Source: an uncultured bacterium (GTDB taxonomy: Bacteria > RBG-13-66-14). Taken from it: a DNA stretch of 64,000 bases. Positions within the stretch are counted from its first letter, which is position 1; each line of letters opens with the position of its first letter. A program made the position numbers and the translations under genes. The stretch lies in contig CAZNZF010000001.1 in the NCBI GenBank assembly GCA_964577465.1, positions 68,785 to 132,784 on the forward strand. Direction: 5' to 3'. Positions 1-64,000 of the stretch are shown one piece after another. A model generated the notes under the pieces. The model was given only the letters and a program-made list of their open reading frames with translations. It ran no database searches and had not been told where the DNA came from.

Positions 1-12
1 AAAGAAAAAAAC

Positions 13-1047
13 TCAGGCTTCCCGGAGGGTCAGGGCCTCGTCCAGAAGGCGCCCGAACTCGGCCAGACTTGAGACCACGGCCATCCGACGGCGAAGCTCC
101 GCCGCCCCCTCCACCCCGCGCAGGTAGTGCAGGGCGAAGCGCCGCACCTTAAACATCGCCGACTTCTCACCGTAGAATCCGGCGAGCAGAAGACCGTGCC
201 TGCGCGTCCACTCGACCCGCCCCGGCCAGTCCGCCTCGGGCCGGACCTCCTCCCCCCTCAGCGCCTGCGCCATCCGCCGCGCCTGCCAGGGCTCGGCCGT
301 CAGCGCCCGCCCCACCATCACCGCGTGGCACCCCGTGGACTCCAGCATGTGAAGCGCGTCCTCGGGGGCCTTCACGTCGCCGTTGCCGATGACGGGACAG
401 CGCACCGAGCCCACGAGCTCGGCGATGGCCGACCAGTCGGAACGGCCGGAAAAACCGTCCTCCCGCGTGCGGGGGTGGAGCGTGAGGGCGGTGATTCCCA
501 TGCCGTCCAGCTCCGTCGCCAGGCGGAGAAAAATTCTCGGGTCGGAGGCGAATCCCAGGCGCAGCTTGGCGGTGACCGGAAGAGTCGTGGATTCCAGGGT
601 CGCCGACGCGATTTCCAGGGCCAGCGGTACGTCGCGCATGAGCGCCACCCCGTTCCCCGACCGCACGACCTTCTGCGCCGGACAGCCGTAGTTCAGGTCG
701 ACGGCGTCGTAGCCGCAGAGCTCGACGAACCGGGCGGCGTAGGCGAAGGCCTCGGGGTGGTGGCCGAAGAGCTGGCAGACCACCGGCACGCCCAGGTCGG
801 GGTACAGGCGGGGGAGGGGGCGGGGCGGGTCGTCCGGCCGTCCGGGCTCCGGGGTCAGCATGGCCCGGGTCTTGCGGCCGCCGCGCAGGAGCCCGTCGGC
901 GGTGGTCATCTCCGTCCAGAAGGCGGCGAGCCCCTCCCCGGCGAGGAGACGGTACCAGGGCACGTTGCTGGTGCCGGCCAGGGGGGCGGAGAGCAATCCT
1001 CCGGCGATGCGCTCCCGAAAATTTTTAGTGAGGTCCGGTCTGGACAT
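13..1047 (-). CDS. dus: tRNA-dihydrouridine synthase (Dus family, DusB-like)
   Basis: Translation contains VDLNYGCP and a TIM-barrel FMN-site pattern typical of Dus/NifR3. ATG at 1047 is preceded by GAAGG; the track start at 1065 is a TTG inside the palindromic repeat. Confidence 0.8.
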   Translation of the reverse strand: MSRPDLTKNFRERIAGGLLSAPLAGTSNVPWYRLLAGEGLAAFWTEMTTADGLLRGGRKTRAMLTPEPGRPDDPPRPLPRLYPDLGVPVVCQLFGHHPEAFAYAARFVELCGYDAVDLNYGCPAQKVVRSGNGVALMRDVPLALEIASATLESTTLPVTAKLRLGFASDPRIFLRLATELDGMGITALTLHPRTREDGFSGRSDWSAIAELVGSVRCPVIGNGDVKAPEDALHMLESTGCHAVMVGRALTAEPWQARRMAQALRGEEVRPEADWPGRVEWTRRHGLLLAGFYGEKSAMFKVRRFALHYLRGVEGAAELRRRMAVVSSLAEFGRLLDEALTLREA

Positions 1048-1060
1048 GGGCCTTCGTGGA

Positions 1061-1113
1061 GACAAGGGGTTAACCGAGCGCAGCGAGCTACACCCCCGGC
1101 GAAACCCCTTGCC
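1061..1113 (+). repeat. palindromic CAAGGGGTT...AACCCCTTG element with 33-nt AACCGAGCGCAGCGAGCTACACCCCCGGCGAAA insert
   Basis: GACAAGGGGTTAACCGAGCGCAGCGAGCTACACCCCCGGCGAAACCCCTTGCC lies just upstream of the dus start. Confidence 0.7.
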
Positions 1114-1169
1114 GATATGAGGGCAAGGTCCGGGCCCCTTGCCTGCTCAGCACACCGGAATGAATCCGC

Positions 1170-2300
1170 CTACCCGCCGACGAGCCACCGGATTATCCGC
1201 CCGAGGAGCGCCAGCGCCTCGGTCTCGGAGGAGATGTTCTCCCAGGCGAAGGAGAGGAAGACCGAGCGGTGGTTCCCGCTTTCGGAGGCCACGGCGCAGA
1301 CGTCGCCGCGGCTGCGGTTGGTGAACAGGACCTGCGCCCCGGCGGAGGCGGTGAAGCCGTCGCTCCAGTTCCCCACAATTTGCCTGTCGCCGAAGAGGGA
1401 CAGGGAGAGCCCGGCGCTCAGCGCCCCTTCCGGCTCGGCGATGGCCACGATGGTCTTGGCGTCGGCGCGCCAGTCCTTGATACCCAGCGCCTCCTCCAGG
1501 GAGCCCGGCGAGGCCGCCCCGCTCCGGGAAACCTGGCCCAGGTAGTTCTGGCTCACGAGGAGGAGCCGGCCGCCGTCGTCCAGATACCTCCGCAGCGCCC
1601 GCCGGTCGCTCTCGCTCAGGCAGACCTTCAGGGCGTCCAGCCCGGTGAAGTAGATGACCAGCCGGTAAGGCTCCAACTCGGCGTAGGTCGGGCCGCTGGC
1701 GTTGTGGGTCACCACCCGGATGTCGTAGTCCACCCCGAGCTTGTCCAGCGCCGCGGTGTACCGCTCGTGGACATCCACCCCGTAAGGGTTGCCGTTGTTC
1801 ACGCCGTCGTCGTCGTCCACCAGGAGCACCGGCCCGATGTCCAGCCCCGTGAGGTCCGGCGGACCCTCGACCTCGACGGTCTCGACAAAGACCGGCGTCT
1901 CGACCGGCTCGGCCCTGGCGGAAATTTCCAGCACGGCCCGGAGCGGGTCGCGGGCCAGGTAGGCCCTGTACGCCCCGGCGTCGGCCGCGGGATAGACCAG
2001 GAAGACGACGTCCGCGCCGGATTGGTAAAAATTCCCCCCGGTGACGTGCCCCACGGGACCGCCCAGCCGTCCCCCGCTGTCGAGGTGCGCCCCGCGTACG
2101 ATGAGCCCCAGGCTGGCCTCCCCGGCGGTCAGCGAATCGGACACCTGCACGGTGCACTCGGAGTCCAGGTAGAGCACGACGAAGGTCACGTCCTGTTGGG
2201 CGTAGCACCGGACGTTGGTCACGCGCGCCCCGAAAGCCGCGGCCGTCAGCGCGAGAAGGATGAAAAACGCTCTTTTCACCGGCCCCCCTTTTACCGCCAT
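1170..2300 (-). CDS. hypothetical secreted protein (signal peptide, no recognised catalytic motif)
   Basis: The N-terminus MAVKGGPVKRAFFILLALTAAAFG is a signal peptide. It is a long ORF with GC-consistent codon usage; the C-terminal half has an alpha/beta-like pattern (LLVDDDDG...YDIRVV...) that I cannot assign. Confidence 0.5.
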   Translation of the reverse strand: MAVKGGPVKRAFFILLALTAAAFGARVTNVRCYAQQDVTFVVLYLDSECTVQVSDSLTAGEASLGLIVRGAHLDSGGRLGGPVGHVTGGNFYQSGADVVFLVYPAADAGAYRAYLARDPLRAVLEISARAEPVETPVFVETVEVEGPPDLTGLDIGPVLLVDDDDGVNNGNPYGVDVHERYTAALDKLGVDYDIRVVTHNASGPTYAELEPYRLVIYFTGLDALKVCLSESDRRALRRYLDDGGRLLLVSQNYLGQVSRSGAASPGSLEEALGIKDWRADAKTIVAIAEPEGALSAGLSLSLFGDRQIVGNWSDGFTASAGAQVLFTNRSRGDVCAVASESGNHRSVFLSFAWENISSETEALALLGRIIRWLVGG

Positions 2301-2314
2301 TCTACCAAAAAGGA

Positions 2315-2338
2315 GACAAGGGGTTTAAACCCCTTGTC
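2315..2338. repeat. palindromic element GACAAGGGGTTTAAACCCCTTGTC
   Basis: Perfect palindrome between the recG stop and the upstream gene start; probably a terminator. Confidence 0.65.
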
Positions 2339-2368
2339 CTTCATTAGTAGCGGCTGAATTGCCCCCGC

Positions 2369-4840
2369 CTACGCCACGACCCCCAGGTCGCCGGGGCCGT
2401 AAACCGATTCCAGGCGCTGCCTGAGCCGGGGATGCGCCTCCAGATTCGGATCGGCTTCGAGCAGGCGGTGGGCCGCCTCCCGGGCCTCCTCGAGCAGCCT
2501 CCGGTCGGTGACCAGCGTGGCCAGGGCCGTATCGGGCAGGCCGTGCTGCCGCGTTCCGAGGAGCTCGCCGGGTCCGCGCAGCTCGAGGTCCAGCTCGGCC
2601 AGGCGGAAGCCGTCGTCGGTCTCGGTCATCGCCCGCAGGCGCATCTTGGCCGTATCCGTCAGCCCCCGCCGCGAGAGGAGGTAACAACGGGCGGCGTGCG
2701 GGCTCCGGGCCACCCGACCCCGAAGCTGGTGCAGCTGCGACAGGCCGAACTGCTGGGCCTCCTCCACCACCATCACCGTGGCGTTGGGCACGTCTATCCC
2801 CACCTCCACCACCGTGGTGGCGACCAGGACGTCCAGCCCGCCGGCGGCGAAGGCGCGCATCGTCCGCTCCTTCTCGGTCGAATCCAGGCGGCCGTGGACC
2901 AGCCCGAGCCTCAACCCGGACAGGGGGCCTTCCCGAAGCTCGTCGTAGCGCACGGTGGCGGCGGCGAGGTCCTTTTTGCCGGGGGCATAGCTCGGATTGC
3001 TCGGTTCAGGGGATTCCTCCACCAGCGGGCAGACGACGAAGGCCTGACGCCCGTTCACGGCCTCCTCCCGGATGAAATCGAAGGCCTCCCGGGCGTGCCT
3101 CCCCGAAAGCCACCGGGTATCCACCGGGCGGCGGCCGGGCGGAAGCTCGTCGATGACCGAGGAGTCCAGGTCGCCGTATACGGTGAGCGCCAGGGAGCGG
3201 GGGATGGGCGTGGCGGTCATCACCAGGACGTTGGTCGAGGGCGGGCAGAGCCTGCCGCGCTGGGCCACGCCGAAGCGGTGCTGCTCGTCCACCACGGCCA
3301 GGCCCAGGCGGGGGAAAACGACCCCCTCCTGGATGAGCGCGGTGGTGCCGATGACCACGCCGGGCTCTCCGGCCGCTATCGCCTCGAGCGCCGGCCTCCG
3401 GTCGCGGTCCTTCACCCCGCCCGTGACGAGACGGCAGGGCACGCCGAGCGGATCGAGAACGCGGCGGAAGGTGCGGTGGTGCTGCCGGGCGAGCACCTCC
3501 GTGGGCGCCATCAGCACCGCCTGCCACCCGGCCTCCACCGCCAACAGCATCGCCAACAGGGCCACGACCGTCTTCCCCGACCCCACGTCGCCCTGGAGGA
3601 GACGGTTCATGGGCCTGGAGCGGGCCATGTCGTGACGTATGCGCTCCAGGACGCGCCTCTGCGCCCCGGTGAGCTCGAAGCCCAGCCGGTCGAGGGCGCG
3701 GCGGACCAGCTCGCCCCCGGCCTCTATTACGGCGCCTGAGGTTCCGTCAAGGCGCACCCGCTCGCGCAGGACCGCCAACTGCAGGAGGAACAGGCCGTCG
3801 AAGGCCAGGCGCCGCCGGGCCCGCACGGGGGCGTCGGGGTCGGGCGGGTAGTGGAGGTTCTCGAACGCCTCGGCCAGCCCCGGCAGCCCTAAGGACGCCG
3901 ACACTTCAGCGGGAATGTGATCCTTCAACTTCGGTAGATACCTATCCAGAACCCGGCGGACGAGCGTGCGGAGGTAGCGCTGACCGAGGCCCTCCTTCAG
4001 GCCGTAAACGGGTACGATGCCCCCGAAGGCCAGCGGGTCCTCGTCCGCGCCCAGAAATTCGAAATCGGGGTTGACCAGGGCGCCGCCGTCGCGGGGGTTG
4101 ACCTTGCCGAAGGCCACCAGGCGGCGGCCGGGCCGGAGCTTTTCCGCCAGGTACGCCGCGTTGAACCAGGTGAGGACGAGGCTCCCGCCCTCCCCGTTCA
4201 ACAGCGCACACAGGCGTGATTTCCGACCCCGGAAACCGCGGATGAGCTCCACGCTCTTCAACTCGCCCGCCACGGAAACCTCGTCACCCGCGCGGAGCCT
4301 GTCGAGTGGGACCAGACGGCGGTTCTGATAGGCGCGGGGCCCGCACGAGAGTAAATCGGCCACGGAGACGAGACCGAGCCTCTTCAGGCGCTCGTAGCGG
4401 GCGGGACCGACGCCCTTCTCGTAGAGGAGCGGACGCCGGGCCAGGTCGTCCACACCCCACCCGTCTTTCGGCAGCGGAGTCTCGGGCGGTTTTGCCTGGG
4501 GCATAGCTCGCGACGGCAAGCCGTACGCTCGGTTCGGGCACGCCTTTTGCTTGAGATATTCACGCCACTCCCGGGTGAATTTACGCAGGCGGTCCGCCCT
4601 TCGGTCGGCGGGCAGGGAGTCCAGACCGCGGACGAGCTCCCGGCAACGCCCCAGGGCGTCGGAATCGGATTCCAGCTCGTCCAGCCAGGCCAAGAGACGC
4701 GCCCCCAGCTCCGGCATCCGGTCGGCCAGGGCGTATCCGCTCCGCTCGAGGGTCTCCAACGGGCGGGCCATGCGACGGGCGACGCTTTCCAGTACGGTCT
4801 CCACGTACCCTAGTCTAACAACCCCGGCGCATCCCGACAA
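2369..4840 (-). CDS. recG: ATP-dependent DNA helicase RecG
   Basis: Wedge/N-terminal region (LLYEKGVGPARYERLKRLGLVSVADLL), Walker A GDVGSGKT, DEQHRFG, and C-terminal helicase motifs. The ORF carries a ~112 aa N-terminal extension; an alternative ATG at 4504 would give a canonical length. Confidence 0.85.
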   Translation of the reverse strand: MSGCAGVVRLGYVETVLESVARRMARPLETLERSGYALADRMPELGARLLAWLDELESDSDALGRCRELVRGLDSLPADRRADRLRKFTREWREYLKQKACPNRAYGLPSRAMPQAKPPETPLPKDGWGVDDLARRPLLYEKGVGPARYERLKRLGLVSVADLLSCGPRAYQNRRLVPLDRLRAGDEVSVAGELKSVELIRGFRGRKSRLCALLNGEGGSLVLTWFNAAYLAEKLRPGRRLVAFGKVNPRDGGALVNPDFEFLGADEDPLAFGGIVPVYGLKEGLGQRYLRTLVRRVLDRYLPKLKDHIPAEVSASLGLPGLAEAFENLHYPPDPDAPVRARRRLAFDGLFLLQLAVLRERVRLDGTSGAVIEAGGELVRRALDRLGFELTGAQRRVLERIRHDMARSRPMNRLLQGDVGSGKTVVALLAMLLAVEAGWQAVLMAPTEVLARQHHRTFRRVLDPLGVPCRLVTGGVKDRDRRPALEAIAAGEPGVVIGTTALIQEGVVFPRLGLAVVDEQHRFGVAQRGRLCPPSTNVLVMTATPIPRSLALTVYGDLDSSVIDELPPGRRPVDTRWLSGRHAREAFDFIREEAVNGRQAFVVCPLVEESPEPSNPSYAPGKKDLAAATVRYDELREGPLSGLRLGLVHGRLDSTEKERTMRAFAAGGLDVLVATTVVEVGIDVPNATVMVVEEAQQFGLSQLHQLRGRVARSPHAARCYLLSRRGLTDTAKMRLRAMTETDDGFRLAELDLELRGPGELLGTRQHGLPDTALATLVTDRRLLEEAREAAHRLLEADPNLEAHPRLRQRLESVYGPGDLGVVA

Positions 4841-4963
4841 GAAGGGGAGAAACCTCCGCGAAATTGACAGTCGGGATTTTTTCCGCTAGATTGTGTGTGG
4901 ATTGCTGTATTTTGCGACGTAAAGATTTTTGACGTTTTTTATTTCAGACAAAGGAGCCCGTCA

Positions 4964-7486
4964 ATGAAAAAGCTGCTGTCCGCCCTAATCCTCCTGACGC
5001 TCCCCCTGGCGGCGCTGGCCGGGTCCTGGACCGTCATGGTCTGGCTCAACAACCAGAACAGCCTTAAGACCTACGGCTGGGACGACGTCAACGAGATGGA
5101 GGACTGCAACTACAGCGCCTACCCCGACGGGGTGGACGTCATCGTCATGGTTGGATGGGACCCCGACAACCACACCAGGCTATTCCACATCCAGACCGAC
5201 CCCGGCGGTTACTCGGGGGGCGACTACGAGGACATCATCTCCACGGAGATCACGGGTCACGGCATCTGGTCCGGCGACGTGGCCGACATGAACGACCCCC
5301 AGATCTTCGAGAACTTCGTGGAGTGGGTCACCACCAATTATCCCGCCGATAACTTCCTCCTCGACGCCTGGGACCACGGCGGCGGCATCTTCCTGGAGGA
5401 CGAGACCCGGGACTGGATCGACCGCGGGATGTGCAGCGACCTGAAAATCTGGGAGATAGAGGATGCCCTGGAGAACGTCGGGGAGTTCATAGACGTCATC
5501 GGCTTCGACGTTTGCCTGGGCGGGCAGGTCGAGAACGGATACCAGTACCTCGACGACGCCGGCATCTGCATCTGCAGCGAGGAATCGGAACCCGGAGACG
5601 GATGGGATTACCAGGCGTTCAACATCTTCGAGGAGGATTCGAGCGTCACCCCGGAGGAGATTGCCGCCCGCATCGTAGACGATTACCTGGACTTCTACGG
5701 CTCCGGCGTGACCCAGGCCGCCCAGGACGTGAAGAGCTGGCCCGCCGCCATGAACCTGGATTGGGCGGACCTCTGCCAGTCGCTTTTCGACAACTGCTAC
5801 ACCTACAAGGACCGGATAGCCACCGCCCGGAACGCCGCCGACTACTGGAACACGCCGGACGACCGCGACCTGTACCAGTTCGTGGAGGCTCTGGCCGTCG
5901 ACGGCTCCCTGCCCGGCAACCTGCGCACCAAGGCCACGCAATTCACCAGCGACCTCGAGGGTTACATCCTGGCCGGCGGGATGCACAGCACCACCGACTC
6001 AGGCGGCGGGATGGCCATCTACTTCCCCACGAACGGCTCGGACCACCCGAACTGGACCACCTACACCACTCTCGTAAACTTCTCCGACACGCTGTGGGAC
6101 GAATTTTTAGAGATGTACGCCGACCCCTACCCCGTGCAGCCGGTGGCCATCGCCTTTGATTCCGTCGTTTACGACGATTCCGTGGGCGGCAACGGTGACG
6201 GCAAGCTCGACCCCGGCGAGACGGTCAACGCGACCGTGACCCTCAAAAACGACGGCCTAGAAACCGCGACCGGCGTCGCGGCCACCCTCGCCATCGGTGA
6301 CCCCTACTTCACCGTCATGGACGCGTCCGGCGACTTCGGCTCCATCCCCGCCGGCGGGACCGCCTCCGACACGTTCAGATTCAGCATCGGCAGCTTCTGC
6401 CCCGACCACTACCACACCTACGCCAACCTGACCGTTACCGCCGACGGCGACTACTCCACCGAGACCACCTTCGGCATCGTCGTCGGGGTGGGCTTCGAGG
6501 ACGACGTGGAGTCGGGCGGGGACCTCTGGACCCACGGTGGCACCGGCGACCAGTGGCACGTCTCCACCGAGGACGCCCACTCGCCCACCCACTCCTGGAA
6601 GTGCGGCGACACCGACTCCGGCACGTACAGCGGCAACCAGAATTCCTGGATCAAGACCTGCCCCATCTTCGTGGACGCCGATCACGACGAGCTGAGCTTT
6701 TATGTCAGGTACGAGCTGGAAGAGGACTACGACTTCGTTTACCTCGATGTCGCGGAGGGCGGGGGCGCCTGGGTCAAGAAGGACGTCTTCACCGGGACGA
6801 ACCTGGACTGGACCTTGAAGAGGTACGATTTATCCGCCTACACGGGCAACAACATCGAGGTGCGGTTCCGCTTCTCCTCCGACACCAACCTGTCCCTCGA
6901 GGGCTTCTACTTCGACGACATCAGCGTGGCCGAGCAGACCTCGGACATCGGCTCCGTGGCCTTCTCCGGCGAGGCCGTGGACGAGGGAATCCTGCTCTCC
7001 TGGAGGCCGGACAATCCCGCGGAAATTTCAGGGGTGAACGTACTGCGCGAGGAAAAAGACGGCTACGTCCGGCTGAACGAGATTCCAATGACCGGCGGAC
7101 GCTACCTGGACCTCGACGTTTCGCCCGGTTCGAGCCACCTGTACAAGCTGGAGGCGCTGGGCACCGACGGCTCCAGGAGCCTGTTCGGCCCCATCGAGGT
7201 GACCGGCCCGGACGCCGGGGCGCGGGTCACGAGACTGGAACAGTGCTACCCCTGCCCGGCCGGGACCTTCACCACTGTCCCCTTCACCCTGGCCGTCGAC
7301 GGAGCGGTGAGGATTGAGGTCTTCGACCTGGCCGGCCGCCTGGTCCGGACCGTCGCCCGCGGTGAATTCACGGCGGGCCGCCACGAGGTCTTCTGGATGA
7401 CCGACGGCGTCGCCAACGGCGTGTACCTCGTCCGCCTGACGGGCGGAGGGACGACGGCGACGCAGCGGCTGGTCGTATCGCGGTAG
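4964..7486 (+). CDS. secreted clostripain-family (C11) cysteine peptidase with T9SS-type C-terminal sorting domain
   Basis: AAGGAG RBS at 4951; signal peptide MKKLLSALILLTLPLAALA. C11 motifs WTVMVWLNNQN, LLDAWDHGGG (His) and IGFDVCLGG (Cys). The last ~80 aa (RIEVFDLAGRLVRTV...GVYLVRL...RLVVSR) match the Por/T9SS CTD pattern. Confidence 0.8.
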   Translation: MKKLLSALILLTLPLAALAGSWTVMVWLNNQNSLKTYGWDDVNEMEDCNYSAYPDGVDVIVMVGWDPDNHTRLFHIQTDPGGYSGGDYEDIISTEITGHGIWSGDVADMNDPQIFENFVEWVTTNYPADNFLLDAWDHGGGIFLEDETRDWIDRGMCSDLKIWEIEDALENVGEFIDVIGFDVCLGGQVENGYQYLDDAGICICSEESEPGDGWDYQAFNIFEEDSSVTPEEIAARIVDDYLDFYGSGVTQAAQDVKSWPAAMNLDWADLCQSLFDNCYTYKDRIATARNAADYWNTPDDRDLYQFVEALAVDGSLPGNLRTKATQFTSDLEGYILAGGMHSTTDSGGGMAIYFPTNGSDHPNWTTYTTLVNFSDTLWDEFLEMYADPYPVQPVAIAFDSVVYDDSVGGNGDGKLDPGETVNATVTLKNDGLETATGVAATLAIGDPYFTVMDASGDFGSIPAGGTASDTFRFSIGSFCPDHYHTYANLTVTADGDYSTETTFGIVVGVGFEDDVESGGDLWTHGGTGDQWHVSTEDAHSPTHSWKCGDTDSGTYSGNQNSWIKTCPIFVDADHDELSFYVRYELEEDYDFVYLDVAEGGGAWVKKDVFTGTNLDWTLKRYDLSAYTGNNIEVRFRFSSDTNLSLEGFYFDDISVAEQTSDIGSVAFSGEAVDEGILLSWRPDNPAEISGVNVLREEKDGYVRLNEIPMTGGRYLDLDVSPGSSHLYKLEALGTDGSRSLFGPIEVTGPDAGARVTRLEQCYPCPAGTFTTVPFTLAVDGAVRIEVFDLAGRLVRTVARGEFTAGRHEVFWMTDGVANGVYLVRLTGGGTTATQRLVVSR

Positions 7487-7505
7487 GCGAGCCACCGACG
7501 CTAAC

Positions 7506-7533
7506 GAGGGGGACCCGTGGGTCCCCCTTTTCG
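7506..7533 (+). terminator. rho-independent terminator after C11 peptidase gene
   Basis: GGGGGACCCGTGGGTCCCCC hairpin followed by TTTTCG. Confidence 0.6.
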
Positions 7534-7645
7534 TTGCGGCGGATTTTCCTCTACCGACGAATCCGGCGAATTGACACGACGGATGGGCCTTGGTAAGCTT
7601 GCGCCTCCCAAGGCCGAATACAAAAACAACATCCGGGGTGAAAAT

Positions 7646-8155
7646 ATGAAGGTCGCTCTCTTCGTGGACGGCGTTAACATGTTCTACGCCCAGAAGAAGC
7701 TGGGCTGGCACCTGGACTACAAACGCATCCTCCACTACTTCGTCCCCGACCCCGAGGACCTGTACAACGCCTTTTACTACACCGGGGTGCAGAATCCCAC
7801 CGAGGCCAAGGAGGAGAACTTCCTCAACGCCCTGACCATGATGGGTTACACCGTGCGGCGCAAGAAGGTGAAGGTCATCTTCGACCTGGACTCCGGGGAG
7901 GAAATCCGCAAGGCCAACCTGGACACCGAGATGGTCGTGGACATGTTCAACACGGTGGAGAACTACCAGCGCGCCATCATCTTTTCGGGCGACTCCGACT
8001 TCGAGCGGGCCCTGGAACTGATGCGCACGCGGGGCAAGGAGGTCATCGTCGTCTCGACCCGCGGGATGGTGGCCATCGAGCTCATAAACTCGGCGGACCG
8101 CTATTACGACCTGCAGTACCTGCGCGAGGATTTCGAGAAGCTGCCGGGCACATAG
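7646..8155 (+). CDS. NYN-domain (LabA/YacP-like) predicted RNase
   Basis: MKVALFVDGVNMFYAQKKLGW...IIFSGDSDFERALELMRTRGKEVIVVS is the PF01936 NYN pattern, including acidic catalytic positions. Confidence 0.7.
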   Translation: MKVALFVDGVNMFYAQKKLGWHLDYKRILHYFVPDPEDLYNAFYYTGVQNPTEAKEENFLNALTMMGYTVRRKKVKVIFDLDSGEEIRKANLDTEMVVDMFNTVENYQRAIIFSGDSDFERALELMRTRGKEVIVVSTRGMVAIELINSADRYYDLQYLREDFEKLPGT

Positions 8156-8255
8156 CGGAAACACGTAGGGCGGTAGCTCTGTATGCCGCCCGTTTTCGCA
8201 CCAGAGGGCGGGGTACGGAGCCCCCGCCCTACATTATCCCATCCCATCTTTGAGA

Positions 8256-8285
8256 GGGGAGGGCCCGGGGGCCCTCCTTTTTTTA
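8256..8285 (+). terminator. rho-independent terminator
   Basis: GGAGGGCCCGGGGGCCCTCC hairpin followed by a T7 tract. Confidence 0.6.
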
Positions 8286-8305
8286 CACCTAGTTATATGC
8301 CATTA

Positions 8306-8337
8306 AAAACAAGGGGTTTTAACCCCTTGTCTTTTTT
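8306..8337. repeat. palindromic element AAAAACAAGGGGTTTTAACCCCTTGTCTTTTTT (bidirectional terminator-like)
   Basis: Perfect inverted repeat CAAGGGGTT/AACCCCTTG flanked by A and T tracts, between convergent genes. The same palindrome recurs at 1061, 2315, 32405, 36528 and 43957. Confidence 0.7.
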
Positions 8338-8405
8338 ACTGACTCGTTAATACCTCAACATCATTTCCCACCAATACTGGACCGGCCCGCCGAGGTCGAG
8401 GATCG

Positions 8406-9500
8406 TCAACCCCCGACCGGCCCCTGCGCGGTCTCCGGCCCCACGACGGGCGGCCGCCCCGTGTACGGGTCCAGCCCCAGGTAGTCCAGCACCTCGCGCA
8501 GGGTGAAGGCGGGCAGGGCGCACCGGATTCTCGTGGTCGCCTTCCACTTGGGCCCCTCCTGGGTGCGGGCCGCGGCCAGCGCCTCCTCGATGAGCGCGCG
8601 CTCGCTCTCGGAGAGGCCCGCGAAGGGGTCGTCCAGGGTCTCCGCCTCCGGCTCCTCCCCGGCCAGGGACTCACCCTCCAGGCCGCGTTTCTCCTCCACC
8701 TGCGTCAGCTCCGTCCCCAGGATGTCGTAGGCGATGCGCTCGGCGAACTGCAGGTACTCGCCCAGCTTGACCTCGGACACCAGGGGGGCGTCCTCCAGGG
8801 GGGGTGGACCCAGCTCTATCCGCTCGTCGAGGAGCGCGGCCAGCTCACCCGGGGCGCGGCGCTCGGCCTCCATCTCCGCCGCCCCCACGTCGCGCTCGGC
8901 CGTCCGCGGGTCCTGGTAGGCCATCTCTTTTTCGAACTCCAGCACCCACTCCACGTCGTAGGAGCGGTCCAGCTCGCGGTCGAAGACGACGTCGATGGCG
9001 GCCAGGGAGTCGGAGCCGACCTCGGCGCAGTACCCGCGCAGCTTCACCGCCGTGGCGTACCGGAAGCCGTCCTCCATTACCAGGTTGCGGTCGAGCTGGT
9101 CCAGCACCATCTCGCCCAGCCTGTCTCCCTCAAAGACGTCACCCTTGGGGTACATGGCGACCAGCTCGTCGAGCACCCGGCAGGCGTCGGCGTGCTTCCC
9201 CTGGTCCAGCAGAAGGACGCTCCAGAGCAGGAGCAGGTCACCCTTCTGCTCCCCGTCGTTGTAGGTGTAGGCGAAGGTGACGAGGGTAAGGGCCCCCTGG
9301 AAGTCGCCCTCCCGGTAGGCATCCTCGGCCAGGCCCAGCAGGCGCTCCGCCTCGGCGTCGGAGAGGTTCCCGAAGAAGATGGTGGCGGTCACGTCCCCGT
9401 AAACGTCCACCGTTTTGACGTTCAACACAACGGCCAGCACCGCGGCCCCCACGGTGACGACCACCAGAATCACGATGACGATGGTGCGTTTTCCGGCCAT
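8406..9500 (-). CDS. hypothetical membrane-anchored protein with acidic C-terminal region
   Basis: N-terminal TM helix IVIVILVVVTVGAAVLAVVL. Long ORF with a TPR-like stretch; no recognised motif. Confidence 0.5.
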   Translation of the reverse strand: MAGKRTIVIVILVVVTVGAAVLAVVLNVKTVDVYGDVTATIFFGNLSDAEAERLLGLAEDAYREGDFQGALTLVTFAYTYNDGEQKGDLLLLWSVLLLDQGKHADACRVLDELVAMYPKGDVFEGDRLGEMVLDQLDRNLVMEDGFRYATAVKLRGYCAEVGSDSLAAIDVVFDRELDRSYDVEWVLEFEKEMAYQDPRTAERDVGAAEMEAERRAPGELAALLDERIELGPPPLEDAPLVSEVKLGEYLQFAERIAYDILGTELTQVEEKRGLEGESLAGEEPEAETLDDPFAGLSESERALIEEALAAARTQEGPKWKATTRIRCALPAFTLREVLDYLGLDPYTGRPPVVGPETAQGPVGG

Positions 9501-9595
9501 TTTACGCGCTCTTTGACCCGGTAGTGATGTCGTTGCATAATCTACCAGACTGGAGGGGGAGGGGTCAACTCGGAAAGGACCGGGAACGGACGCCG

Positions 9596-12016
9596 ATGGG
9601 CACCGGTGACGGACAGCTCTACGTCGAGGTCGCGCTGAACCTGGAGCTGCGGCGGAGCCTGACCTACGCCCTGCCGCCGGGGATGCGGGCCGAGCCGGGC
9701 GCCCGGGTCCACGTCCCGCTCCGCGGCTCGACCGCCCTGGGCTTCGTCGTGGAGGTCATCGACCGGCCGCCCGAGGGGATGGACCCCGCCTCTATTCAGC
9801 CGGTCAAAAGCGTGCTGGACGAGCGGTCGCTCTTCGACACGAAGCGACTCACCCTGGGCCGCTGGCTGGCCGATTACTACTCGGAGCCCCCGGGCGTCAC
9901 GCTGGACGCCATGCTCCCCGTCGGGTCCCGCACGCGCCGGATGTACGGCTACGGCCCGGCGGGGCCGCCACTGGACCTTGGCGGGTCGGTCGCCGCAATA
10001 TTCAAAAAACTTGAAGGCGGCCCGGTCAACAAGCGTAAGCTGCTCCACGGCCTGGCAAAGGGGGCCAAGGAGACGCTGGACCGCCTGGTCGCCGAGGGCC
10101 ACCTGCGCACCTGGGAGGAGCCGGCGGCGCCGCCGGTCACGGCCAAGGAGGGCCTCGCCGTCCGGCTGACCGCCGAGCCGCCGGAGCTGGGGGAATTTTC
10201 GAAGAAGTCGCCCGCCGGGGCCCGCGCCCTGGCGTACCTCGTCAGCCACACCGCGGGCCGGGACGCCGTCTGGGCCGCCGACGTCTGCCGCTCGGCCGAG
10301 GTGGGCTACTCCACCCTCCACGCCCTGGAGCGGAAAAAACTGGTGGCGCTCTTCCCCGTGGACCGGCTCGACGAGGGGGACCCCGCCCCGCCGCCACGCC
10401 ACCGGCTCACCGACGAGCAGGACCGGGCCTTGAAAAAAATCGCCGCCGCCCTGGGCGGGTACGGCGCCTTCCTCCTCGACGGGGTGACCGGCTCCGGGAA
10501 GACCGAGGTCTACCTCCGGGCGACGGAGGCGTGCCTTGCCGCCGACCGGGGCGTCATCATCCTGGTGCCCGAAATCGCCCTGACGGCCCAACTGATGCGC
10601 CTCTTCCGCCGGTGGTTCGGGGATTCGGTCGCGCTCCTGCACTCGCGGCAAGGGTTCGCCCAGCGCCGCTCTGAATGGCTGCGCCTCTACGAGGGGAAGG
10701 CCGGGGTGGCCCTGGGGCCGCGCTCCGCCGTCTTCGCCCCGGTGAGGAACCTCGGCCTGGTGGTGATGGACGAGGAGCACGAGGACGCCTACAAGCAGCA
10801 GGAGCAGCCCCGGTACCACGCCCGGGAGGTCGCGGCCAAGCGCTGCCGTCTCGAGGGGGCGACACTGGTCCTGGGCAGCGCCACCCCCAGCGTCTGGACG
10901 GCGCGGCTGGCCCAGGAGGGGAGGATCGAGCGGCTCCGGCTCTCGGAGCGGGTGGACGGGGCGAGCTTCCCCACGGTCCAGCTGGTGGACATGCGCGGGC
11001 GGCCCCGCGACCAGCTCGTGCCGACAGAACTGTTGGAGGCGCTCAACCACGAAATCGGGAAGGGCCGGCAGGCGATAATCCTGCTCAACCGCCGCGGCTT
11101 CGCCACCCAGGTCCGGTGCGAGGCCTGCGGCTACATCCCGCTCTGTCCGGGCTGCGGCATCCCCCTGGTGCTCCACGAGCCGGGCGGCGAGCTGCGCTGC
11201 CACCACTGCGGGCATCGGGAGAAAAGGCCGAGGGCGTGCCCCTCCTGCGGCGACCCGGACGCCCTGGGCTCCTTCGGCGCGGGGACCCAGCGGGTGGAGC
11301 AGGAACTGGTGCGGCAGCTTCCCTTCGCCCGGACGGTCCGGCTGGACACGGACGCCGCGACCGGGGCCGCGGGCCACGAGAAGGTACTCTCCCGCTTCGC
11401 CTCCGGTCAGGCCGACATCCTGCTGGGCACGCAGATGGTGGCCAAGGGGCTGCACTTCCCGAAAGTGACGCTGGTGGGCGTCCTGCGGGCCGACGCCGGG
11501 CTGTCCGTCCCCGATTTCCGCGCCGCCGAGCGGACCTTCGACCTCCTGTCCCAGGTCATCGGTAGGTCCGGGCGTGGGGTCTGGCCGGGGAGGGCGATTC
11601 TGGCCGCCCACGCGCCCGAGCACTACGCCGTGCGGGCCGCGGTCCTGGGCGATTACGACCTCTTCCTCGCCGAGGAGCTGAAGCAGCGCCGCATCGGCAA
11701 CTGGCCCCCCTACGTCCGCCTGGCCTCCCTGGTCTTCGCGTCACAGAAGCCGGACGCCGCCCTGGCTGCGGCGGAGAAAACGAGACGCTCCGTCCTGGCC
11801 GCCTTCAAGGAAGGCGGCTACGACGAGCGGACGGTGCAGCTCCTCGGCCCGGCCCCGGCGCCGTTGCAGAGATTGGCGGGTAAATGGCGGTTCCAGCTTC
11901 TGGCGAAAGCCTCGAGCGGGGCGGCGCTCTCCCTGGGGATGGAGACGGCATTGCGGACGGCGACGGGAGGAACGGTGCGGCTGACCCTGGACGTGGACCC
12001 GGTGTCCCTGATGTAG
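9596..12016 (+). CDS. priA: primosomal protein N-prime (PriA helicase)
   Basis: Walker [20 protein letters not shown] box, and the zinc-binding insert CEACGYIPLCPGCGIPLVLH...CHHCGH...CPSCG typical of PriA. Confidence 0.85.
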   Translation: MGTGDGQLYVEVALNLELRRSLTYALPPGMRAEPGARVHVPLRGSTALGFVVEVIDRPPEGMDPASIQPVKSVLDERSLFDTKRLTLGRWLADYYSEPPGVTLDAMLPVGSRTRRMYGYGPAGPPLDLGGSVAAIFKKLEGGPVNKRKLLHGLAKGAKETLDRLVAEGHLRTWEEPAAPPVTAKEGLAVRLTAEPPELGEFSKKSPAGARALAYLVSHTAGRDAVWAADVCRSAEVGYSTLHALERKKLVALFPVDRLDEGDPAPPPRHRLTDEQDRALKKIAAALGGYGAFLLDGVTGSGKTEVYLRATEACLAADRGVIILVPEIALTAQLMRLFRRWFGDSVALLHSRQGFAQRRSEWLRLYEGKAGVALGPRSAVFAPVRNLGLVVMDEEHEDAYKQQEQPRYHAREVAAKRCRLEGATLVLGSATPSVWTARLAQEGRIERLRLSERVDGASFPTVQLVDMRGRPRDQLVPTELLEALNHEIGKGRQAIILLNRRGFATQVRCEACGYIPLCPGCGIPLVLHEPGGELRCHHCGHREKRPRACPSCGDPDALGSFGAGTQRVEQELVRQLPFARTVRLDTDAATGAAGHEKVLSRFASGQADILLGTQMVAKGLHFPKVTLVGVLRADAGLSVPDFRAAERTFDLLSQVIGRSGRGVWPGRAILAAHAPEHYAVRAAVLGDYDLFLAEELKQRRIGNWPPYVRLASLVFASQKPDAALAAAEKTRRSVLAAFKEGGYDERTVQLLGPAPAPLQRLAGKWRFQLLAKASSGAALSLGMETALRTATGGTVRLTLDVDPVSLM

Positions 12017-12078
12017 CGCCTTGACCGGCAACCGGCCCGCCGGTATACTTGACGAAAATTGAACCGACGAGGAGCCCC

Positions 12079-12573
12079 ATGGAGCGTCCGGGCGACCGAC
12101 TGCGCCAGCGGCTGGCGAAGATATTCGGTGAAAGCGGCCTGACCCTCATCGAGCTGATGATAGTCCTGGCCATCATCGCCATTCTCATCGCCATCGCCGT
12201 GCCGAACATCGTCGACTACATCTCCGACGCCAACCGCACCGCCTGCATCACCAACCAGTCGAACCTCGAGGTCGAGATCGCGCGGTACAAGTCCACCCAC
12301 CCCGGCGCCCGGATAGGCCCGGCCGGGGCGCGGCTCTCCGACCCCAACGCCCATCCCAACGCCCAGGAGCTGATGGCCAACTCGGCCAACCCGGAGAACA
12401 TCCGCCGGATGCTCACCTGCCCCGAGGTCGGCGAGGACGGCTCGGCCCCCGGCTACCACTACGCCTACACCGACGACCTGGGGCACATCGAGTGCGCCGT
12501 GGACAACGCGGGGCTGGTGCGCGCCGAGGGCGCCGACTTCAACCACGACCGCTTCAACCTCTCGGAAGAGTAA
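12079..12573 (+). CDS. prepilin-type N-terminal cleavage/methylation domain protein (type IV pilin/pseudopilin-like)
   Basis: GAGGAG RBS. GLTLIELMIVLAIIAILIAIAVP is a class III signal with the cleavage-site Gly. Confidence 0.7.
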   Translation: MERPGDRLRQRLAKIFGESGLTLIELMIVLAIIAILIAIAVPNIVDYISDANRTACITNQSNLEVEIARYKSTHPGARIGPAGARLSDPNAHPNAQELMANSANPENIRRMLTCPEVGEDGSAPGYHYAYTDDLGHIECAVDNAGLVRAEGADFNHDRFNLSEE

Positions 12574-12710
12574 CCTGCGGTTCCGTTTCGTCCTCATTCC
12601 GTCCCGCTCGCAAGGTCAATCCCCCACCAGGCCCCGGGTCGTGAATTTCGGGGGGCAGATGCCCCGCTTCAGAGTCAATCCCCCGGTCAACCGACACCCG
12701 GCCCTGCGTA

Positions 12711-12740
12711 TTAGAAATTCATGATATTGCAATCTATAAT
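12711..12740 (+). promoter_or_regulatory. candidate sigma70-type promoter (TTAGAA-N18-TATAAT) upstream of metallopeptidase gene
   Basis: Hexamers read directly. Preceded by two copies of AG(G/A)GTCAATCCCCC about 60 bp apart. Confidence 0.3.
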
Positions 12741-12909
12741 CCGTGCGTAGCGTCCTGTGCAAAAAAAAGACTGTCGGACCGCCGTTAAAGTGCCGAAAGG
12801 GAGCGGCCCCGCGCCGACCGTTCCCGACAGCCGTACCCCCTTTTGCGAAAACCCGCCCCGCCGAAGCCGGAGGTACCGGAGACGCGGGCCGACCAATCGA
12901 GGAGTAATC

Positions 12910-14793
12910 ATGAGAATCTTCGTCGCGTTACTTCTGGTCTTCGCCGCCGCGGCCCTGGCCGTCACCGAGCCGCCGCCCTGGTTTTACGAGATGCAGCGCG
13001 CCGCCGCCCAGACGCCCCGGGTCGGCCCCGCGCCGCCCGGAACCGACGAGTACGACGTGGGGGACCATCTCCAGCTCTGGAAGTGGAACCTCGCCGGCTA
13101 CCCCACGCAGGACCTCGTGGACTGCACCATCCGCGGCAAGAGCGACCACGGCTACGTCGTGGTGGACGACACGGTCTGGCCGGGCCAGATAAACCAGGCC
13201 GACGTCGACCAGATTCTCGAGAACTGGGAGAACTCCTCGGACGGGCCCCGCCCCGACGACGGCATCTACGACATCGACACCACCACCTTCGGGCCGTGCC
13301 CCGATGAAATCGACGGGGACCCGCGCGTGTTCCTCTTCTACTACGACTTCGACATCTCCGCCGACGGCTTCTTCATGTTCTACGATGAATACCCAGACGG
13401 CACCTACGAGTGGCACTCCAACGAGAGGGAAATCGTCTACCTGAACAGCTCGGGCAGCGACCCCGGCGGGACGTACATGATTGCCGTCGCCGCCCACGAG
13501 TTCGAGCACATGCTCCACTGGTACCAGGACGACAACGAGGACTTGTGGGTGGACGAGGGCTGCGCCGAGCTGGCCATGTTCCTCTTCGGGCACCCCGACA
13601 GCGTCAGCGGCTTCAACGGCCACTCGGACAACGACCTGACGAGCTGGAACGGCGACTGGGCCGACTACATCAAGACCTACCTCTGGACCCTCTACCTCTA
13701 CGAGCACTACGGCGAGGGCTCCGCCGACCCGACGGACCTCATCTGGGAGCTGGTCCACGAGCAGGCCAACTCCATCACCGGGGTGAACAACGCCCTGGAC
13801 ACGGTGGACGCCGGGACCACCTTCGAGGAAATCCTGCCCGACTGGGTCGACGCGAACTTCCTCGACCTGGCCGACGAGGACCTCTTCGACGGGCGGTACA
13901 GCTATTTCGGCGAGGACCTGCCGCTCTTCACCCCCGCCTCCATCCACAACCACTACCCCGCCTCCGGCTCCAACAACCTCTCCCGCTACGCCGGGGAGTA
14001 CGTGCTCTTCGTGGACCCTGGGCGCGGCGGGGAGATGACCGAGTGGCTCTACGGGCAATTCGACGGCCACGACGCCTCCGACTTCACCGTGGACGTCCTG
14101 CGTATCAACTCCGGCGACGAGGCGGACACCGAGGTCGTGCGGCTGGACCTGGACTCGGAGAACCGGTCCACCTTCGACGCGCCGGAATTCCCGTACACCC
14201 ACGACCGGGTGGTGCTCGCCGTGACGAGGCCGACCGCGGCGGGGCCCGGGACCTACGACTACCAGGCCGACGTGAGCGGGACCGGCGTCGGCGACGCCGA
14301 ATTCAGCGCCTCGCGCACCGGGGACGGCGTCCTGGCCGACTGGAGCGTATCCGAGGCGCGGTCGGTCGTTCTGCTGCGGGGGGAGACGACGGTGGTCCGT
14401 CTGGACGACGCCGCGGGCCGCTACCTCGACCGTGAGGCCCCGGACGCCGGCTGCTCTTACATTCTCGAAGTGACGGACATCGCCGGTCGGACGATGCGCC
14501 TGGGGCCGGTGGAGGTGGGACCCGCGGGGGATGAAAACGCGGGGCTCACCCTCAGCGCGCCTTACCCCTCGCCCGCCTCCGAGCGGGTGGCCTTCGATTT
14601 CACCGTCCCCGGCGACGGTGAGGCGCGCCTCTCCGTGTACGACCTCTCCGGTCGGGAGGTGTTCTCCACGGCGGTGGAGCCGGCGGCGGGCCGCGTGGTA
14701 TGGGACGCCTCGGCCGCGGCTCCGGGGGTGTACCTGGCAAGGCTCGTCGGTGAGGGCGGGACGGTATTCCGCCGGCTGGTCATCGCCCGCTGA
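12910..14793 (+). CDS. secreted MA-clan (gluzincin, Peptidase_MA_2-like) zinc metallopeptidase with T9SS-type CTD
   Basis: Signal peptide MRIFVALLLVFAAAALA. HEFEHMLHW...DLWVDEGCAE gives HEXXH plus a downstream Glu. The C-terminus (LSAPYPSPASERVAFDF...LSVYDLSGREV...GVYLARL...RLVIAR) matches the T9SS CTD. Confidence 0.7.
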   Translation: MRIFVALLLVFAAAALAVTEPPPWFYEMQRAAAQTPRVGPAPPGTDEYDVGDHLQLWKWNLAGYPTQDLVDCTIRGKSDHGYVVVDDTVWPGQINQADVDQILENWENSSDGPRPDDGIYDIDTTTFGPCPDEIDGDPRVFLFYYDFDISADGFFMFYDEYPDGTYEWHSNEREIVYLNSSGSDPGGTYMIAVAAHEFEHMLHWYQDDNEDLWVDEGCAELAMFLFGHPDSVSGFNGHSDNDLTSWNGDWADYIKTYLWTLYLYEHYGEGSADPTDLIWELVHEQANSITGVNNALDTVDAGTTFEEILPDWVDANFLDLADEDLFDGRYSYFGEDLPLFTPASIHNHYPASGSNNLSRYAGEYVLFVDPGRGGEMTEWLYGQFDGHDASDFTVDVLRINSGDEADTEVVRLDLDSENRSTFDAPEFPYTHDRVVLAVTRPTAAGPGTYDYQADVSGTGVGDAEFSASRTGDGVLADWSVSEARSVVLLRGETTVVRLDDAAGRYLDREAPDAGCSYILEVTDIAGRTMRLGPVEVGPAGDENAGLTLSAPYPSPASERVAFDFTVPGDGEARLSVYDLSGREVFSTAVEPAAGRVVWDASAAAPGVYLARLVGEGGTVFRRLVIAR

Positions 14794-14812
14794 ACCGGGG
14801 TGACGCGAATCG

Positions 14813-14843
14813 AAGGGGACGGCGCAGGGCCGTCCCCTTTTTC
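14813..14843 (+). terminator. rho-independent terminator
   Basis: GGGGACGGCGCAGGGCCGTCCCC hairpin followed by TTTTTCG. Confidence 0.6.
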
Positions 14844-14933
14844 GCACCGTCGACGCCCGGCGACCGGGGCGGCTGTGGTAGAATAAAGGTCGGAAAAAAT
14901 CATCGTCCCCACCCGACTCCCGGGAGTCACGCC

Positions 14934-15878
<945 letters not shown>

Positions 15879-15881
15879 CCC

Positions 15882-16829
15882 ATGCGTAAAATACCGATTC
15901 CAGTGGCCATCGCGCTCCTCCTGGCGGCGGCCTGTTCCGACATCGACCTGGCGCCGTTCTGGAGCGAGTTCGAGCTGCCGGGCGGTCCAGCGCAGGGCCT
16001 GCGGGACATAGATTACGATTCCGGCACCGGTTTCGCCGTAGGCTCACACGGTCAGGCCTGGTTCTGTCACCACGGTCAGTGGGATGAAGACTGGACGCCC
16101 GTACACGGGGACTTCGACGTGGAGCTCACCGGCGTCGACGTGGACGATGACGGCTACATCTGGGTCTGCGGGGCAGACGACGATGAAAACGGTCACCTGT
16201 ACACCTACGACTACGATATGCGCCAGGGCCCGTGGCACGAGTACGAGCTGGACGGCGCCGCCTTCCTGGCCGACGTTGCCGCGCATAGCTATAATGGAGT
16301 CGTCACCGTGGGCTCCGAGGGCCAGGTCTGGCGGATGTGGTCGCCCGATTGGGAACTTGTCTGGAACGACAGCGATTATCTCTGGCGGGCGGTGGACTAC
16401 CCCGCCTCGGGCGATGTGCTCGTGGTTGGCGAGAGGTTATCCACCGGTCACGGCGCCTACCTGCGTTTCGACTATTTCGACGCCGACTGCACCGTGGCTG
16501 AGACGGCCGGCGGGCGGCTGGAGGATTGCGCCCTGACGGACTCCGACGCCGGCTGGGCCGTGGACGCCGACGGCTGCATCTACCGCTTCGACTCCGGGAC
16601 GATGGAGATGGTCGCCGATGCCGGCGTTTTCCTGCTCGGGCTGGCCGTAGAACCGGACCGCGACGACGCCCTCTGGCTCTGCGGCCTCGGCGGGACGCTG
16701 GTCCACTACGTCGACGGTGAACTGGAATATCTCGACCCGCCCACCGACGAGAACCTGCACGACCTGGTGCTGGTCGACGGCGACGAGGGCTGGGCCGCGG
16801 CTCAGACGCTCCTGTTAGAGTACCGCTGA
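15882..16829 (+). CDS. hypothetical lipoprotein, beta-propeller-like repeats
   Basis: Lipobox LLAAACS. Repeated W/D-rich blades (GQAWFCHHGQWDEDW, GQVWRMWSPDWELVW). The start is 4 nt after the prs stop. Confidence 0.5.
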   Translation: MRKIPIPVAIALLLAAACSDIDLAPFWSEFELPGGPAQGLRDIDYDSGTGFAVGSHGQAWFCHHGQWDEDWTPVHGDFDVELTGVDVDDDGYIWVCGADDDENGHLYTYDYDMRQGPWHEYELDGAAFLADVAAHSYNGVVTVGSEGQVWRMWSPDWELVWNDSDYLWRAVDYPASGDVLVVGERLSTGHGAYLRFDYFDADCTVAETAGGRLEDCALTDSDAGWAVDADGCIYRFDSGTMEMVADAGVFLLGLAVEPDRDDALWLCGLGGTLVHYVDGELEYLDPPTDENLHDLVLVDGDEGWAAAQTLLLEYR

Positions 16830-18520
16830 TGCGCGATCTCGTCATTGAAGTCAACTACCCCGAGGGGGCCCGGTGGTCCCCGCCCGGTGAGCGCATCCGC
16901 CTCGAAGACCTCCCCGCTGCGGGAGGTTTCGGCCTTTTTCGCGCGGTGCGCGCGGCGGCGAAATTTCCGCGCTACCGGCGCGTTTACATCGCGAGTAAAG
17001 ACCAGCGCCACGTAAAGGCATGGCTACTCCTCGCGGCCCTGTCCCTGGGGGCTCAGGTCTGGTTCGTCATGCTCTTCACGCCGGTTCAGCGGCTCACCAA
17101 GGGCGGGCTCATCTGGACGCTGCCCTTCTTTCGGAAAATCCCGTCCCGCGTGTCGGCGCGGGAATTCACCCGCCGGCTCCGGGAGACCGTCCCCCAGGGC
17201 GCCCCGCCGAGAACGGGGGGCGTGCTGCTTTTTGCCCACTCGTACCCACCCTCCAAGGGGGGGATTCAAACTTCGATGGTCCACGCCGCCGAGGGTTTTC
17301 GTCAACGCGGCCTCCCCGTGCGCGTGCTGGACGGCTACCGCGCGGGCTGGCGTCCCTACGACGAGAACAGCCCCGTTCTCGTCCGGCGCGTCTACACCGG
17401 CAGGCGCTTCCGGCTGCGGGAGTGCCGCCGATTGGCGCGCCGGGCCGCCGAGGCCGTCCGCCTCCTCCCCGGTCGACCGCCGTCAAGCGAGGTAGTCGAA
17501 ACCGTCAAGCAATTCATCGCCGCCTGCCCCGCGGGGAAGGCCGCCGAATTCTTGGCGCATTTCGAGGCCGCCTGCCGGCTCATCGCCGAGGGCTCGCCGG
17601 ACACCATCCACGTCGGGTACTGCCACCCCGATTCCCTGGCGGCGATGCTTTTATCAGCTATCGGCGGCTGGCCCTACCTCATCTACGCCCACGGCACCGA
17701 AACCCTGCGTTTCTCCAAAGACAAACGTCTGGCGCCCTTCTTCACGAAAAGTTTCCGCGCGGCGGCGGCGGTGCTGGCCAACGCGCATTACAGCGCCGAG
17801 ATTGTGGAACGGGGCCACGGCGTGCCCCCGGACAGAATCGAAATCATCCACCCCGGCGTGGACTTCGCCCATTTCGCCGCCCCGCCGGCCGAGGGCCTCC
17901 TCGCCGAGCTCCGCCGGCGCCACCGCATCCCCCCCGACGCAAAGACACTGTTCATCGTCGGCCGGGTGATTCCGCTCAAGGGCTTCGACACGACTCTGCG
18001 GGCCCTGCCCAAGGTTTTGGGGGAATTCCCCGAAACGGTGCTCCTCCTGGGCGGCGACGGGTTCTACCTGCCGCGCATCCGCGGGATGGTCGCCGAGCTG
18101 GGCCTGACGGACGCGGTGCGCCTGCTAGGACGGATTCCCGACGACGAGCTGGCGGCCTTTTACCATCTGGCCGACCTCTTCGTGATGCCCAGCCGGGACG
18201 ACCCGCCCGGCTCCTTCGAGGGGTTCGGCATCGTCTTCCTGGAGGCCGGAGCGGCGGGGACGCCGCAGGTCGGCGGCCGGTCCGGGGGGATTCCCGACGC
18301 CGTGCATGACGGGGAGACGGGCCTTTTGTGCGACCCGTGGGACCCGGACGACTTTTGCGAGAAAATCACCCGCCTGTGGCGCGACCCGGATTTATTGAGA
18401 AGGCTGGGCGAGGGGGCGCGGCGGTGGGCCGCGGAGCAGGATTGGGAGCGGGTCATCGGGAGGAAGATGGCCCTGGACGAGCGGATGCGCGGGGGGGCCG
18501 GAGAACGGAAGCCGGGTTAG
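16829..18520 (+). CDS. glycosyltransferase family 4 with N-terminal membrane extension
   Basis: The C-terminal GT-B motif (GFGIVFLEAGAAGTPQVGGRSGGIPDAVHDGETGLL) plus FAHSYPPSKGG resembles the GT4 at 38662. ATG overlaps the upstream stop (TGATG). Confidence 0.75.
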   Translation: MRDLVIEVNYPEGARWSPPGERIRLEDLPAAGGFGLFRAVRAAAKFPRYRRVYIASKDQRHVKAWLLLAALSLGAQVWFVMLFTPVQRLTKGGLIWTLPFFRKIPSRVSAREFTRRLRETVPQGAPPRTGGVLLFAHSYPPSKGGIQTSMVHAAEGFRQRGLPVRVLDGYRAGWRPYDENSPVLVRRVYTGRRFRLRECRRLARRAAEAVRLLPGRPPSSEVVETVKQFIAACPAGKAAEFLAHFEAACRLIAEGSPDTIHVGYCHPDSLAAMLLSAIGGWPYLIYAHGTETLRFSKDKRLAPFFTKSFRAAAAVLANAHYSAEIVERGHGVPPDRIEIIHPGVDFAHFAAPPAEGLLAELRRRHRIPPDAKTLFIVGRVIPLKGFDTTLRALPKVLGEFPETVLLLGGDGFYLPRIRGMVAELGLTDAVRLLGRIPDDELAAFYHLADLFVMPSRDDPPGSFEGFGIVFLEAGAAGTPQVGGRSGGIPDAVHDGETGLLCDPWDPDDFCEKITRLWRDPDLLRRLGEGARRWAAEQDWERVIGRKMALDERMRGGAGERKPG

Positions 18521-19884
18521 CGCAGGGCGCCGTTCAGCAGGGTCCGGTGCTCGGCCGAGCCGCAGACCGAGACGTCGGGCGGATTGTCCAGCAGCCGCCT
18601 GCGCTCGACGGGGTCCAGCCCCAGACGCAGGCAGACGTTCTCGAAGGCGCGGTCGTAATCGGCGAGCCCGGGCAGCGGCAGTCCCAGGGCCAGCTTGAAC
18701 AGCCACACCCGCAGGACATGGCGGCGGAGCGAATCGCGCTCCAGGCCGCCTTCTTTCAACGCCACCAGGACGGCGTCCCGGGCCCCGGTCATCTGGGCCG
18801 CCGTGTGGCAGACGAGCACCAGGTCGGCCCCGGCACCCAGCGCCATCACCGCCGCCTCCGGCAGGCCGTAGTTCTTGACGATGGCCCCCATCTCCAGGTC
18901 GTCGGTCACGGCCACGCCGTCGAAGCCGATCTCGCCCCGCAGGGCGTCGTAGGCCGCCGGGGAGAGGCTGGCGGGCTTCTCGGGGTCCAGGACGGGGATG
19001 ACCACGTGGCTGACCATCGCCGCCTTGAGCCACTGGCCGTCGGTTAAAAGCGCGCGGAAGGGGGGCCACTCGAAATTTTCGACGTGCTCGGAGTCCACGG
19101 CGATGACCGGCAGGTCGTAGTGTGCGTCCACGGCGGCCTCGCCCTTGCCGGGGAAGTGCTTGGCGCAGACGGCTACGCCGGCGGCGAGAATCCCCCGGGC
19201 CACGGCGGCGGCGTACTCCGAGACCACGGCCGGGTCGCCCGAGAAGGAGCGGTCACCTATTCCCGGGTTGGACGGGTTCGTCAGCACGTCCACCACCGGG
19301 GCCAGGTTCCAGTTGCAGCCCACCGCGGCCAGCTCCCGGCCGACGACCTCCCCTAAAATCTCGGCGCCCGCGGGGTCCGTTCTCCACGGCAGCTCACCCA
19401 TGGCCGGGATGGCGGTGAAGCCGTCCTTCAGCCGCCGAACCCTCCCCCCCTCCTGGTCCACGGCGACCAGAAGCCCGGGCAGGCCCAGCTCCGCGGCCTC
19501 CGCCTGCAGGGCGCCGGTCAGCCCCCGGAGCCGGTCGGCGTCGGCGATGTTTCGGGCGAAGAGGATTACCCCGGCGGGCCGTAAATCGGCGAGCCGCTCC
19601 ACCGTCGCGTCGCCGAGGTCGAGGCCGTCGATCCCGACCACGAAGAGCTGACCGACCAGCTCCTCGTCGGAAAGCTCCCCGATGCGCTCCGATAGCGCGT
19701 TCCGCACGTCGTAATGCTCCAGGGCAATCTCGCCGGCCCAGGGGCCGAAGCCCAACCGGTTCGGCAGGCAGGCCAGGACGAGCGCGGCCGCAAGCAGGAG
19801 CGTCACGACCGTGAGGAGGACGACTTTCAACGCTCCGCCTTTTTTCGGGTCGTGGCGACGCCGCCACGCTCGTTCAGATTGCAC
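18517..19884 (-). CDS. nagZ: beta-N-acetylhexosaminidase (GH3, NagZ-like)
   Basis: GH3 motifs are present (KHFPGKG, DQEGGRVRRL). An N-terminal TM/signal is present. Confidence 0.8.
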   Translation of the reverse strand: MQSERAWRRRHDPKKGGALKVVLLTVVTLLLAAALVLACLPNRLGFGPWAGEIALEHYDVRNALSERIGELSDEELVGQLFVVGIDGLDLGDATVERLADLRPAGVILFARNIADADRLRGLTGALQAEAAELGLPGLLVAVDQEGGRVRRLKDGFTAIPAMGELPWRTDPAGAEILGEVVGRELAAVGCNWNLAPVVDVLTNPSNPGIGDRSFSGDPAVVSEYAAAVARGILAAGVAVCAKHFPGKGEAAVDAHYDLPVIAVDSEHVENFEWPPFRALLTDGQWLKAAMVSHVVIPVLDPEKPASLSPAAYDALRGEIGFDGVAVTDDLEMGAIVKNYGLPEAAVMALGAGADLVLVCHTAAQMTGARDAVLVALKEGGLERDSLRRHVLRVWLFKLALGLPLPGLADYDRAFENVCLRLGLDPVERRRLLDNPPDVSVCGSAEHRTLLNGALR

Positions 19885-20031
19885 CGCCCGGCGGTATCAT
19901 TCTGACACGGCAAAATGACTTCCCTGTAAGGAAGAGGGCCCCGGCCGCCCTCCGCCATCGCATACCGCACCTGAATGCGCCGGTGAATCAGAATCGAGCT
20001 ACCGCGCCGGTCGGGAAACGGCCTACCGGCG

Positions 20032-20478
20032 TCAGTGCTTGATGTCCAGCATCTCGATTACGGCATCGGCCCGCTTCACCAGCTCCATCGGCGCCCGGCG
20101 GCCGGTGAGGACCAGTTCCACGGGGAATCCCACCTCGAACACCGTCTCGACGTCCGCGAGCGGGATGAAACCGGCCTCCACCGCGTCCAGGAGCCCGTCC
20201 AGCACCACGAGGTCGTGTCCCCGGGCCTCGCAGAGGTCGAGAGCCGTCCGCCAGCCCTTATCCGCCGAGCTCCGGCCGTCCACGCCGAGGTCGCAGGGAA
20301 AAACGTCGATTCCCAGCCTGACGGCCGACTCGGCCTCCCCGGAAGTTTCCGGTCTGAGAAACCGCACCACCGCCACCCGTCCGCCGGTACCGCGCCGGGT
20401 CATCGCCAGGCCGAAAGCGGCGGTGCTGCCGGTCTCGACCTCGCCGGAATAAATCCTGACCACGCAATTCTTCTCAGC
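20032..20478 (-). CDS. CobO/BtuR-family cob(I)yrinic acid a,c-diamide adenosyltransferase-like protein with degenerate P-loop
   Basis: The C-terminal pattern YDLVVLDG...LVLTGRRAP...ADAVIEMLDIKH matches CobA/CobO. The usual GNGKGKTTAAFG is replaced by GEVETGSTAAFG. Probable GTG start with AGGAG upstream; the track's longer ORF is probably over-extended. Confidence 0.55.
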   Translation of the reverse strand, partial: AEKNCVVRIYSGEVETGSTAAFGLAMTRRGTGGRVAVVRFLRPETSGEAESAVRLGIDVFPCDLGVDGRSSADKGWRTALDLCEARGHDLVVLDGLLDAVEAGFIPLADVETVFEVGFPVELVLTGRRAPMELVKRADAVIEMLDIKH

Positions 20479-20510
20479 CACTCCACGCTCCTTGAAACCG
20501 GATGAAACGG

Positions 20511-22568
20511 TCAGACCTCGTCGTGGTCCTTGGAGGTGATCAACCGGACGAAGAGGGTCACCACCTTGGGATCGTAGCGCGTCCCGGCCTCGGCCTCGAT
20601 CTCGGCCAGAGCGAACCGCGCCGTTTTGGGCTGCTGATAGCGCCGCCCTGAAATCATCGTGTCGTAAGAATCGGCGACCGCCACCAGACGCGCGCCGGTG
20701 TAAACCTCCTCGCCCGCGAGCCCCAGGGGGTAACCCTTCCCGTCCCAGCGCTCGTGATGCTGGCTGACGGTCTTGATGCACTCCTCGTCGAAACCGAGGA
20801 GCTTGAGGATGTCCGCGCCGACCTCGGGGTGCGCCTCCACCTGCCTCTGCTCCTCCTCGGAAAGCTGCACCGTGTCCTGGATGGTGGCGTCGGCCAGGGT
20901 GGCTATCATGCCGACATCGTGCAGAATGGCGCCGTAGACTATCTGGTGGATCTCCTGCCGCGGCAGGTCCATCATCTGCGCGAGCTGGGCCACGTACCGG
21001 CTGACGCGTTCGGAGTGACCGCGGGTGTAGGGATCGCGGGAGTCTATGGCGGCGATGAGGCGGCCGACCGTGTCACGGTCGTGCTTGTGCAGGCGCTGGA
21101 ACAGGCGGGCGTTCTCCAGGTGGACGGACACCTGCTTGGACAGGTTCCAGATGAGGCGCAACTCCTCGGCATCGTAATCCATCTGTCCGACCTTGGGCCC
21201 CAGAGCCAGGACGCCGAGGAACTCGCGCGTGGAAACGAGCCCGCAGACCATCGTCAGGCCCAGCTCGGTGAGCTTCTGCGTCAGGCTCCCCGCGACGTCC
21301 TCGGACAGGGCGTCCAGCGGCAACGGCTTCTTCGCCGACATGAGCTCGTTGCGGACATCCTCGGAGAGAACCTGGGAGTATGTCAGATCGAGCTCGTCGG
21401 TGATGCCCTTGGCCAGCCTGAGGTTCAGGTGGTCGCCCTCCATCAGGAAGACCGCCGTGCGGCTGACCCCGAGCTGCCCGATGACGATGACCAGGAAGGT
21501 GTTCAAAAGCTCGTGAACGGCGTATTGGCCGCTGAAATCATGGGCGGCCTGGAACAGGGTCTTGAGCTCGAGGGTCTTACGGTTGAGCTTCTTGCCCGCC
21601 AGGGTCAGCTCCTCGTCCACCTGCGTCAGCCGCTCCGAGGCGGCCGCCAGCTCACCGACCAGGGGCTCGACAGAGATGTGGTAGAGGATGAACCAGTTGA
21701 GTTGACGGCCCAGAAGGGCGAGGGCTTCGATCTCACCCTCGATGATGGGGCTGGGACCGAAGCAGATGAACGCGTGGAGGCCCTCGCCCGAGCGGATGCG
21801 GTAAATCCCCTGGGTGCCCGCCATCTGCAGCGTCTCGAGCTCCTCCGACGGGGGGAACGAACGGCGCCAGCGGGAGAAGAGGAGGAAGTCGCTCTTCGCG
21901 CCGCGCAGGCGGTCCACGAAATCCCCGTCCACGGGCAGGCGGAAGCCCGGGCCGATGCCGGTCCCCTGGCCCGCGACGACCAGAGGCGCGAAAAAGCCGT
22001 CGCCCGTCTGGTTGAATAGCGCCATCCACGGGATGCCGAAGGAGTCGACGGCGGCGCTGAGCGCCAGCGCGATGGGCTGATCGGTGCTCCTGAGACGGAC
22101 CAGGATGTCCGAGAACTCGAGCACGTCCTTGGGGGTGGCCAGGGAGCGGAGGGGGACCTCGATGGAGGACTCGGGCGCCCGGACCGTAGATTGCACCTCG
22201 GACGTCGTGGGGGTCAGGCGGGTAAAATGGTTCAGGGCCTCTTCTACAGAGTCGTAAATCTTGAAGTAATCCAAGAGGTCCAGGGACTCCAGCACGCGAC
22301 GGATGCGTGGGGGGATATCCGCGAAAACGATGTCGCCGTCCGCGGCCCGGACCTCCTTGGCCACGGAGATGAATGCGCCCACACCCGCGCTCGAGATGAA
22401 CTCGAGCTTCTCGAGGATGAAGACGGTGTTGTACACGCCCTCGCCCAGGCAGACCTCGAAGAGCTTCTGGATGTCCGTCGATCCCTCGATGCCGAGCATG
22501 CCTGCAATTTCGTAGATGCGGACTCCGTCGGGAGTTGCGCGGTTGAGGGTTATAGTTAGCTCGTGCAT
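20511..22568 (-). CDS. STAS - GAF - HD-GYP multidomain protein (predicted c-di-GMP phosphodiesterase with anti-sigma-antagonist-like input domain)
   Basis: N-terminal SpoIIAA-like STAS with the conserved Ser (EFISSAGVGAFI). The central region is GAF-like. C-terminal HD (AILHDVGM) and HHERWDGKGYP (HD-GYP signature). Confidence 0.75.
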   Translation of the reverse strand: MHELTITLNRATPDGVRIYEIAGMLGIEGSTDIQKLFEVCLGEGVYNTVFILEKLEFISSAGVGAFISVAKEVRAADGDIVFADIPPRIRRVLESLDLLDYFKIYDSVEEALNHFTRLTPTTSEVQSTVRAPESSIEVPLRSLATPKDVLEFSDILVRLRSTDQPIALALSAAVDSFGIPWMALFNQTGDGFFAPLVVAGQGTGIGPGFRLPVDGDFVDRLRGAKSDFLLFSRWRRSFPPSEELETLQMAGTQGIYRIRSGEGLHAFICFGPSPIIEGEIEALALLGRQLNWFILYHISVEPLVGELAAASERLTQVDEELTLAGKKLNRKTLELKTLFQAAHDFSGQYAVHELLNTFLVIVIGQLGVSRTAVFLMEGDHLNLRLAKGITDELDLTYSQVLSEDVRNELMSAKKPLPLDALSEDVAGSLTQKLTELGLTMVCGLVSTREFLGVLALGPKVGQMDYDAEELRLIWNLSKQVSVHLENARLFQRLHKHDRDTVGRLIAAIDSRDPYTRGHSERVSRYVAQLAQMMDLPRQEIHQIVYGAILHDVGMIATLADATIQDTVQLSEEEQRQVEAHPEVGADILKLLGFDEECIKTVSQHHERWDGKGYPLGLAGEEVYTGARLVAVADSYDTMISGRRYQQPKTARFALAEIEAEAGTRYDPKVVTLFVRLITSKDHDEV

Positions 22569-22751
22569 GGTCGTGGGTGCCCCATGTTAACGGTAAATCA
22601 AACCTGCACCCTGTAAACGGGCGTACAGGGGGTTAATGTTCCTCAAGGACTATCACGAATCGTGCCAGTTCCCGCGGTGTCGCGTCAAAACGCTGCATCC
22701 GCCACCCGCCGTCGGGATCGAAACCGCAGGGCTGCCGCGGGCCGTGGCTTT

Positions 22752-23192
22752 TCAGGCCTGCTTCGGCGTAGGTCGCGCCTTGAACGCCTTCTTCATCTCC
22801 AGAACGTTCAGGCCGTCCCGGTTGTAGAAGTTGACCTCGTCCATCAGGTTGTGGATCATCCAGAGGCCCAATCCCCCGTCGGTCCCCCGGTCGATGAGCT
22901 CCCACACGTCGGGCGATTCAGCGGGAGGCCGGAAGGGGTGGCCCGAGTCGTAGATGAAGATGACGGCCTCGGATTCGAGGATTTCCAGCTCCACCTCGAT
23001 GTCGCGCTTCGGGGAATCCGCGTAGGCGTGCTCGATGACGTTGGCGCAGCCCTCGTAAACCGCCAGGGTGATGTCGTCGCGCACGGTTCCCGGCAGGCCG
23101 TGCAGGGCGGCTACGCGGCTGACGAACCGCTTGATGCCCGCCAGGGCCTCGAGGTCGGATTTCAACCGGATGCTGTACCTGTTGTGCTTCAT
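22752..23192 (-). CDS. RsbW/SpoIIAB-like anti-sigma regulatory factor (Ser kinase, HATPase_c_2)
   Basis: N-box EHAYAD and G-box DSGHPF...DGGLGLWMIHNLMDEV are typical of RsbW-type kinases. Start chosen at the ATG MKHNRY. Confidence 0.65.
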   Translation of the reverse strand: MKHNRYSIRLKSDLEALAGIKRFVSRVAALHGLPGTVRDDITLAVYEGCANVIEHAYADSPKRDIEVELEILESEAVIFIYDSGHPFRPPAESPDVWELIDRGTDGGLGLWMIHNLMDEVNFYNRDGLNVLEMKKAFKARPTPKQA

Positions 23193-23417
23193 CCCCGCCG
23201 GGTTCACGGGCCCCCGAAACCGTGTTCGGAGGTGAAAACAGGCCCTATCAATAAGCAATGATAGGGTTTGGCGTAAAAAAAGTCAACGCAACCGTTTCGA
23301 AAGACGGTACTCTGCAACGCCTTGAAATACAGAGACTTGACCTTTGACAACACAGGCGCGGAAGGGGCTTTATCCCCCTAAACGGGCTGATGGAGCGGCT
23401 TTTTCCAAATTTTTTTC

Positions 23418-23447
23418 TTGACAAGCCTTGGAAAGCCTGTTTATAGT
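23418..23447 (+). promoter_or_regulatory. near-consensus sigma70 promoter (TTGACA-N17/18-TATAGT) for hup, with AT-rich UP-like tract upstream
   Basis: TTTTCCAAATTTTTTTCTTGACAAGCCTTGGAAAGCCTGTTTATAGTAGC read directly. It lies about 150 nt upstream of the HU start codon. Confidence 0.55.
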
Positions 23448-23594
23448 AGCTCCGTCAGTTGCGGACAAGCGTAAACGCGCTTTAAACAAGGTTTCACATG
23501 CGGTAAGCCCCGGTTCCGATTCGACGCGACCGGGGAGCCGAAGTTCCCACAAAACGAGACAGGCGCGAAAGCGCCGCCACCCCAAGGGGGAAAG

Positions 23595-23867
23595 ATGACC
23601 AAGCAAGACCTCATCGATCGCATCGCCAGCCAGACCGGACTCACCAAGCGCCAGGCTGGCCAGGCCCTCAATGCCGTCGTCGACGGCATCAAGGGCGCCA
23701 TGAAGAAGGGCGAGCGTGTGACCCTCGTCGGCTTCGGCACCTTCTTCGTCGCCCAGCGGAAGTCCCGCACCGGCCGCAACCCGCGGACCCAGCAGAAGAT
23801 CAACATCCCGGCCCGCAAGGTTCCGAACTTCCGCGCCGGCAAAGAGCTCAAGCACCTGGTTCGCTAA
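23595..23867 (+). CDS. hup: DNA-binding protein HU
   Basis: A 90-aa protein with the HU/IHF signature (GFGTF...RNPRTG...IPARKVP). Confidence 0.9.
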   Translation: MTKQDLIDRIASQTGLTKRQAGQALNAVVDGIKGAMKKGERVTLVGFGTFFVAQRKSRTGRNPRTQQKINIPARKVPNFRAGKELKHLVR

Positions 23868-23881
23868 CGGGAAAACCCGTT

Positions 23882-23914
23882 CAAAAAAAGGGCCCCCAAA
23901 GGGGCCCTTTTTTA
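23882..23914. terminator. bidirectional rho-independent terminator (A-tract, GGGCCCC/GGGGCCC hairpin, T-tract)
   Basis: AAAAAAAGGGCCCCCAAAGGGGCCCTTTTTT. Two weaker copies of AAGGGGCC(C)TTTTT follow at about 23965 and 24100. Confidence 0.65.
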
Positions 23915-24159
23915 TGGAAAGATGTCCGGTTTCACCGCTACCCTTCCGCTGCCTCGGTTCCCCTAAAGGGGCCCTTTTTAGTCCGGGATTAACGGTATCC
24001 TGCAGCATCGTGAGGAGAGCCCTTCGGATGTGGCCCTCCGAAAAACGCGAGGATGCCAGGCTTCACCTCCACCCTCCGCGGCATCGCAAAAAAAAGCCGC
24101 TTCGAAGGGGCCTTTTTTATCGGGTGAATAATCCAGTGCCGCTCCACGACCGCGGTGAC

Positions 24160-25287
24160 TCACGTCACGGTCGCGCTCACCCGGACCCGCGCCCCGGACC
24201 GCGGCGTGGACTGAGTGCCTTCCGGATATTCCCGACCGCTTTTCCGCCAGAGCATGTCCACGAAGGCCTCGAGTCTCGTCTGCAGCCCCGCCAGCCCCGT
24301 GGACTCGTCGATGTCCAGGGACAGCACCGCCATGCCGGTCACCGCCCCGATGCGCGGCAGTATGCTCTTGGCCACAATCTCCGGGATGCAGGTGAACGGC
24401 GAGAGCTGGATGACGCCTTCGTAGCCTTCCCGGGCATAGATGACGCTCTCGCCGACGCTCTCCCGCCCGTCCCCACCGACCCAGTACTGGAGAAACCGCC
24501 TCGACGCCCGGGCGATGCGGTGCTTGGTCCAACGCCGGTAGATTCCGCCCAGCAGCCACTTGGTGACGTACAGACTCCGGTGGACCTCGACGCCCATGCA
24601 GCCCAGGGTCCGCTCGATGTCGCAGTTGGCGAAGGCGTCCAGGACGACGAAAATCTCCCCCACTATTCCGACGCGGAGCGGCTCGAAATCCTTCTTTATG
24701 GGCACGCGACCGGCGAAAAAGCGCCTGATTCCCGCCACCAGGTCGTCGTAGTCGTGGATGGTGGGTATCCTCGCCACGCGCGCGAGCGCCGCGGCCATGG
24801 CCCTGTCCGTCGAGCCGGGGTGGAGTTCGCGCGGACGGTAGAAGTGGGACTCCCGCTCGATTTCCTCCACCGCCCGGAGCAGGCGCCAGGCGTACACGGT
24901 CTGGGTGATTCGCTCCGACCAGGTCATGCCCGGGCTCATCCGCTTGATGTTCTCGACCACGGGCGGCTCGAGGAGGTAGAGCTCCAGCTCGTGGCCGTGC
25001 TCGGCCAGTATCTGGCGGTGCAGCACGCCGTAGAGCCCGGCGCGGCAAGGCCCCCTGCCCCCCGAGGTGAAGATGGCCTGAATCTCGGGATGCTGCGCCA
25101 GCGCCTGGAAGTACTGCCCCGTGATTATTTTGAACGGGAAGCAGACGAACTCCGGGCTGTAGCGCGTGCCCAGGGAGAGGGTTTGCTTGGTCGAGGGGGG
25201 CGGGATGAAGACCCGGTGGCCGAAGCCCTCCAGGAAGCGCCGATAGCCGATGTGACAGAGCCCCATGCGGGGGGTGGTGAGGTTCAC
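24160..25287 (-). CDS. DUF2229-like protein (partner domain of BadF/BcrA-type CoA-enzyme activases)
   Basis: The pattern GYRRFLEGFGHRVFIPPPSTKQTLSLGTRYSPEFVCFPFKI...QLSPFTCIPE resembles the DUF2229 family. No activase ATPase gene lies adjacent. Confidence 0.5.
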   Translation of the reverse strand: MNLTTPRMGLCHIGYRRFLEGFGHRVFIPPPSTKQTLSLGTRYSPEFVCFPFKIITGQYFQALAQHPEIQAIFTSGGRGPCRAGLYGVLHRQILAEHGHELELYLLEPPVVENIKRMSPGMTWSERITQTVYAWRLLRAVEEIERESHFYRPRELHPGSTDRAMAAALARVARIPTIHDYDDLVAGIRRFFAGRVPIKKDFEPLRVGIVGEIFVVLDAFANCDIERTLGCMGVEVHRSLYVTKWLLGGIYRRWTKHRIARASRRFLQYWVGGDGRESVGESVIYAREGYEGVIQLSPFTCIPEIVAKSILPRIGAVTGMAVLSLDIDESTGLAGLQTRLEAFVDMLWRKSGREYPEGTQSTPRSGARVRVSATVT

Positions 25288-25392
25288 GTCAAGACCTGCT
25301 CACGAACTGCGCCGTCGGCTGGTATAATAGCCCCTCAAACGCCCCGGTGTCTACCTGCCCCGGGATTGCCCCCCCCCGGGGACGCAGAGGGG

Positions 25393-25878
25393 ATGAACGA
25401 TTTGCAGCGGTCGACCGCGGTCCTCGCCCTGCTCATCCTTGCCGTATCCACCTACGGAGGCGGCACCGCCGTGTTCCCCCTCGACCCCGGCGAGTGGCTC
25501 TCCGGCGGCCTGGCGGTGTGGCTCGGCCGGGCGCTGGACGCCGCGGGGTACGGGGCGGAGTTGGCGGAGTCGGGCATCCGGCCGGGCGACCTGGCGGGGA
25601 TGACCCGGACGGCCGCCGCGGGCGGATTCGATAGGCTCCTCGTCGTCAATTGCGGCTACATAGCGGACCGCGTCACCCTCGATCTCCTCCTCATCGACAC
25701 CGCCGGGGGGACGCTCCTCGGCTCCTGGCGGGGGCTGGTCAGTTACGACGCCCTCCAGCGGGAGCTGCCCTCCGGCCTCAATGCGATTTTCGGGGACCTG
25801 CCTCTTCCTGAGGCTGTGGACCCCGCCACATTTTTAGAAGACCGCCGGGCGGATTTTACCGCCCGCTTCGGAGGGTGA
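25393..25878 (+). CDS. hypothetical exported protein
   Basis: ATG at 25393 with the signal-like TM segment AVLALLILAVSTYG. The stop overlaps the rnhA start (GTGATGG). It is the 3-prime third of a spurious 654-aa track ORF. Confidence 0.45.
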   Translation: MNDLQRSTAVLALLILAVSTYGGGTAVFPLDPGEWLSGGLAVWLGRALDAAGYGAELAESGIRPGDLAGMTRTAAAGGFDRLLVVNCGYIADRVTLDLLLIDTAGGTLLGSWRGLVSYDALQRELPSGLNAIFGDLPLPEAVDPATFLEDRRADFTARFGG

Positions 25879-26296
25879 TGGAGACAGGTCCGGCCAGGCT
25901 CTTCACCGACGGCGGGGCGCGGGGAAATCCCGGTCCCGCGGCCTACGGGCTCGTGCTCTACGACGCGGACGGAAACGAGCTTCTCCGGCGGGCGGAAAAA
26001 ATAGGTCGCGCCACGAACAACGTCGCCGAGTACGCGGCGGTCATCGCCGGCCTGAAGCTCGCCCGGCAGCTAGGCCTCGCCGGGCTGGACGTCTACCTGG
26101 ACGCCCAGCTCGTCGTCCGCCAGCTCACCGGCGAGTACCGGACGAAAGACCCCCGCCTGGCCGGGCTGAAGGCCGATGCGCTCGCCCTCGCGCGGGGGCT
26201 GGCGTACGTCCGTTTCCACTTCATCCCCCGGGAGAAGAACCGCCTCGCCGATTCCCTCGTCAACGCCGCCCTCGACGGCCGGGACCTCGACACCCT

Positions 26297-26300
<4 letters not shown>
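25875..26300 (+). CDS. rnhA: ribonuclease HI (RNase H type 1)
   Basis: DGGARGNPGPAAYG...NNVAEYAAVIAGL...D motifs follow the RNase H fold and the catalytic DEDD arrangement. Confidence 0.75.
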
Positions 26301-27274
<974 letters not shown>

Positions 27275-27537
27275 TATTTAATGAAAAGCAGGCTAAACTT
27301 CAGTTGGGTTATTCAAATGTCCGTGCTAGGGAAACCTAGGCGGAAGATCCTACGGCCACCTCGCGGTGGCCGTGGTTGCATTGGATGAAACATGAAAACT
27401 TGTCACGATATAAAAAATTACAGTATCGCTATATTAAACAAGATTTAATAACGAACAGCATTAAGTATAAAGGCGGTATAAATGTAGTTAATAAAAGAGA
27501 TGTCGACCTATTTTACCCTCACGCATAAAAAACCTGA

Positions 27538-29391
27538 TTAGAACCCGAAGAACTCCCGCATCTGACCGAGGATGGCCCGGCGGATGCGGTCCGTTTTATC
27601 ATTATCCGCCATCGTCCTCTGCTCCTCCTCGGTGAGGTACTTCGAGAGTTGGGCCAGGTTCTGGGTCACCCTTTCACTGGCGGCCGAGGCCAGTTGCGCG
27701 CTGATTTCGGGGTGCCCCTGCAGAATCTCCCGGAAATCATCCTTCCCCAGGGCGTAAACCTCGCTCTCCTCGGTGGCGACGACGGTAGCGGTCCTCGCCT
27801 CGCCCGTCAACAGGCTCATCTCTCCGAAGAAATTGCCCGGCCCCAGCTCGGCCACCTTGACCCCGAAGCGGTGCTTCGCTTTCGGCTTCCTCACGAAGAC
27901 CTCGAACCGGCCGCTACCTATCATGTAGAAGGTGTCGCCCTGTTTCCCCTGCTCGATGACGACCTCCCTCCGGGCGAACAACAGGGTCTTGAAGGCGCGG
28001 GCCAGATTATCGAAAACCGCAGGCGAAAGGGGCTCGAAGAGTTCCACTTTGCGGAGCATCTCGACCCGGCGGTTGAGCGCCCGCCGGGCGCCATCCTCCA
28101 GAGCCCGGTCGTCCACCTGACGCAGGTAAACGTCGCGGATGGGGAAGGGAATAGTTATACCCGCGCGCTTGAAGGCGTACCAGAGCCGATTCATCACCTC
28201 GGCCCTCACGTTGCGCAGCCTCGAGTAATCGAAGATGAAGAACCGGACCCGGTACTCGATGGAAAAGTCCTTGTAATCCATGAGGTAGAGGCACTGCTGG
28301 GCCGGCTCGATTCCCTCCACGTCGTCGAGCACCTCATGGACGACGCGGCGGACCTTCTCGGGCGGGTCCTGGTAGCTGGTGCCGATTAAAAGGTCGGCCA
28401 CGTGCTTCGTCGTGGGGTGGGAGTAGTTGCACAGGTCCGTGGAGGCGACGACGCTGTTCGGCAGGACTACGTCGTCCCCGTCGAAGGTGCGGATGCGCAC
28501 CTCGCGCCAGTTCATCTGAACCACCTGGCCCTCGAACTCCTTGAATGCCACCCAATCGCCGATTTCGAAGGGCTTGCTGGCCTGGATGCTCATCCCGGCG
28601 AAGACGTTCCCCAGGGTGTCCTGGAGCGCCAGGCCCAAAACCAGGGAGAGTACCGCCGACGAGGCCAGGAGCGCCGAGAGGTCCAGGCTCGTCGCAGTCC
28701 CGACGACGGCCACGACCGCGACTATGTACGCGATTCCGCGGACGACCTGCTGGAACAGGGCGGGCATCGGCTTGCCCTGCTTTTTCTTCCGGCTGCGCTC
28801 CAGGATGAAGTAGCTGAAGATGTTGATAACCAGGAAGGCCGCCGAGAGGCTGGCGACGGACGTGATGACGACGTAGAACCAGCCTTCGGTCGCGTCAACC
28901 CAGACCAGGGCACCCAGTACGCCTATGGACAGCATGAGGATGCGGAGGAAGAAGTTGTACCGACGGGCCAGGCGCCAATCGGGCTTCCCCCTCTTGCGCA
29001 TTATGCCCTTCACGCCGAGCATCACCAGGCCGTAGAGGATGAAGAGGCCGACGAGCAGTACGGCGCCGACCAGGAAGGCCTCCCAGTAACCCGGCAGGGC
29101 GGAGAGCCAGGCGAAGAGCTGGCTGATGGGCCCCAGCGCCTTGCCCACCTCCTCGGTGGTCTTCTCGATTTTCTCCCCGGTGTCGGGCTCGACCTCGGCG
29201 GGGTGGGTCTCGGCGTAGGCCTTGGCCTTCTCCTCCAAGAGGGCGGGCAGCTCGGTCCCCCGGGGGTGGGGCAGCTTGAACCCGACCTCCCGGAGCACGT
29301 CCTCCGCCTGCGGCGGCGGCGCCTCCGCCGGACCCTGCGCCGCGGCGGGGAGGAGCAGCGCGAGCACGACGATGAAGAGCATCCGTTTCAA
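27538..29391 (-). CDS. MscS-family mechanosensitive channel fused to C-terminal cyclic-nucleotide-binding domain
   Basis: Signal peptide plus TM helices. The MscS core is present (LLASSAVLSLVLGLALQDTLGNVFAGMSIQASKPFEIGDWV). The C-terminal cNMP motif is FGEMSLLTGEARTATVVA. Confidence 0.75.
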   Translation of the reverse strand: MKRMLFIVVLALLLPAAAQGPAEAPPPQAEDVLREVGFKLPHPRGTELPALLEEKAKAYAETHPAEVEPDTGEKIEKTTEEVGKALGPISQLFAWLSALPGYWEAFLVGAVLLVGLFILYGLVMLGVKGIMRKRGKPDWRLARRYNFFLRILMLSIGVLGALVWVDATEGWFYVVITSVASLSAAFLVINIFSYFILERSRKKKQGKPMPALFQQVVRGIAYIVAVVAVVGTATSLDLSALLASSAVLSLVLGLALQDTLGNVFAGMSIQASKPFEIGDWVAFKEFEGQVVQMNWREVRIRTFDGDDVVLPNSVVASTDLCNYSHPTTKHVADLLIGTSYQDPPEKVRRVVHEVLDDVEGIEPAQQCLYLMDYKDFSIEYRVRFFIFDYSRLRNVRAEVMNRLWYAFKRAGITIPFPIRDVYLRQVDDRALEDGARRALNRRVEMLRKVELFEPLSPAVFDNLARAFKTLLFARREVVIEQGKQGDTFYMIGSGRFEVFVRKPKAKHRFGVKVAELGPGNFFGEMSLLTGEARTATVVATEESEVYALGKDDFREILQGHPEISAQLASAASERVTQNLAQLSKYLTEEEQRTMADNDKTDRIRRAILGQMREFFGF

Positions 29392-29478
29392 ATCGACATC
29401 CCGTTAATTCCCGGCGATTCTAACACACGTGCGCCCTCCGGCGCCTCAGGCTGCGCAGGTCGACCCGACGGCCTAAAC

Positions 29479-30676
29479 TCACTCCTGGCAGTACTTCGCG
29501 AGCCAGGCGGTGAGACGGTCCACGAAGCTCTGCAGGTTCACCAGGCTGTTGGCGAAGCTGAAGCGGATGTATCCCTCGCCGGCGACACCGAAAGCGGTGC
29601 CGTGGAGAGCGGCTATGTGGGCCTCTTCCAACAGGTGGTCGTTTATCTCCTTGGAGGGCATACCCAGGCTCGAAAGGTCGGTGAAGGCGTAGAAGGCGCC
29701 CTTGGGCTCGCTCACCTTCAGGCAGCCGATCTTGCGCAGGGCGGGGATGAGGTACGCGCGGCGCGCGGCGAATTCCTGGCGCATCCGCTCCACGGCGTCC
29801 CAGCTCTCGGGGTTGGTTATCGCCTCCAGCGCCCCGTACTGGTTGAAGGTGCAGGTGCAGGAGTTGGAGTTGGTGGTCAGGGTCGCCAGCTTCTTGGCCA
29901 GCATTTCGGGGACGACGCCGTATCCCAGGCGCCAGCCGGTCATGGCGAAGGTCTTGCTCCAACCGTCCACCATTATCAACCGGGGTTTGAGGGCGGGGGA
30001 GGCGAGCGCCGAGACGTGGGGCTCGTCGTACACGATGGAGGAGTAGACCTCGTCGGAGAGGACCCAGAACCCGTGCTTCTCGGACAGCTCGGCGATTCGG
30101 GCGTAATCCTCGCCGGTGAACATCCCGCCGGTGGGGTTGTGGGGGCTGTTGGTAACGAGCATCCGGACCTTGTCGGAGGCCGCTTTGTCGGTGAGCCAGT
30201 CCAGGTCCGGCCGGAACCCCTTCTCCGGGAGGAGTGGGTAGGTCTCGATTCGCGCGCCGACGAGCATCGCGGCGGCCTCGTAGGCCGGGAAGTTGACGTC
30301 GGGGATGAGCACCAGCTCCCCGGGGTTGACCAGCGCCTGGAAGCTGAAGAAGATGAGCGGCTTGGCCCCGGGGGCGATGACGACCTCGGCGGCGCGCACG
30401 GGGGTGGAGTACATCCGGGTGACGTGCCCGGCCACCGCCTCGCGCAGGGCCGGCAGGCCGGCGCTGGGGGCGTAGTGGGTCTGTCCGGCGTCCAGGGCGC
30501 CCTTGGCGGCGGCGATGATGTTCGGCGGCGTGGGGAAGTCGGGCTCCCCCACCTCGAGGTGGACCACGTCGATTCCCCGGGACTCCAGAGCCATGGCCTT
30601 CTGCTTGATTTCGAAGCCGGTCTCGCGGCCGAAACCGGTCAGGCGCTCGGCGAAACGAATGTCATCCGCGGCCACG
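29479..30676 (-). CDS. class I/II pyridoxal-phosphate aminotransferase (aspartate/aromatic aminotransferase-like)
   Basis: GEPDFPTP, NSPHNPTG, and the Lys motif SKTFAMTGWRLGY. Start set at a GTG preceded by AAAGGAGAG; the track's 481-aa ORF is over-extended upstream. Confidence 0.75.
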
Positions 30677-30695
30677 TTCTCTCCTTTTTCATTTT

Positions 30696-31472
30696 TTAAA
30701 GTCCCCGGCGCTGACGCAGCGCCTCGAAAGCGGCCACCCCGAAAGCCACACTGGCGTTGAGCGACTCGACCTCGCCGAAGAGCGGGATGCGGGCCAAAAA
30801 GTCGCAGGCCAGCTCCACGGCGTGCCCGACCCCTCGACTCTCGGCGCCCACGACTAGCGCGAGCGGTCCCTTCAGGTCGGTGGAGTAGATGGTCTCGCCG
30901 GCGTCTCCGGAAAGCCCCACGCACCAGACGCCCAGCTCTTTAAGGCGCCGGAGCGCCTGGGCGACGTTCGAGACCACGGCCAGGGGGAGGTGGGCCGTCG
31001 CCCCGGCCGAGGCCCGCACCACGGTGCCGGTGACCGGCGCGGCGCGGCGGACGGGGATGACCGCGCCGTGGCACCCGGCGCACTCCGCGGTCCGCAGCAC
31101 CGCGCCCAGGTTGTGCGGGTCCTCCAGATGATCGGTCACCGCGAGGAAAGGCTTCTCGCCGCGCTCCTCGGCGATTTCGACCAGGTCCTCCACGGTGAAC
31201 GTCAGCCGTTCAATCTCGGCCGCCACGCCCTGGTGCCTCTGCGAGCGGCAGATCTGAACCAGCTCCCTCTCCGGGACGACCGAAACCGCGATACCGGCCT
31301 TCCGGGCGTCGGCGGCCAGGGCGGAGATCTTCCGACCGTGCTCGTGCGCCACGTACAGCCGAACCACGCCGGCTCCGGCGCGCAACGCCTCCTGAACGGG
31401 CCTGTAACCGTAAATCAGCTCCAAAGCGGAACGCTCAACGCCAGCAGGCGTAGGTGATTTCGGCGTCCTCAC
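30696..31472 (-). CDS. SpoU/TrmH-family RNA 2-prime-O-methyltransferase (RlmB-like)
   Basis: SPOUT motifs are present (DHLEDPHNLGAVLRTAECAG, LVVGAESRGV, LNASVAFG). The GTG start overlaps the upstream gene; the true start is uncertain. Confidence 0.7.
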   Translation of the reverse strand: MRTPKSPTPAGVERSALELIYGYRPVQEALRAGAGVVRLYVAHEHGRKISALAADARKAGIAVSVVPERELVQICRSQRHQGVAAEIERLTFTVEDLVEIAEERGEKPFLAVTDHLEDPHNLGAVLRTAECAGCHGAVIPVRRAAPVTGTVVRASAGATAHLPLAVVSNVAQALRRLKELGVWCVGLSGDAGETIYSTDLKGPLALVVGAESRGVGHAVELACDFLARIPLFGEVESLNASVAFGVAAFEALRQRRGL

Positions 31473-32382
31473 CGGCCAGGGGCCGGCTCTGGAGGGTTTC
31501 CAGATCGACGATGCGGCTCATCCAGCGCGGCTCGTCGTAAAACGTTACGAGAAGCCATTCCCCGTCGGGACTGGGCCGGGGGAAGAGGACCAGGCCCTCG
31601 ATGCCGGCCACGCGCTCCGCCGCGGGCGAATCCTCCCGTTCCCACGGCTCGTCGAGGCGCAGGATGGAACCGGCGGGAATCTCCCCGGCGTACTCGAAGC
31701 TGTCGAAGTACAGCGCGCCGTCGGGGGCGAACCAGGGCGAGCCCTCGTCGGCCGGGGTGTCGTAAACCTCGAAGATGGTCCCGGTGGCGACGTCGCAGGC
31801 CCAGATGCCCCAATCGGCCTTCGCGCCGCCGGCGCCGTCCCGGTTGCTGGAAAAGACGACCACATCGCCGTCCGGCGGGAGCGTCGGGGACTGGTAGTCG
31901 GCCTCCCCCGGCGTCAGTTGCCGCAGACCCCCGTCGTCGAGGACGAAGAGCTGCCAGCGGCCGGTCACCGGCTCCAGCGCGTCGAAGACGACCGAGCCGG
32001 CCCGGGGGGCCGACGCCGAGGACAGACCGGCGGGGTAGGGCGCCAGGTCGAACCGCCGCTCCGGTTCGCCGAAGCGGTCGCCGGTGAAGGTGAGGGACCA
32101 GAGGGCGGGATCACCCGTATCCGCCCCGGCCCAGGCCCACAGCTCCCGGCCGTCCGGGGACCAGGCCAACTGGTCCACCGGCCCGGTGAAGGGCAGCGGT
32201 ACGGGCTCGTCGAACCGGAGCCCCTCGGAGCCCAGGACCGGCATGTAGAACGCCCGGCTGGAATCTCCCTCGCGGAGGACGAAGGCCGCGCCCATCGGCC
32301 GCCGCCCGATTTTGCAGGACGCGACCATCAACAGGCCGAGAATCAAAAAAATGCGCAGAGCGGTTTTCACCGCAACCCTCAC
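31435..32382 (-). CDS. TolB-like WD40/PD40 beta-propeller lipoprotein
   Basis: Lipobox LLMVASC. PD40-like repeats (WSPDG, FSSNRDG, WFAPDG). Confidence 0.55.
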   Translation of the reverse strand: MRVAVKTALRIFLILGLLMVASCKIGRRPMGAAFVLREGDSSRAFYMPVLGSEGLRFDEPVPLPFTGPVDQLAWSPDGRELWAWAGADTGDPALWSLTFTGDRFGEPERRFDLAPYPAGLSSASAPRAGSVVFDALEPVTGRWQLFVLDDGGLRQLTPGEADYQSPTLPPDGDVVVFSSNRDGAGGAKADWGIWACDVATGTIFEVYDTPADEGSPWFAPDGALYFDSFEYAGEIPAGSILRLDEPWEREDSPAAERVAGIEGLVLFPRPSPDGEWLLVTFYDEPRWMSRIVDLETLQSRPLAGEDAEITYACWR

Positions 32383-32404
32383 TTTCGGGCCGGTTTACAA
32401 GGTA

Positions 32405-32430
32405 AGACGAGGGAATTAGACCCCTTGTCC
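32405..32430. repeat. degenerate copy of CAAGGGG...CCCCTTG palindromic element
   Basis: GACGAGGGAATTAGACCCCTTGTCC lies between two minus-strand genes. Confidence 0.4.
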
Positions 32431-32904
32431 ACTCTTTTCGGAAACCAGCGCCGTCGCCCAGGCCGCGATACCCTCGCCCCGGCCGGTGCAGCCGAGCCCC
32501 TCGGTGGTCGTGGCCTTGACACAGACCCGGCCCGCGTCCAGGCCGAGAATCCGCCCCAGCTTTTCCCGCATCGCCGGAACGTGGGGCGCCAGCTTCGGCC
32601 GCTCGCAGGCGACGACCGCGTCCACGTTGACCACGGCCAATCCGGCCTCGGCGAGCATCCCCGCCACCTCGGCCAGAAGGGCGCAGGAATCGGCCCCGGC
32701 GTATCGGGGATCGTCGTCGGGAAAGTGTTGGCCGATGTCGGGCAGCCCCGCCGCCCCCAACAGGGCATCCATCACCGCGTGGACCAGCACGTCGGCGTCG
32801 GAATGCCCGGCGAGCCCCAGCTCGAAGGGAATCTCGACCCCGCCCAGGACCAGCCTGCGGTCGGGCGTCAGCCGGTGCACGTCGAACCCGATTCCGACCC
32901 TCAT
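32416..32904 (-). CDS. ispF: 2-C-methyl-D-erythritol 2,4-cyclodiphosphate synthase
   Basis: MRVGIGFDVHRL...GHSDADVLVHAVMDALLGA is the canonical IspF pattern. ATG at 32904. Confidence 0.9.
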   Translation of the reverse strand: MRVGIGFDVHRLTPDRRLVLGGVEIPFELGLAGHSDADVLVHAVMDALLGAAGLPDIGQHFPDDDPRYAGADSCALLAEVAGMLAEAGLAVVNVDAVVACERPKLAPHVPAMREKLGRILGLDAGRVCVKATTTEGLGCTGRGEGIAAWATALVSEKSGQGV

Positions 32905-33065
32905 GGGAAAAAACCGCCCAGGGCGTTGCACGGTGTGGATTTTAGGTTTATCCCGCCGGTGTGTCAACACGGCCGACATTCGAGGACCCCTCCGCGGCGG
33001 ACACCGATTCATCGGACGGTAACCCCGGCGTGTGCTATACTTGCGGCGACGCACCACCACCCGAT

Positions 33066-34196
33066 ATGTCGAGAAACATCCTCATAGCTCTGACGGTAAT
33101 CTCCTCGCTCGCCGCGGCCGGCGACCTCCGCCCGGACCTCTCGAGCCTGGACGACTATACCTGCCGGGCGGAATTCGACCCGTTCGCGTCCGTGGCGCTC
33201 AAGCCCGACCTCACCAGCCTCGACGATTACCGCGCCCCGGAGGAGTTCCAAATCGAGGCTAAGCTGCGCGGCGAGCCCTCGCCGGGCGAATCCGCCGCGG
33301 TGTGGGAGGAGATAAACCGCGCCCAGGCGGCCGGCGAGTCCCTCCTGCGGCGCGAACCCATCGTCTGGGAGACTCTGGCCGACTACCGGCCCTACGAGAA
33401 GGTGGGGCAGCCGCGCCTGTTGTACGACGTGGCCCGGGCGGACGAATGGGCCGACCCCCGGCGCGAGCGCGGCGAGAGGCCCAAGGTCTCCATCCTGATG
33501 TACCACGACATCCGCGACGCCTCCCGGTACTCCACCGTCATCACCCCCTGGCAGTTCGAGGAGGAGGTGCGCTGGCTGACGGAAGAGGGGTACCTTTTTA
33601 TCACGATAAGCCAATTGCTCGACGCCGTCTACTCCGGCGGCGGAGACCTGCCGCCCCGCTGCGTGGCGCTGACCTTCGACGACGGCTGGAGCGGCGTCTA
33701 CCGTTACGCCTACCCGATTCTAAAGAAATACGGCGCCACGGCCACCCTGTACCTCTACACGAACTACATCGGCGTCGGCGGCCGGTCCAACACCTGGGAC
33801 CAGTACCGGGAGATGCTGGCCAACGGCTTCGAAATCGGCAGCCACACGGTTTCCCACTGCGACCTGACCAACCGGGGCGCGTGGAGCGGCCGGGGCTCCA
33901 AGCCCCCGTCGGGGCAGGGAACCTACACCCAGAGGCTCATGCACGAGCTGACGGACTCCCGGCTCATCCTCGAGGAGCACCTGGGGGTGCCCATCCGGAG
34001 CCTGGCCCTGCCCTACGGCGCCTACGACGACTACGTGCTCAAGAGCGCGCTTCTGGCCGGGTACGAGGGCGTCCTCACCATCAAGGCCGGCAACACCTTT
34101 GTGGACGCCGACACGAACGAAATCGAGCTCCGGCGCTGGAATATCGTCCCGTCCATGGGCCTGGCGACCTTCATCGAACGCCTGGACCGGGAATGA
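33066..34196 (+). CDS. polysaccharide deacetylase (CE4 NodB-homology) family exported protein
   Basis: Signal peptide ILIALTVISSLAAAG. NodB motifs are present (LTFDDGW, GSHTVSHCDL, LALPYG). Confidence 0.7.
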   Translation: MSRNILIALTVISSLAAAGDLRPDLSSLDDYTCRAEFDPFASVALKPDLTSLDDYRAPEEFQIEAKLRGEPSPGESAAVWEEINRAQAAGESLLRREPIVWETLADYRPYEKVGQPRLLYDVARADEWADPRRERGERPKVSILMYHDIRDASRYSTVITPWQFEEEVRWLTEEGYLFITISQLLDAVYSGGGDLPPRCVALTFDDGWSGVYRYAYPILKKYGATATLYLYTNYIGVGGRSNTWDQYREMLANGFEIGSHTVSHCDLTNRGAWSGRGSKPPSGQGTYTQRLMHELTDSRLILEEHLGVPIRSLALPYGAYDDYVLKSALLAGYEGVLTIKAGNTFVDADTNEIELRRWNIVPSMGLATFIERLDRE

Positions 34197-35530
34197 CGGC
34201 GCGATTCGACGCACGCTCGGCGGCCTGGGAGGCGCTCCGAGGCGTGGCCGCCGGGAAGGGGGACGCCGAGCCCCTGCTGCGCGGGTTGCTGGCCGACGCC
34301 GAGTTGCCGTCCGTAGAGCGGCGGCTGGCCTTCGAGCTGACCCTGGGAACCCTGCGCAAGCGGGGTTGTCTCGACTACGGGCTGGAACGGTATCTGACCC
34401 GGCCCCTGAGGGAATTACACCCCGACCTGCGCGAGCTCCTGCGCCTGGGGGCCTACCAGCTCCTGGAGCTGGACCGCGTCCCGGCCTACGCCGCCGTGGA
34501 CCGGACGGTGGAGCTGGCCCGAAAACTGAGCACGACGCGGAAGGCCGCGGGGCTGGTAAACGCCGTCCTGCGGCGATTGAGCGAGGGCCGCCCCGAACCG
34601 CCCGACGCGACCACGGACCCCGTCGGGCATTTGACAGTGACCGGCAGCCACCCCCGCTGGCTGGTGAAGCGGTGGCTGGAGCGCTACGGCATCGAGGAGA
34701 CCGCCCGGCTGTGCGCTGCGGACAACGAGCCGCCCGACACCTTCGTTTTCCTCAATCCCTTCCGGACGGCCGGGGAGGATTTTCGTAAAATCGTCCCGGA
34801 CGCCGAGGCGGTGGAGGGATTCCCCGGCTGCTACCGGCTCGCCCGCGGGGGAGACCTGACCGCGAGCGGGGCATACCTGGAGGGCAAGGTTTACGCCGCC
34901 GATCCCGCGACGGCGCTGGCGGCGACGGCGCTGGACCCCCGACCCGGCGAAATGATTCTGGACGCCTGCTCGGCCCCCGGGGGCAAGCTCTTCCACCTGC
35001 ACCGCCTGGCCGGCGAAGGGTTGAAAACCGTGGCGCTGGAGGTTTCGCCCCGGCGGTGCGCCACCCTCGTCGAAAATTTCCGCCGGCTCGGCCTGCCCGC
35101 GGCGGTGGTCAACGGCGACCTGCTGCTCCCGCCGCTTATTAAAAGCCGATTCGACAAGGTTCTTCTCGACGCGCCCTGCTCCAACACCGGCGTCCTCCGG
35201 CGCCGGGTCGAGGCGCGGTGGCGGCGCAGGCCGGAGGACATCAAGGCCCTGGCGCGCCTGCAGCTCGACCTGCTCACCTCGGCCTGTCGTTTGGTAAAAT
35301 CGGGGGGGCTGGTGGCCTATTCCACCTGCTCCCTGGAACCCGAGGAGAACGAGGGCGTGGTGGAACGGTTTTTGGGCGGACGGGGCGATTTTCAGCACAC
35401 ACCCGCCGTAGTTGGGCTGGATGACGACCTGCGGGAGCGCTTCGGGGATTCCGCGGGCTATGTACGTACCCTGCCGCACAGAAGCGGAACCGACGGAGCC
35501 TTCGTGGCGCTCTTGCGGAGGGTGAGGTAG
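34193..35530 (+). CDS. rsmB: 16S rRNA m5C methyltransferase RsmB/Sun (NusB-like N-domain plus SAM MTase)
   Basis: The N-terminus is NusB-like. MTase motifs are present (ILDACSAPGGK, DKVLLDAPCSNTGV, TCS). The ATG overlaps the upstream stop. Confidence 0.8.
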   Translation: MTARFDARSAAWEALRGVAAGKGDAEPLLRGLLADAELPSVERRLAFELTLGTLRKRGCLDYGLERYLTRPLRELHPDLRELLRLGAYQLLELDRVPAYAAVDRTVELARKLSTTRKAAGLVNAVLRRLSEGRPEPPDATTDPVGHLTVTGSHPRWLVKRWLERYGIEETARLCAADNEPPDTFVFLNPFRTAGEDFRKIVPDAEAVEGFPGCYRLARGGDLTASGAYLEGKVYAADPATALAATALDPRPGEMILDACSAPGGKLFHLHRLAGEGLKTVALEVSPRRCATLVENFRRLGLPAAVVNGDLLLPPLIKSRFDKVLLDAPCSNTGVLRRRVEARWRRRPEDIKALARLQLDLLTSACRLVKSGGLVAYSTCSLEPEENEGVVERFLGGRGDFQHTPAVVGLDDDLRERFGDSAGYVRTLPHRSGTDGAFVALLRRVR

Positions 35531-35545
35531 CCTTTCCGGCGACGG

Positions 35546-36520
35546 ATGGGGTATGATTGGCTGAACAATAGAAACAAGCGGTGGCGGATGAACGACCAGA
35601 AAGACAGCGGAACGGGGTTCGGTCTCGACTCGCAATCCCAGGACCGGCCGAAGTTCGAGGGGTTCGGCTTCGATGAGCCGGCCGGGCAGCCGGCCCCCCT
35701 CACCAAGAAACCGCGGTCCGGGAAACTCGCCCGTCTGAGGACCGTGCTGCTCTACATCGGCCTGGCCGTGGGCGCCCTCGTCGTCGGCATGCTTCTGGCC
35801 AATTTCATCATCATGCCCCTGTTGGTGGGGGGCGAGGAGGTCGAGGTCCCCGACCTGACGAACATGAGCTTCGAGGCGGCGTCCTCCCAGTTGGTCGAAA
35901 TGGGCCTCAACTACGAGAAGGTGGCCGAGGAGTACTCGGCGGACGTGCCGGCCGGGTACGTCGTCAGCCAGCGTCAGGAACCGGGGATGAACGTGCGCCC
36001 GGGCCGCATCATCGAGCTCACCGTCTCCGCCGGTTCCGAGGACGTCCGCATCCCCAACGTGACCAAGATGAGCCAGCGCCAGGCCGAGGACGTCCTGCGC
36101 CGCGCCGGGCTGGTGGTGGGCAAGGTCCGCGAAAGCTACGACCCCAACGTCCCGGAAGGCTCGGTCATCGGCCAGAACCCCGAGCCGGGGCGCGAGGTGC
36201 CGCGCGGAACCAGAATAGACCTCCTCGTCTCGCTGGGCTCCGAGGAGACCACCTTCAAGATGCCGAACCTGGTCGGCGCCGATTACCGCACCGCCGTCAG
36301 CCGCGTCTCCACCTGGGAACTGGTGATGGGGGACACCACCTTCGAATTTTCCTCCAGCATCCCGCCGGGCCACATCATCCGCCAGTCCCCCGAGGTCGGC
36401 GCGACGGTGGTCCGGGGCGACACGGTGACCGTGGTAATAAGCAAGGGCCCGCCCACCGGCGGTGAGACGGTCCCGACGCCCGAGGGTGGCGGGGAAACGC
36501 CGCCGCCGGACACCTTCTGA
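35546..36520 (+). CDS. membrane-anchored protein with three PASTA domains (no kinase or PBP domain)
   Basis: TM helix LLYIGLAVGALVVGMLLANFII is followed by three repeats of the PASTA pattern (VPDLTNMS..., IPNVTKMS..., MPNLVGAD...). Confidence 0.7.
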   Translation: MGYDWLNNRNKRWRMNDQKDSGTGFGLDSQSQDRPKFEGFGFDEPAGQPAPLTKKPRSGKLARLRTVLLYIGLAVGALVVGMLLANFIIMPLLVGGEEVEVPDLTNMSFEAASSQLVEMGLNYEKVAEEYSADVPAGYVVSQRQEPGMNVRPGRIIELTVSAGSEDVRIPNVTKMSQRQAEDVLRRAGLVVGKVRESYDPNVPEGSVIGQNPEPGREVPRGTRIDLLVSLGSEETTFKMPNLVGADYRTAVSRVSTWELVMGDTTFEFSSSIPPGHIIRQSPEVGATVVRGDTVTVVISKGPPTGGETVPTPEGGGETPPPDTF

Positions 36521-36527
36521 GGAAGGA

Positions 36528-36582
36528 GACAAGGGGTTTAACCGAGCTTTAGCGAGCTACGCCCCGGCGAAACCCCTTGCCT
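36528..36582 (+). repeat. palindromic CAAGGGGTT...AACCCCTTG element with 33-nt AACCGAGC...GGCGAAA insert in loop
   Basis: GACAAGGGGTTTAACCGAGCTTTAGCGAGCTACGCCCCGGCGAAACCCCTTGCC. The same composite occurs at 1061-1113. Confidence 0.7.
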
Positions 36583-36585
36583 GTG

Positions 36586-37230
36586 ATGGCCGTAAAAATC
36601 GTCCCCAGCATCCTCTCCGCCGACCAGGCCGACCTGGGCGCCGTCGTCCGCCGGTTGCTGAACGCCGGGTTGGAGACAATCCACCTCGACGTGATGGACG
36701 GCAACTTCGTGCCGCCCATAACCTTCGGCGCCAAGCTCCTGGCCGATTTGAAGGGCGCGGTGGGGGGTATTTACGACGCGCACCTCATGGTCGCCCGTCC
36801 CGAGGCGCAGCTCGAGCTCTTCGCCGAGGCGGGGGCGGACTGGATAACCGTGCACCAGGAGGCCGCGCCCCACGTCCACCGGCTCCTGAACAGAATCAAA
36901 TCCCTCGGCAAAAAGGCCGGCGTCTCCATCAACCCCGGCACCCCCGTCGTTCAGCTAGAGCCGCTACTGGGCTCGGCGGACCTCTTCCTCATCATGACCG
37001 TCAACCCCGGCTGGGGCGGGCAGGGGATGATAGAAACCTGCCTGGACAAGGTGCGCTGGCTGAAGGAGCGCGTGGGCACGCCGGTTATGGTGGACGGGGG
37101 GGTCAACGAGAAAACGATGGCCAAGGTCGCGCAGTCTGGTGCGGACCTGGCCGTGGTCGGCAGCGCCCTGTTCAAGGGCGATTTGAACGAAATACTGGCC
37201 CGCCTCCGGGCCGAGGGCGCGGCCCCCTGA
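36586..37230 (+). CDS. rpe: ribulose-phosphate 3-epimerase
   Basis: Rpe pattern throughout (SILSADQADLG...HLDVMDGNFVP). The start is uncertain (TTG 36577, GTG 36583 or ATG 36586). Confidence 0.85.
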   Translation: MAVKIVPSILSADQADLGAVVRRLLNAGLETIHLDVMDGNFVPPITFGAKLLADLKGAVGGIYDAHLMVARPEAQLELFAEAGADWITVHQEAAPHVHRLLNRIKSLGKKAGVSINPGTPVVQLEPLLGSADLFLIMTVNPGWGGQGMIETCLDKVRWLKERVGTPVMVDGGVNEKTMAKVAQSGADLAVVGSALFKGDLNEILARLRAEGAAP

Positions 37231-37297
37231 GCCTCGCCCCTCAACGCTCGTCTCGCAATCCCGGGGCTGACGCGTCAGCCCCTTTCCGGGCCGCCGC

Positions 37298-38665
37298 ATG
37301 TTCGACCGCATCACAGACCGGCTCTCCGCCGTCTTCAAGAAGCTCACCGGGCGGGGGAAGCTCACCGAGGCGAACGTCTCCGACGCCCTGCGGGAAGTGC
37401 GCGTCGCCCTCCTGGAGGCCGACGTCAGCCTCGCCGTGGTGAAGGGCTTTCTGGAGGGGGTGCGGGCCGGTGCGCTGGGCGAGGCCGTCCTGGGCTCGCT
37501 GACGCCGGGGCAGCAGTTCATCGGCGTGGTGCAGCGGGAGCTGACCGCGCTCCTGGCGAAAAACGCCGGTGAATTCAACCTCCCCGTGCCGGCCACGGTG
37601 ATGCTGGTGGGCCTGCAGGGGTCTGGGAAGACGACCACGGCGGCCAAGCTGGCCCGCTGGTATTCGAAACACGGCGACCGGCGCTCGCTCCTGGCGGCCT
37701 GCGACGTTCAACGCCCGGCGGCGAGGGAGCAGTTGGAAATTTTAGCCGGGCACGTAGGAGCGGAATCTTTCCCTGAAAAATTCACCGCCGACGCCGTGGG
37801 CACGGCGCTGTCCGCCAAGCGTCAGGCCGATCGGCGCAACCTGGACCTGACGGTGGTGGACACGGCGGGCCGGCTGCAGATCGACGAGCCGCTGATGGCC
37901 GAGCTGGCGGAGATGAAGGGGAAGCTGCGGCCCCAGGCGGTTTTCCTGGTCGTGGACGCCGCCTCGGGCCAGGAGGCGCTGGGCGTCGCGGAGGCCTTCC
38001 ACGGGCGGCTGGGGCTGGACGGGGTCGTCGTGAGCCGGCTGGACGGCGACGCCCGGGGCGGCTGCATCCTCTCCATCGCCGGCGGCCTGGGGGTGCCCCT
38101 CCGCTTCGTCGGCACCGGCGAGAACCCCGACGACCTGGAGCCCTTCGACCCCGACCGCCTCTCCCGGCGCATCCTCGGCCTGGGCGACGTGGTGGGGCTG
38201 GTGGAGAAGGCTCGGCATGCCTTCGACGCCCGGCAGGCCGAGCGCCTGGCGGAGAGGGCGGTCAAGGGCGGCTTCGACATGGAAGACTTCGCCGAGCAGC
38301 TCCGGGGAATCCAGAAGATGGGCCGGATGGCCGACATCCTGGCGCTGGTCCCCGGCATGCGCCGGTTCGCGCAGGGGTCCGACGGGGAGGGGCTGGACCG
38401 GGGGATGAAGCGGGCGGCGGCGATAATGGACTCCATGACCCCCGACGAGCGCCGGCACCCCAACCTCATCGACGGCTCGCGGCGGCGGCGCATCGCTGCG
38501 GGCTCCGGCACGACCACCGCCGACGTGAACCGCCTCCTGGCCCAGTACCGCTCCATGGCCAAGGCCTTCGACGGGCTTTCGGGAAAGAAGGGCCGGCGGA
38601 TGATGCAGCGGTTGGGGCTCGACCCCGACCGGCTCCCCGAGCTCCCGCCGGAGGCGCTCCGATGA
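37298..38665 (+). CDS. ffh: signal recognition particle protein Ffh
   Basis: N-domain, G-domain (GLQGSGKTTT, DTAGR) and a Met-rich M-domain. Confidence 0.9.
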   Translation: MFDRITDRLSAVFKKLTGRGKLTEANVSDALREVRVALLEADVSLAVVKGFLEGVRAGALGEAVLGSLTPGQQFIGVVQRELTALLAKNAGEFNLPVPATVMLVGLQGSGKTTTAAKLARWYSKHGDRRSLLAACDVQRPAAREQLEILAGHVGAESFPEKFTADAVGTALSAKRQADRRNLDLTVVDTAGRLQIDEPLMAELAEMKGKLRPQAVFLVVDAASGQEALGVAEAFHGRLGLDGVVVSRLDGDARGGCILSIAGGLGVPLRFVGTGENPDDLEPFDPDRLSRRILGLGDVVGLVEKARHAFDARQAERLAERAVKGGFDMEDFAEQLRGIQKMGRMADILALVPGMRRFAQGSDGEGLDRGMKRAAAIMDSMTPDERRHPNLIDGSRRRRIAAGSGTTTADVNRLLAQYRSMAKAFDGLSGKKGRRMMQRLGLDPDRLPELPPEALR

Positions 38666-39795
38666 ACGTTCTGCTCCTCACCCACGATTACCCGCCGGCC
38701 AATCCCGGCGGGATGAGCTTCGGCTACCGCAACCTGATGGCCCACTGGCCGCGGGGGGCCCGCGTCGTCCTGACCCCGGCCCACCCCGACGGCCCGGCCT
38801 CGGAACGGCGGGACGGGGTGTTTGTGCACCGCATCCCGCTCAAGCCGCTTAACCTGCGCCCGTGGTACCGGACGGCCCTCCGCCTGGCTCACGAGCACGA
38901 CGTCGAGCTGATTCTCTGCGGGAACGCCAGCCCCTTCCGCTACGTCGCCGACCGGCTGATGAAACGGGACCGCCTGCCCTACGTCCTCTTCTTTCACGGA
39001 AACGACCTGATGCGGCTGGCCGCGCGTATCCGCCGCTCACCCTGGCACCGTTTGAGCTGGCGCGGGACCCGGCGGCGGCTGACCGCCCTCAGCGTCAACA
39101 CGCGCCACGTCGCCGGTCTCGCCGAGCGGCTCCTGGGCGTCGACACCGGGAGAATCATCGTCTCGCCCCCCGGGGTGGACGACCGTTTTCTGGGTCTCGA
39201 AATCGAGCCGCCCCGCTTCGCGCCCGGTGAGCCGGTGCGCCTGGTGACCGTGGGCCGGCTCACGCCGCGCAAGGGGGTGGACCGGGTCATCGAGTCCCTT
39301 CCGCTCCTCGTAAGCCGCGGCCACGACGTACGCTACCGCGTCGTAGGGAGGGGGGACCAGGAACCTTATAGTGAACTGGCCCGCCGCCTGGGGGTGGACG
39401 ACCGGGTGAGCTTCGCCGGGTTCGTGGACGACCGGGGGCTGGAAGAGGAGCTCCGGGCCTGCGACATCTTCGTCATGGTCTCGCGCGTGATGGAGGAGGG
39501 CCGGGACCTGGAGGGCTTCGGCATCGTGTACCTCGAGGCCGGGGCGTTCAAGCGGCCCGTCGTGGCCGGTGCCACGGGCGGCGTTCCCGACGCGGTCCTC
39601 GACGGCGAAACCGGCTTTCTGGTGGGCGACCCGGACTCGGCCGGGGAGGTTGCGCAAAAAATCGCGCGCGTGCTCCGGGACCCGGAAAGGGCCCGGGCCA
39701 TGGCCGAGCGGGCCTACGAGAGGGTCAACCGCGAATTCCCCTGGGAGGTGCGCGACGCGGAACTCTACCGGGAGCTCACCCGGCGGTTGAAATAA
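38662..39795 (+). CDS. glycosyltransferase family 4
   Basis: LLLTHDYPPANPGG at the N-terminus and GFGIVYLEAGAFKRPVVAGATGGVPDAV at the C-terminus. The ATG overlaps the ffh stop by 4 nt. Confidence 0.75.
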   Translation: MNVLLLTHDYPPANPGGMSFGYRNLMAHWPRGARVVLTPAHPDGPASERRDGVFVHRIPLKPLNLRPWYRTALRLAHEHDVELILCGNASPFRYVADRLMKRDRLPYVLFFHGNDLMRLAARIRRSPWHRLSWRGTRRRLTALSVNTRHVAGLAERLLGVDTGRIIVSPPGVDDRFLGLEIEPPRFAPGEPVRLVTVGRLTPRKGVDRVIESLPLLVSRGHDVRYRVVGRGDQEPYSELARRLGVDDRVSFAGFVDDRGLEEELRACDIFVMVSRVMEEGRDLEGFGIVYLEAGAFKRPVVAGATGGVPDAVLDGETGFLVGDPDSAGEVAQKIARVLRDPERARAMAERAYERVNREFPWEVRDAELYRELTRRLK

Positions 39796-39811
39796 CCCTG
39801 ATTGTTTTTGA

Positions 39812-39850
39812 ATTAAAAAAGGCCGACCTCGGAGTCGGCTTTTTAAAAAA
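39812..39850. terminator. bidirectional rho-independent terminator
   Basis: AAAAAA GCCGACCTCGGAGTCGGC TTTTT lies between convergent genes. Confidence 0.65.
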
Positions 39851-39874
39851 ATCCCCGGCGCGACCGGAACCTCT

Positions 39875-40774
39875 CTAAAAAACCTCGGCTATTTTAACCA
39901 CCTCGGCGATGCGGTTCCGGAAACGGTGCTTGGCGTGAGCGGCCGCGTAGCCCCGGCAGGCGATTTCGACCCGCTCCCGGTCGTGGGAGCGGTAGTACTC
40001 GAGCTTTTCGAGCGCCTCCTGCGGGGTGCGGTACGTCTCGCACTCCCGCCCCACCTCGAACCACGTCTCTATGCCCCGGACGTGGTTGGTCAGCAGGAAG
40101 CCGCCGGCCCCCAGGATGCGGTAATCCCTGGCGCTCATGGAGAGCTCGATCTGGGGAAAGGCGCTGTTGCCCAGGCAGACCTTCGACCGCCCCACGAAAT
40201 CGTTGTGCCGTTTATTGAAGAGCTTCAGCCCGTTCACGAGCTTCGACCGGTAGGGCCGGGCGCGGACCATGTCGAGCAGGGTCTTCCGCCGCCCGTACTC
40301 CTCGTGAAGCCCGTCCACGCTGCCCGCGAAGAATACGTCGTACCGAGTCTTCCTGCCGCCCCGCCGGAGCCGGTGAATCCGGTCGCAGCCCTCGGACAGC
40401 CAGTAGACGTGGGGGTTGCCGGAGCGCTCCCGGAATTCATCCAACTGGCCCTTGGCGATGGTGAACCAGAAATGGCAGCCGCGCATCAGCGGCATCAGGT
40501 GGTCCCAGGCGGCCGCGTCGGGCTGCACGTCCACGTTCCAGAAGCTCGTCAGGGCCGTCTCGCGCAGCTCCCCGACGATTCCGCAGTAGGGGAGGCTCCG
40601 GCTCATGAAGATGAGGTCGGGTCGGCGTGACCGGGCCAGCCCGAGGAACTTCTCCGGCCTCTCCACCTTCGGGTCGTGAACGCCCACGAGCTCGTGTCCC
40701 AGCTCCTCGAAGGCGTTCCTGACGTACACCCCCGTCATCCTGTCCCGCCGGGGGAATCCCAGTAAAACCCTCAT
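39875..40774 (-). CDS. CgeB-like/DUF3880-type glycosyltransferase (GT1-fold)
   Basis: General resemblance to spore-maturation CgeB-family glycosyltransferases (YDVFFAGS..., ...RIAEV). The assignment is tentative. Confidence 0.45.
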   Translation of the reverse strand: MRVLLGFPRRDRMTGVYVRNAFEELGHELVGVHDPKVERPEKFLGLARSRRPDLIFMSRSLPYCGIVGELRETALTSFWNVDVQPDAAAWDHLMPLMRGCHFWFTIAKGQLDEFRERSGNPHVYWLSEGCDRIHRLRRGGRKTRYDVFFAGSVDGLHEEYGRRKTLLDMVRARPYRSKLVNGLKLFNKRHNDFVGRSKVCLGNSAFPQIELSMSARDYRILGAGGFLLTNHVRGIETWFEVGRECETYRTPQEALEKLEYYRSHDRERVEIACRGYAAAHAKHRFRNRIAEVVKIAEVF

Positions 40775-40799
40775 TCCCGAACGCTCCCGTGCCGGGTAA

Positions 40800-41375
40800 T
40801 CATTCCAGGCGTCGTCGCAGGTAGCGGTTGTAGACCACCGCCGCGGGGTTGTGTCCCGTCACCCGGTCCTTGGCGATGAGCGTCACCACGGGGACCGACG
40901 AGCCCAGGCCCAGAAGGGCGTCATGCCCCACGCAGAGGCCGACGGAGCCGATGAGGCCCACGCCGTCCTCTTCGAGCTGCGCCGCCTGGCCCAGGGGGTT
41001 GCAGCTGGACTCGTCGGCGTCCCCATGAATCCGCGGATGGCCCAGCTCCTCTTTAGATAAAGCGCCCAGCTTGCAGCAGGCCGAGGCGACCTCGAAGCCG
41101 CGCCGCTCCAGGAACCCGGCGATGACGGCCGCCTCCTCGGCGGAGCCGATGCAGAAGGCGAGCCCGATTTTCTTCAGGCCCAGCTTCTGCGCCAGCAGGG
41201 CGAACTCCTCGATTCGGGTCAGGCGGCAGTAGCCCTCCGCCTCCACCTGCGCCGCGGCGTCGAAAAGGGGGCGCAGCTCCGGCGTGTACCGGGCGGCCAT
41301 CTCCTCTTGAGAAAAACCGCCGCAGTTCAGGCCCTCCCCGCAGCGGCGCCCGTATTCACACTCGTGACAGCGCAT
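40800..41375 (-). CDS. DUF1847-like Cys-rich metal-binding protein
   Basis: MRCHECEYGRRCGEGLNCGG at the N-terminus and GSVGLCVGHD later. Recalled family resemblance only. Confidence 0.45.
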   Translation of the reverse strand: MRCHECEYGRRCGEGLNCGGFSQEEMAARYTPELRPLFDAAAQVEAEGYCRLTRIEEFALLAQKLGLKKIGLAFCIGSAEEAAVIAGFLERRGFEVASACCKLGALSKEELGHPRIHGDADESSCNPLGQAAQLEEDGVGLIGSVGLCVGHDALLGLGSSVPVVTLIAKDRVTGHNPAAVVYNRYLRRRLE

Positions 41376-41384
41376 GTCCCCGCT

Positions 41385-41990
41385 CTACTTCAACGAGTAG
41401 TAATCGAGCTCCCAGAGCCATTCGGAGTTGTAGTCGTCGTCATCCCCGTCGATGGACACCCGGACTATACCCACGTTTTCCCCAAACCAGTAGTTCTCCT
41501 GGTACTCCGAATCGGACTCCTCGTCGGCCTTGTTCACCCCCACCAGGACCAGTCCGTCGAAATGCCCGGCCGGCAGGTCGAACTCCTCGTCCGTCCCCAT
41601 TATATGAGCGAACCAGACCTGACCGTCGTCGTCGGTGAACGTCCACTCTGTATCTACCTCGATGGGCGTCTTGAGGTAGGTTCGCCAGTTCTCCTCGTCC
41701 GCGGGCTTGGCCTGGAACTCGCCGTCGGCGGTGTGGCGCCAGAGCCACTCCTCCGTCGTGTCGCCCCAGTTCAACTCCACTTGCCACGCGCCGTCCTCCT
41801 GTCCGATTACCTTCCAGTTCAGCGGGTCGCCGTCTTCGGGCAGGTCCCAGGCGTAGTCCCACTCGTTGCCCTGGGCCAGGGGGACGTAGGCGTCCGTAGG
41901 GTTGGGCTCGGGCTCGGGGGTGGTGTTGGTGTCGCAGCCGGCGAAGAGGGCCGCCAGAACGGCCACGGAAAAGAGAAGCGTCCTTTTCAT
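41385..41990 (-). CDS. hypothetical acidic lipoprotein
   Basis: Lipobox LFAGCD. The ORF is W/D/E-rich and consistent with GC-biased codon use. Confidence 0.5.
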   Translation of the reverse strand: MKRTLLFSVAVLAALFAGCDTNTTPEPEPNPTDAYVPLAQGNEWDYAWDLPEDGDPLNWKVIGQEDGAWQVELNWGDTTEEWLWRHTADGEFQAKPADEENWRTYLKTPIEVDTEWTFTDDDGQVWFAHIMGTDEEFDLPAGHFDGLVLVGVNKADEESDSEYQENYWFGENVGIVRVSIDGDDDDYNSEWLWELDYYSLK

Positions 41991-42127
41991 CGAAACCTCG
42001 CGGTGGGATTAATTTTACCGCACGATGATACCAAGCCCGCCCCGCACTGGCAAGCCCCGCACTTGACACGCATGCCGCAGCGCGGGATATAATGGGAATG
42101 TACTGAGCACTCACCCCGCGAGGCGGC

Positions 42128-42820
42128 ATGCGACCCATCCTGACCCTCCTGCTCCTGGCGGCCGTCCCCACGGTGTCGAACGTAGCGCCGGGGCGCTGGG
42201 TCGAGGACCGCCCCGGCGGGGCGCCCACCGAGCACCCCACCGTGACCATGTCCGACGAGGAGGTCAGCGTCTTCTTCTGGGAGGACGTCGTCCTGGTCGA
42301 GACGTGGTACGACATGACCAGCACGGGGGCCGACGGCCCGACCCCGATGATGCTGCCCATGTACTTCATCTACCCCGACCAGGGCCCGGACGCGGACTTC
42401 GAGCCGTGGGTGCGGGTCAGCGTGAACGGGGAGGAGCTGGAAACGCGGGCCTACCTGCGGCCCCAGTTCGACGAGGCGGGGGAGTGGTCGGCGACGATGG
42501 TCATGGCGCTCTTCCGGTACGACTTCCCCGAAAATTCCACCACGCGGCTCGTCGCCACCTACCTGGCGCCTTACGTGTGGCGGGGGAACGGCGGCTGCTT
42601 CGAGTACCCCCTGGGCACGGGGGGCGGCTGGCACTCCCCCATCGGCCACGGCAAGTTGTACCTGCGTCCGGGGCCGGGGACCGACTGGGACGTGGTGGAG
42701 GATTTCGGCCAGAAAGAGCTGCCCGAGCCGACCTTCGACGGTGAGACGGCCGTCTGGGAGTTCACCGACCTGGAGCCACCGCCGGACACCTGCTACTGGC
42801 TCAGGGTGAAGGGGCCTTAA
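42128..42820 (+). CDS. hypothetical secreted protein
   Basis: Signal peptide MRPILTLLLLAAVPTVSNVA; it is divergent from the lipoprotein gene. Confidence 0.5.
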   Translation: MRPILTLLLLAAVPTVSNVAPGRWVEDRPGGAPTEHPTVTMSDEEVSVFFWEDVVLVETWYDMTSTGADGPTPMMLPMYFIYPDQGPDADFEPWVRVSVNGEELETRAYLRPQFDEAGEWSATMVMALFRYDFPENSTTRLVATYLAPYVWRGNGGCFEYPLGTGGGWHSPIGHGKLYLRPGPGTDWDVVEDFGQKELPEPTFDGETAVWEFTDLEPPPDTCYWLRVKGP

Positions 42821-42885
42821 TCAGTTTGGTGTTCCAAATTGGGAGGAACGCCGATAAGCAACCATATCCGCAGGATGAATTATCG

Positions 42886-42914
42886 AGAGCGGGGTAACGC
42901 CCCGCTTCTTTTAT
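42886..42914 (+). terminator. rho-independent terminator
   Basis: AGCGGGGTAACGCCCCGCT hairpin followed by TCTTTTA. Confidence 0.5.
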
Positions 42915-43044
42915 CGGACGCGGAACCTTGACCGGCGGGCGTTCCCGCTTCACCGAGGGGGTCCATCGGTCCCTGGTACACATCTTGCGTTCAAGGAAGC
43001 GCAACACTTTCCCCATTTAAACCGGTAATCCCCCCGCGAGGAAT

Positions 43045-43905
43045 ATGAAAAACGAAGCGAAGCGAGTTGCGCCCCGGCGAACCGAGCGAAGCGAGCTACG
43101 CCCCCGGCGAAACGTACTCATCATAGACGACGAGGAAGACCTCCTGGAGCCCCTGACCCTGGGCCTCGAGCAGCTCTCGCCGGAGTTCAGCTACACCGCC
43201 ACCTCCGACCCGGTGGAGGGGATGGTGCTGCTCGACCGCAACCCGGTGGACATCCTGGTCACCGACATGATAATGCCCTACGTCACCGGCCTGGACATCA
43301 TCGAGCAGGTCATCAACCATTTCCCACGGACCGCCTGCATCCTGATGACGGCCTACGGCTCGGCGGACATCGAGCTGATTCTGGACGAGTACTCGGTCAA
43401 CTACGTCGAGAAACCGCTGGACCTGGATGTGCTCCACCGGATGATCGTCAGCCTGAGCCGTGAACCCAAGGCCGTCACCGATCTCAGCGTGGTCACCCTT
43501 CCCACCTTCGTCCGGGTGCTGGCGGCGAAGGAGCTGACCTGCCGGGTCGACATCGAGTGCGAGGAGAAGAAGAGGAACGGGACACTGTTCTTCTCGCGGG
43601 GGGAGCTCTTCCACGCCAAGCTCGCCAATCTGTCGCCCGAGGCGGCGGTGGTGGCCATGCTGACCTGCGAAAAGGCGAAGATAACCATCCACCAGCTCAA
43701 GCACCCCTTCCACCGGAAAATCCATCGGAGCCTGGAGGAGATTCTGCACGTAACGTCGGGAGAGGAAGAGGGACCCTTCGCCGCCATCGGCGGTGCGGAT
43801 TCCCCCGACCAGACCGAAAACGGCTACGCCAACACCCAGGACCTCATCGGGCTGCTTTCTGCGGGCGTCACCCTGCGCTACAACCTGCTCCAACGGAAGG
43901 GATGA
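43045..43905 (+). CDS. response-regulator receiver domain protein with C-terminal DUF4388-like domain
   Basis: REC motifs are present (VLIIDDEED, ILVTDMIMP, ILMTAYGS). The first ~22 codons are encoded by the 33-nt repeat, so the true start is uncertain. Confidence 0.65.
   Translation: MKNEAKRVAPRRTERSELRPRRNVLIIDDEEDLLEPLTLGLEQLSPEFSYTATSDPVEGMVLLDRNPVDILVTDMIMPYVTGLDIIEQVINHFPRTACILMTAYGSADIELILDEYSVNYVEKPLDLDVLHRMIVSLSREPKAVTDLSVVTLPTFVRVLAAKELTCRVDIECEEKKRNGTLFFSRGELFHAKLANLSPEAAVVAMLTCEKAKITIHQLKHPFHRKIHRSLEEILHVTSGEEEGPFAAIGGADSPDQTENGYANTQDLIGLLSAGVTLRYNLLQRKG
43053..43113 (+). repeat. 1.8 tandem copies of 33-nt element (CGAAGCGAAGCGAGTTGCGCCCCGGCGA + ACCGAGCGAAGCGAGCTACGCCCCCGGCGAAAC)
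   Basis: Direct read. It matches the elements at 1072, 36541, 50667 (rc) and 51863 (rc). Confidence 0.7.
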
Positions 43906-43956
43906 GACCGGTCCAGACGCGAAAAAGGAACGCCCGGCGGCGTTCCCATCAATAAA

Positions 43957-43980
43957 GGCAAGGGGCTTAAGCCCCTTGTC
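43957..43980. repeat. palindromic element GGCAAGGGGCTTAAGCCCCTTGTC (bidirectional terminator-like)
   Basis: Perfect palindrome between the convergent RR gene and rpoD. Confidence 0.65.
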
Positions 43981-43993
43981 TATTTATTTCGGG

Positions 43994-45820
<1,827 letters not shown>

Positions 45821-46164
45821 ACCGAACCGGTTGCCGTATCTTCAAGAGCGGGCAATGATAAGAAAATACCTGTAGCGAAACAAGGGGGATTTCCGGGGGG
45901 TTATCGGGGATTGTGAAAGTAATAACTCGCGGAAGATAAATAAGTTACATTTTATTTTGCGACCCGCACCACTAAAAAAGCCGCATTTTTTACTCACGGT
46001 AAGTATAGCCGGAGTCGAACTTAAATTCCAAGGAATCCCCCGACGTTAACCCTTTTAAGTCAACGAGATGACGTTAAAATGACACGGCAGCGGCCGGGAG
46101 GGCCCGACCGAATTGCGTAATGCTATGTAATTATACGACTTCTACTGACGCAAAATCCGCGCGT

Positions 46165-47928
46165 CTACTCCTCCTCCACCTTCAGGCCGTCGATGCGGGC
46201 CAGGAGCTTCCGGTAGCGCTCCTCGTCCCCCCTCCGGTACGCCTCCTTCAGCTCCGCCTTCAACCGGATGATCTCGGTCTCGAGGTTGCGGCGGCGGAAG
46301 GCGCCCAGGCAGTCCACGACGGCCCTCTCCCGCTCCTCCTCGTCCAGTTCCATCGCCATCACCCGAAAGAAGGCCTCCCGCACGGTCGGTTCCAGCTTCT
46401 GTGCCGCGGGGCCGACGTCGGCGAGCCTCCCCTCCCGAACCGCCTCGTAGGCAGGCTCCACGGCGGGGCGGATGGATTCGGGGAATTCCACCGGCCGGAT
46501 TTCCCCGACCACCCGTCCGGCCCGTTCCCGGTCGTTGAACAGGAGGAAGAGGAGCAGCCGCACGCCCTGATCGAGAGGGGCCGGCCTGACCCGCCTCGAC
46601 GCGGCGCCCCGGTCGCCGGAGGCCGCCCTCGTCTCGCGGACGGCGCTCCGCAGAGCCTGGCGCAGGGATTTGTTGCTCACCCCGAGCTTGTCGGCGAAGC
46701 GGTCGATGAGCACGTCCCGGGCTATGCTCCCCGTGAGGACGAAGAGGTGCCCGGCCAGCTCCTCGATGAGCTTTCCCCGGCCGAGGGCTTCCGCCGGGTC
46801 GTGCCGGTCGAGGAGCGTGCGGACGAGGAACTCCTCCAGCCCGAGGGCGCCGTCGAGGACCGCGGACAGCGCGGCGGGGCCTTCCTCCCGAATCACGTCG
46901 TCGGGGTCCTTCCCCGAGGGGGGGGTGGCCACCCGCACCGCCAGCCCGGCGTTGACCAGGTGCAACAGGGAACGGAGGGCGGCCGCTTGTCCGGCGGAAT
47001 CGCCGTCGAAGAGCACGACCACACCTTTATTGGCGGCAAACCGGCCCAGGAGCTTGGCCTGCTCCTCTGTGAGCGCGGTGCCCAACGGGGCGACCGCCGC
47101 GGCGAACCCGGCGCCGTGGAGGCTGACCACGTCCAGGTAGCCCTCGACCAGCAGGGCCGGGGAATCGCGCAGGGCCTTGCGGGCCAGGTCCAGGCCGTAG
47201 AGCACCGAGCCCTTGTGGTAGGTCGGCGACTCCGGCGAGTTGACGTACTTGGGGGTATCGGGGGCGTCGGATAGGTCCCGGCCGCCGAAGCCGATGACCC
47301 GGCCCCGCGGGTCGCGGACGGGGAAGACCAGCCTGTCCCGCAGCCGGTCGTAGAGCCCGCCCGACTTGCCCCGCGTACAGAGCCCGGCTGCCAGGAGAAG
47401 CTCGGGTCGGACGCCGTCCTTGGGGAGCCGCTTGGCCAGGAAATCCCACTCGGGCGGCGCGTAGCCCAGGCCGAAGGCGGCCTGCATCTCCGCGGAAACC
47501 CTGCGCCGAGCGAGGAACTCGCGGCCCTTGACCCCGGCCGCCGAGGTCAACAGGCGCTGGTAGAGCGTGGTCGCCCGTTCGAGGGTCCGGTAGGCGTCGT
47601 CCCGCTCCCCGCGGCGCTCCCCGGTGCGGTCCGCGGTCTCGGTGATTTCGACGTTGAACTTGCGCGCCAGATGCCGCACCGCTTCGAGGAAGTCCATCTT
47701 CTCTATTTCCATGACGAAGCTGAACACGTCGCCGCCCACGCCGCAGCCGAAGCAGTGGTAGAACTGGCGCACGGCGTGGACGTTGAAGGAAGGGGTCTTC
47801 TCCTCGTGGAAGGGGCAGAGGCCGACGTAGTTCTGGCCGCGGCGCTTGAGCTGGACGTACTCGCCCACCACGGTGACGATGTCGGCCGCCCGTCGGACCC
47901 GTTCGAGGCTGGCGTCGTCTATAGCCAT
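46165..47928 (-). CDS. dnaG: DNA primase
   Basis: Zinc-binding CPFHEEKTPSF...CFGCG, the Toprim domain, and its position upstream of rpoD. Confidence 0.9.
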   Translation of the reverse strand: MAIDDASLERVRRAADIVTVVGEYVQLKRRGQNYVGLCPFHEEKTPSFNVHAVRQFYHCFGCGVGGDVFSFVMEIEKMDFLEAVRHLARKFNVEITETADRTGERRGERDDAYRTLERATTLYQRLLTSAAGVKGREFLARRRVSAEMQAAFGLGYAPPEWDFLAKRLPKDGVRPELLLAAGLCTRGKSGGLYDRLRDRLVFPVRDPRGRVIGFGGRDLSDAPDTPKYVNSPESPTYHKGSVLYGLDLARKALRDSPALLVEGYLDVVSLHGAGFAAAVAPLGTALTEEQAKLLGRFAANKGVVVLFDGDSAGQAAALRSLLHLVNAGLAVRVATPPSGKDPDDVIREEGPAALSAVLDGALGLEEFLVRTLLDRHDPAEALGRGKLIEELAGHLFVLTGSIARDVLIDRFADKLGVSNKSLRQALRSAVRETRAASGDRGAASRRVRPAPLDQGVRLLLFLLFNDRERAGRVVGEIRPVEFPESIRPAVEPAYEAVREGRLADVGPAAQKLEPTVREAFFRVMAMELDEEERERAVVDCLGAFRRRNLETEIIRLKAELKEAYRRGDEERYRKLLARIDGLKVEEE

Positions 47929-50277
<2,349 letters not shown>

Positions 50278-50351
50278 GCGTATATCCGCGACGACTGAAT
50301 CTTAAAAAAGGGCGGACGACCGCCCGGCGGGAAAGGGGTGCGGTCCGGCGG

Positions 50352-50753
50352 TCAGGAGAGGAGCCCGGTGAGCTCCCCGATGGCGTTCTTCGTGGCCCGG
50401 CGGTAGGGGCGGCTGCGCGGAAAAACGGCGGCCAGGACGTAATCCACGCCGTCCATGAGGAAGAAGCGGAAGCAGTACTTCATCCCCCCCACGGACGTGG
50501 CCAGAATCTCATCCAGCTCGACCCCGGAGGAGTCCCGGCGGAGCTCGGCGATGGGGGTCTGGAGCTGGAGGGAGATGAGGTTGAGGAGGTCCACGTGCCC
50601 ACCCCGGCCCCAGGAGCAGATGACGAGCCCGTCCTCGCCCACCAGGGCGACCTCCTCGAAGGCCGATTTCGCCGGGGGCGTAGCTCGCTTCGCTCGGTTT
50701 TCCCCGATGCGCGTCAGTACCGCGGCGATGCGGTCGTAGAGGCTTTCCGTCAA
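50352..50753 (-). CDS. Roadblock/LC7-domain protein carrying an in-frame 33-nt repeat insertion
   Basis: Size and pattern of Roadblock/MglB-like proteins. Codons for ENRAKRATPPAK correspond exactly to the repeat at 50667-50699. TTG start. Confidence 0.5.
   Translation of the reverse strand: MTESLYDRIAAVLTRIGENRAKRATPPAKSAFEEVALVGEDGLVICSWGRGGHVDLLNLISLQLQTPIAELRRDSSGVELDEILATSVGGMKYCFRFFLMDGVDYVLAAVFPRSRPYRRATKNAIGELTGLLS
50667..50699 (-). repeat. 33-nt repeat element (reverse orientation) inside Roadblock CDS
   Basis: TTTCGCCGGGGGCGTAGCTCGCTTCGCTCGGTT is the reverse complement of AACCGAGCGAAGCGAGCTACGCCCCCGGCGAAA. Confidence 0.75.
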
Positions 50754-50861
50754 CGGGACCTCCTTAGAGCAGCTCCCCGCGCCCTCTTCGTCGGCAATCC
50801 AGTCCCGTAGGGGCGACCGTCCACGGTCGCCCGCAGACGGATAATCCGTCTTGCCCCAACC

Positions 50862-51896
50862 TCACAGCAGCTCCCCGCGCCCGGATTTCCGGTAGATGTG
50901 GAAGAAGAAAGGTCCTCCGGCCAGGGCCAGCGCCGCCCCCAGCGGCAGGGACGGCAGATGGAGGTACACCAGGGCCAGCCGCACGAGGTTGTCCGCGGCT
51001 AATACTAGCACAGCCCCCACCAGGGCCGCCAGCGGGAACATGCGCCTATGCCCGGCGCCGACGGTCACGCGGACCAGGTGCGGGGCCACCAGACCGACGA
51101 AGGGAACGATGCCGGCGAAGGCGGTCACTGCAGCGGTGGCGAGCGCGGCGGCCAGGAGGATACCGCGACGGGTTCGCGCGAGCTCCACGCCCAGGGAGTG
51201 GGCCTGCGCCTCCCCCAGGGCCATGGCGTCCAAGGCCGGGGCGCGCAGGAAGAGGTACACCCCGGAGGCGGCGACGAGAACGGCCGTGATTGCGAGCGGC
51301 CACCACTCCACGTAGGGGGTGGATAAATCGCCCAGGAGCCAGGCCAACACCGCCCCCTGGCTGAACACCGGCAGCCAGGCCAGAATGACCAGAATCACGC
51401 CCGACAGGGTGGCGTTGGTCACCACGCCGGCCACGATGAGCCCCGAGCGCGAGCCCCTCTCCCGTCCGGCCAAGCCCCAGACGGCGAGCGCCGCGCCCAG
51501 ACCCCCGCCGAAGGCGAAGAGCTGGCGGCCGAGGCTGCCTAGGAGCCCCGCGCCCAGGCCGAGGAGCGCCGCCAGAGCGACGCCCGTCCCGGCCCCGGCG
51601 CTGACGCCGGTGAGGAAGGGGTCGGCCAGGGGATTGCGCGTCAATCCCTGCAGGGCGGCTCCGGCCATACCCAGGGCCGCGCCCACCAACAGGCCCAGGA
51701 GGGTCCGTCCGAGACGCAGGACGAAGATGCCCGTGAGCAGCGGGTCGGAGCCCGCGAGGAGCCGGGCGCACTCGCCGGGGCCGAGACCCGGTCCCACGAA
51801 AAGACCGACGAAGATCCCGCCCGCGCCGAGAAGAACCAGAAACGCCACGGATGCGCGTCTATTCGCCGGCGGCGTAGCTCGCTTCGCTCGGTTCAT
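50862..51896 (-). CDS. FecCD-family ABC transporter permease (iron-siderophore/cobalamin type)
   Basis: A polytopic membrane protein with the FecCD signature (GAALGMAGAALQGLTRNPLADPFLTGVSAGAG). The first 11 codons (MNRAKRATPPA) are encoded by the repeat at 51863-51893. Confidence 0.75.
   Translation of the reverse strand: MNRAKRATPPANRRASVAFLVLLGAGGIFVGLFVGPGLGPGECARLLAGSDPLLTGIFVLRLGRTLLGLLVGAALGMAGAALQGLTRNPLADPFLTGVSAGAGTGVALAALLGLGAGLLGSLGRQLFAFGGGLGAALAVWGLAGRERGSRSGLIVAGVVTNATLSGVILVILAWLPVFSQGAVLAWLLGDLSTPYVEWWPLAITAVLVAASGVYLFLRAPALDAMALGEAQAHSLGVELARTRRGILLAAALATAAVTAFAGIVPFVGLVAPHLVRVTVGAGHRRMFPLAALVGAVLVLAADNLVRLALVYLHLPSLPLGAALALAGGPFFFHIYRKSGRGELL
51863..51893 (-). repeat. 33-nt repeat element (reverse orientation) forming the 5-prime end of the permease ORF
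   Basis: TTCGCCGGCGGCGTAGCTCGCTTCGCTCGGTT. Confidence 0.7.
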
Positions 51897-52087
51897 ACGC
51901 GACCAATCCTACGGGCCGCCGGGGCGTCAAGTCAAGTGTCGCGGCTTCGACCGCAGACTAACGAGGAACCGTATACAAAAAACCAAGACATCGGGCCTTG
52001 GTCGGTCGTGTTTCGTTCGATCTATTTTCGGGATTGGGCACCGTCCGCGTAAAGCCTCGGCCGGTTCGGTCTCGCCGGGCTTCCCGC

Positions 52088-52795
52088 TCAGCTCCGCAGA
52101 AGGTTTAACAGCCGGTTCAGCTTCCTATCCCGGGAGAGCTTGCGGTGGTTGAATTTCCACGCGTACTCGGCGAGGTACAGGGGGAGACGGTTGTAGCGGA
52201 TTCCGCCCCTCCCGACCAGGTTTTCCTTGAGGTAGGACCAGAAGCTCGTGAGCAGTTCAATTTGACCTTCTGCTCCAATTTGACACACTTCATTCACACA
52301 CCCCTCTTCGGATTCGCCCTTGGGCAGCCACCGCACGATGGACAGGGAGACGGGCTCCGACTTCATTTTCGACAACAGGAGCGACCGGCCCTCGGCGGGC
52401 AGCGCCGTTGCGTAGACCGTTTTACCCTGTACTATTAAAATATAGAGAGGCCGTTTACGCGTATTTTCCAACGGAAAAGCACTTGAAACGCTTTCAAGGG
52501 CTTCTTCCGTATGCCTCGTTAAAATACCTTGTTGGGATTCCGTTATCGCCCGGCGGAGAACCTGTAGTGACCTCAATACACGGCGTCTTTCTATATGCGT
52601 TTCAGTCGCAATATAATTACTGCTATTGTCATTGATAAACTGTCGAATAATCGCCTCCCACTGCTCCGTGCGCAACCTGAGCGGAAGCTGATCCGGCTTC
52701 CACTCGTACCGACAGGCGCTGCACATGAGCTTGTCCCGGCGTACGCGGTACAGTTTAGAGTTTCCGCACCTGGGGCATATACTATTGGAAATCAT
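52088..52795 (-). mobile_element. IS1595-family-like transposase ORF (probably truncated or degenerate) in a lower-GC island
   Basis: N-terminal zinc ribbon CPRCGNSKLYRVRRDKLMCSACRY. The C-terminal LYLAEYAWKFNHRK resembles the conserved IS1595 tail, but the middle is too short for a full DDE domain. Local GC is visibly lower than in the flanks. Confidence 0.5.
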
Positions 52796-52973
52796 AGCGA
52801 TATGGGTGGCTGAACTGGAACTATGTCAATATGATACGCATAACTGGGCACAGATTCCGAATGTTATATTAGTATGACCCCGGTGTCAACTATTGTCTGC
52901 ACCTCTTGACAACGAGGACGCCCGCTGGTAGTTTTTACGGCTTGCTAAGTGCAACTTGTATACCAGAGGCCGG

Positions 52974-54990
52974 TGTGTCTAAATTCCAACTAGTAACCGA
53001 CTACGCCCCCAAAGGGGACCAGCCCACGGCCATCGACGCGCTCGTCAATGCGCTCGATGAGGGCAAGAAGTACAACGTCCTCCTCGGCGTCACCGGCTCG
53101 GGCAAGACCTTCTCCGTGGCCAACGTGGTCGCGCGGGTCAACCGCCCCACCCTCGTCATCAGCCCCAACAAGACCCTGGCGGCCCAGCTCTACTCCGAGT
53201 TCAAGACCCTCTTCCCCTACTCGGCCGTGGAGTACTTCGTCAGCTACTACGACTACTACCAGCCCGAGGCCTACATCCCCTCCACCGACACCTACATCGA
53301 GAAGGACTCCAGCATTAACGAGCAAATCGACAAGCTGCGCCTCTCCGCCACCGCCTCCCTCCTTAGCCGGCGCGACGTCCTCATCGTGGCGTCCGTGTCC
53401 TGCATCTACGGCATCGGCACCCCCGAGGACTACGAGGCGATGAGCGTGAAGCTCTTCTCGGGCGACCACTTCGAGCGGGACGAGCTCCTGGAAAAGCTCG
53501 TGGACATCCAGTACACGCGCAACGACATCGATTTCAGCCGCGGCCACTTCCGCGTGGCCGGCGACATCGTGGACGTCTACCCGGCCTACGGCGACACCGG
53601 CCTGCGCGTCGAGTTCTTCGGCGACGAGATCGACCGCCTGTCGGTCATCGACCCGCTCACGGGGAACCGCATCAACGACCTGGCGACGTTGACCGTCTTC
53701 CCCGCCCGCCACTTCGTCAGCCAAACCTGGCGCCTGGAGCGGGCCATCCGCTCCATCGAGCAGGAGCTCGAGGAACGCCTCGTCGAGCTGAAAGGCGCGA
53801 ACAAGCTCCTCGAGGCCCAGCGCCTGGAAAGCCGCACACGCTACGACCTGGACATGCTGCGCGAGGTGGGCTACTGCAACGGCATCGAGAACTACTCCCG
53901 CCACCTGGGCGCCCGGCCGCCGGGCAGCCGCCCCAACGTCCTGCTGGACTTCTTCCCCAAGGACTGGCTCCTGGTCATCGACGAGAGCCACGTGGCCCTG
54001 CCCCAGCTCCACGGGATGTACAACGGGGACTACTCGCGCAAGAGCACGCTGGTGGAGCACGGCTTCCGCCTGCCCTCGGCCCTGGACAACCGGCCGCTCA
54101 AGTTCGAAGAGTTCGAGGGCATGGTGAACCAGGTCATCTACACCTCGGCCACGCCCAGCGCCTACGAGATGGAGCACGCCGCCGAGAACGGCATCGTCAC
54201 CGAGCAGATAATCCGCCCCACCGGCCTGGTGGACCCCGAGATACAGGTCCGGAGCTCCGAGGGGCAGGTCGACGACCTGATGACGGAAATTCGGGAGCGC
54301 ATCGCCATGGGCCACCGGACCCTGGTGACCTGCATGACCAAGCGCATGGCCGAGGACCTGGCCGAGTACCTCTCCGAAGCGGGCATCACCTCGCGCTACC
54401 TGCACTCCGAAATCGACACCATCGAGCGGGTGGAAATCATCCGCGGCCTCCGGCTGGGCGAATTCGACGTCCTGGTGGGGATCAACCTGCTACGCGAGGG
54501 GCTGGACCTGCCCGAGGTCTCCCTGGTGGCGATTCTGGACGCGGACAAGGAGGGCTTCCTGCGGAACGCGCGCAGCCTCATACAAACGATAGGCCGATGC
54601 GCCCGAAACGTCAAGGGCCGCGTGGTCATGTACTGCCGCGACGGCAGGCCAAGCGGGGCCATGCGTGAGGCCATCGGGGAAACCGAGCGCCGCCGTGACA
54701 TCCAGCTGGCCTACAACGAAAAGCACGGCATCGTGCCGAAGACCATCGTCAAGACCCTCGAGGCCGTGCGCGCCGGGACCACCGTCGCCGACTCCCGGAC
54801 CGCCGAGTCGGAGCACGCCATCCAGGCCGAGAAGATGGAACGGGCCCTGGGGCAGCTCGACACCCTGGAGCGTATCCGCCAGCTCGAGCAGGAGATGCTC
54901 GTGGCGGCCGAAAGCCTGGAGTTCGAAAAAGCGGCCGCACTGCGCGACCGCATCAAGGCCCTGGCCAAGGAGATGGACCGGAAGGCCTGA
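52974..54990 (+). CDS. uvrB: excinuclease ABC subunit B
   Basis: The GTG start gives [20 protein letters not shown]. Walker A GVTGSGKT, the beta-hairpin, helicase motifs, and the C-terminal UVR motif [13 protein letters not shown]. Confidence 0.9.
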
Positions 54991-55071
54991 CGAAGGCCAT
55001 GAGAACCGCAGCCGTCCCTTCATGGGCGAAAAGGAAGAGCTGGCGGGATTATGCCCGCGCCGCATACAGCC

Positions 55072-55548
55072 ATGAGCGACGAGGATACGACCGAACGGGA
55101 AAGAAAATGGCAGAAGGTCCTGGGGGCCGGGCTCTTCCTGGTCTTCTTCCTGGGGCTCACGCTGGGGCCGCAGCTCTTCCCCGAGTTCTTCGCCCAAAAC
55201 TTCTCCGGCGAGAAGCTCTTCGGCACGTTCGCCCGGCCGGTCCACGCCGTTTACGCCATGTTCGGGGGGCTGGCGGCCTTCCTCGGGGCGCCGTTCCTCT
55301 TCGGCGCGCTCATCGTCAAGTCGGTGAGGAAGGTGAGCCCCAAGTGGTACAATCTGACATACTTCGGCGCGGTCATTTTTTCAATCGCCTCCTTGGGGCT
55401 CATCATCGGTTTCGTCTACCACTGCGCGGGGTACGTAAAGCTCTACTACGGCAATTCGTTCGTGGCGGATAACTTCGCCTTCATCATCTGGGCCTACTTC
55501 CTCCTGCTGGGCGTCTTGCGGGTGGTCGTGACGTTGCGGAAAAAGTAA
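55072..55548 (+). CDS. hypothetical four-TM membrane protein
   Basis: Four hydrophobic helices; no recognised motif. It lies between uvrB and a duplicate of the uvrB 3-prime end. Confidence 0.45.
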   Translation: MSDEDTTERERKWQKVLGAGLFLVFFLGLTLGPQLFPEFFAQNFSGEKLFGTFARPVHAVYAMFGGLAAFLGAPFLFGALIVKSVRKVSPKWYNLTYFGAVIFSIASLGLIIGFVYHCAGYVKLYYGNSFVADNFAFIIWAYFLLLGVLRVVVTLRKK

Positions 55549-55642
55549 AGCGGAACCTCGTCTGCGTCGTTCTTCCAGACCAAAGGACGCTGCGCCCGCT
55601 TTCCTGGCTCTCTTCCACGGGGCCTTCGCCGTGGAGGGGCCG

Positions 55643-55714
55643 GAATGTGAAAGAGCGGCCGCCCTGCGCGTCCGCATCCAGGCCCTGACGAAAGAGACGG
55701 AACAGAAAGCCTGA
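55643..55714 (+). pseudogene. diverged duplicate of uvrB 3-prime end (UVR-motif fragment ECERAAALRVRIQALTKETEQKA*)
   Basis: About 80% nucleotide identity to 54921-54992. The similarity continues through TGACGAAGG and CCATGAGAA(C/T)CGC into the next start codon. Confidence 0.6.
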
Positions 55715-55728
55715 CGAAAGGGGTTACC

Positions 55729-57120
55729 ATGAGAATCGCCGCGATACTGCTCGCCTGCCTGCTCTTCCTGGCCTGCGAGGAGGAGCCCGTGACGTCCATC
55801 GACGGGGCCTGGGAGGGCGCCATAACCGTTCAGGGCATGGAAATCGGCTTCACGGTGAAGTTCGCCACCGTGGAGGGCGAGCTGACCGCCGTCATGGACA
55901 TCCCGTCGCAGATGGCCTACGGCCTGCCGCTTTCAAACGTGAGCTTCGACGGCACACAGGTTCACTTCGAGCTGGACTCCCCCGCGGGCCTGGCCGTCCA
56001 CGAGGGGACGCTGGCCGAGGACCGGATTTCCGGCTCGTTCACGCAGGGCGGCGCCGAGGGCGAGTTCCACCTGGAGCGCGTGGTTCCTGAAGAGCTGCCC
56101 TACGACACCGAGGAGGTCCACGTCGAGGCCGCTCCCGAGGTGACCCTGGCCGGGACGCTCTCCCTGCCGCGGACCGAGGGGCCCCACCCCGCCGTCATAT
56201 TAATCACCGGCTCCGGGCCGGAGAACCGCGACGAGGAGGTCTTCGGCTTCAAGCCGTTCAAGCTCCTGGCCGATTACCTCACCCCCTTGGGCGTGGCCGT
56301 GCTGCGCTGTGACGACCGCGGCGTGGGCGGCTCCACCGGCGCGGATGCCGACGTCACCACGGTGGACCTGGCCGACGACGTCGCCGCCGAGATGGATTTC
56401 CTGGCGAAGCGGACCGATATAGACCCCGGTCGGATTGGGCTCCTGGGCCACAGCGAGGGCTCCATCATCGCCGGCATGGTGGCGGCCCGGACCGGCAGGC
56501 CCGCCTTCGTCATCCTCATGGGCGGCCCGGCCTTCGACGGCGCCGAAATCGTCAAATCCCAGTTGGTGGCGCTCTCCCGCGCCGAGGGCGCCACGGATGA
56601 GGAAATCGCGAAAAGCCTCGACATGGAGGAACGAATTTTTACCGCCCTGCGGACCGGCGGGGACCTGGAAGGGCTCAAGGGAGAGGTCGCGGAGCTCATG
56701 CGCGAGTCCATCGCCGGCCTCTCCGAGGAGGAGCGCGCCGCCATCTCCGACGTGGACGCCTACGTGAATTCGACCGTCGAGGCGCAATTCGCCGCCGTGC
56801 AGAGCCCCTGGTTCCGCTTCTTCATGGACTACGACCCCGCGGGCGACCTGGCGAAAATCACCTGCCCGCTCCTGGCGGTCTGGGGCGAGTTCGACCTCCA
56901 GGTTCCCGCCGAGGAGAACCGCGCGCGGATGGAGGAGGTCCTGTCCAAGGCGGGCCACACCGACTACACCCTGGAAATCCTCCCCCGGGCCAACCACCTC
57001 TTCCAGGAGACAGAGACCGGCGCCTTCAGCGAGTACGCCGAGCTCCCCCAGGAATTCGCCCCCGGCTTCCCGGACTTAATCTCCGGCTGGCTGCTGCCCC
57101 GGGTGGGCATCCCCCAATAG
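55729..57120 (+). CDS. alpha/beta-hydrolase-fold lipoprotein (serine hydrolase)
   Basis: Lipobox LFLAC; nucleophile elbow GHSEG; length and pattern consistent with alpha/beta hydrolases. Confidence 0.6.
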   Translation: MRIAAILLACLLFLACEEEPVTSIDGAWEGAITVQGMEIGFTVKFATVEGELTAVMDIPSQMAYGLPLSNVSFDGTQVHFELDSPAGLAVHEGTLAEDRISGSFTQGGAEGEFHLERVVPEELPYDTEEVHVEAAPEVTLAGTLSLPRTEGPHPAVILITGSGPENRDEEVFGFKPFKLLADYLTPLGVAVLRCDDRGVGGSTGADADVTTVDLADDVAAEMDFLAKRTDIDPGRIGLLGHSEGSIIAGMVAARTGRPAFVILMGGPAFDGAEIVKSQLVALSRAEGATDEEIAKSLDMEERIFTALRTGGDLEGLKGEVAELMRESIAGLSEEERAAISDVDAYVNSTVEAQFAAVQSPWFRFFMDYDPAGDLAKITCPLLAVWGEFDLQVPAEENRARMEEVLSKAGHTDYTLEILPRANHLFQETETGAFSEYAELPQEFAPGFPDLISGWLLPRVGIPQ

Positions 57121-57231
57121 TCCGTCCGTCCGCCCGATGCGAACGCCCCCCCCCGCGGGGGCGTTTTGCCGTTTACACGCGCCCCGGGGGACCGTATACT
57201 CTCCCCGTTAATAAAACCGCAAAGGAGCACC

Positions 57232-58455
57232 GTGCGCGAAGACCTGGACCGGCTCATGGAAGAGCGGGGGATAGACTGGCTCTTCATCGAGGGGGGGAAC
57301 GGGGACAACCCCGCCATGCACTACCTCCTGGGCAACGCCCCCATCGGCTACTGCTCGCTGTGGAAGCCCCGAGGCGGCCGGGCGTACCTCTTCACCGGCC
57401 CCTTCGAGCGCGAGGAGGCCAAGAAGCTGCCCTTCACCGCCGTGGACACGACTAAGTACAACTACCACGAGCTGCTGGAGAAGGAGCCGGACCACCTCAA
57501 GCGGGCCGTGGAGTTCATCCGCCGCATGATGGCGGACGTGGGGGTGAAGGGGCGCGTGTCGCTCTACGGCCGCGGCGGCCTGGGCGCCAACTACCTCCTC
57601 TACCGGGCGCTCGACGCGGCGGCACCGGAGGCGCATTTCGAGCCCGAGTTCGAGAACGACGTGCTGATTACCGCCCGCGAGACCAAGGACGCGGAGGAAA
57701 TCGACCACATCCGCCGCGTCGGGAAAAAATCCTGCGAGGTTTTCGCCGAGGTGCGGAAACTGCTGGGCTCCTCCGAGGAGCGGGGCGGCAGGCTCTACAA
57801 CGCGGGCGAGCCGCTGACGGTGGGGCGTGTCAGGCGCTTCATCACCCTCGAGCTCTTCAAGCGTGGCCTGATGGAGGACGTGGGCACCATCTTCGCCCCC
57901 GGTGACGAGGGCGGCTACCCCCACTCGCACGGGACCGACTCCCGCCGGCTCGCGGTGGGCGAGCCCATCGTCTACGACATGTTTCCCCGGGAACTGGGCC
58001 ACGGGTACTACTTCGACATGACGCGCACCTGGTGCGTCGGCGAGGTCCACCCCGAGGCGGAGCGGGACTACGAGCTGGTCAAGGAGGTGCAGGCCGACGT
58101 GGAGCGCTCGATCAAGGTCGGCGAGCGTGCCTACATCTACCACAAGCGGGCGGCGGACCTCATTGCCGAGGCCGGCCACCCCACAATCATCTCCGACCCC
58201 GCGACCCAAATCGGTTACTGTCACAGCCTGGGACACGGGGTGGGCCTCGACATTCACGAAAAACCGCGCCTCGGCGGAACCGAGAAGAACCCCGACCTGA
58301 TCCAGCCCGGCAGCGTCTTCACCAACGAGCCCGGGGTGTACTACCCGGAGAAAGGCTACGGCGTCCGGGTCGAGGATACGCTCTGCGTCACGCCCGAGGG
58401 GAAGGTCGAGAACCTCACCGTGGAGCCCAAGGCGCTCTTGATTCCCCTGGGATGA
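57232..58455 (+). CDS. M24-family metallopeptidase (Xaa-Pro aminopeptidase/prolidase-like)
   Basis: Pita-bread motifs are present (HSLGHGVGLDIHE, NEPGVY, E...). GTG start with AAGGAG upstream. Confidence 0.75.
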   Translation: MREDLDRLMEERGIDWLFIEGGNGDNPAMHYLLGNAPIGYCSLWKPRGGRAYLFTGPFEREEAKKLPFTAVDTTKYNYHELLEKEPDHLKRAVEFIRRMMADVGVKGRVSLYGRGGLGANYLLYRALDAAAPEAHFEPEFENDVLITARETKDAEEIDHIRRVGKKSCEVFAEVRKLLGSSEERGGRLYNAGEPLTVGRVRRFITLELFKRGLMEDVGTIFAPGDEGGYPHSHGTDSRRLAVGEPIVYDMFPRELGHGYYFDMTRTWCVGEVHPEAERDYELVKEVQADVERSIKVGERAYIYHKRAADLIAEAGHPTIISDPATQIGYCHSLGHGVGLDIHEKPRLGGTEKNPDLIQPGSVFTNEPGVYYPEKGYGVRVEDTLCVTPEGKVENLTVEPKALLIPLG

Positions 58456-58640
58456 GGGCTGGAAAGCCTGCGCGAAGCGGGATATAATTAAGAGTGTACA
58501 GAATCGCGTTCCAATCGCGGTTCGATCAAACCTCTGTCCGTAAGACCCGTGGCGGATTTCTCTTGCCAAGGGGGATTATTTGTATTAAATAATCCTGTGG
58601 CAGGGTCGAGTTTTCCAACGCCGACGAAAAAGGGGGCCCC

Positions 58641-61214
58641 GTGCGCAAATATCTCTTTCTCCTTTTGATTATTCCCGCGATAGCCTTCGGCTACACCTAC
58701 ACCGTGAGCCCGGATACCGTCGGAATGGACACCGGTCAGGGGTACAGCATTCCGCGCATCCCCGGCGGCGTTTACACCAACGAGGTCGGTGACCCCCACC
58801 TGCCCTGGCTGCCGCTCCGGGTCTCGGTACCCGCCGGGATGGCGGCCGCCGACGTGGAGGTCGTTTCCGTAAAGACCCGGGAGCTGCCCGGCTACTACAC
58901 GGTCTTCCCGACCCAGCAGTCGCAGCCGATCAGCATACCCGGCGAATTCGTGGAGAACTTCTCCCCGGTCTACGACTCCGACGACCCGTACCCCGTCCGT
59001 CCCATGACGGCCACGGGCGGCGGGAACATCGCCGGGTACGGCGTGGCCGATATGCTGTTCTGCCCCTTCATCTACCATCCCGCGTCGGGCCGGCTCGAGG
59101 TCATCACCGACATCACCTTCAACCTCGAGCTCGAGACACTGTCCTACGAGATCCACACCCCCAACGTCGTGACCCCCGCCACCGCCGATGTCAACGCCGA
59201 GCGTGTCCGCAACCTGGTGATCAACCCCGAATCGGTTTACACGCCCGCCGACGTCGTGCCGCCCAAGGTGATAGGCTCGGGATACGAGGCGAATTACAAC
59301 GAGCCCGACGTGGGCGGGACCGCCGAGTGGGTGCTCATCACCCGTGAGGAATTCGCGGACGCCTTCCGGCCGCTGGTGGACTGGAAGCTCAAGAAGGGTC
59401 TCACGACCGCCCTGGTGACCATGGAGTACATCATCGAAAACTACGACGGCCGCGACCAGGCCGAGAAAATCCGCAACTTCATCATCGACGCCTACGAGAA
59501 CTGGTCCACCACCTACGTCGTACTGGGCGGCGACTGTAGCTTCGTCCGCGAGCGCCGGGGCTTCGCCCTGAACTTCGGCTCGCCCGACGACTACATGATT
59601 CCCTGCGACCTCTACTACTCAGACCTGGACGGCGACTGGAACGCAGACGGGGACGACCTCTGGGGCGAGTGGCCCGCCGACGAGGTGGACCTCTACGCCG
59701 ACGTCTACGTCTCGCGCTTTCCGGTGAACACGGTCGAGGAAACCCAGGCCGTGGTGTCAAAGACGCTCACCTACGAGAAGAGCATCCCCGAGGAGTTCCC
59801 GCTCCACACCGTCTTCTTCGGTGGAAAGCTTGACGACATCCCCACCTGGGGCGGCGACGGGAAGGAGCAGGTGGCGACCCATCTGCCCCCGGACTTCCCC
59901 TACGTCACCTTCTACGAGCGCGACATGGCCTACGGTGCCGAGGACATCATCGCCGAGTTCGATGCCGGCCGCTCTGCCGTGGTCAACCAGCTCCACCACT
60001 CCTCCTACGACATCATCGGCGCCGGGAGCGGCTTCATCTCCACCGCGGAAGCCTACGCCATGACCAACGGCGACTACGCCGGATGGTTCTACGCCCAGGG
60101 CTGCATGTGCGGAGGATTCGACCGGGCCCGGTGCGCCGCAGAGGGGTTGGTCCTGGCCCCCACCGGGGGATCGGTGGCGACCATGTTCAACTCCCGCTAC
60201 GGCCTCTACTCGCCCGGCGACCCCGCATCCGGCGCGAGCAACGTCCTCGACGAGCAGTTCTTCGCCGGCATGTTCGACGAGGAACTGACCTCTTTCGGCG
60301 CCGCGCAGGCCTACTCCAAGGATTACTTCGTTCCCGCGGCCAAGCAGAACCCCTACATGCGCTGGGTCCTGTACGTCCAGAACATCCTCGGCCCCTGCGA
60401 GACGCAGGGCTGGTGCGACACCCCGGAAAGCCTCGCGGTCACCCATCCCTCCAACTGGGACAGCGGCGAGTTCAAGGTCACCGTTACCACCGGGAGCCGC
60501 GGCCCGCTCAACCACGCCAAGGTGTGCCTCTACAAGGACTCGGACGTCTACCTCGTGGGGTACACCCGCGCATCGGGCGAGGTCCTCTTCCACCCCATCG
60601 TAGCTGAGACGGGCGAGCTCAGCGTCACCGTCAGCTTCCAGGACACCTGGCCCTACGAGGGCGTCTGCCAGGTCGAGGCCAGCTCCGACACCGGGGTGGC
60701 CGAGTTCACCGGCGGGCCCACCGCCGAGGGCGTGCTCCTGAGCTGGACCCTGACCGACGCCGGCGACCTCGCCGGGGTGAACCTCTACCGCGACCAGACC
60801 CGGCTCAACTCCCTCGACCTCCCGGGGGGTAGCGGCCGCTACCTCGACCGTGCACCCGACGAGACGAACGCCTACTACCTGGAGCTCGTCCACGCGGACG
60901 GAACCACACTGCGCGTCGGACCGGTCACGGTGACGATGCCCGAGGGCGTCGGCAGGCTGACTCTCAGCGAGCCCTATCCGAGCCCGGCCACCGACAGGGT
61001 GTGCATCGAGGTGAACACGCCCGACGACGGCAGGGTGCTTCTCACCGTTTACGACCTGTCCGGGCGGCGGGTGGCCACCCTCGCCGACGGCGATTTCAGC
61101 GCCGGCCGCCACATCTTCACCTGGGACTGCTCCGATGCGGCCGCGGGCGTCTACCTCTGCCGCCTGAGCACCGCCGAGCGCATCCTGACGAAACGCCTGG
61201 TCCTAGCCAGATAA
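58641..61214 (+). CDS. secreted gingipain-family (C25) cysteine peptidase with T9SS-type CTD
   Basis: Signal peptide. The N-terminal propeptide-like domain and the catalytic domain align with the gingipain pattern (VVLGGDCSF...DLYYSDLDG...VYVSRFPVNTVEETQAVVSKTLTYE; HHSSYD; AQGCMCGGFD). C-terminal CTD: LSEPYPSPATDRVCIEV...VYDLSGRRV...GVYLCRL...RLVLAR. Confidence 0.75.
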   Translation: MRKYLFLLLIIPAIAFGYTYTVSPDTVGMDTGQGYSIPRIPGGVYTNEVGDPHLPWLPLRVSVPAGMAAADVEVVSVKTRELPGYYTVFPTQQSQPISIPGEFVENFSPVYDSDDPYPVRPMTATGGGNIAGYGVADMLFCPFIYHPASGRLEVITDITFNLELETLSYEIHTPNVVTPATADVNAERVRNLVINPESVYTPADVVPPKVIGSGYEANYNEPDVGGTAEWVLITREEFADAFRPLVDWKLKKGLTTALVTMEYIIENYDGRDQAEKIRNFIIDAYENWSTTYVVLGGDCSFVRERRGFALNFGSPDDYMIPCDLYYSDLDGDWNADGDDLWGEWPADEVDLYADVYVSRFPVNTVEETQAVVSKTLTYEKSIPEEFPLHTVFFGGKLDDIPTWGGDGKEQVATHLPPDFPYVTFYERDMAYGAEDIIAEFDAGRSAVVNQLHHSSYDIIGAGSGFISTAEAYAMTNGDYAGWFYAQGCMCGGFDRARCAAEGLVLAPTGGSVATMFNSRYGLYSPGDPASGASNVLDEQFFAGMFDEELTSFGAAQAYSKDYFVPAAKQNPYMRWVLYVQNILGPCETQGWCDTPESLAVTHPSNWDSGEFKVTVTTGSRGPLNHAKVCLYKDSDVYLVGYTRASGEVLFHPIVAETGELSVTVSFQDTWPYEGVCQVEASSDTGVAEFTGGPTAEGVLLSWTLTDAGDLAGVNLYRDQTRLNSLDLPGGSGRYLDRAPDETNAYYLELVHADGTTLRVGPVTVTMPEGVGRLTLSEPYPSPATDRVCIEVNTPDDGRVLLTVYDLSGRRVATLADGDFSAGRHIFTWDCSDAAAGVYLCRLSTAERILTKRLVLAR

Positions 61215-61225
61215 TCCCGCCAAAA

Positions 61226-61257
61226 CCGAGGAGGGCCGCGGGGCCCTCCTTTTTTTA
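61226..61257 (+). terminator. rho-independent terminator
   Basis: GAGGAGGGCCGCGGGGCCCTCC hairpin followed by a T7 tract. Confidence 0.65.
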
Positions 61258-61308
61258 GCGATCACATTGAACGTTCGGTTACGTAGTGAATCAACCGCGA
61301 ACCATACA

Positions 61309-61338
61309 CGGGAGAGGGCCGAAGGGCCCTCCTTTTTA
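61309..61338 (+). terminator. second rho-independent terminator about 55 nt downstream
   Basis: GGAGAGGGCCGAAGGGCCCTCC hairpin followed by TTTTTA. Confidence 0.55.
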
Positions 61339-61564
61339 CGGAGATTGACGGCTGGTGAATAAAAATAACCACGGAGTTGCCGTCCTACGTTACAAGACTC
61401 TTGTATCTGGCTCAACCGCTAAATAGGACGCAGGGCGGGGGCTCTGTACCCCGCCCGTTATCCCGCTCGTATTCTTCCAGTCGAGTAAAACCCCGCGGAG
61501 AACTCCTCCCTCTCGCATGCGGCCCACCAATTTAAAAACGGTGATGAAGACCAGGGGTTGCCCC

Positions 61565-62323
61565 CTACCGCTCCTCGGATTCCAGGGGAATAATCTCGAC
61601 GGTGTAGGAATCACCGGAAACCTTGACCACGGCGTACTGGAAGAAATCTCCCTCCTCGATGTGGCCGCCGGAGGTGCCGACGGTGGTGTAGGGAATCCCG
61701 TCGTACTCCGTGAAGACGTAGGTGTGCAAATGCCCCGTGAACACGCCGTCCACGCCGTGCTCCAGGAAAATGTGGTGGAGGCGGTCCCCCCCGTTCTCGG
61801 TCAGGGTCGAGTAGATGAGGGGCTTGTGGGTGAAGACCAGGGTCAGCCGGGCGTCATCGTGGAAGCTCACATCGTCCTCGAGCCAGGCGAAGGTCGCCTC
61901 CGGCAGATTGACGGTGAAAAACCAGCGGCTGGTATCCAGCACGACGAAGTGCACGCCGGAGTAGTCGAAGGAGTAGTTGGGCTCGCAGCCGGTCCACTCG
62001 CGCCACCGGTCCTCGGAGGCGTCGTCCCAGATGTCGTGGTTTCCCGGCGTCAGGTAGACCGCCACGGGGATGGGCTCGATGATTTTGAAATACTCGGCCC
62101 ACTCAGTATTTATCTCGTCCAGGTTTGAGGTATACCCCTCGATTTGGTCGCCGACCGATATGTAAAAATCGGCCCCCTCACAGAGGCTCTGGGCGATCAC
62201 GGCCTCGTAAACCCCCTCGTGATGTTTGCCGGTGCGGTCGCCGAGGATGACGAAGGAAAAGTCGCCCTCCCGCCCAAAGGCGGCGATGACGAGCACCGTC
62301 AGCACGAACCACGTCTTGCGCAT
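61565..62323 (-). CDS. secreted calcineurin-like metallophosphoesterase
   Basis: AAAGGAG RBS; signal peptide MRKTWFVLTVLVIAAFG. Metallophosphatase motifs are present (GDRTG, GDQIEGY, GNHD, GHLH). Confidence 0.7.
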   Translation of the reverse strand: MRKTWFVLTVLVIAAFGREGDFSFVILGDRTGKHHEGVYEAVIAQSLCEGADFYISVGDQIEGYTSNLDEINTEWAEYFKIIEPIPVAVYLTPGNHDIWDDASEDRWREWTGCEPNYSFDYSGVHFVVLDTSRWFFTVNLPEATFAWLEDDVSFHDDARLTLVFTHKPLIYSTLTENGGDRLHHIFLEHGVDGVFTGHLHTYVFTEYDGIPYTTVGTSGGHIEEGDFFQYAVVKVSGDSYTVEIIPLESEER

Positions 62324-62457
62324 GGGGCTCCTTTCGGCCGACAACTGGTGTAGGTGATGATACCCCCCCGGTCTCAAACCCTCAAGCGTGGAAACCTGTC
62401 GCTCCGGTACACTTTTTCATATACTCGTCCCGTAACGTCCTCGAGAGGGGAGCCGTC

Positions 62458-63522
62458 ATGCGGTACCGTCGAGTAATTTGTGCGGCGATTTTTACGCTTC
62501 TGGCGACGACGGCGTCCCTCGCCGCCGACCCGGAGGCGAAACCGGTAACCTCCACCTTCTCCATCGTCGCCTTCGATCCCGAGGCCCGGGAGTGGGGCGT
62601 CGCCGTGGCCTCCCGGGTGCTGGCCGTGGGGTACATCGTGCCCTGGGCCCGGGCCGAGGTCGGCGCCGTGGCGACCCAGGCGTACGCGGACCTGCGATAC
62701 GGCAGGTACGGCCTTGAATTGCTGGAAGCGGGCTTCACCGCCGAGCAGGCCCTCCAGGTGCTCCTGGAGTTCGACGCCGAGGCGCAGCAGCGCCAGGTGG
62801 CCATCGTGGATTCCGCGGGTCGCGTCGCCGCCTTCACCGGCACCGAGACGTCGGCCTGGGCCGGCGACCGGCACGGAGAGCACTACTCCGTCCAGGGCAA
62901 CATCCTGGTCGGCGAACAGGTGCTCGTCAACATGGAGCGGGCCTACCTGGAAACGGGGGGGCCTCTCGCCCGGCGCCTTTTGGCGGCGGTCGAGGCGGGG
63001 GACGAGGCCGGGGGGGACTCCCGGGGCAGGCAATCGGCGGCCCTCCTGGTCGTCCGCGAACGGGGCGGCTACCAGGCGCTCACCGACCGCCTCGTGGACA
63101 TCTCGGTGGACGACGACCCGGCTCCGGTGGCCGAGCTGGCGCGGATTTACGACCTGTGGGAGGCGAATTTCCTCATCGAACCCTACCTCGACTCCGCCAA
63201 TCCGCAGGTTCAAAAATACGCCCTGGATATAATCGAGCGGACCCTGGCCGAAAAGGATGACGCCCAGCTCTTCAACGCGATGGCCTGGGTCCTCGCCGTC
63301 CGCGGGCTGTATCCGGAGAGGGCGCTGGAAATCGCCCTCCGGGCCCACGAGCTGGAACCGACCGACCCGAACATCATGGACACGGTGGCCGAGGCGCACT
63401 ACGCGGCGGGGGACCCCGAGTCCGCCCTAGACTGGGAACAGAGGGCCCTGGCGCTCGACCCGGAGAACGGTTTCTTCCTGGAACAGAGGGCCAAGTTCAG
63501 GGCCGCCGCGGAAGGGGAATGA
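62458..63522 (+). CDS. DUF1028 (Ntn-hydrolase-like) domain protein with C-terminal TPR repeats
   Basis: Signal peptide. TSTFSIVAFDPEAREWGVAVASRVLAVGYIVPWARAEVGAVATQA matches the DUF1028 N-terminal Thr nucleophile pattern. The C-terminal helical repeats are TPR-like. Confidence 0.6.
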   Translation: MRYRRVICAAIFTLLATTASLAADPEAKPVTSTFSIVAFDPEAREWGVAVASRVLAVGYIVPWARAEVGAVATQAYADLRYGRYGLELLEAGFTAEQALQVLLEFDAEAQQRQVAIVDSAGRVAAFTGTETSAWAGDRHGEHYSVQGNILVGEQVLVNMERAYLETGGPLARRLLAAVEAGDEAGGDSRGRQSAALLVVRERGGYQALTDRLVDISVDDDPAPVAELARIYDLWEANFLIEPYLDSANPQVQKYALDIIERTLAEKDDAQLFNAMAWVLAVRGLYPERALEIALRAHELEPTDPNIMDTVAEAHYAAGDPESALDWEQRALALDPENGFFLEQRAKFRAAAEGE

Positions 63523-63606
63523 GTTCCGGCTTGGCATAATGCGCCTTCTGTGATATATTCGCCGGGCAACCTTACCCGGCAATACACCTAATCCCAAGGT
63601 GGACCC

Positions 63607-64000
63607 ATGGTATCCAGACGGCTTATCATCAGTTTGACGCTGCTCCTTTCGGGCGTGGCCCTGGCCCAGGTCCAGGACGTCCCCACCACCCTCGCGCTCG
63701 TATCGTCGGCCTACGAGCGGGGTGAGCTCACCTACACCGACTACGCCCTCTACAAGCTCTACCTCGCCTTCGGCGACGCCGACCGCATCCCCGACGCCTA
63801 CCGGGGCTCGGACAGCCTGGCCGGCGTCTGCGGTTCGCTTCTGCTCTACGATGCCAGCCGGTGCGCAATCGAGGGGCTCTTCAACGAGGCCGAGCTGGCC
63901 GATGCCCGGATGTACCTGGGCCGACCCACCGACGAGGCCCCGCCGGGAGCCAGACGGGGTTACGACATTCCCCACCCCGACATCCACCACTGGGACACCC
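63607..64000 (+). CDS. hypothetical secreted protein (5-prime partial; runs off window end)
   Basis: ATG at 63607 with signal peptide LIISLTLLLSGVALAQ. The ORF stays open to the end of the window and is absent from the track because it is truncated. Confidence 0.4.
   Translation, partial: MVSRRLIISLTLLLSGVALAQVQDVPTTLALVSSAYERGELTYTDYALYKLYLAFGDADRIPDAYRGSDSLAGVCGSLLLYDASRCAIEGLFNEAELADARMYLGRPTDEAPPGARRGYDIPHPDIHHWDT

Follow-up and report, generated by a model that had tools for sequence, protein, structure and literature searches.

A partner-switch-type serine kinase gene beside a gene for a STAS–GAF–GAF–HD-GYP protein: a candidate phosphorylation module wired in cis to a phosphodiesterase-type domain

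In the window (the whole stretch of 64,000 nucleotides that was analyzed), a gene for an RsbW/SpoIIAB-type serine kinase and a gene for a STAS–GAF–GAF–HD-GYP protein lie on the same strand, as the initial annotation had it (Table 1). We think it rather probable that the two form a phosphorylation module, derived from a partner switch and wired in cis to a phosphodiesterase-type domain for cyclic dinucleotides. The 146-residue kinase would bind the N-terminal STAS domain of the 685-residue protein and phosphorylate Ser60; a PP2C phosphatase, encoded beside the kinase in distant relatives, would undo this phosphorylation, and the GAF domains could bring in a small-molecule input. With the kinase gene beside the gene for a STAS–phosphodiesterase fusion, the switch, whose usual effect is the release of a sigma factor, probably acts here directly on a second-messenger enzyme. 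The module is a rare but precedented variation on known signaling logic: All4160 already offers a STAS domain joined to an enzyme, and SiaABCD and HsbA–HsbD are known partner switches that act in trans on c-di-GMP enzymes. What we infer are the phosphorylation of Ser60, its effect (to activate or to inhibit), and the substrate and catalytic competence of the HD-GYP domain.

Table 1. Features of the locus and domains of the 685-residue protein (positions in the window)
Feature	Coordinates	Strand	Basis
RsbW/SpoIIAB-type serine kinase (HATPase_c_2), 146 aa from ATG	22752-23192	-	PF13581, E=3.8e-27
STAS–GAF–GAF–HD-GYP protein, 685 aa	20511-22568	-	Pfam and AF2 model
STAS domain (residues 1-118), putative phospho-acceptor Ser60 (codon 22389-22391)	22215-22568	-	
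GAF-like domain A (residues 146-298)	21675-22133	-	AF2 alpha/beta GAF-type topology; Pfam-silent
Long helical connector (residues 299-366)	21471-21674	-	AF2 continuous helix, low pLDDT
GAF domain B (residues 367-492)	21093-21470	-	Pfam GAF_3 and AF2 model
HD-GYP domain (residues 498-681)	20526-21077	-	HD_5 over residues 505-669, E=1e-33
CobO/CobA/BtuR-like gene, 149 aa	20032-20481	-	PF02572, E=4.9e-24
Spacer between kinase gene and STAS gene, 183 nt	22569-22751	-	
Candidate sigma-70-like promoter TTGACT-17-TATCAT, upstream of kinase gene	23258-23286	-	Consensus scan, 10/12 positions

The N-terminus of the long protein is a STAS domain with a conserved serine, as first proposed. Pfam STAS (PF01740) matches residues 11–111 (E = 1.2e-14, 54.4 bits, with a cut-off of 22.6) and, in Foldseek, the AF2 model of the domain superposes on SpoIIAA (1th8_B) with a TM-score of 0.88 and an rmsd of 1.7 Å. 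The ISSA residues are encoded at 22386–22397 (minus strand). In the HMMER alignment, S60 stands opposite Ser58 of B. subtilis SpoIIAA (FISSAGVG vs. FMDSSGLG), which is the phosphorylated residue of that protein. It stands also opposite the serine in the DSAG of TM1442, with the preceding Asp turned into Ser here. The segment F[IV]SSAG is invariant in the full-length family members checked (14/14), from both subfamilies. All domains of the protein are under purifying selection (dN/dS 0.09–0.38) and the lowest values are those of the STAS segment (0.09–0.12). This STAS domain is part of a 685-residue protein and not a free-standing anti-sigma antagonist of ~110 residues.

The kinase matches the structure of RsbW (6m36, E = 3.6e-13). 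Alignment, a check proposed with the initial annotation, finds its three boxes intact and invariant across five orthologs: N (E47, N51, H55), G1 (D82-x-G84-xx-F87), and G2 (G106-G107-x-G109-L110). The NCBIfam RsbW models give the kinase 64 and 58 bits, where the cut-offs for equivalog orthology are 145 and 155, and the SpoIIAB model gives it 29 bits (cut-off 135). Its dN/dS is 0.17 in comparison with the ortholog of L010. Neither in the window nor in any of ten related contexts is the module next to a sigma-factor gene; an ECF sigma factor is present 3.8 kb from the module in L096 only. The statement that the window has no sigma factor fails only on account of the housekeeping RpoD, encoded at 43997–45841, 21 kb off. 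A second STAS or kinase gene was not found in the window.

The fusion of STAS to HD-GYP through GAF is borne out, with two GAF domains instead of the one described. In the region of GAF A, Foldseek matches the tandem GAF-A/GAF-B segment of PDE2A (1mc0), and Pfam GAF_2/GAF matches occur at that region in the homologs P0038, P0040, and P0044. For GAF B, the GAF_3 match over residues 353–486 (E = 1.2e-5, 26.2 bits) is marginally below the cut-off of 27 and is stronger in homologs. Confidence in the AF2 model is no more than medium (pLDDT 73.5, pTM 0.38), and the geometry between the domains, therefore, cannot be read from it.

The order of domains is like that of RpfG/RpfX (a phospho-acceptor at the N-terminus, HD-GYP at the C-terminus and, in some cases, GAF or PAS between them), but with a STAS serine instead of a REC aspartate, and with an RsbW-type Ser kinase plus PP2C instead of a histidine kinase. 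There is no Pfam match to Response_reg (REC) in the 685-residue protein, the N-terminus of which is STAS. In REC–HD-GYP proteins, the PDE activity depends on the phosphorylation of the N-terminal domain (preprint 10.1101/2021.11.05.467447). The STAS domain would here fill the role of REC in RpfG/RpfX-type REC–(GAF/PAS)–HD-GYP proteins, and the kinase and phosphatase would replace the histidine kinase. The main text of that HD-GYP survey (10.1101/2021.11.05.467447), its architecture table aside, does not mention STAS.

The PDB sequence matches of the HD-GYP domain are V-cGAP3, PmGH, and PA4781; with the AF2 model, Foldseek matches the fold of PmGH and, at TM-scores of 0.74–0.81, those of PA4781 (0.74–0.75) and DvhD. 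As in PmGH, PA4781, and V-cGAP3, the HD, H, and HHExxDGxGYP motifs and the D...D are present. The seven ligands of the binuclear metal site (H518, H550, D551, H580, H604, H605, and D633) are intact and invariant, as are D512, D636, and the tyrosine of GYP (Y613); the Pro of GYP is replaced by Thr or Ser (GYT/GYS) in the close homologs P0004 and P0005. The position of the third-metal ligand E185 of PmGH is occupied by Tyr514, in PYTRGHSERV, a binuclear-class N-terminal loop like that of V-cGAP3 (PYTxGHSERV), which puts the domain in the binuclear class and still allows family membership. In the trinuclear class, with the third-metal ligand E185, hydrolysis proceeds through to GMP. The dN/dS of the HD-GYP domain is 0.15–0.16.

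Unlike in PmGH, PA4781, and V-cGAP3, Met replaces the lysine of HDxGK, RxxQ replaces RxxK, and a lid of sequence ATLADATIQDTV takes the place of G[IV]P[DE]xILxKPG, with KPG turned into DTV. The Met (M554, codon 20907–20909, in the DVGMI of the translation) occurs in the whole window clade; the lysine is present in 80 of the 82 other sampled HD-GYP domains, and in the distant subfamily the position is K, R, or Y. The ancestral-looking P0036 and P0044 retain the canonical HDIGK, which indicates a normal enzyme at the origin of the family. The guanine-recognition motif, which confers specificity for c-di-GMP in the form RxxK or RxY[K/R], is R642-R-Y-Q645 in the window; its last position is occupied by Arg in P0012 and in the distant subfamily and by Leu in P0013. 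The default substrate of the HD-GYP family is c-di-GMP. Judged from the sequence, c-di-GMP hydrolysis as the output in the window clade is doubtful, because the HDxGK lysine is lost and RxxQ stands in place of RxxK; with the same two changes, the real alternatives come to include 3'3'-cGAMP or some other nucleotide as the substrate, and a domain that hydrolyzes weakly or not at all. In PmGH, the K225A mutation abolishes activity (PMC4159591), and RxxQ has been linked with a preference for cGAMP (preprint 10.1101/2021.11.05.467447).

Although we find it unlikely, the HD-GYP domain of the window clade could have been re-purposed, either into a phosphorylation-gated hydrolase specific for 3'3'-cGAMP (or acting on some other nucleotide than c-di-GMP) or into a metal-containing sensor of cyclic dinucleotides that titrates the kinase, via STAS, from another partner. 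This reading draws on the lost HDxGK lysine, the remodeled lid, the change from RxxK to RxxQ, and the lack of an adjacent phosphatase gene, which four distant relatives have. If true, the sensor option would amount to a partner switch controlled by a second messenger.

The same active site enters into another reading, a classical partner switch run in reverse, which we take to be improbable. The 685-residue protein would be an outsized anti-anti-factor whose GAF and HD-GYP domains detect a ligand, such as a cyclic dinucleotide that is bound but hardly turned over, if at all, and thereby gate the sequestration of the kinase by STAS; the output would be the released partner of the kinase (a sigma factor or other protein encoded elsewhere) and not nucleotide hydrolysis. 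The absence of the HDxGK lysine (M554), the PmGH K225A variant being inactive (PMC4159591), and the diverged substrate-contact motifs point in that direction, as do the size and boxes of the kinase, which are like those of true anti-sigma factors, and the existence of DvhD, an HD-GYP protein that is a pure c-di-GMP receptor (PMC13090378). In canonical systems, the unphosphorylated STAS protein does sequester the kinase (PMC8256260). However, the seven metal ligands are invariant here, whereas DvhD has lost HD and HH (PMC13090378), and P0036 and P0044 keep HDIGK. Moreover, STAS stands at the N-terminus, where input domains usually are, and no conserved gene for a sigma factor or candidate partner occurs near the module in the ten contexts, with RpoD 21 kb away.

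The pair of kinase and STAS–HD-GYP genes is present in every window-clade relative examined (48–100% identity) and is kept in all nine kinase-linked lineages examined, down to ~29% identity for the HD-GYP protein and ~30% for the kinase. The kinase gene is directly 5' of the STAS–HD-GYP gene in L001, L003, L004, L007, L009, and L010. Among relatives, the spacing goes from a 4-nt overlap (L004) to a 20-nt gap, with 11 nt in L001, and in several of the lineages the two genes touch or overlap. Kinase and STAS protein diverge in step, their pairwise identities being correlated (r = 0.8), and the only family member examined without an adjacent kinase is P0036. Conservation had been raised for a trio that includes the CobO-like gene; it holds for the pair in all window-clade relatives, and for the CobO-like gene in most of them only.

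In four distant relatives from separate 50%-identity clusters, P0037, P0038 (labelled Candidatus Coatesbacteria), P0039, and P0044, a membrane sensor PP2C of the sCache/HAMP–SpoIIE type is encoded directly upstream of the kinase (SpoIIE E = 1e-42 to 1e-50, best 1.5e-50). The cognate phosphatase anticipated by the initial annotation is there adjacent to the kinase and the triad is complete, in an operon with the order small protein – TPR – sCache/HAMP–SpoIIE – kinase – STAS–GAF–GAF–HD-GYP – TPR – polysaccharide deacetylase. In the window, PP2C is indeed absent, both in Pfam scans (of about 45 of the 49 called ORFs and four re-picked frames) and in a six-frame HMM search. No phosphatase gene occurs in the flanks of the window-clade relatives, and none was located by profile search on the same contigs.

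These observations bear on a further and still less probable reading, with the kinase as a stoichiometric binder: docking of the kinase dimer on STAS would itself activate or inhibit the HD-GYP domain, for example via dimerization, and phosphorylation would merely free the kinase. Such a role would be in keeping with the window clade, which has no adjacent phosphatase, and with SpoIIAB/SpoIIAA and RsbW/RsbV, where complex formation and phosphorylation are coupled in one cycle (PMC8256260); SiaC–SiaD and HsbA–HsbD act through the binding of an unphosphorylated STAS-type protein to the enzyme (PMC8457831). On the other hand, the strict conservation of the ATP-binding boxes speaks against this reading, and so does the dedicated phosphatase in the operon of four relatives, which argues that the phosphorylation state itself is the signal.

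The kinase gene had been placed immediately upstream of the STAS gene, but the 183-nt spacer intervenes. In the window subclade, the spacer between the two genes is 183–228 nt long and has its own conserved motif, so that co-transcription is not assured; an internal promoter may be contained in the 183 nt. The block TGGCACGATTCGTG at 22654–22667 is kept in the window, L007, L010, and L003 only, a hairpin is present at 22609–22630, and the spacer has no Rfam match. At the other end of the kinase gene, the ORF reaches further, to a TTG at 23258, and the candidate promoter is a consensus match only. That the adjacency is meaningless (the kinase serving an unrelated STAS protein encoded elsewhere, and the fused STAS being only a structural or dimerization module) would agree with this spacer and its separate motif and with the lone P0036, but is strongly disfavored, and very improbable, with the pair kept in nine lineages, the genes overlapping in L004, the divergence of the two proteins correlated, the phospho-serine motif invariant, and the window free of any further gene for a STAS protein or such a kinase.

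The preferred reading, a phosphorylation module acting in cis, can be set beside several known systems. With RsbW–RsbV–RsbU and SpoIIAB–SpoIIAA–SpoIIE, it shares the HATPase_c_2 kinase with N/G1/G2 boxes, the STAS serine at the position of SpoIIAA Ser58 and, in the relatives, a SpoIIE/PP2C beside the kinase in the order phosphatase–kinase–STAS; it differs in that STAS is the N-terminus of a 685-residue enzyme-type protein instead of a free protein of 110 residues, with neither a linked sigma factor nor a phosphatase gene in the window. In Anabaena All4160, which has an N-terminal STAS and a glycosyltransferase, the kinases are Alr3423/All2284 and the phosphatase HenR (bioRxiv 10.64898/2026.04.08.717354). 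There also, STAS is in cis on an enzyme, kinases of the partner-switch type phosphorylate it, a PP2C-type phosphatase reverses this, and the enzyme, not a sigma factor, is regulated; here, in contrast, the output domain is an HD-GYP behind two GAF domains, the kinase gene adjoins that of its presumed substrate, and the phylum is different. CapK phosphorylates the STAS-like effector CapS (PMC13373217). In SiaABCD and HsbR–HsbA–HsbD of Pseudomonas, a PP2C, an RsbW-like kinase, and a small phospho-protein likewise govern a c-di-GMP-metabolizing enzyme and not a sigma factor, but they act in trans on diguanylate cyclases, whereas the STAS domain here is covalently joined to an enzyme of the HD-GYP hydrolase type.

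The CobO-like gene begins 29 nt after the stop codon of the STAS–HD-GYP gene, and not at the 33 nt given earlier. It is found 3' of the HD-GYP gene in L003, L004, L007, and L009, whereas L001 and the triad operons lack it at this place, and it probably lies outside the signaling module. Its scores are below the NCBIfam cut-offs, and its P-loop GxGKGKT(T/S) has decayed to SGEVETGST in the window and to AGEAGTASG in L003; GKGKTT is kept in the L004 and L009 orthologs and in Salmonella CobA.

Three consecutive genes on the minus strand fill positions 20032–23192 of the window (GC ~66%), coding for a kinase, a 685-residue STAS–HD-GYP protein and a CobO-like protein. On a metagenome contig of identical sequence, genes were called independently, and there too the kinase starts at 23192. 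The nearest solved structure to the kinase is B. subtilis RsbW (6m36, E=3.6e-13), and its score lies far under the NCBI equivalog cut-offs for RsbW and SpoIIAB. The N box (E47, N51, H55), the G1 box (D82-x-G84-xx-F87) and the G2 box (G106-G107-x-G109-L110) show no variation among orthologues; with the HATPase_c_2 match and all three boxes intact, the assignment to the RsbW/SpoIIAB type made in the initial annotation is upheld. Two distances need correction: the kinase gene, placed "immediately" upstream, is separated from the STAS gene by 183 nt, which is no tight junction, and the CobO-like gene, placed within 33 nt, begins 29 nt past the STAS–HD-GYP stop codon.

Genes of the module region (window positions) and segments of the 685-aa protein (residues)
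Feature	Position	Strand	Basis or remark
Kinase, 146 aa	22752–23192	-	ATG at 23192 is the best start; HATPase_c_2 full length, E=3.8e-27 (Pfam)
685-aa protein	20511–22568	-	STAS + GAF_3 + HD_5/HD (Pfam)
CobA/CobO/BtuR-like gene, 149 aa	20032–20481	-	GTG start at 20481, AAGGAG motif ahead of start
STAS	residues 1–118		AlphaFold2 model
Disordered linker	residues 119–143		AlphaFold2 model
GAF-like domain A, Pfam-silent	residues 146–298		AlphaFold2 model
Long helical connector	residues ~300–366		AlphaFold2 model
GAF domain B	to residue ~492		AlphaFold2 model
HD-GYP domain	residues 498–681		AlphaFold2 model

Pfam places STAS at residues 11–111 (54 bits, cut-off 22.6), GAF_3 at 353–486 (slightly below the cut-off) and HD_5/HD at residues 505–669 (E=1e-33). 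The model was obtained from 22 homologues (mean pLDDT 73.5, pTM 0.38). With Foldseek, the STAS part matches SpoIIAA (1th8_B; TM 0.88, rmsd 1.7 Å), the GAF part the tandem GAF-A/GAF-B segment of PDE2A (1mc0), and the HD-GYP part the HD-GYP domains of PmGH, PA4781, and DvhD (target TM up to 0.81). In homologues, the first GAF region gives Pfam matches to GAF and GAF_2. On the strength of the model segments, the Foldseek matches and these matches in homologues, the architecture is STAS–GAF–GAF–HD-GYP. The proposed fusion of an N-terminal STAS via GAF to HD-GYP is thus borne out by Pfam domains and folds, with two GAF domains and not one. This layout resembles the GAF-A/GAF-B–catalytic order of the eukaryotic PDE2, PDE5, and PDE6, and it equals that of the REC–GAF/PAS–HD-GYP response regulators once REC is exchanged for STAS. 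In the STAS domain, the motif F57-I-S-S60-A-G-V-G ("ISSA" codons at 22386–22397) aligns with F-M-D-S58-S-G-L-G of SpoIIAA and with DSAG of TM1442 (HMMER), so that S60 stands at the phospho-acceptor position, opposite S58, and the phosphorylatable serine claimed at the outset is retained. The motif F[IV]SSAG is present in every family member.

Among 5.8 billion proteins, a word-indexed search gives only 13 full-length homologues (48–100% identity), and a full-length homologue occurs in only one of 185,579 GTDB species representatives. An HMMER search with the STAS profile among 1.84 billion cluster representatives adds six 50%-identity clusters of the same length and with an N-terminal STAS; STAS–GAF–GAF–HD_5 is confirmed in all six (Pfam). 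The family is rare, since there are only about seven such clusters in total, and the module is restricted to poorly known lineages with T9SS sorting-tail proteins. The STAS-profile search also gives, outside the window, many large proteins (among P0042–P0060) in which three STAS domains stand in tandem; one of them, P0058, combines three STAS domains and a HATPase_c_2 kinase in one protein, and in others TPR repeats are attached. Protein P0033 (790 aa) has a STAS domain and a degenerate HD-GYP (HD→RD), and the serine is missing as well.

In every window-clade context recovered (loci L001, L003, L004, L007, L009, and L010), the kinase gene is directly ahead of the STAS–HD-GYP gene. The spacing varies from a 4-nt overlap (L004) to gaps of 11 nt (L001) and 20 nt (L009). 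A divergent HU gene is upstream wherever the recovered contig reaches far enough; CobO-like and GH3 genes come next downstream in most contexts, not in L001. The CobO-like gene was rejected as a member of the module, since neither L001 nor any operon with a phosphatase (below) has it and its P-loop is decayed in the window. The loop reads SGEVETGST in the window and AGEAGTASG in L003, with GKGKTT kept in the orthologues of L004 and L009 and in Salmonella CobA. The protein also lacks its C-terminal tail and one internal segment. Purifying selection on the gene continues (dN/dS ~0.27), and the product has probably ceased to be an ATP:corrinoid adenosyltransferase.

The 183-nt spacer (22569–22751, minus strand) contains at 22654–22667 a block TGGCACG-N-TT-N-GTG(A)ATAG, common only to the window, L007, L010, and L003, the subclade with the spacer widened to 183–228 nt. 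The block has a perfect sigma-54 -24 element and a non-canonical -12 element, and could therefore act as an operator or an internal promoter. At 22609–22630 there is a 7-bp hairpin, and no riboswitch or known RNA is matched in the spacer (Rfam, E≤1).

In four of the six further clusters (P0037, P0038, P0039, and P0044), an identical seven-gene arrangement is found: small FlgD-Ig-like protein – TPR protein – sCache_3_2/HAMP–SpoIIE phosphatase – HATPase_c_2 kinase – STAS–GAF–GAF–HD-GYP – TPR protein – polysaccharide deacetylase, with SpoIIE matches at E=1e-42 to 1.5e-50. The source of P0038 is a complete genome of 2.35 Mb that bears the label Candidatus Coatesbacteria (GC ~65%, similar to the window). 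The neighbourhoods examined are those of these four clusters and of P0036, the fifth, where no kinase gene is adjacent. The kinases of both subfamilies are homologous (30–36% identity to the window kinase), and the pairwise identities of kinases and STAS proteins correlate (r≈0.8, to which shared phylogeny contributes). In codon-level comparisons, dN/dS of the kinase is 0.17 vs. L010 and 0.46 vs. L003; against the same two loci, STAS is at 0.09–0.12 and HD-GYP at 0.15–0.16, both GAF domains are also under purifying selection, and the linker alone is relaxed. The window has its own polysaccharide deacetylase (32946–34193, plus strand), with 35% identity (E=2e-44) to the one at 7665–8801 of L092, where a Coatesbacteria-type operon has the deacetylase gene two places after the STAS–HD-GYP gene; to judge from this likeness, module and exopolysaccharide modification may have been linked in an ancestor, the link being broken here by rearrangement.

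The initial annotation saw neither a PP2C phosphatase nor a sigma factor in the window. For PP2C this is right: nothing is found by Pfam in some 45 of 49 called ORFs and four re-picked frames, nor in all six frames with the HAMP–SpoIIE profile (HMM) of the relatives. Against 5.8 billion proteins, that profile gives thousands of matches, and among the 120 listed none is linked to window-clade contigs. The cognate phosphatase and the conserved gene set that the initial annotation called for are found in the operons of the sister subfamily, with the phosphatase gene beside that of the kinase, and not in the window. As to sigma factors, the statement holds for alternative or linked ones; a full-length housekeeping RpoD is present at 43997–45841, beside dnaG, and is the only one. 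A REC–DUF4388 (PATAN-type) response regulator gene is head-to-tail with the rpoD–dnaG pair (43021–45841).

Most likely, the N-terminal STAS is a serine-phosphorylated receiver. The adjacent RsbW-type kinase would phosphorylate S60 and a PP2C phosphatase, in relatives a membrane Cache/HAMP sensor encoded directly upstream, would strip the phosphate; the phosphorylation state and/or kinase docking would be relayed via the GAF–helix–GAF module to HD-GYP. What the analysis shows is the architecture, the intact motifs, a gene order that is conserved and coupled, the phosphatase–kinase–STAS triad of the relatives and selection; the phosphorylation, its sign and the HD-GYP substrate are inferred. We hold this model, with the substrate left open, to be rather probable; the narrower claim of c-di-GMP hydrolysis in the window clade deserves less confidence. 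A classical partner switch with reversed flow would also use an RsbW-type kinase with intact boxes, together with some other kinase partner, and with RpoD as the only sigma factor in the window we consider it unlikely. Control chiefly through kinase binding appears quite improbable, with the ATP-binding boxes of the kinase invariant and a phosphatase gene beside the kinase in the triad operons (phosphatase, kinase, STAS–HD-GYP). That the adjacency is meaningless is hardly credible: the arrangement, conserved in both subfamilies, is real and not chance. Support for the partner-switch reading is good, and the triad operons add to it.

At the HD-GYP active site, all seven ligands of the binuclear metal center are invariant (H518, H550, D551, H580, H604, H605, and D633), as are D512, D636, and the GYP tyrosine; the GYP proline is replaced in two close homologues (GYT or GYS). 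The third-metal ligand of PmGH, E185, corresponds to Tyr514, and the domain belongs to the binuclear class, like V-cGAP3. The HDxGK lysine is Met554 in all window-clade members. In PmGH, K225A abolished activity, and K225 and D183 were proposed as the catalytic pair (PMC4159591). The lysine is kept in 80 of 82 other HD-GYP domains (GTDB loci fetched); members of the distant subfamily have K in P0036 and P0044, R in P0037, and Y in P0038–P0040. We infer that the family started with the canonical lysine and that the position drifted later. This natural K→M/Y/R series, at a position reported to be essential in PmGH, is a ready test set for the role of the lysine in HD-GYP catalysis.

The usual lid, G[IV]P[DE]xILxKPGxL, is replaced by ATLADATIQDTVQL, and the specificity motif RxY[K/R] is R642-R-Y-Q645; the residue equivalent to Q645 is R in the homologue P0012 and in the distant subfamily. 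RxxQ/RxxN variants are reported, in a preprint (10.1101/2021.11.05.467447), to move specificity toward 3'3'-cGAMP. V-cGAP3 is the top PDB match, yet it has the canonical RxxR motif and was discarded as support for a cGAMP substrate. A non-catalytic receptor like DvhD was considered: DvhD has lost the HD and HH motifs (PMC13090378), and the window protein keeps both, which sets it apart. The HD-GYP domain is clearly under selection and metal-binding by design, and its substrate and turnover cannot be assumed. Of the c-di-GMP phosphodiesterase output first proposed, the metal ligands and the GYP tyrosine are kept, and the lysine, the lid and RxxK are changed; a better label should be [quoted passage not shown].

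For SiaABCD and HsbA–HsbD, it is established that partner-switch components act on c-di-GMP enzymes in trans, and similar arrangements are predicted in Campylobacterota. Anabaena All4160 is a glycosyltransferase with a cis-fused STAS, shown to be under the control of RsbW-like kinases and of a phosphatase of the PP2C type (bioRxiv 10.64898/2026.04.08.717354). CapK–CapS is a kinase/STAS-like effector pair without sigma factor (PMC13373217); membership of the module in such a defence system was rejected, PADLOC giving no meaningful match and only a weak one, of the HD region to Cas10. Full-text searches of the literature turned up no account of a STAS–HD-GYP fusion, and "STAS" is absent from the main text, its table excluded, of a systematic survey of HD-GYP architectures (preprint 10.1101/2021.11.05.467447). 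If the model is true, HD-GYP cyclic-dinucleotide enzymes would join the short list of non-sigma outputs directly under partner-switch kinases and phosphatases, and STAS would be a serine-phosphorylated "receiver" that can replace REC while the rest of the usual REC–GAF–HD-GYP layout is kept. In the triad operons, the phosphatase carries a periplasmic Cache sensor and a polysaccharide deacetylase gene follows downstream; for a candidate lineage on which little work exists, they provide a whole pathway, open to testing, from a signal outside the cell to the turnover of a second messenger. The system is neat and lends itself to experiment, but current understanding stands.

Elsewhere in the window, T9SS C-terminal sorting domains (Por_Secre_tail) occur on three large secreted proteins (4868–7483, 12751–14790, and 58593–61211, plus strand), two of them a C11 clostripain-like and a C25 gingipain-like peptidase, which points to an FCB-superphylum-like lineage. 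These tails agree with the best taxonomic clue, namely that P0038, a distant family member of similar GC, bears the Candidatus Coatesbacteria label. An RsmB-type 16S rRNA methyltransferase ORF (34196–35527, plus strand) and a three-PASTA ORF (35531–36517, plus strand) are in the same frame with one stop codon between them, and the PASTA protein is without kinase or PBP domain. The ORF at 52091–52825 (minus strand) carries a transposase zinc ribbon of the IS1595 type, and its GC3 is 0.63 vs. ~0.88 elsewhere; the 2 kb around it are the GC minimum of the window (0.59), and it is probably horizontally acquired or an IS-derived remnant.

Follow-up and report, generated by a model that had tools for sequence, protein, structure and literature searches.

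The 30-nt repeat described here is probably a lineage-specific, non-autonomous, and indel-active short interspersed repeat of Candidatus Coatesbacteria. It was studied in a stretch of 64,000 nt (the window). Precise gain and loss of units takes place at A-rich spots (RA/A, the slash marking the junction) in the single-stranded loops of two other palindrome families, in 5′ leaders, beside start codons, and inside ORFs, and the sets of modules at occupied sites differ between relatives. It is also present inside genes because the unit is exactly ten stop-free codons long, and there it adds a tolerated loop of ten amino acids. The initial annotation had proposed a small mobile or recombinogenic repeat that is tolerated in frame in unrelated proteins and nested in another repeat, and this proposal is supported.

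Repeat family and distribution

A 34-mer search matches the window at 1072-1105(+), 43080-43113(+), 50666-50699(-), and 51860-51893(-) with zero to three mismatches, versus 0 matches expected from 100 shuffles. The degenerate family pattern recovers seven sites, versus 0 expected by chance, bearing out that the repeat forms a non-random family; the additional sites are 36541-36571(+), 2975-3005(-), and 4491-4533(-). The latter two lie in RecG and were overlooked at first, meaning that five sites are coding and not three. The unit length also needed correction from 33-34 nt, since the comparison of filled and empty alleles yields a net insert of 30 nt (10 codons); the longer apparent size results from edge bases that are common to the repeat and its A-rich target sequence. 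A long form of the unit comprises 42 nt. The features of the window are as follows:

1073-1102, plus strand: 30-nt unit in the loop of the palindrome CAAGGGGTT...AACCCCTTG (1063-1111), intergenic
2317-2336, no strand: empty host palindrome CAAGGGGTTTAAACCCCTTG, with further empty ones at 8310-8329 and 43959-43978
2976-3005, minus strand: decaying 30-nt unit of the T-A subtype, in frame in RecG between the two helicase lobes
4492-4533, minus strand: 42-nt long-form unit, in frame in the N-terminal region of RecG (ORF 2369-4840, minus strand)
8165-8232, no strand: REP-type hairpin pair, GTAGGGCGG...CCGCCC and GGGCGGGG...CCCCGCCCTAC
36541-36571, plus strand: 31-nt variant unit in the loop of the same palindrome type (36530-36579), with GCTTTAGC as hairpin 1
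43053-43112, plus strand: two-unit array of net 60 nt in a response regulator (ORF 43045-43905, plus strand)
50669-50698, minus strand: 30-nt unit of the C-G subtype, in frame in an MglB/Roadblock-like ORF (50352-50753, minus strand)
51863-51892, minus strand: 30-nt unit directly after the ATG (51896-51894) of an FecCD permease (ORF 50862-51896, minus strand)

Occurrence of the motif elsewhere in genomes had been set as a test beforehand. In a pattern scan of 185,579 species genomes, three Candidatus Coatesbacteria assemblies account for 72 of the 77 matches. The unit is also present on at least 120 metagenome contigs; the viral contigs scanned contain no copy. The pooled census comprises 243 arrays at 185 distinct sites; these are palindrome loops of two different repeat families, 5′ leaders, and in-frame positions within ORFs. 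Genes were called with a home-made codon-usage caller; by these calls, 24 of the 185 unique sites are intragenic and a further 17 overlap the end of a gene. Densities are biased because the census loci were chosen for containing a copy. Four intragenic sites were confirmed by comparison with orthologues.

That the repeat is no DNA element at all, but a peptide motif conserved at the protein level or an assembly or chimera artefact, has a negligible probability. The decapeptide NRAKRATPPA does occur in two proteins. However, orthologues cleanly lack the segment. Three frames of the same DNA are in use and copies also lie between genes, which rejects a peptide motif, and the agreement of independent assemblies (from NCBI, JGI, ENA, and Logan) rejects an artefact.

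Architecture of the unit

The consensus of the 30-nt unit reads ACCGAGC-GNA-GCGAGCTA-YGCC-NNN-GGCR-A. Hairpin 1 is formed by GC-GNA-GC, that is GCG-N-AGC with N being A in 44, T in 13, C in 10, and G in 3 cases, and its extension by 12 nt gives rise to the 42-nt form. Hairpin 2 consists of YGCC-loop-GGCR. The unit contains an internal direct repeat, CGAGC...CGAGC, and its ends, CCGAGCGAA... and ...CCGGCGAA, are direct and not inverted repeats; no inverted arms are found within or flanking solo copies. On the reverse strand, a GTAG or ATAG (GGCR-TAG-CTCGC) follows hairpin 2 and precedes hairpin 1 by 3 nt.

Junctions always have the form RA/ACCGAGC...GGCRA/A. To the left of the insert (G)A is usual and to the right A, a target of 1-3 nt that is too short to establish specificity. 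Filled alleles exceed empty ones by net 30, 42, or 60 nt, with at most one ambiguous A shared per edge, and the bases adjoining the insert sometimes differ between the two. A MITE or Correia-like nature, as first suggested, is not upheld, as there are neither terminal inverted repeats nor a measurable target-site duplication. The alternative label of a REP-like element holds loosely, but the unit is not a single palindrome and about one-fifth of its sites touch genes.

All three sense frames of the unit are free of stop codons, and the unit and its main submodules (9, 12, and 21 nt) are multiples of three, as is the array length at 155 of the 185 sites. Most sites carry a single unit; arrays are built from 30-, 21-, and 9-nt modules that are joined head-to-tail with a period of 30 and without spacers. 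A CRISPR array was rejected on the grounds of this head-to-tail order and the lack of unique spacers.

Folding of the element predicts two mini-hairpins, but the energy of the isolated unit is no better than that of shuffled sequence (z about -0.5). Among 34 distinct units, positions 19 and 29 pair as U-A in 20, as C-G in 14, and are never unpaired; over all units, 80 T-A, 49 C-G, and 5 other combinations were counted, and the loop bases vary freely. This is the only covarying base pair, and two master copies could also explain it. The evidence for a structure consists of one covarying pair and the difference in variability between putative stems and loops. No Rfam family reaches its gathering score in the window, and nothing meaningful is returned for the unit at E values up to 10.

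A tRNA-Pro origin of the unit is very unlikely; the ancestor would be the 5′ half of the gene (acceptor strand through U33), a mini-hairpin would have taken the place of the D-loop, and spread would have occurred via an RNA or att-site-like intermediate. Two of the five pattern matches outside Coatesbacteria are tRNA-Pro genes read antisense. The reverse complement of the unit aligns with them at 25 of 25 (L017) and 24 of 25 (L035) positions with two gaps, both in unrelated bacteria, and the alignment stops exactly before the anticodon. For a match of this quality to any tRNA, the chance may lie at roughly 1e-3 to 1e-2, an estimate made without computation. Against such a descent, the sole tRNA-Pro found on carrier contigs (L185, GGG; about 200 loci scanned) matches over 10 nt only and differs from the unit in its D-stem and anticodon stem. 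Furthermore, 14 tRNAs for other amino acids from carriers and one from a non-carrier score at background, the Rfam tRNA model does not match the unit, and the long form is unlike a D-arm. Neither repeats of Coatesbacteria nor tRNA-derived REPs were the subject of any paper returned by the literature search.

Copies in palindrome loops

The nesting of the repeat in the loop of the palindrome CAAGGGGTT...AACCCCTTG, as initially described, is true for the copies at 1073 and 36541. The former is flanked by two minus-strand genes and is therefore antisense to transcription, and the latter lies between the stop of the gene 35546-36520 and the ATG at 36583. The empty host palindromes carry a TTTAAA loop at the position that the unit takes in filled copies; 31 of them were counted in 567 kb of related DNA. 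The REP-type hairpin pair at 8165-8232 belongs to a second palindrome family, the loops of which host the unit in relatives. It is missing from the orthologous site of MFAF01, and indels of a whole palindrome together with its unit occur between orthologous sites. The true REPs of these genomes (GTAG-GGCGGGG) form a GTAG-headed family that is abundant in the same genomes.

Copies inside genes

For each of the four gene sites tested, there are close orthologues in which the site is cleanly empty. For the small ORF, the permease, and the response regulator, the initial annotation had asked whether orthologues lack the segment; they lack exactly the residues encoded by the repeat. The reading frames given there were confirmed as well, with NRAKRATPPA being encoded in the small ORF and in FecCD and TERSELRPRR in the response regulator. 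RecG contributes a third frame (EPSNPSYAPGK). Intragenic copies add 10 or 14 hydrophilic residues rich in Pro, Ala, Arg, and Ser, situated at N termini or between secondary-structure elements.

In the small ORF, NRAKRATPPA (+10 aa) is placed between helix 1 and the first strand. Its orthologues P0002-P0004 (89, 77, and 74% identity) comprise 123 aa and are devoid of exactly these 10 residues, and the empty DNA site GGGGAAAAAGCGGCC is seen in L078, L079, and L080 with flanks that are 96-98% identical. The Roadblock label has weak support: the orthologue profile matches MglB chains (E=0.005), but there is no Pfam match. The AlphaFold model of this ORF was unusable (pLDDT 43).

FecCD receives the same ten residues after Met1. 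Its orthologue P0018 (92% identity, 334 aa) begins with MDGRASVA, and the empty DNA ATGGACGGCCGCGCATCCGTG is found in L205. Variants of this site include the 42-nt long form in L078 and an array of a long and a short unit in L206. One genome has the start codon of the orthologue called downstream of the unit, and another has it called at the internal ATG of the unit (P0020).

The array in the response regulator confirms the tandem noted before, with a degenerate variant unit (43053-43081) next to a canonical one (43081-43110). It sits between codon 3 (MKN) and VLIIDDE and encodes EAKRVAPRRTERSELRPRR (+20 aa); the Pfam receiver domain begins at residue 24. Seven full-length orthologues begin with MK(N/R)VLIIDDE, an eighth one without the segment is N-terminally truncated, and the empty DNA ATGAAACGCGTACTT occurs in L081 and L082. 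Five genomes have arrays in this gene, and their composition differs. In a neighbor-joining protein tree without support values, filled and empty states are distributed patchily and the outgroups are empty; recombination between lineages instead of excision could account for these patchy states.

RecG contains two copies. The long form at 4492-4533, with hairpin 1 extended to GCGTACGGCTTGCCGTCGC, encodes NRAYGLPSRAMPQA (+14 aa); compared with the MFAF01 orthologue, it is a clean insertion of 42 nt, and the empty sequence GGCGTGCCCGCAACCGCCCGAG is present in L076. The decaying copy at 2976-3005 encodes (P)EPSNPSYAP in the third sense frame and has lost hairpin 1. It is shared with MFAF01, whose copy is nearer to the consensus, and its position coincides exactly with a 10-residue gap in the alignment of the solved RecG structures 1gm5_A and 9wm0_A.

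Orientation and reading frame

Intragenic copies use the three sense frames in a ratio of 7:6:5, and antisense copies occur only in the two open frames. With 20 sense versus 4 antisense copies, the orientation is biased (p=0.0015 against 0.5, and p=0.013 against the 0.6 that stop codons by themselves would give). Palindrome loops show no such bias (13 versus 15), so that insertion coupled to transcription is not supported. Selection would purge frame-breaking and most antisense copies. Solo intergenic copies are found upstream of a same-sense gene in 21 versus 9 cases, several of them 7-50 nt before the start codon.

This last preference would also suit a functional cis-element that is kept by selection and dispersed only secondarily, either as a protein-binding site or by acting as a structured RNA or DNA within 5′ leaders and terminator loops. 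The conservation of the stems with variable loops points in the same direction, as does the in-frame ATG of the T-subtype unit, which the gene caller took as the start of P0020. Such a role is nevertheless improbable as the explanation for the family, as the unit is read in three sense frames in unrelated proteins and occupies palindrome loops in both orientations. Very close relatives differ in its presence at otherwise conserved loci, copies decay (as in RecG at 2976-3005), and Rfam holds no match.

Gain, loss, and spread of units

For the indel-active interspersed repeat favored here, arrays would expand, contract, and exchange modules in place, probably as the direct repeats slip against each other. 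The primary insertion step may use single-stranded DNA as a substrate, with the hairpins being recognized. As for the agent of insertion, the leading candidate, itself a tentative one, is an HUH/Y1 enzyme of the RAYT or IS200/IS605 type that is supplied in trans; the GTAG-headed REPs that fill the genome count in its favor. A tblastn search with the TnpA proteins of IS200 and IS608 found nothing in a partial carrier sample of about 1.3 Mb, which is a weak negative. The ORF 52088-52795, a conserved neighbor, was rejected as a transposase, as it has only a zinc-ribbon_IS1595 N terminus.

The negative search for a transposase is in line with the absence of any dedicated enzyme, the repeat being spread and turned over by host recombination and replication errors, namely template switching at hairpins, copying from another copy primed by microhomology, gene conversion, and slippage of the CGAGC direct repeats. 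This is less likely than not, at roughly one in three or slightly less. Target sites show short similarity to the head-to-tail junction GGCRA/ACCG, with AACCG at both edges of the 42-nt RecG insert and GGGGAAA...AGCG at the small-ORF site. Modules are swapped at fixed sites, and arrays are composed of 30-, 21-, and 9-nt modules. At the two cleanest empty-allele sites a substitution adjoins the insert, and the FecCD flank has diverged; hence, recombination or template switching fits these sites as well as transposition. However, near-identical and sharp-ended 30-nt units at 185 dispersed sites are hard to obtain from 4-6 nt of microhomology alone, and the strong preference for the loops of two unrelated palindromes suggests structure-specific targeting.

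A bolder version of the mobile repeat has a low probability. Herein, no smaller self-contained mobile DNA would have been described so far; the unit would be a codon-periodic 30-nt single-strand element with two mini-hairpins that inserts reversibly into coding sequence, is mobilized in trans by an HUH enzyme targeting hairpin loops, and possibly descends from the 5′ half of tRNA-Pro. If so, its codon-periodic, stop-free architecture would make reversible insertion into coding sequence possible, and the unit would naturally generate 10-residue insertions, in loops and at N termini, throughout a candidate phylum's proteome.

Comparison with known systems

In its behavior, the repeat is nearest to the RPEs of Rickettsia and to REP and BOX elements, and it is neither a MITE nor a Correia element. 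It shares with MITEs and with the Correia elements of Neisseria that it is small, non-autonomous, dispersed, and occasionally intragenic or cotranscribed. However, the hallmarks of MITEs are terminal inverted repeats and a defined target-site duplication (TA for Correia), at a size of about 50-500 bp; the 30-nt unit shows neither hallmark.

Like REPs and REPINs, which RAYT (Y1 HUH) transposases mobilize, the unit belongs to the range of 20-40 nt, is G+C-rich, hairpin-dependent, and high in copy number, and is devoid of terminal inverted repeats and target duplication. It even occupies the loops of the genome's own GTAG-headed REPs, and one repeat family may colonize the loops of others in a layered parasitism. 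It differs by having two mini-hairpins of 2-4 bp instead of one long imperfect palindrome, by its GTAG or ATAG (reverse strand) not being located at the foot of a hairpin, and by about one-fifth of its sites touching or lying inside genes. Its two hairpins and the lack of inverted repeats and duplication would be consistent with a minimal derivative of IS200/IS605-type single-strand elements; no RAYT or TnpA appeared in the partial sample.

BOX elements of Streptococcus pneumoniae and mycobacterial MIRUs are likewise modular, vary in the number of subunits, and lie between the genes of operons. They are sometimes fused in frame to neighboring ORFs (PMC3184786). The unit is unlike them in sequence, size, and host lineage, BOX modules measuring 45-59 nt and MIRUs 46-101 nt. 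Neither is known as a 10-codon unit that is inserted internally in many proteins and in all three frames.

The coexistence of filled and empty alleles in close relatives provides a natural system for studying how proteins tolerate short insertions, and it can address how short, hairpin-bearing, REP-like repeats move. For annotation, predicted starts are shifted, and indels of 10-20 residues can mislead the annotation and alignment of Coatesbacteria MAGs.

RPEs are palindromes of about 100-150 bp that form ten families in an alpha-proteobacterial parasite (Ogata et al. 2000, summarised in PMC10969869, PMC3184786). As with RPEs, the unit is inserted in frame into many functional and unrelated protein genes, where it adds a tolerated peptide, and has noncoding copies too; in-frame inserts that are absent from orthologues were found in the small ORF, FecCD, the response regulator, and twice in RecG. 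The unit differs from RPEs by its length of 30 nt (42 nt in the long form), by the absence of an overall palindrome and of sequence similarity, by residing in an unrelated candidate phylum, and by being modular, tandem-capable, and open in all three sense frames. This kind of repetitive, selfish-looking DNA is itself already known, and the unit is far smaller than the Rickettsia elements and differently built. In-frame "selfish DNA" is best known from Rickettsia, and the same behavior is encountered here in an unrelated, uncultured phylum.

Copies and Distribution of the Unit

The unit is probably a mobile, indel-active short repeat that is tolerated in frame. Its presence in the window is beyond chance: the 34-mer of the initial annotation matches four sites with 0–3 mismatches, none being expected from 100 dinucleotide-preserving shuffles, and the family pattern ACCGAGC-N(3-30)-GAGCTAYRCCSC-N(0-1)-GGCRAA, next to which a looser search was also run, matches seven against zero expected. 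This corresponds to seven sites per 64 kb in an unselected stretch.

1072-1105, plus strand: 34-mer match
2975-3005, minus strand: unit copy in the RecG ORF (2369-4840, minus strand)
4491-4533, minus strand: unit copy in the same RecG ORF
36541-36571, plus strand: unit variant, matched by the family pattern
43080-43113, plus strand: 34-mer match; a degenerate additional unit at 43053-43081 makes this response-regulator copy a tandem
50666-50699, minus strand: 34-mer match
51860-51893, minus strand: 34-mer match

The two RecG copies had been overlooked. The in-frame location in coding sequence stands, with five coding sites instead of the three initially annotated.

Over 185,579 species (one genome each), the family pattern gave 77 loci, 72 of which lie in three Coatesbacteria assemblies: 54 in Candidatus Coatesbacteria RBG_13_66_14 (MFAF01), 13 in CAYTCV01, and five in Coatesbacteria CSMAG_1439 (DAOVLG01). 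The five loci in other lineages are, by our rough estimate, about the chance number for the information content of the pattern. At least 120 metagenome contigs carry it, and the scanned viral contigs hold no copy. The genome-wide search proposed in the initial annotation hence finds the motif far beyond the window. One off-lineage look-alike, at 2100-2142 of locus L048 (a 1.1 Mb contig of an uncultured Actinomycetes MAG), reads ACCGAGC-GAGTGCGCAGCACTC-GCGAGCTACGCCGCAGGCAAA, with a perfect GCA-loop hairpin filling the variable slot; chance, mis-binning of the contig, or distant kinship with the long form of the unit could account for it.

Anatomy of the Unit

The net unit measures 30 nt, not 33–34 nt as first annotated, tandem arrays having a period of 30 with the junction ...GGCRA/ACCGAGC.... 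Its consensus is ACCGAGC G N A GCGAGCTA Y GCC NNN GGC R A, which varies at N in GCG-N-AGC (A 44, T 13, C 10, G 3), at the three bases that separate GCC from GGC, and at Y19/R29, two positions that change together. Counting every unit, Y19/R29 is T-A 80 times, C-G 49 times, and something else five times; the 34 distinct units comprise 20 with U-A and 14 with C-G, and none in which the two bases are unpaired. Because both pair types co-occur with every other variable position, pairing explains the coupling better than two frozen subfamilies do, although no second pair covaries. We take GCGNAGC to be the very stable DNA GNA-triloop mini-hairpin known from the work of Hirao, Yoshizawa, and colleagues. 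A 42-nt long form carries GCG-N-ACGGC-YYG-CCGT-CGC in its place, that is, a longer hairpin with 12 additional nt. Further array modules are ACCGAGCGA (9 nt), a 19-nt piece, and a 21-nt module equal to the unit without the segment between two CGAGC direct repeats. Stems are conserved and loops variable; the ends of the unit are the direct repeats CCGAGCGAA and CCGGCGAA, and it has no terminal inverted repeats. As to folding, which the initial annotation had raised, the isolated unit folds no better than shuffled sequence (z about −0.5), whereas the whole hairpin of host palindrome and unit does (z −2.4 to −4.5).

Host Palindromes and Other Hairpin Families

A census that pools the window with all fetched loci and collapses orthologous sites by their flanks comprises 243 arrays at 185 distinct sites; as the loci were picked for having a copy, its densities do not represent genome averages. 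Loops of the CAAGGGG palindrome house 64 sites and loops of a second palindrome, GGCGGGGA...TCCCCGCC(CTAC), another 25; 25 adjoin half of either palindrome, and 71 are solo.

1063-1111: filled palindrome CAAGGGGTT...AACCCCTTG, unit at 1073 in the loop
36530-36579: filled palindrome CAAGGGGTT...AACCCCTTG, unit at 36541 in the loop
2317-2336, 8310-8329, and 43959-43978: empty copies of this palindrome; degenerate copy at 32407-32432
8165-8191 and 8206-8232 (a pair), and about 61430-61456: GTAG-headed REP copies
7508-7535, 8258-8285, 61230-61257, and 61313-61340: G+C-rich hairpin with T-run, GGAGGGCCC...GGGCCCTCC-TTTTTTT

The copies at 1073 and 36541 bear out the nesting in another repeat that had been noted initially. 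The host palindrome is a separate repeat family, (GGAGA)CAAGGGGTTTAAACCCCTTG(TCTCC), often flanked by A- and T-runs and represented by 31 empty copies across 567 kb of DNA from relatives. It looks terminator-like, and its arms include a Shine–Dalgarno-like GGAG. Within 36521-36585, the hairpin separates GGAAGGAGA from the ATG at 36583; folding could thus place GGAG near this start codon.

The second palindrome has the look of a classical REP family, GTAG-GGCGGGG-loop-CCCCGCC(-CTAC), and is found at many loci (about 140 matches in 567 kb, both strands counted); no RAYT gene was identified for it. As the pair at 8165-8232 is absent at the orthologous MFAF01 site, this family is indel-polymorphic as well. 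Whole palindromes have been gained or lost between the window and MFAF01, where a CAAGGGG palindrome with unit is present that is absent at about 7490 of the window. The GGAGGGCCC...GGGCCCTCC-TTTTTTT family looks like ordinary intrinsic terminators with a common sequence.

Filled and Empty Orthologous Sites

Several related genomes allow orthologous sites to be compared; the window does not belong to MFAF01, whose contigs are 83–94% identical to it over aligned stretches.

50352-50753, minus strand: small MglB/Roadblock-like ORF
50862-51896, minus strand: FecCD ORF
43045-43905, plus strand: response regulator

The small ORF encodes 133 aa in the window versus 123 aa in three orthologue clusters (89, 77, and 74% identity), which lack exactly NRAKRATPPA. 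The empty site reads ...ATCGGGGAAAAAGCGGCC... in three contigs and the filled one ...ATCGGGGAAAA[CCGAGCG...CCGGCGAA]ATCGGCC..., the 200-nt flanks being 96–98% identical between filled and empty contigs.

The FecCD protein of the window (344 aa) starts with M-NRAKRATPPA-NRRASVA, and its orthologue P0018 (334 aa, 92% identity) with MDGRASVA, the empty DNA being ATGGACGGCCGCGCATCCGTG. The conserved M-x-x-R-x-S-V start identifies the ATG at 51896 as the true start codon, and the unit is thus translated. Other fillings of this site are the 42-nt long form (CAYTCV01) and, in another genome, a 72-nt array of long and short forms. The T-subtype unit holds an in-frame ATG (ATG CCC CCG GCA AAA, giving MPPAK; about 540-640 of locus L206). 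The public gene call of the FecCD orthologue P0020 begins at this internal ATG and that in locus L078 14 nt downstream of the unit; hence, the repeat disturbs start-codon annotation.

In the response regulator, the receiver domain begins at residue 24, and seven full-length orthologues (65–85% identity) start with MK(N/R)VLIIDDE; an eighth entry without the segment, P0010, is N-terminally truncated and not counted among them. The empty allele reads ATGAAACGCGTACTT. In five genomes, 20–30 additional residues, built from differing module sets, lie between MKN and VLIIDDE. In a neighbor-joining tree (no support values), the outgroups are empty, and filled and empty alleles interleave in the crown group. 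Since all filled alleles share the odd first unit ACGAAGCGAAGCGAGTNNCGCC, repeated gains are less likely than a single gain with precise loss on several occasions or than recombination among lineages.

In RecG, 4492-4533 is a clean 42-nt insertion relative to MFAF01 (empty site GGCGTGCCCGCAACCGCCCGAG). The copy at 2976-3005 is common to MFAF01, whose version is nearer the consensus, so that the window copy is decaying; two solved RecG structures show a 10-residue alignment gap exactly at this insert. At a sixth site, the unit is 30 nt long in one genome but shorter and decayed in a second. The orthologues of the small ORF, FecCD, and the response regulator without the repeat-encoded residues, together with these filled and empty sites, make the initial reading of a small mobile or recombinogenic repeat essentially right.

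Coding Consequences

All three sense frames of the unit are stop-free and are used 7:6:5, giving the hydrophilic, Pro/Ala/Arg/Ser-rich peptides NRAKRATPPA(K/N), TERSELRPRR, and EPSEASYAPG(K/E). On the antisense strand, a TAG closes one frame, and the four intragenic copies in this orientation are read in the remaining two; antisense peptides are Phe/Cys/Leu/Arg-rich. Inside called genes, 20 sense copies face four antisense ones (p=0.0015 against 0.5; p=0.013 against 0.6, the expectation if stop codons alone mattered). Palindrome-loop copies show no orientation bias toward flanking genes (13 against 15), which suggests that the intragenic bias reflects selection on the encoded peptide and not the insertion mechanism. 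Many copies lie in 5′ leaders or at or just past start codons, the latter as ATG-A/ACCGAGC in FecCD, locus L050, and the response regulator. Array length is a multiple of three at 155 of the 185 sites, including 121 of 144 intergenic ones; hence, codon periodicity is built into the modules and is not only a coding filter.

Similarity to tRNA-Pro

Among the five off-lineage pattern loci, two correspond to the antisense strand of tRNA-Pro genes. Reverse-complemented, the unit aligns with the 5′ half of tRNA-Pro of unrelated bacteria as GGGGCGTAGCTC-GCTT-CGCTCGGTT, at 25/25 (L017, 5465-5539) and 24/25 (L035, 6307-6382) aligned positions with two gaps, stopping at U33 directly before the anticodon. 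Although this match is above chance (1e-3 to 1e-2 by our rough estimate), descent of the unit from a tRNA is highly improbable: the carrier contigs yielded a single tRNA-Pro (L185, anticodon GGG; no UGG or CGG isoacceptor was recovered), which has just 10 nt in common with the unit, and 15 other tRNAs, 14 of them from carriers and one from a non-carrier genome, have background scores. Within the window, ARAGORN calls a tRNA-Ser(GGA) at 39473-39567, inside the well-scoring ORF 38662-39795; the sequence is unlike a tRNA 5′ end, no tRNA in the window reaches the Rfam gathering score, and the call is probably a false positive.

Mode of Spread

Gain and loss of the unit are precise, and module sets at fixed sites vary among relatives. 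The unit is found preferentially in hairpin loops and at A-rich spots, with RA/A junctions and no measurable target duplication. Arrays may change in place by slippage between CGAGC direct repeats and head-to-tail junctions, while primary insertion would occur into single-stranded DNA with recognition of hairpins, possibly in the style of HUH/Y1 enzymes, such as RAYT with REPs or IS200/IS605. Such an insertion would fit an element that has neither inverted repeats nor duplications and occurs alongside GTAG-headed REPs; the HUH step itself is nonetheless a rather doubtful proposal, and a search through about 1.3 Mb of DNA from carriers, a weak test, found no enzyme of HUH/Y1 type. As the main rival, enzyme-free spread by template switching and microhomology-primed copying is a tentative possibility, consistent with the short similarity of targets to the unit junction, with substitutions adjoining inserts, and with the diverged adjacent codons at the FecCD site. 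The conserved 235-aa neighbor of the FecCD gene (52088-52795, minus strand; 235 aa in L206, a 212-aa gene at the same position in loci L078 and L079) has an N-terminal Zn_ribbon_IS1595 match only (E=5e-6, 25 residues), is without a transposase core, and was rejected as mobile-element evidence.

Comparison with Known Systems

The literature library searched has no paper on Coatesbacteria repeats, and Rfam has no match for the unit. A CRISPR array was rejected because spacers are absent. The MITE/Correia-like assignment of the initial annotation does not hold either, as the unit has neither terminal inverted repeats nor a measurable target duplication and is too small. Its likeness to REPs is partial: it resembles REP/RAYT and minimal IS200/IS605 derivatives in structure and genomic habit but is neither a single palindrome nor confined to extragenic DNA. 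Its modular arrays recall BOX and MIRU. The functionally closest precedent are the Rickettsia palindromic elements (RPEs), dispersed repeats lying in frame within many unrelated genes (PMC10969869; PMC3184786). RPEs are, however, palindromes of about 100–150 bp without sequence similarity to the unit, which is set apart by its extreme smallness, codon-periodic modules, three open sense frames, nesting in loops of two other repeat families, and quick turnover at fixed sites.

Follow-up and report, generated by a model that had tools for sequence, protein, structure and literature searches.

The uvrB/hydrolase junction described here very probably gained a small membrane-protein gene by duplicative insertion in the ancestry of some Coatesbacteria-like lineages. 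This reading builds on a repeat that flanks the gene, an empty site in related genomes, the single origin and subsequent decay of the second repeat copy, selection on the inserted gene, and the occurrence of its family elsewhere.

Structure of the repeat and its flanking genes

We analysed a 64,000-nt stretch of DNA (the window). The locus contains the following features.

52906..54990, + strand: uvrB, intact (Pfam UvrB_inter, Helicase_C, UvrB, UVR)
54902..54990, + strand: repeat copy 1 (c1), 89 nt at the 3' end of uvrB (uvrB 3' profile positions 613-701)
54991..55046, right limit approximate, + strand: fossil of the uvrB-hydrolase spacer and hydrolase 5' end (aligns with 55715-55742)
55072..55548, + strand: inserted gene, 158-aa protein with four predicted long hydrophobic helices (all homologues start at the equivalent of 55072)
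55549..55625, + strand: 3' flank of the insert, non-coding, with little conservation (variable, partly deleted in L081 and L087)
55626..55714, + strand: repeat copy 2 (c2), uvrB 3' pseudogene fragment (nhmmer E = 2.9e-14)
55715..55728, + strand: original spacer before the hydrolase gene, CGAAAGGGGTTACC (matches the spacer of the empty site in L088, CCGAAGGGGGAAGCC)
55729..57120, + strand: alpha/beta-hydrolase lipoprotein gene, intact (Pfam Hydrolase_4, Abhydrolase_6, Peptidase_S9)

The first-pass annotation had reported that the end of uvrB is repeated with about 80% identity, and pairwise alignment bears this out: 54918-54994 and 55642-55718 form a 77-nt ungapped direct repeat with 82% identity and a spacing of 724 nt. 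This pair is the longest direct repeat within 54000-57500, and the match continues from uvrB across its stop codon and the spacer into the ATGAGAA of the next gene. With gaps allowed, the local alignment covers 54925-55012 and 55649-55742, running through the stop codon, TGACGAA, a 6-nt indel and CCATGAGAA(C/T)CGC(A/C)GC, and it scores 93, as compared to 19.4 +/- 2.6 (maximum 31) for 300 dinucleotide shuffles and 32 for the best other 250-nt chunk of the window on either strand. The repeated part of uvrB is longer than the ~70 nt given at first: an nhmmer profile made from the uvrB 3' ends of seven lineages matches 55626-55714, which corresponds to the last 89 nt of uvrB and pairs 54902-54990 with 55626-55714. 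The longest exact run common to the two copies today is 10 nt. The uvrB reading frame is kept to a TGA in both of them, and the peptide of c2 ends in ...ECERAAALRVRIQALTKETEQKA*. The functional copy is c1, whose product comprises helix 2 of the UVR motif plus the C-terminal tail; as a control, its peptide matches Pfam UVR with E = 3.3e-7 (30.3 bits). The first copy leads into the ORF with four predicted transmembrane segments (4TM) and the second into the hydrolase lipoprotein gene, both ORFs being as described earlier.

Both neighbours of the insert look complete. The uvrB product carries its UVR domain at residues 655-688 (Pfam E = 4.9e-8), and orthologues in relatives are 85-95% identical; the longest uvrB ORF begins at a TTG, and the lengths of the orthologues (669-691 aa) suggest that the real start lies later. 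The hydrolase lipoprotein has 463 aa, the same length as in the empty-site lineage L088. On the copy 1 side, 6 nt of the spacer stretch are lost. Neither the uvrB nor the hydrolase profile matches the stretch between the inserted gene and copy 2, which contains a weak terminator-like hairpin at 55550-55565. Rfam scans of 52000-58000 in the window and of the L091 spacer (see below) found nothing.

Directly after copy 1 lies the fossil of the spacer and the hydrolase start, which contains CGAAGG, CCATGAGAACCGCAGC and a diverged ...GAAAAGGAAGAGCTGGCG. Only ~22 nt of the hydrolase part are clearly alignable in the window itself, and the larger duplication is visible in relatives only: L084 and L081 have a fossil of hydrolase 5' coding sequence of at least 135 nt after copy 1, which is matched by an nhmmer profile of hydrolase 5' ends (E = 1.1e-8 in L084 and 2.9e-5 in L081). 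A pairwise comparison of the fossil with the hydrolase 5' end scores 46 (shuffles: 19.7 +/- 2.7), and according to a multiple alignment, ~78 nt relative to L081 and L084 have been deleted after the window fossil. From the fossils in L084 and L081 we estimate that the duplicated target measured ~240-290 nt. The first-pass annotation had proposed a roughly 700-bp insertion, or a duplication followed by replacement, between uvrB and its neighbour; an insertion is well supported, and the extent has to be revised, since the duplicated target is larger and comprises, besides 89 nt of uvrB and the spacer, no less than 135 nt of hydrolase coding sequence.

Empty and filled junctions in related genomes

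The first-pass annotation had asked whether related genomes lack the membrane-protein gene, and L088/L089 and L090 (Ca. Coatesbacteria RBG_13_66_14) do. In these lineages the uvrB stop codon is followed by a 15-nt spacer (CCGAAGGGGGAAGCC in L088) and the hydrolase ATG, with neither the membrane-protein gene nor a second UVR copy at the junction. Gene order is otherwise identical (MutS2, FecCD, a zinc-ribbon gene, uvrB, hydrolase, M24 peptidase, C25 peptidase), and the hydrolase gene, which adjoins uvrB directly in L088 and L090, can be taken as the original downstream neighbour of uvrB. The filled structure is found in the window and in L081/82/83, L087, L084/85/86, L099, L100 and L101/L102, from assemblies of NCBI, JGI, ENA and Logan; the tally is five other lineages plus one near-identical independent contig. 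The outgroup L091 has a 337-nt AT-rich spacer at the junction and no trace of the cassette, which makes three junction states: empty (L088, L090), cassette (the window and others) and AT-rich spacer (L091). A contig scan with full-length UvrB returned only relatives at <=62% identity from other phyla, with no useful synteny.

The genealogy of the cassette differs from that of its flanks. In the flank tree, the filled L084 falls outside a clade with 100% support that holds both filled and empty lineages. At four-fold sites, the window and L084 differ by 0.10 in the inserted gene and by 0.32 in the flanking genes (Fisher p = 4e-5); the non-coding parts of the cassette have a compressed divergence likewise, and the cassette/flank ratio ranges from 0.31 to 0.9 between pairs. 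The uvrB gene of L101 groups with the window's clade, yet L101 and L084 have an odd uvrB tail in common (GGATTCCTGAACCACAATCAT). In L084, c1 combines a native-like 5' part with this tail, and c2 combines a c2-type 5' part with a functional-type 3' part. The conflict between cassette and flanks suggests lateral spread or repeat-mediated loss. Constraint on a short, codon-biased membrane-protein gene could partly explain the low synonymous divergence, rather than transfer, but the pair-to-pair variation in the ratio argues against this. The fossil blends features of the hydrolase starts of the window clade and of L084, a mixture that would fit an old event but is harder to reconcile with how little the cassettes differ at synonymous sites.

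As for the history of the empty sites, L088 and L090 either were never filled or may have lost the cassette by recombination between the repeats. We see a possible case, though well short of an even chance, for the filled state being ancestral to the whole group, with L088 and L090 having lost the cassette in this way. The position of L084 outside the clade that contains the empty lineages would fit such a history, as would the ancestral look of the hydrolase fossil and the uvrB tail of the empty sites (..KELEQKT*, then CCGAAGGGGG), which is closer to c2 than to the c1 of filled lineages, as a crossover between c1 and c2 would leave it. Against it, the divergence between the cassettes of L084 and the window clade is a third to half of the flanking synonymous divergence, the filled lineages nearest to the window form a single clade that is sister to the empty ones, and the outgroup lacks the cassette. 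Ancestral filling would still need the original duplicative insertion; it changes the timing and leaves the nature of the feature the same.

Decay of the second copy and nature of the inserted gene

The second copy spans only the second helix of the UVR motif. In the window, its only ORF has 27 codons from a GTG start (55631-55714), and the c2 peptide, with F->C and D->V changes inside the motif, has no match to Pfam UVR (PF02151) at E <= 10. Neither does c2 of L081, which carries an L->P change; L087 has frameshifts and L101 an in-frame TAG. Only in L084 is c2 intact, as a 44-aa ORF that matches Pfam UVR with E = 6e-6 (26.3 bits), over HMM positions 14-33 of 36 only. Changes common to all c2 copies (e.g. 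GAG->GAA and TTC->T(G/T)T) indicate a single origin, and divergence among c2 copies (0.13-0.23) is about neutral. The second copy is thus a pseudogene fragment, as the first-pass annotation had proposed, and is no full second UVR-containing gene.

We consider it improbable that c2 functions as a small stand-alone UVR-motif protein or as a regulatory leader for the hydrolase gene. The intact ORF of L084 and the mostly synonymous differences between its c1 and c2 speak for a function, as does a conserved Shine-Dalgarno-like AAGGGG downstream of c2, in the retained spacer. But half of a UVR helical hairpin, the damage in the window, L087, L101 and L081, and the near-neutral divergence all speak against it, and a promoter scan of the locus found no site (a terminator scan found weak sites only).

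The inserted gene, by comparison, has a dN/dS of 0.22-0.47, a sign that purifying selection acts on the four-helix protein. The protein belongs to a very rare uncharacterised family that is also found elsewhere; a set of 1.8 billion representative proteins contains about five clusters of it at 50% identity. Its distant homologues in other organisms are 36-48% identical, share conserved motifs, and are encoded beside two FMN-reductase genes, beside Hsp20 and Roadblock/LC7 genes, or downstream of a homologue of the hydrolase. A Pfam search with six family members at E <= 10 assigned no family; the sole match was a sub-threshold one to DUF2254 (best E = 0.0014). The Tic20 or DUF4870-like identity (JGI's label for P0006) was rejected, neither profile matching any of the six. 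An AlphaFold2 model from ten sequences has four long helices and a pLDDT of 83 (an earlier model from six close sequences was poor, with a pLDDT of 56), and a PDB fold search with the better model found no match (best E = 2.7).

A single-gene insert between direct repeats at the 3' end of a conserved gene occupies the classic position of an integrative element. Integration of such an element (an integrase-borne islet, an IS or transposon, or an integron cassette), with the repeats as att sites or a target-site duplication, is nevertheless very unlikely: the insert has a single ORF without a Pfam domain, no recombinase or transposase domain and no terminal inverted repeats were found, and a duplication of 89 to ~290 nt far exceeds known target-site duplications. 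The sequence 3' of the inserted gene differs between lineages, unlike an attC-type site, and an integron cassette was rejected on this ground. The nearby IS1595-type zinc-ribbon gene is syntenic in the empty-site genomes too.

We give even less credence to a plain tandem duplication with a unit of ~720-830 nt (the uvrB 3' end and the first ~700 nt of the hydrolase gene), followed by de novo birth of the four-helix ORF from the redundant hydrolase fragment. The hydrolase fossil does reach roughly to the ATG of the four-helix gene, L084 yields one weak nhmmer match (E = 0.5) close to the colinear position, and the GC3 of the gene (0.89) is host-like. But its similarity to hydrolase 5' and uvrB 3' DNA is not above background, and a profile-profile comparison gives a probability of 0.2%. 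Descent from duplicated hydrolase or uvrB sequence was rejected by blastn (word size 7), frame-wise blastp (its output dominated by low-complexity off-frame matches), local alignments judged against the background of the window, nhmmer and hhalign, all of which were negative. The homologues at 36-48% identity are decisive against de novo birth, since a rare family has members in other, unrelated gene contexts.

That the repeat is an artefact of assembly, or a similarity due to chance or to convergence under the UVR motif, can be set aside despite the GC-rich sequence, the short repeat and the metagenomic source, since the repeat scores far above shuffles and the rest of the window, the similarity extends through the stop codon, the spacer and the next start codon, and the filled structure recurs with lineage-specific substitutions in 10 or more contigs that come from independent samples and different assemblers. 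The collapsed or mis-assembled tandem duplication that the first-pass annotation had raised is excluded likewise: the event is old and is seen in several lineages, and the independent contig L100 is colinear with 52026-57117 of the window, free of gaps and with 30 mismatches.

Proposed origin and comparison with known systems

In the proposed event, a segment of ~570 nt, with the gene of the 158-aa four-helix membrane protein and ~90 nt of 3' flank, would have entered the uvrB/hydrolase junction. About 240-290 nt of the target would have been doubled in the process, starting 89 nt before the end of uvrB, continuing through the 15-nt spacer and reaching at least 135 nt into the hydrolase gene. 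Copy 1 would then complete uvrB and copy 2 would give the hydrolase gene its spacer, ribosome-binding site and start, which accounts for both flanking genes being intact; the redundant halves (the start of the hydrolase gene behind copy 1 and the end of uvrB ahead of the copy 2 spacer) would turn into junk and decay. Single-crossover (Campbell-type, 'insertion-duplication') integration would yield the observed architecture, and template-switching repair that copies an ectopic gene into the junction of a tandem duplication would give the same product. Because neither a donor locus nor a circular form nor a recombinase came to light, we infer the original mechanism from the architecture only. 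Homologous recombination would later have moved the cassette between lineages or removed it from some.

A further, doubtful idea is that the cassette is a recombinase-free, 'homology-addressed' mobile unit. Host RecA would excise a circle (one repeat plus the gene) via the flanking copies of the target junction, and the circle would integrate again through one crossover in a related genome whose uvrB/hydrolase junction is empty. If true, this would account for the patchy distribution, a genealogy younger than that of the host genes, and the seemingly chimeric nature of both copies in L084.

The duplicative insertion offers a natural example of a gene gained inside a tightly packed gene pair with damage to neither neighbour, with empty, filled and differently filled alleles in related uncultured Coatesbacteria, a candidate phylum that has no cultured members. 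The locus could become a small model for how fast pseudogenes decay, how fast genes are lost through repeats and how fast single genes spread by recombination, and it draws attention to a very rare four-helix family that recurs beside FMN-reductase genes, Roadblock/LC7 genes and this type of hydrolase. The footprint of gene gain is clear but ordinary, and the present understanding of mechanisms is unchanged.

Several known systems resemble the locus in part. Genomic islands with tyrosine integrases insert at the 3' end of a gene, where the duplicated 3' end keeps the target gene functional and the displaced end is left as a direct repeat, as is seen here; the present locus differs in having no integrase, a long and diverged repeat that includes the start of the next gene, and a single small gene. 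Template-switching repair (FoSTeS/MMBIR-type), known mostly from eukaryotes and from amplification studies in E. coli, produces tandem duplications with templated insertions at the junction. One such event would give uvrB...hydrolase(+1..~180), an ectopic copy and uvrB(-89)...hydrolase, which is the observed order; here, divergence has erased readable junction microhomologies, and no source copy of the four-helix gene was found in the sampled genomes.

The minimal mobile elements of Neisseria, reportedly described by Saunders and Snyder, resemble the locus in having alternative contents between two conserved genes, no mobility genes being present here. The discordance between cassette and flanks may reflect movement by transformation and homologous recombination in the flanks, as would be expected for such elements; constraint or loss could also contribute to it. 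Such elements differ in not being defined by a duplication of the target junction.

Insertion-duplication by Campbell-type single crossover is used to mutagenise bacteria that are naturally transformable. At our locus there is no visible circular donor, vector or replicon, the insert is only ~570 nt, and the donor would have had to be a circle with both a junction fragment and the four-helix gene. The order of target fragment, insert and target fragment as direct repeats is the same, with target repeats around the insert (54902-55012 and 55626-55742, with a greater extent in L084 and L081). The duplicated fragment bridges two genes, which leaves the neighbours intact and one truncated copy of each end as junk, and the empty site in L088/L089 and L090 is one repeat copy with the neighbours adjacent.

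The repeated end of uvrB

The window carries the following features around the uvrB/hydrolase junction.

52088-52795, minus strand: 235-aa ORF with an IS1595-type transposase zinc-ribbon, divergent and upstream of uvrB
52906-54990, plus strand: uvrB
between uvrB and 55072: spacer of 81 nt
55072-55548: gene of a 158-aa four-helix membrane protein (4TM)
between 55548 and 55729: spacer of 180 nt
55729-57120: alpha/beta-hydrolase lipoprotein gene, followed by an M24 peptidase gene

Using a direct-repeat search, we found that 54918-54994 and 55642-55718 match over 77 nt with 82% identity at a spacing of 724 nt; no direct repeat in the 3.5 kb searched is longer. The gapped alignment runs on past the stop codon (TGACGAA, a 6-nt indel, then CCATGAGAA(C/T)CGC(A/C)GC) and scores 93, as compared to 19.4 ± 2.6 for dinucleotide shuffles (maximum 31) and to 32 for the best score among all other 250-nt chunks of the window (both strands). 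The repetition of the uvrB 3' end, its stop and the start of the next gene, proposed in the first-pass annotation, is thus confirmed, but its length of about 70 nt of uvrB was slightly short: a seven-lineage profile of uvrB 3' ends aligns 55626-55714 with the last 89 nt of the gene (E = 2.9e-14). Around a GCGGCCGC site, each copy has an imperfect GC-rich palindrome (GCGGCCGCACTGCGCGACCGC; 54931-54951 and 55655-55675; folding about -11.5 kcal/mol), which is scored as a minus-strand terminator-like hairpin and may have made slippage or template switching likelier here.

Of the UVR hairpin, the second copy includes the second helix alone. The window version is ECERAAALRVRIQALTKETEQKA followed by a stop, with F to C and D to V changes in the UVR motif; its sole ORF has 27 codons with a GTG start, and Pfam UVR does not match it even at E ≤ 10. 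Lesions are also found in L081 (L to P), L087 (two frame-breaking indels) and L101 (an in-frame TAG), which are contigs of relatives; only L084 retains an intact copy (44-codon ORF, UVR match of 26.3 bits). The second copies differ from one another by 0.13-0.23, about the level of four-fold sites. The second copy is therefore a decaying pseudogene fragment, as had been suggested, and the spacer and ribosome-binding site just 3' of it are the original ones, serving the hydrolase gene. All second copies have common changes relative to the functional uvrB ends (e.g. GAG to GAA, TTC to T(G/T)T), so the duplication occurred once.

Filled, empty and third alleles in relatives

The 4TM protein is found in only six 90%-identity clusters among 5.8 billion proteins (84-100% identity). 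All contigs of these clusters have MutS2, a 123-aa ORF, FecCD and the zinc-ribbon gene on the minus strand before uvrB, and uvrB, 4TM, the UVR remnant, hydrolase, M24 peptidase and C25 peptidase after them in this order. A metagenome scan added four further contigs with the filled site (L099-L102), among which L100 is colinear with window positions 52026-57117 with zero gaps and 30 mismatches, 0 of them within the repeats. Since the filled structure is present in many independent assemblies, it is real, and an assembly artefact, a concern raised with the original observation, is ruled out. L099, an L081-like contig whose 4TM protein is 99% identical to P0002, leaves the L081 sequence within the tail of the second copy (4349-4516) and runs on in unrelated sequence (...GGAGATTGATCTGAAGGTGGAGGAGTAGCTATGTCCGAAGAACGG) until the contig stops; the strain may have another arrangement here, or the end of the contig may be chimeric.

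A hydrolase search recovered an 80% identical orthologue in 'Candidatus Coatesbacteria bacterium RBG_13_66_14' (L090), from which the group was recognised. In this genome and in L088/L089 (contigs of about 300 kb) uvrB is followed by a 15-nt spacer and the hydrolase ATG, and the synteny around this empty site is the same as in filled contigs; the membrane-protein gene, which had been taken for an insertion, and the second UVR copy are both absent from the junction. The more distant L091/L092 lineage has a third allele of the site, a non-coding spacer of 337 nt (L091 5664-6000) that is AT-rich in contrast to the GC-rich genome. It shows no cassette similarity and has neither a called gene nor an Rfam match.

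The zinc-ribbon ORF has a GC content of 0.53 and a GC3 of 0.64 (neighbours about 0.66 and 0.90), and it is syntenic in relatives, including those with empty sites (235-236 aa in L088 and L091), and is shorter in L081/L087 (212 aa) and L084 (146 aa). By its appearance the gene is domesticated or decaying, not an active IS.

The duplicated target and the inserted gene

The spacer between uvrB and 4TM is longer in L084 and L081 than in the window, and there it matches the hydrolase 5' profile (about +37 to +135; E = 1.1e-8 and 2.9e-5; pairwise score 46 versus 19.7 ± 2.7 for shuffles). This hydrolase fossil keeps a Shine-Dalgarno-like GAGGGGG, a mutated start (GTAAGAATCGC), a shortened signal-peptide region and GAGGAGGAGCCGGCGAGCATCGACGG, coding for EEEPASIDG in the mature N-terminus. 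The duplicated target thus took in the spacer together with the 89 nt of uvrB and, from the hydrolase gene, 135 nt or more (possibly about 180 nt). About 78 nt of the fossil are gone in the window, and nearly all of it in L087. The insert proper consists of the 477-nt gene and a 3' flank of about 80-90 nt that is poorly conserved. Directly upstream of the 4TM start, 55047-55071 (GGCGGGATTATGCCCGCGCCGCATACAGCC) is conserved across the filled lineages; it has a short hairpin and lacks a Shine-Dalgarno-like sequence, whereas AAGGGG precedes the hydrolase gene.

The 4TM gene is under purifying selection (dN/dS 0.22-0.47), and its codon usage is host-like (GC3 0.89 versus 0.90-0.92). An origin from the duplicated hydrolase or uvrB DNA was rejected, with no similarity above background in DNA-level comparisons and an hhalign probability of 0.2% at profile level. 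A profile search run exhaustively over 1.84 billion representatives revealed four more clusters at 36-48% identity, with common motifs such as LGPxxFPEFF, GEKxFGxF, PFL, KWxxL, HCG and YYGN. Their contigs have the following contexts.

L093 and L098, 378-2699: two tandem 4TM paralogues (170 and 169 aa in L093), then two FMN-reductase genes
L095, 249-2011: one 4TM copy, then two FMN-reductase genes
L097 and L103: Hsp20, 4TM, Roadblock/LC7 (4TM-Roadblock pair of L103 at 4956-6301)
L104, 1085-4739: hydrolase homologue (48% identical), unannotated 222-aa ORF (which by eye we take to be AIM24-like), 4TM, Roadblock/LC7

With distant homologues in such differing contexts, 4TM is a member of a family that is rare but genuine, and it reached this site from elsewhere. 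The L104 homologue (45% identical) lies 1.2 kb downstream of the hydrolase homologue; the family is thus found in two different arrangements close to a hydrolase of this type. The pairs of FMN-reductase/flavodoxin-like genes form apparent operons with the 4TM homologues in L093/L098 and L095. An AlphaFold2 model from ten sequences has four long helices (pLDDT 83, pTM 0.71) and no PDB match; Pfam gave nothing for the family, and the JGI label 'Tic20 family' was not reproduced. Hinted at by the repeated flavin-reductase neighbourhood and an invariant His-Cys pair, a role as membrane redox partner of flavin reductases is our speculation.

History and mechanism of the insertion

The neighbour-joining tree of the flanking genes (DNA of uvrB, hydrolase, M24 and C25) is (L091,(L084,((L088,L090),((window,L081),L087)))), with 100% bootstrap for the clade without L084; L101 and L102 group with the filled relatives of the window. 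Since L084 lies outside a clade that mixes filled and empty lineages, the filled state is not monophyletic on the host-gene tree. At four-fold degenerate sites 4TM diverges less from L084 than the four flanking genes do (window 0.10 versus 0.32, Fisher p = 4e-5; L081 0.14 versus 0.34, p = 8e-4; L087 0.16 versus 0.32, p = 0.01), whereas for window and L087 the two agree (0.14 versus 0.16); the non-coding cassette parts are compressed likewise. L101, with its uvrB in the clade of the window, and L084 also have a common unusual uvrB tail and spacer GGATTCCTGAACCACAATCAT. Together these results suggest that lineages have exchanged the cassette by homologous recombination, that L088/L090 have lost it through recombination of the repeats, or both. 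The tails end in ELDS (L084 5800-5860) and EMDS (L101 about 630-670) before the stop and AACCACAATCAT, in place of QKT or RKA in other lineages; the two uvrB genes are otherwise not close.

The ancestral look of the fossil argues for an old first event. The longest exact run common to the two copies in the window is now 10 nt; given RecA requirements, they should no longer recombine efficiently, so the insertion should be effectively locked in.

Architecturally the locus (target fragment, insert, target fragment) corresponds to an insertion-duplication, and both flanking genes survive because the duplicated fragment spans their junction. The proposal of an insertion, or of a duplication followed by replacement, that placed a membrane-protein gene between uvrB and the hydrolase gene is supported with refinements. 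For the mechanism we infer either that a circular molecule with the junction fragment on it integrated by a single crossover, or that there was one template-switching repair event, in which replication would have run from uvrB into the hydrolase gene, jumped to an ectopic 4TM template and then returned to uvrB -89. Also possible, though dependent on two rare events, is a simple tandem duplication whose junction was afterwards the exact site of a separate insertion. Routes by integrase, transposase or integron were rejected, with every defining feature absent.

The locus is a well-documented and unsurprising case of a known type of event, from a phylum that is poorly known; it is useful as an example, and the discordant history of its cassette is mildly interesting.
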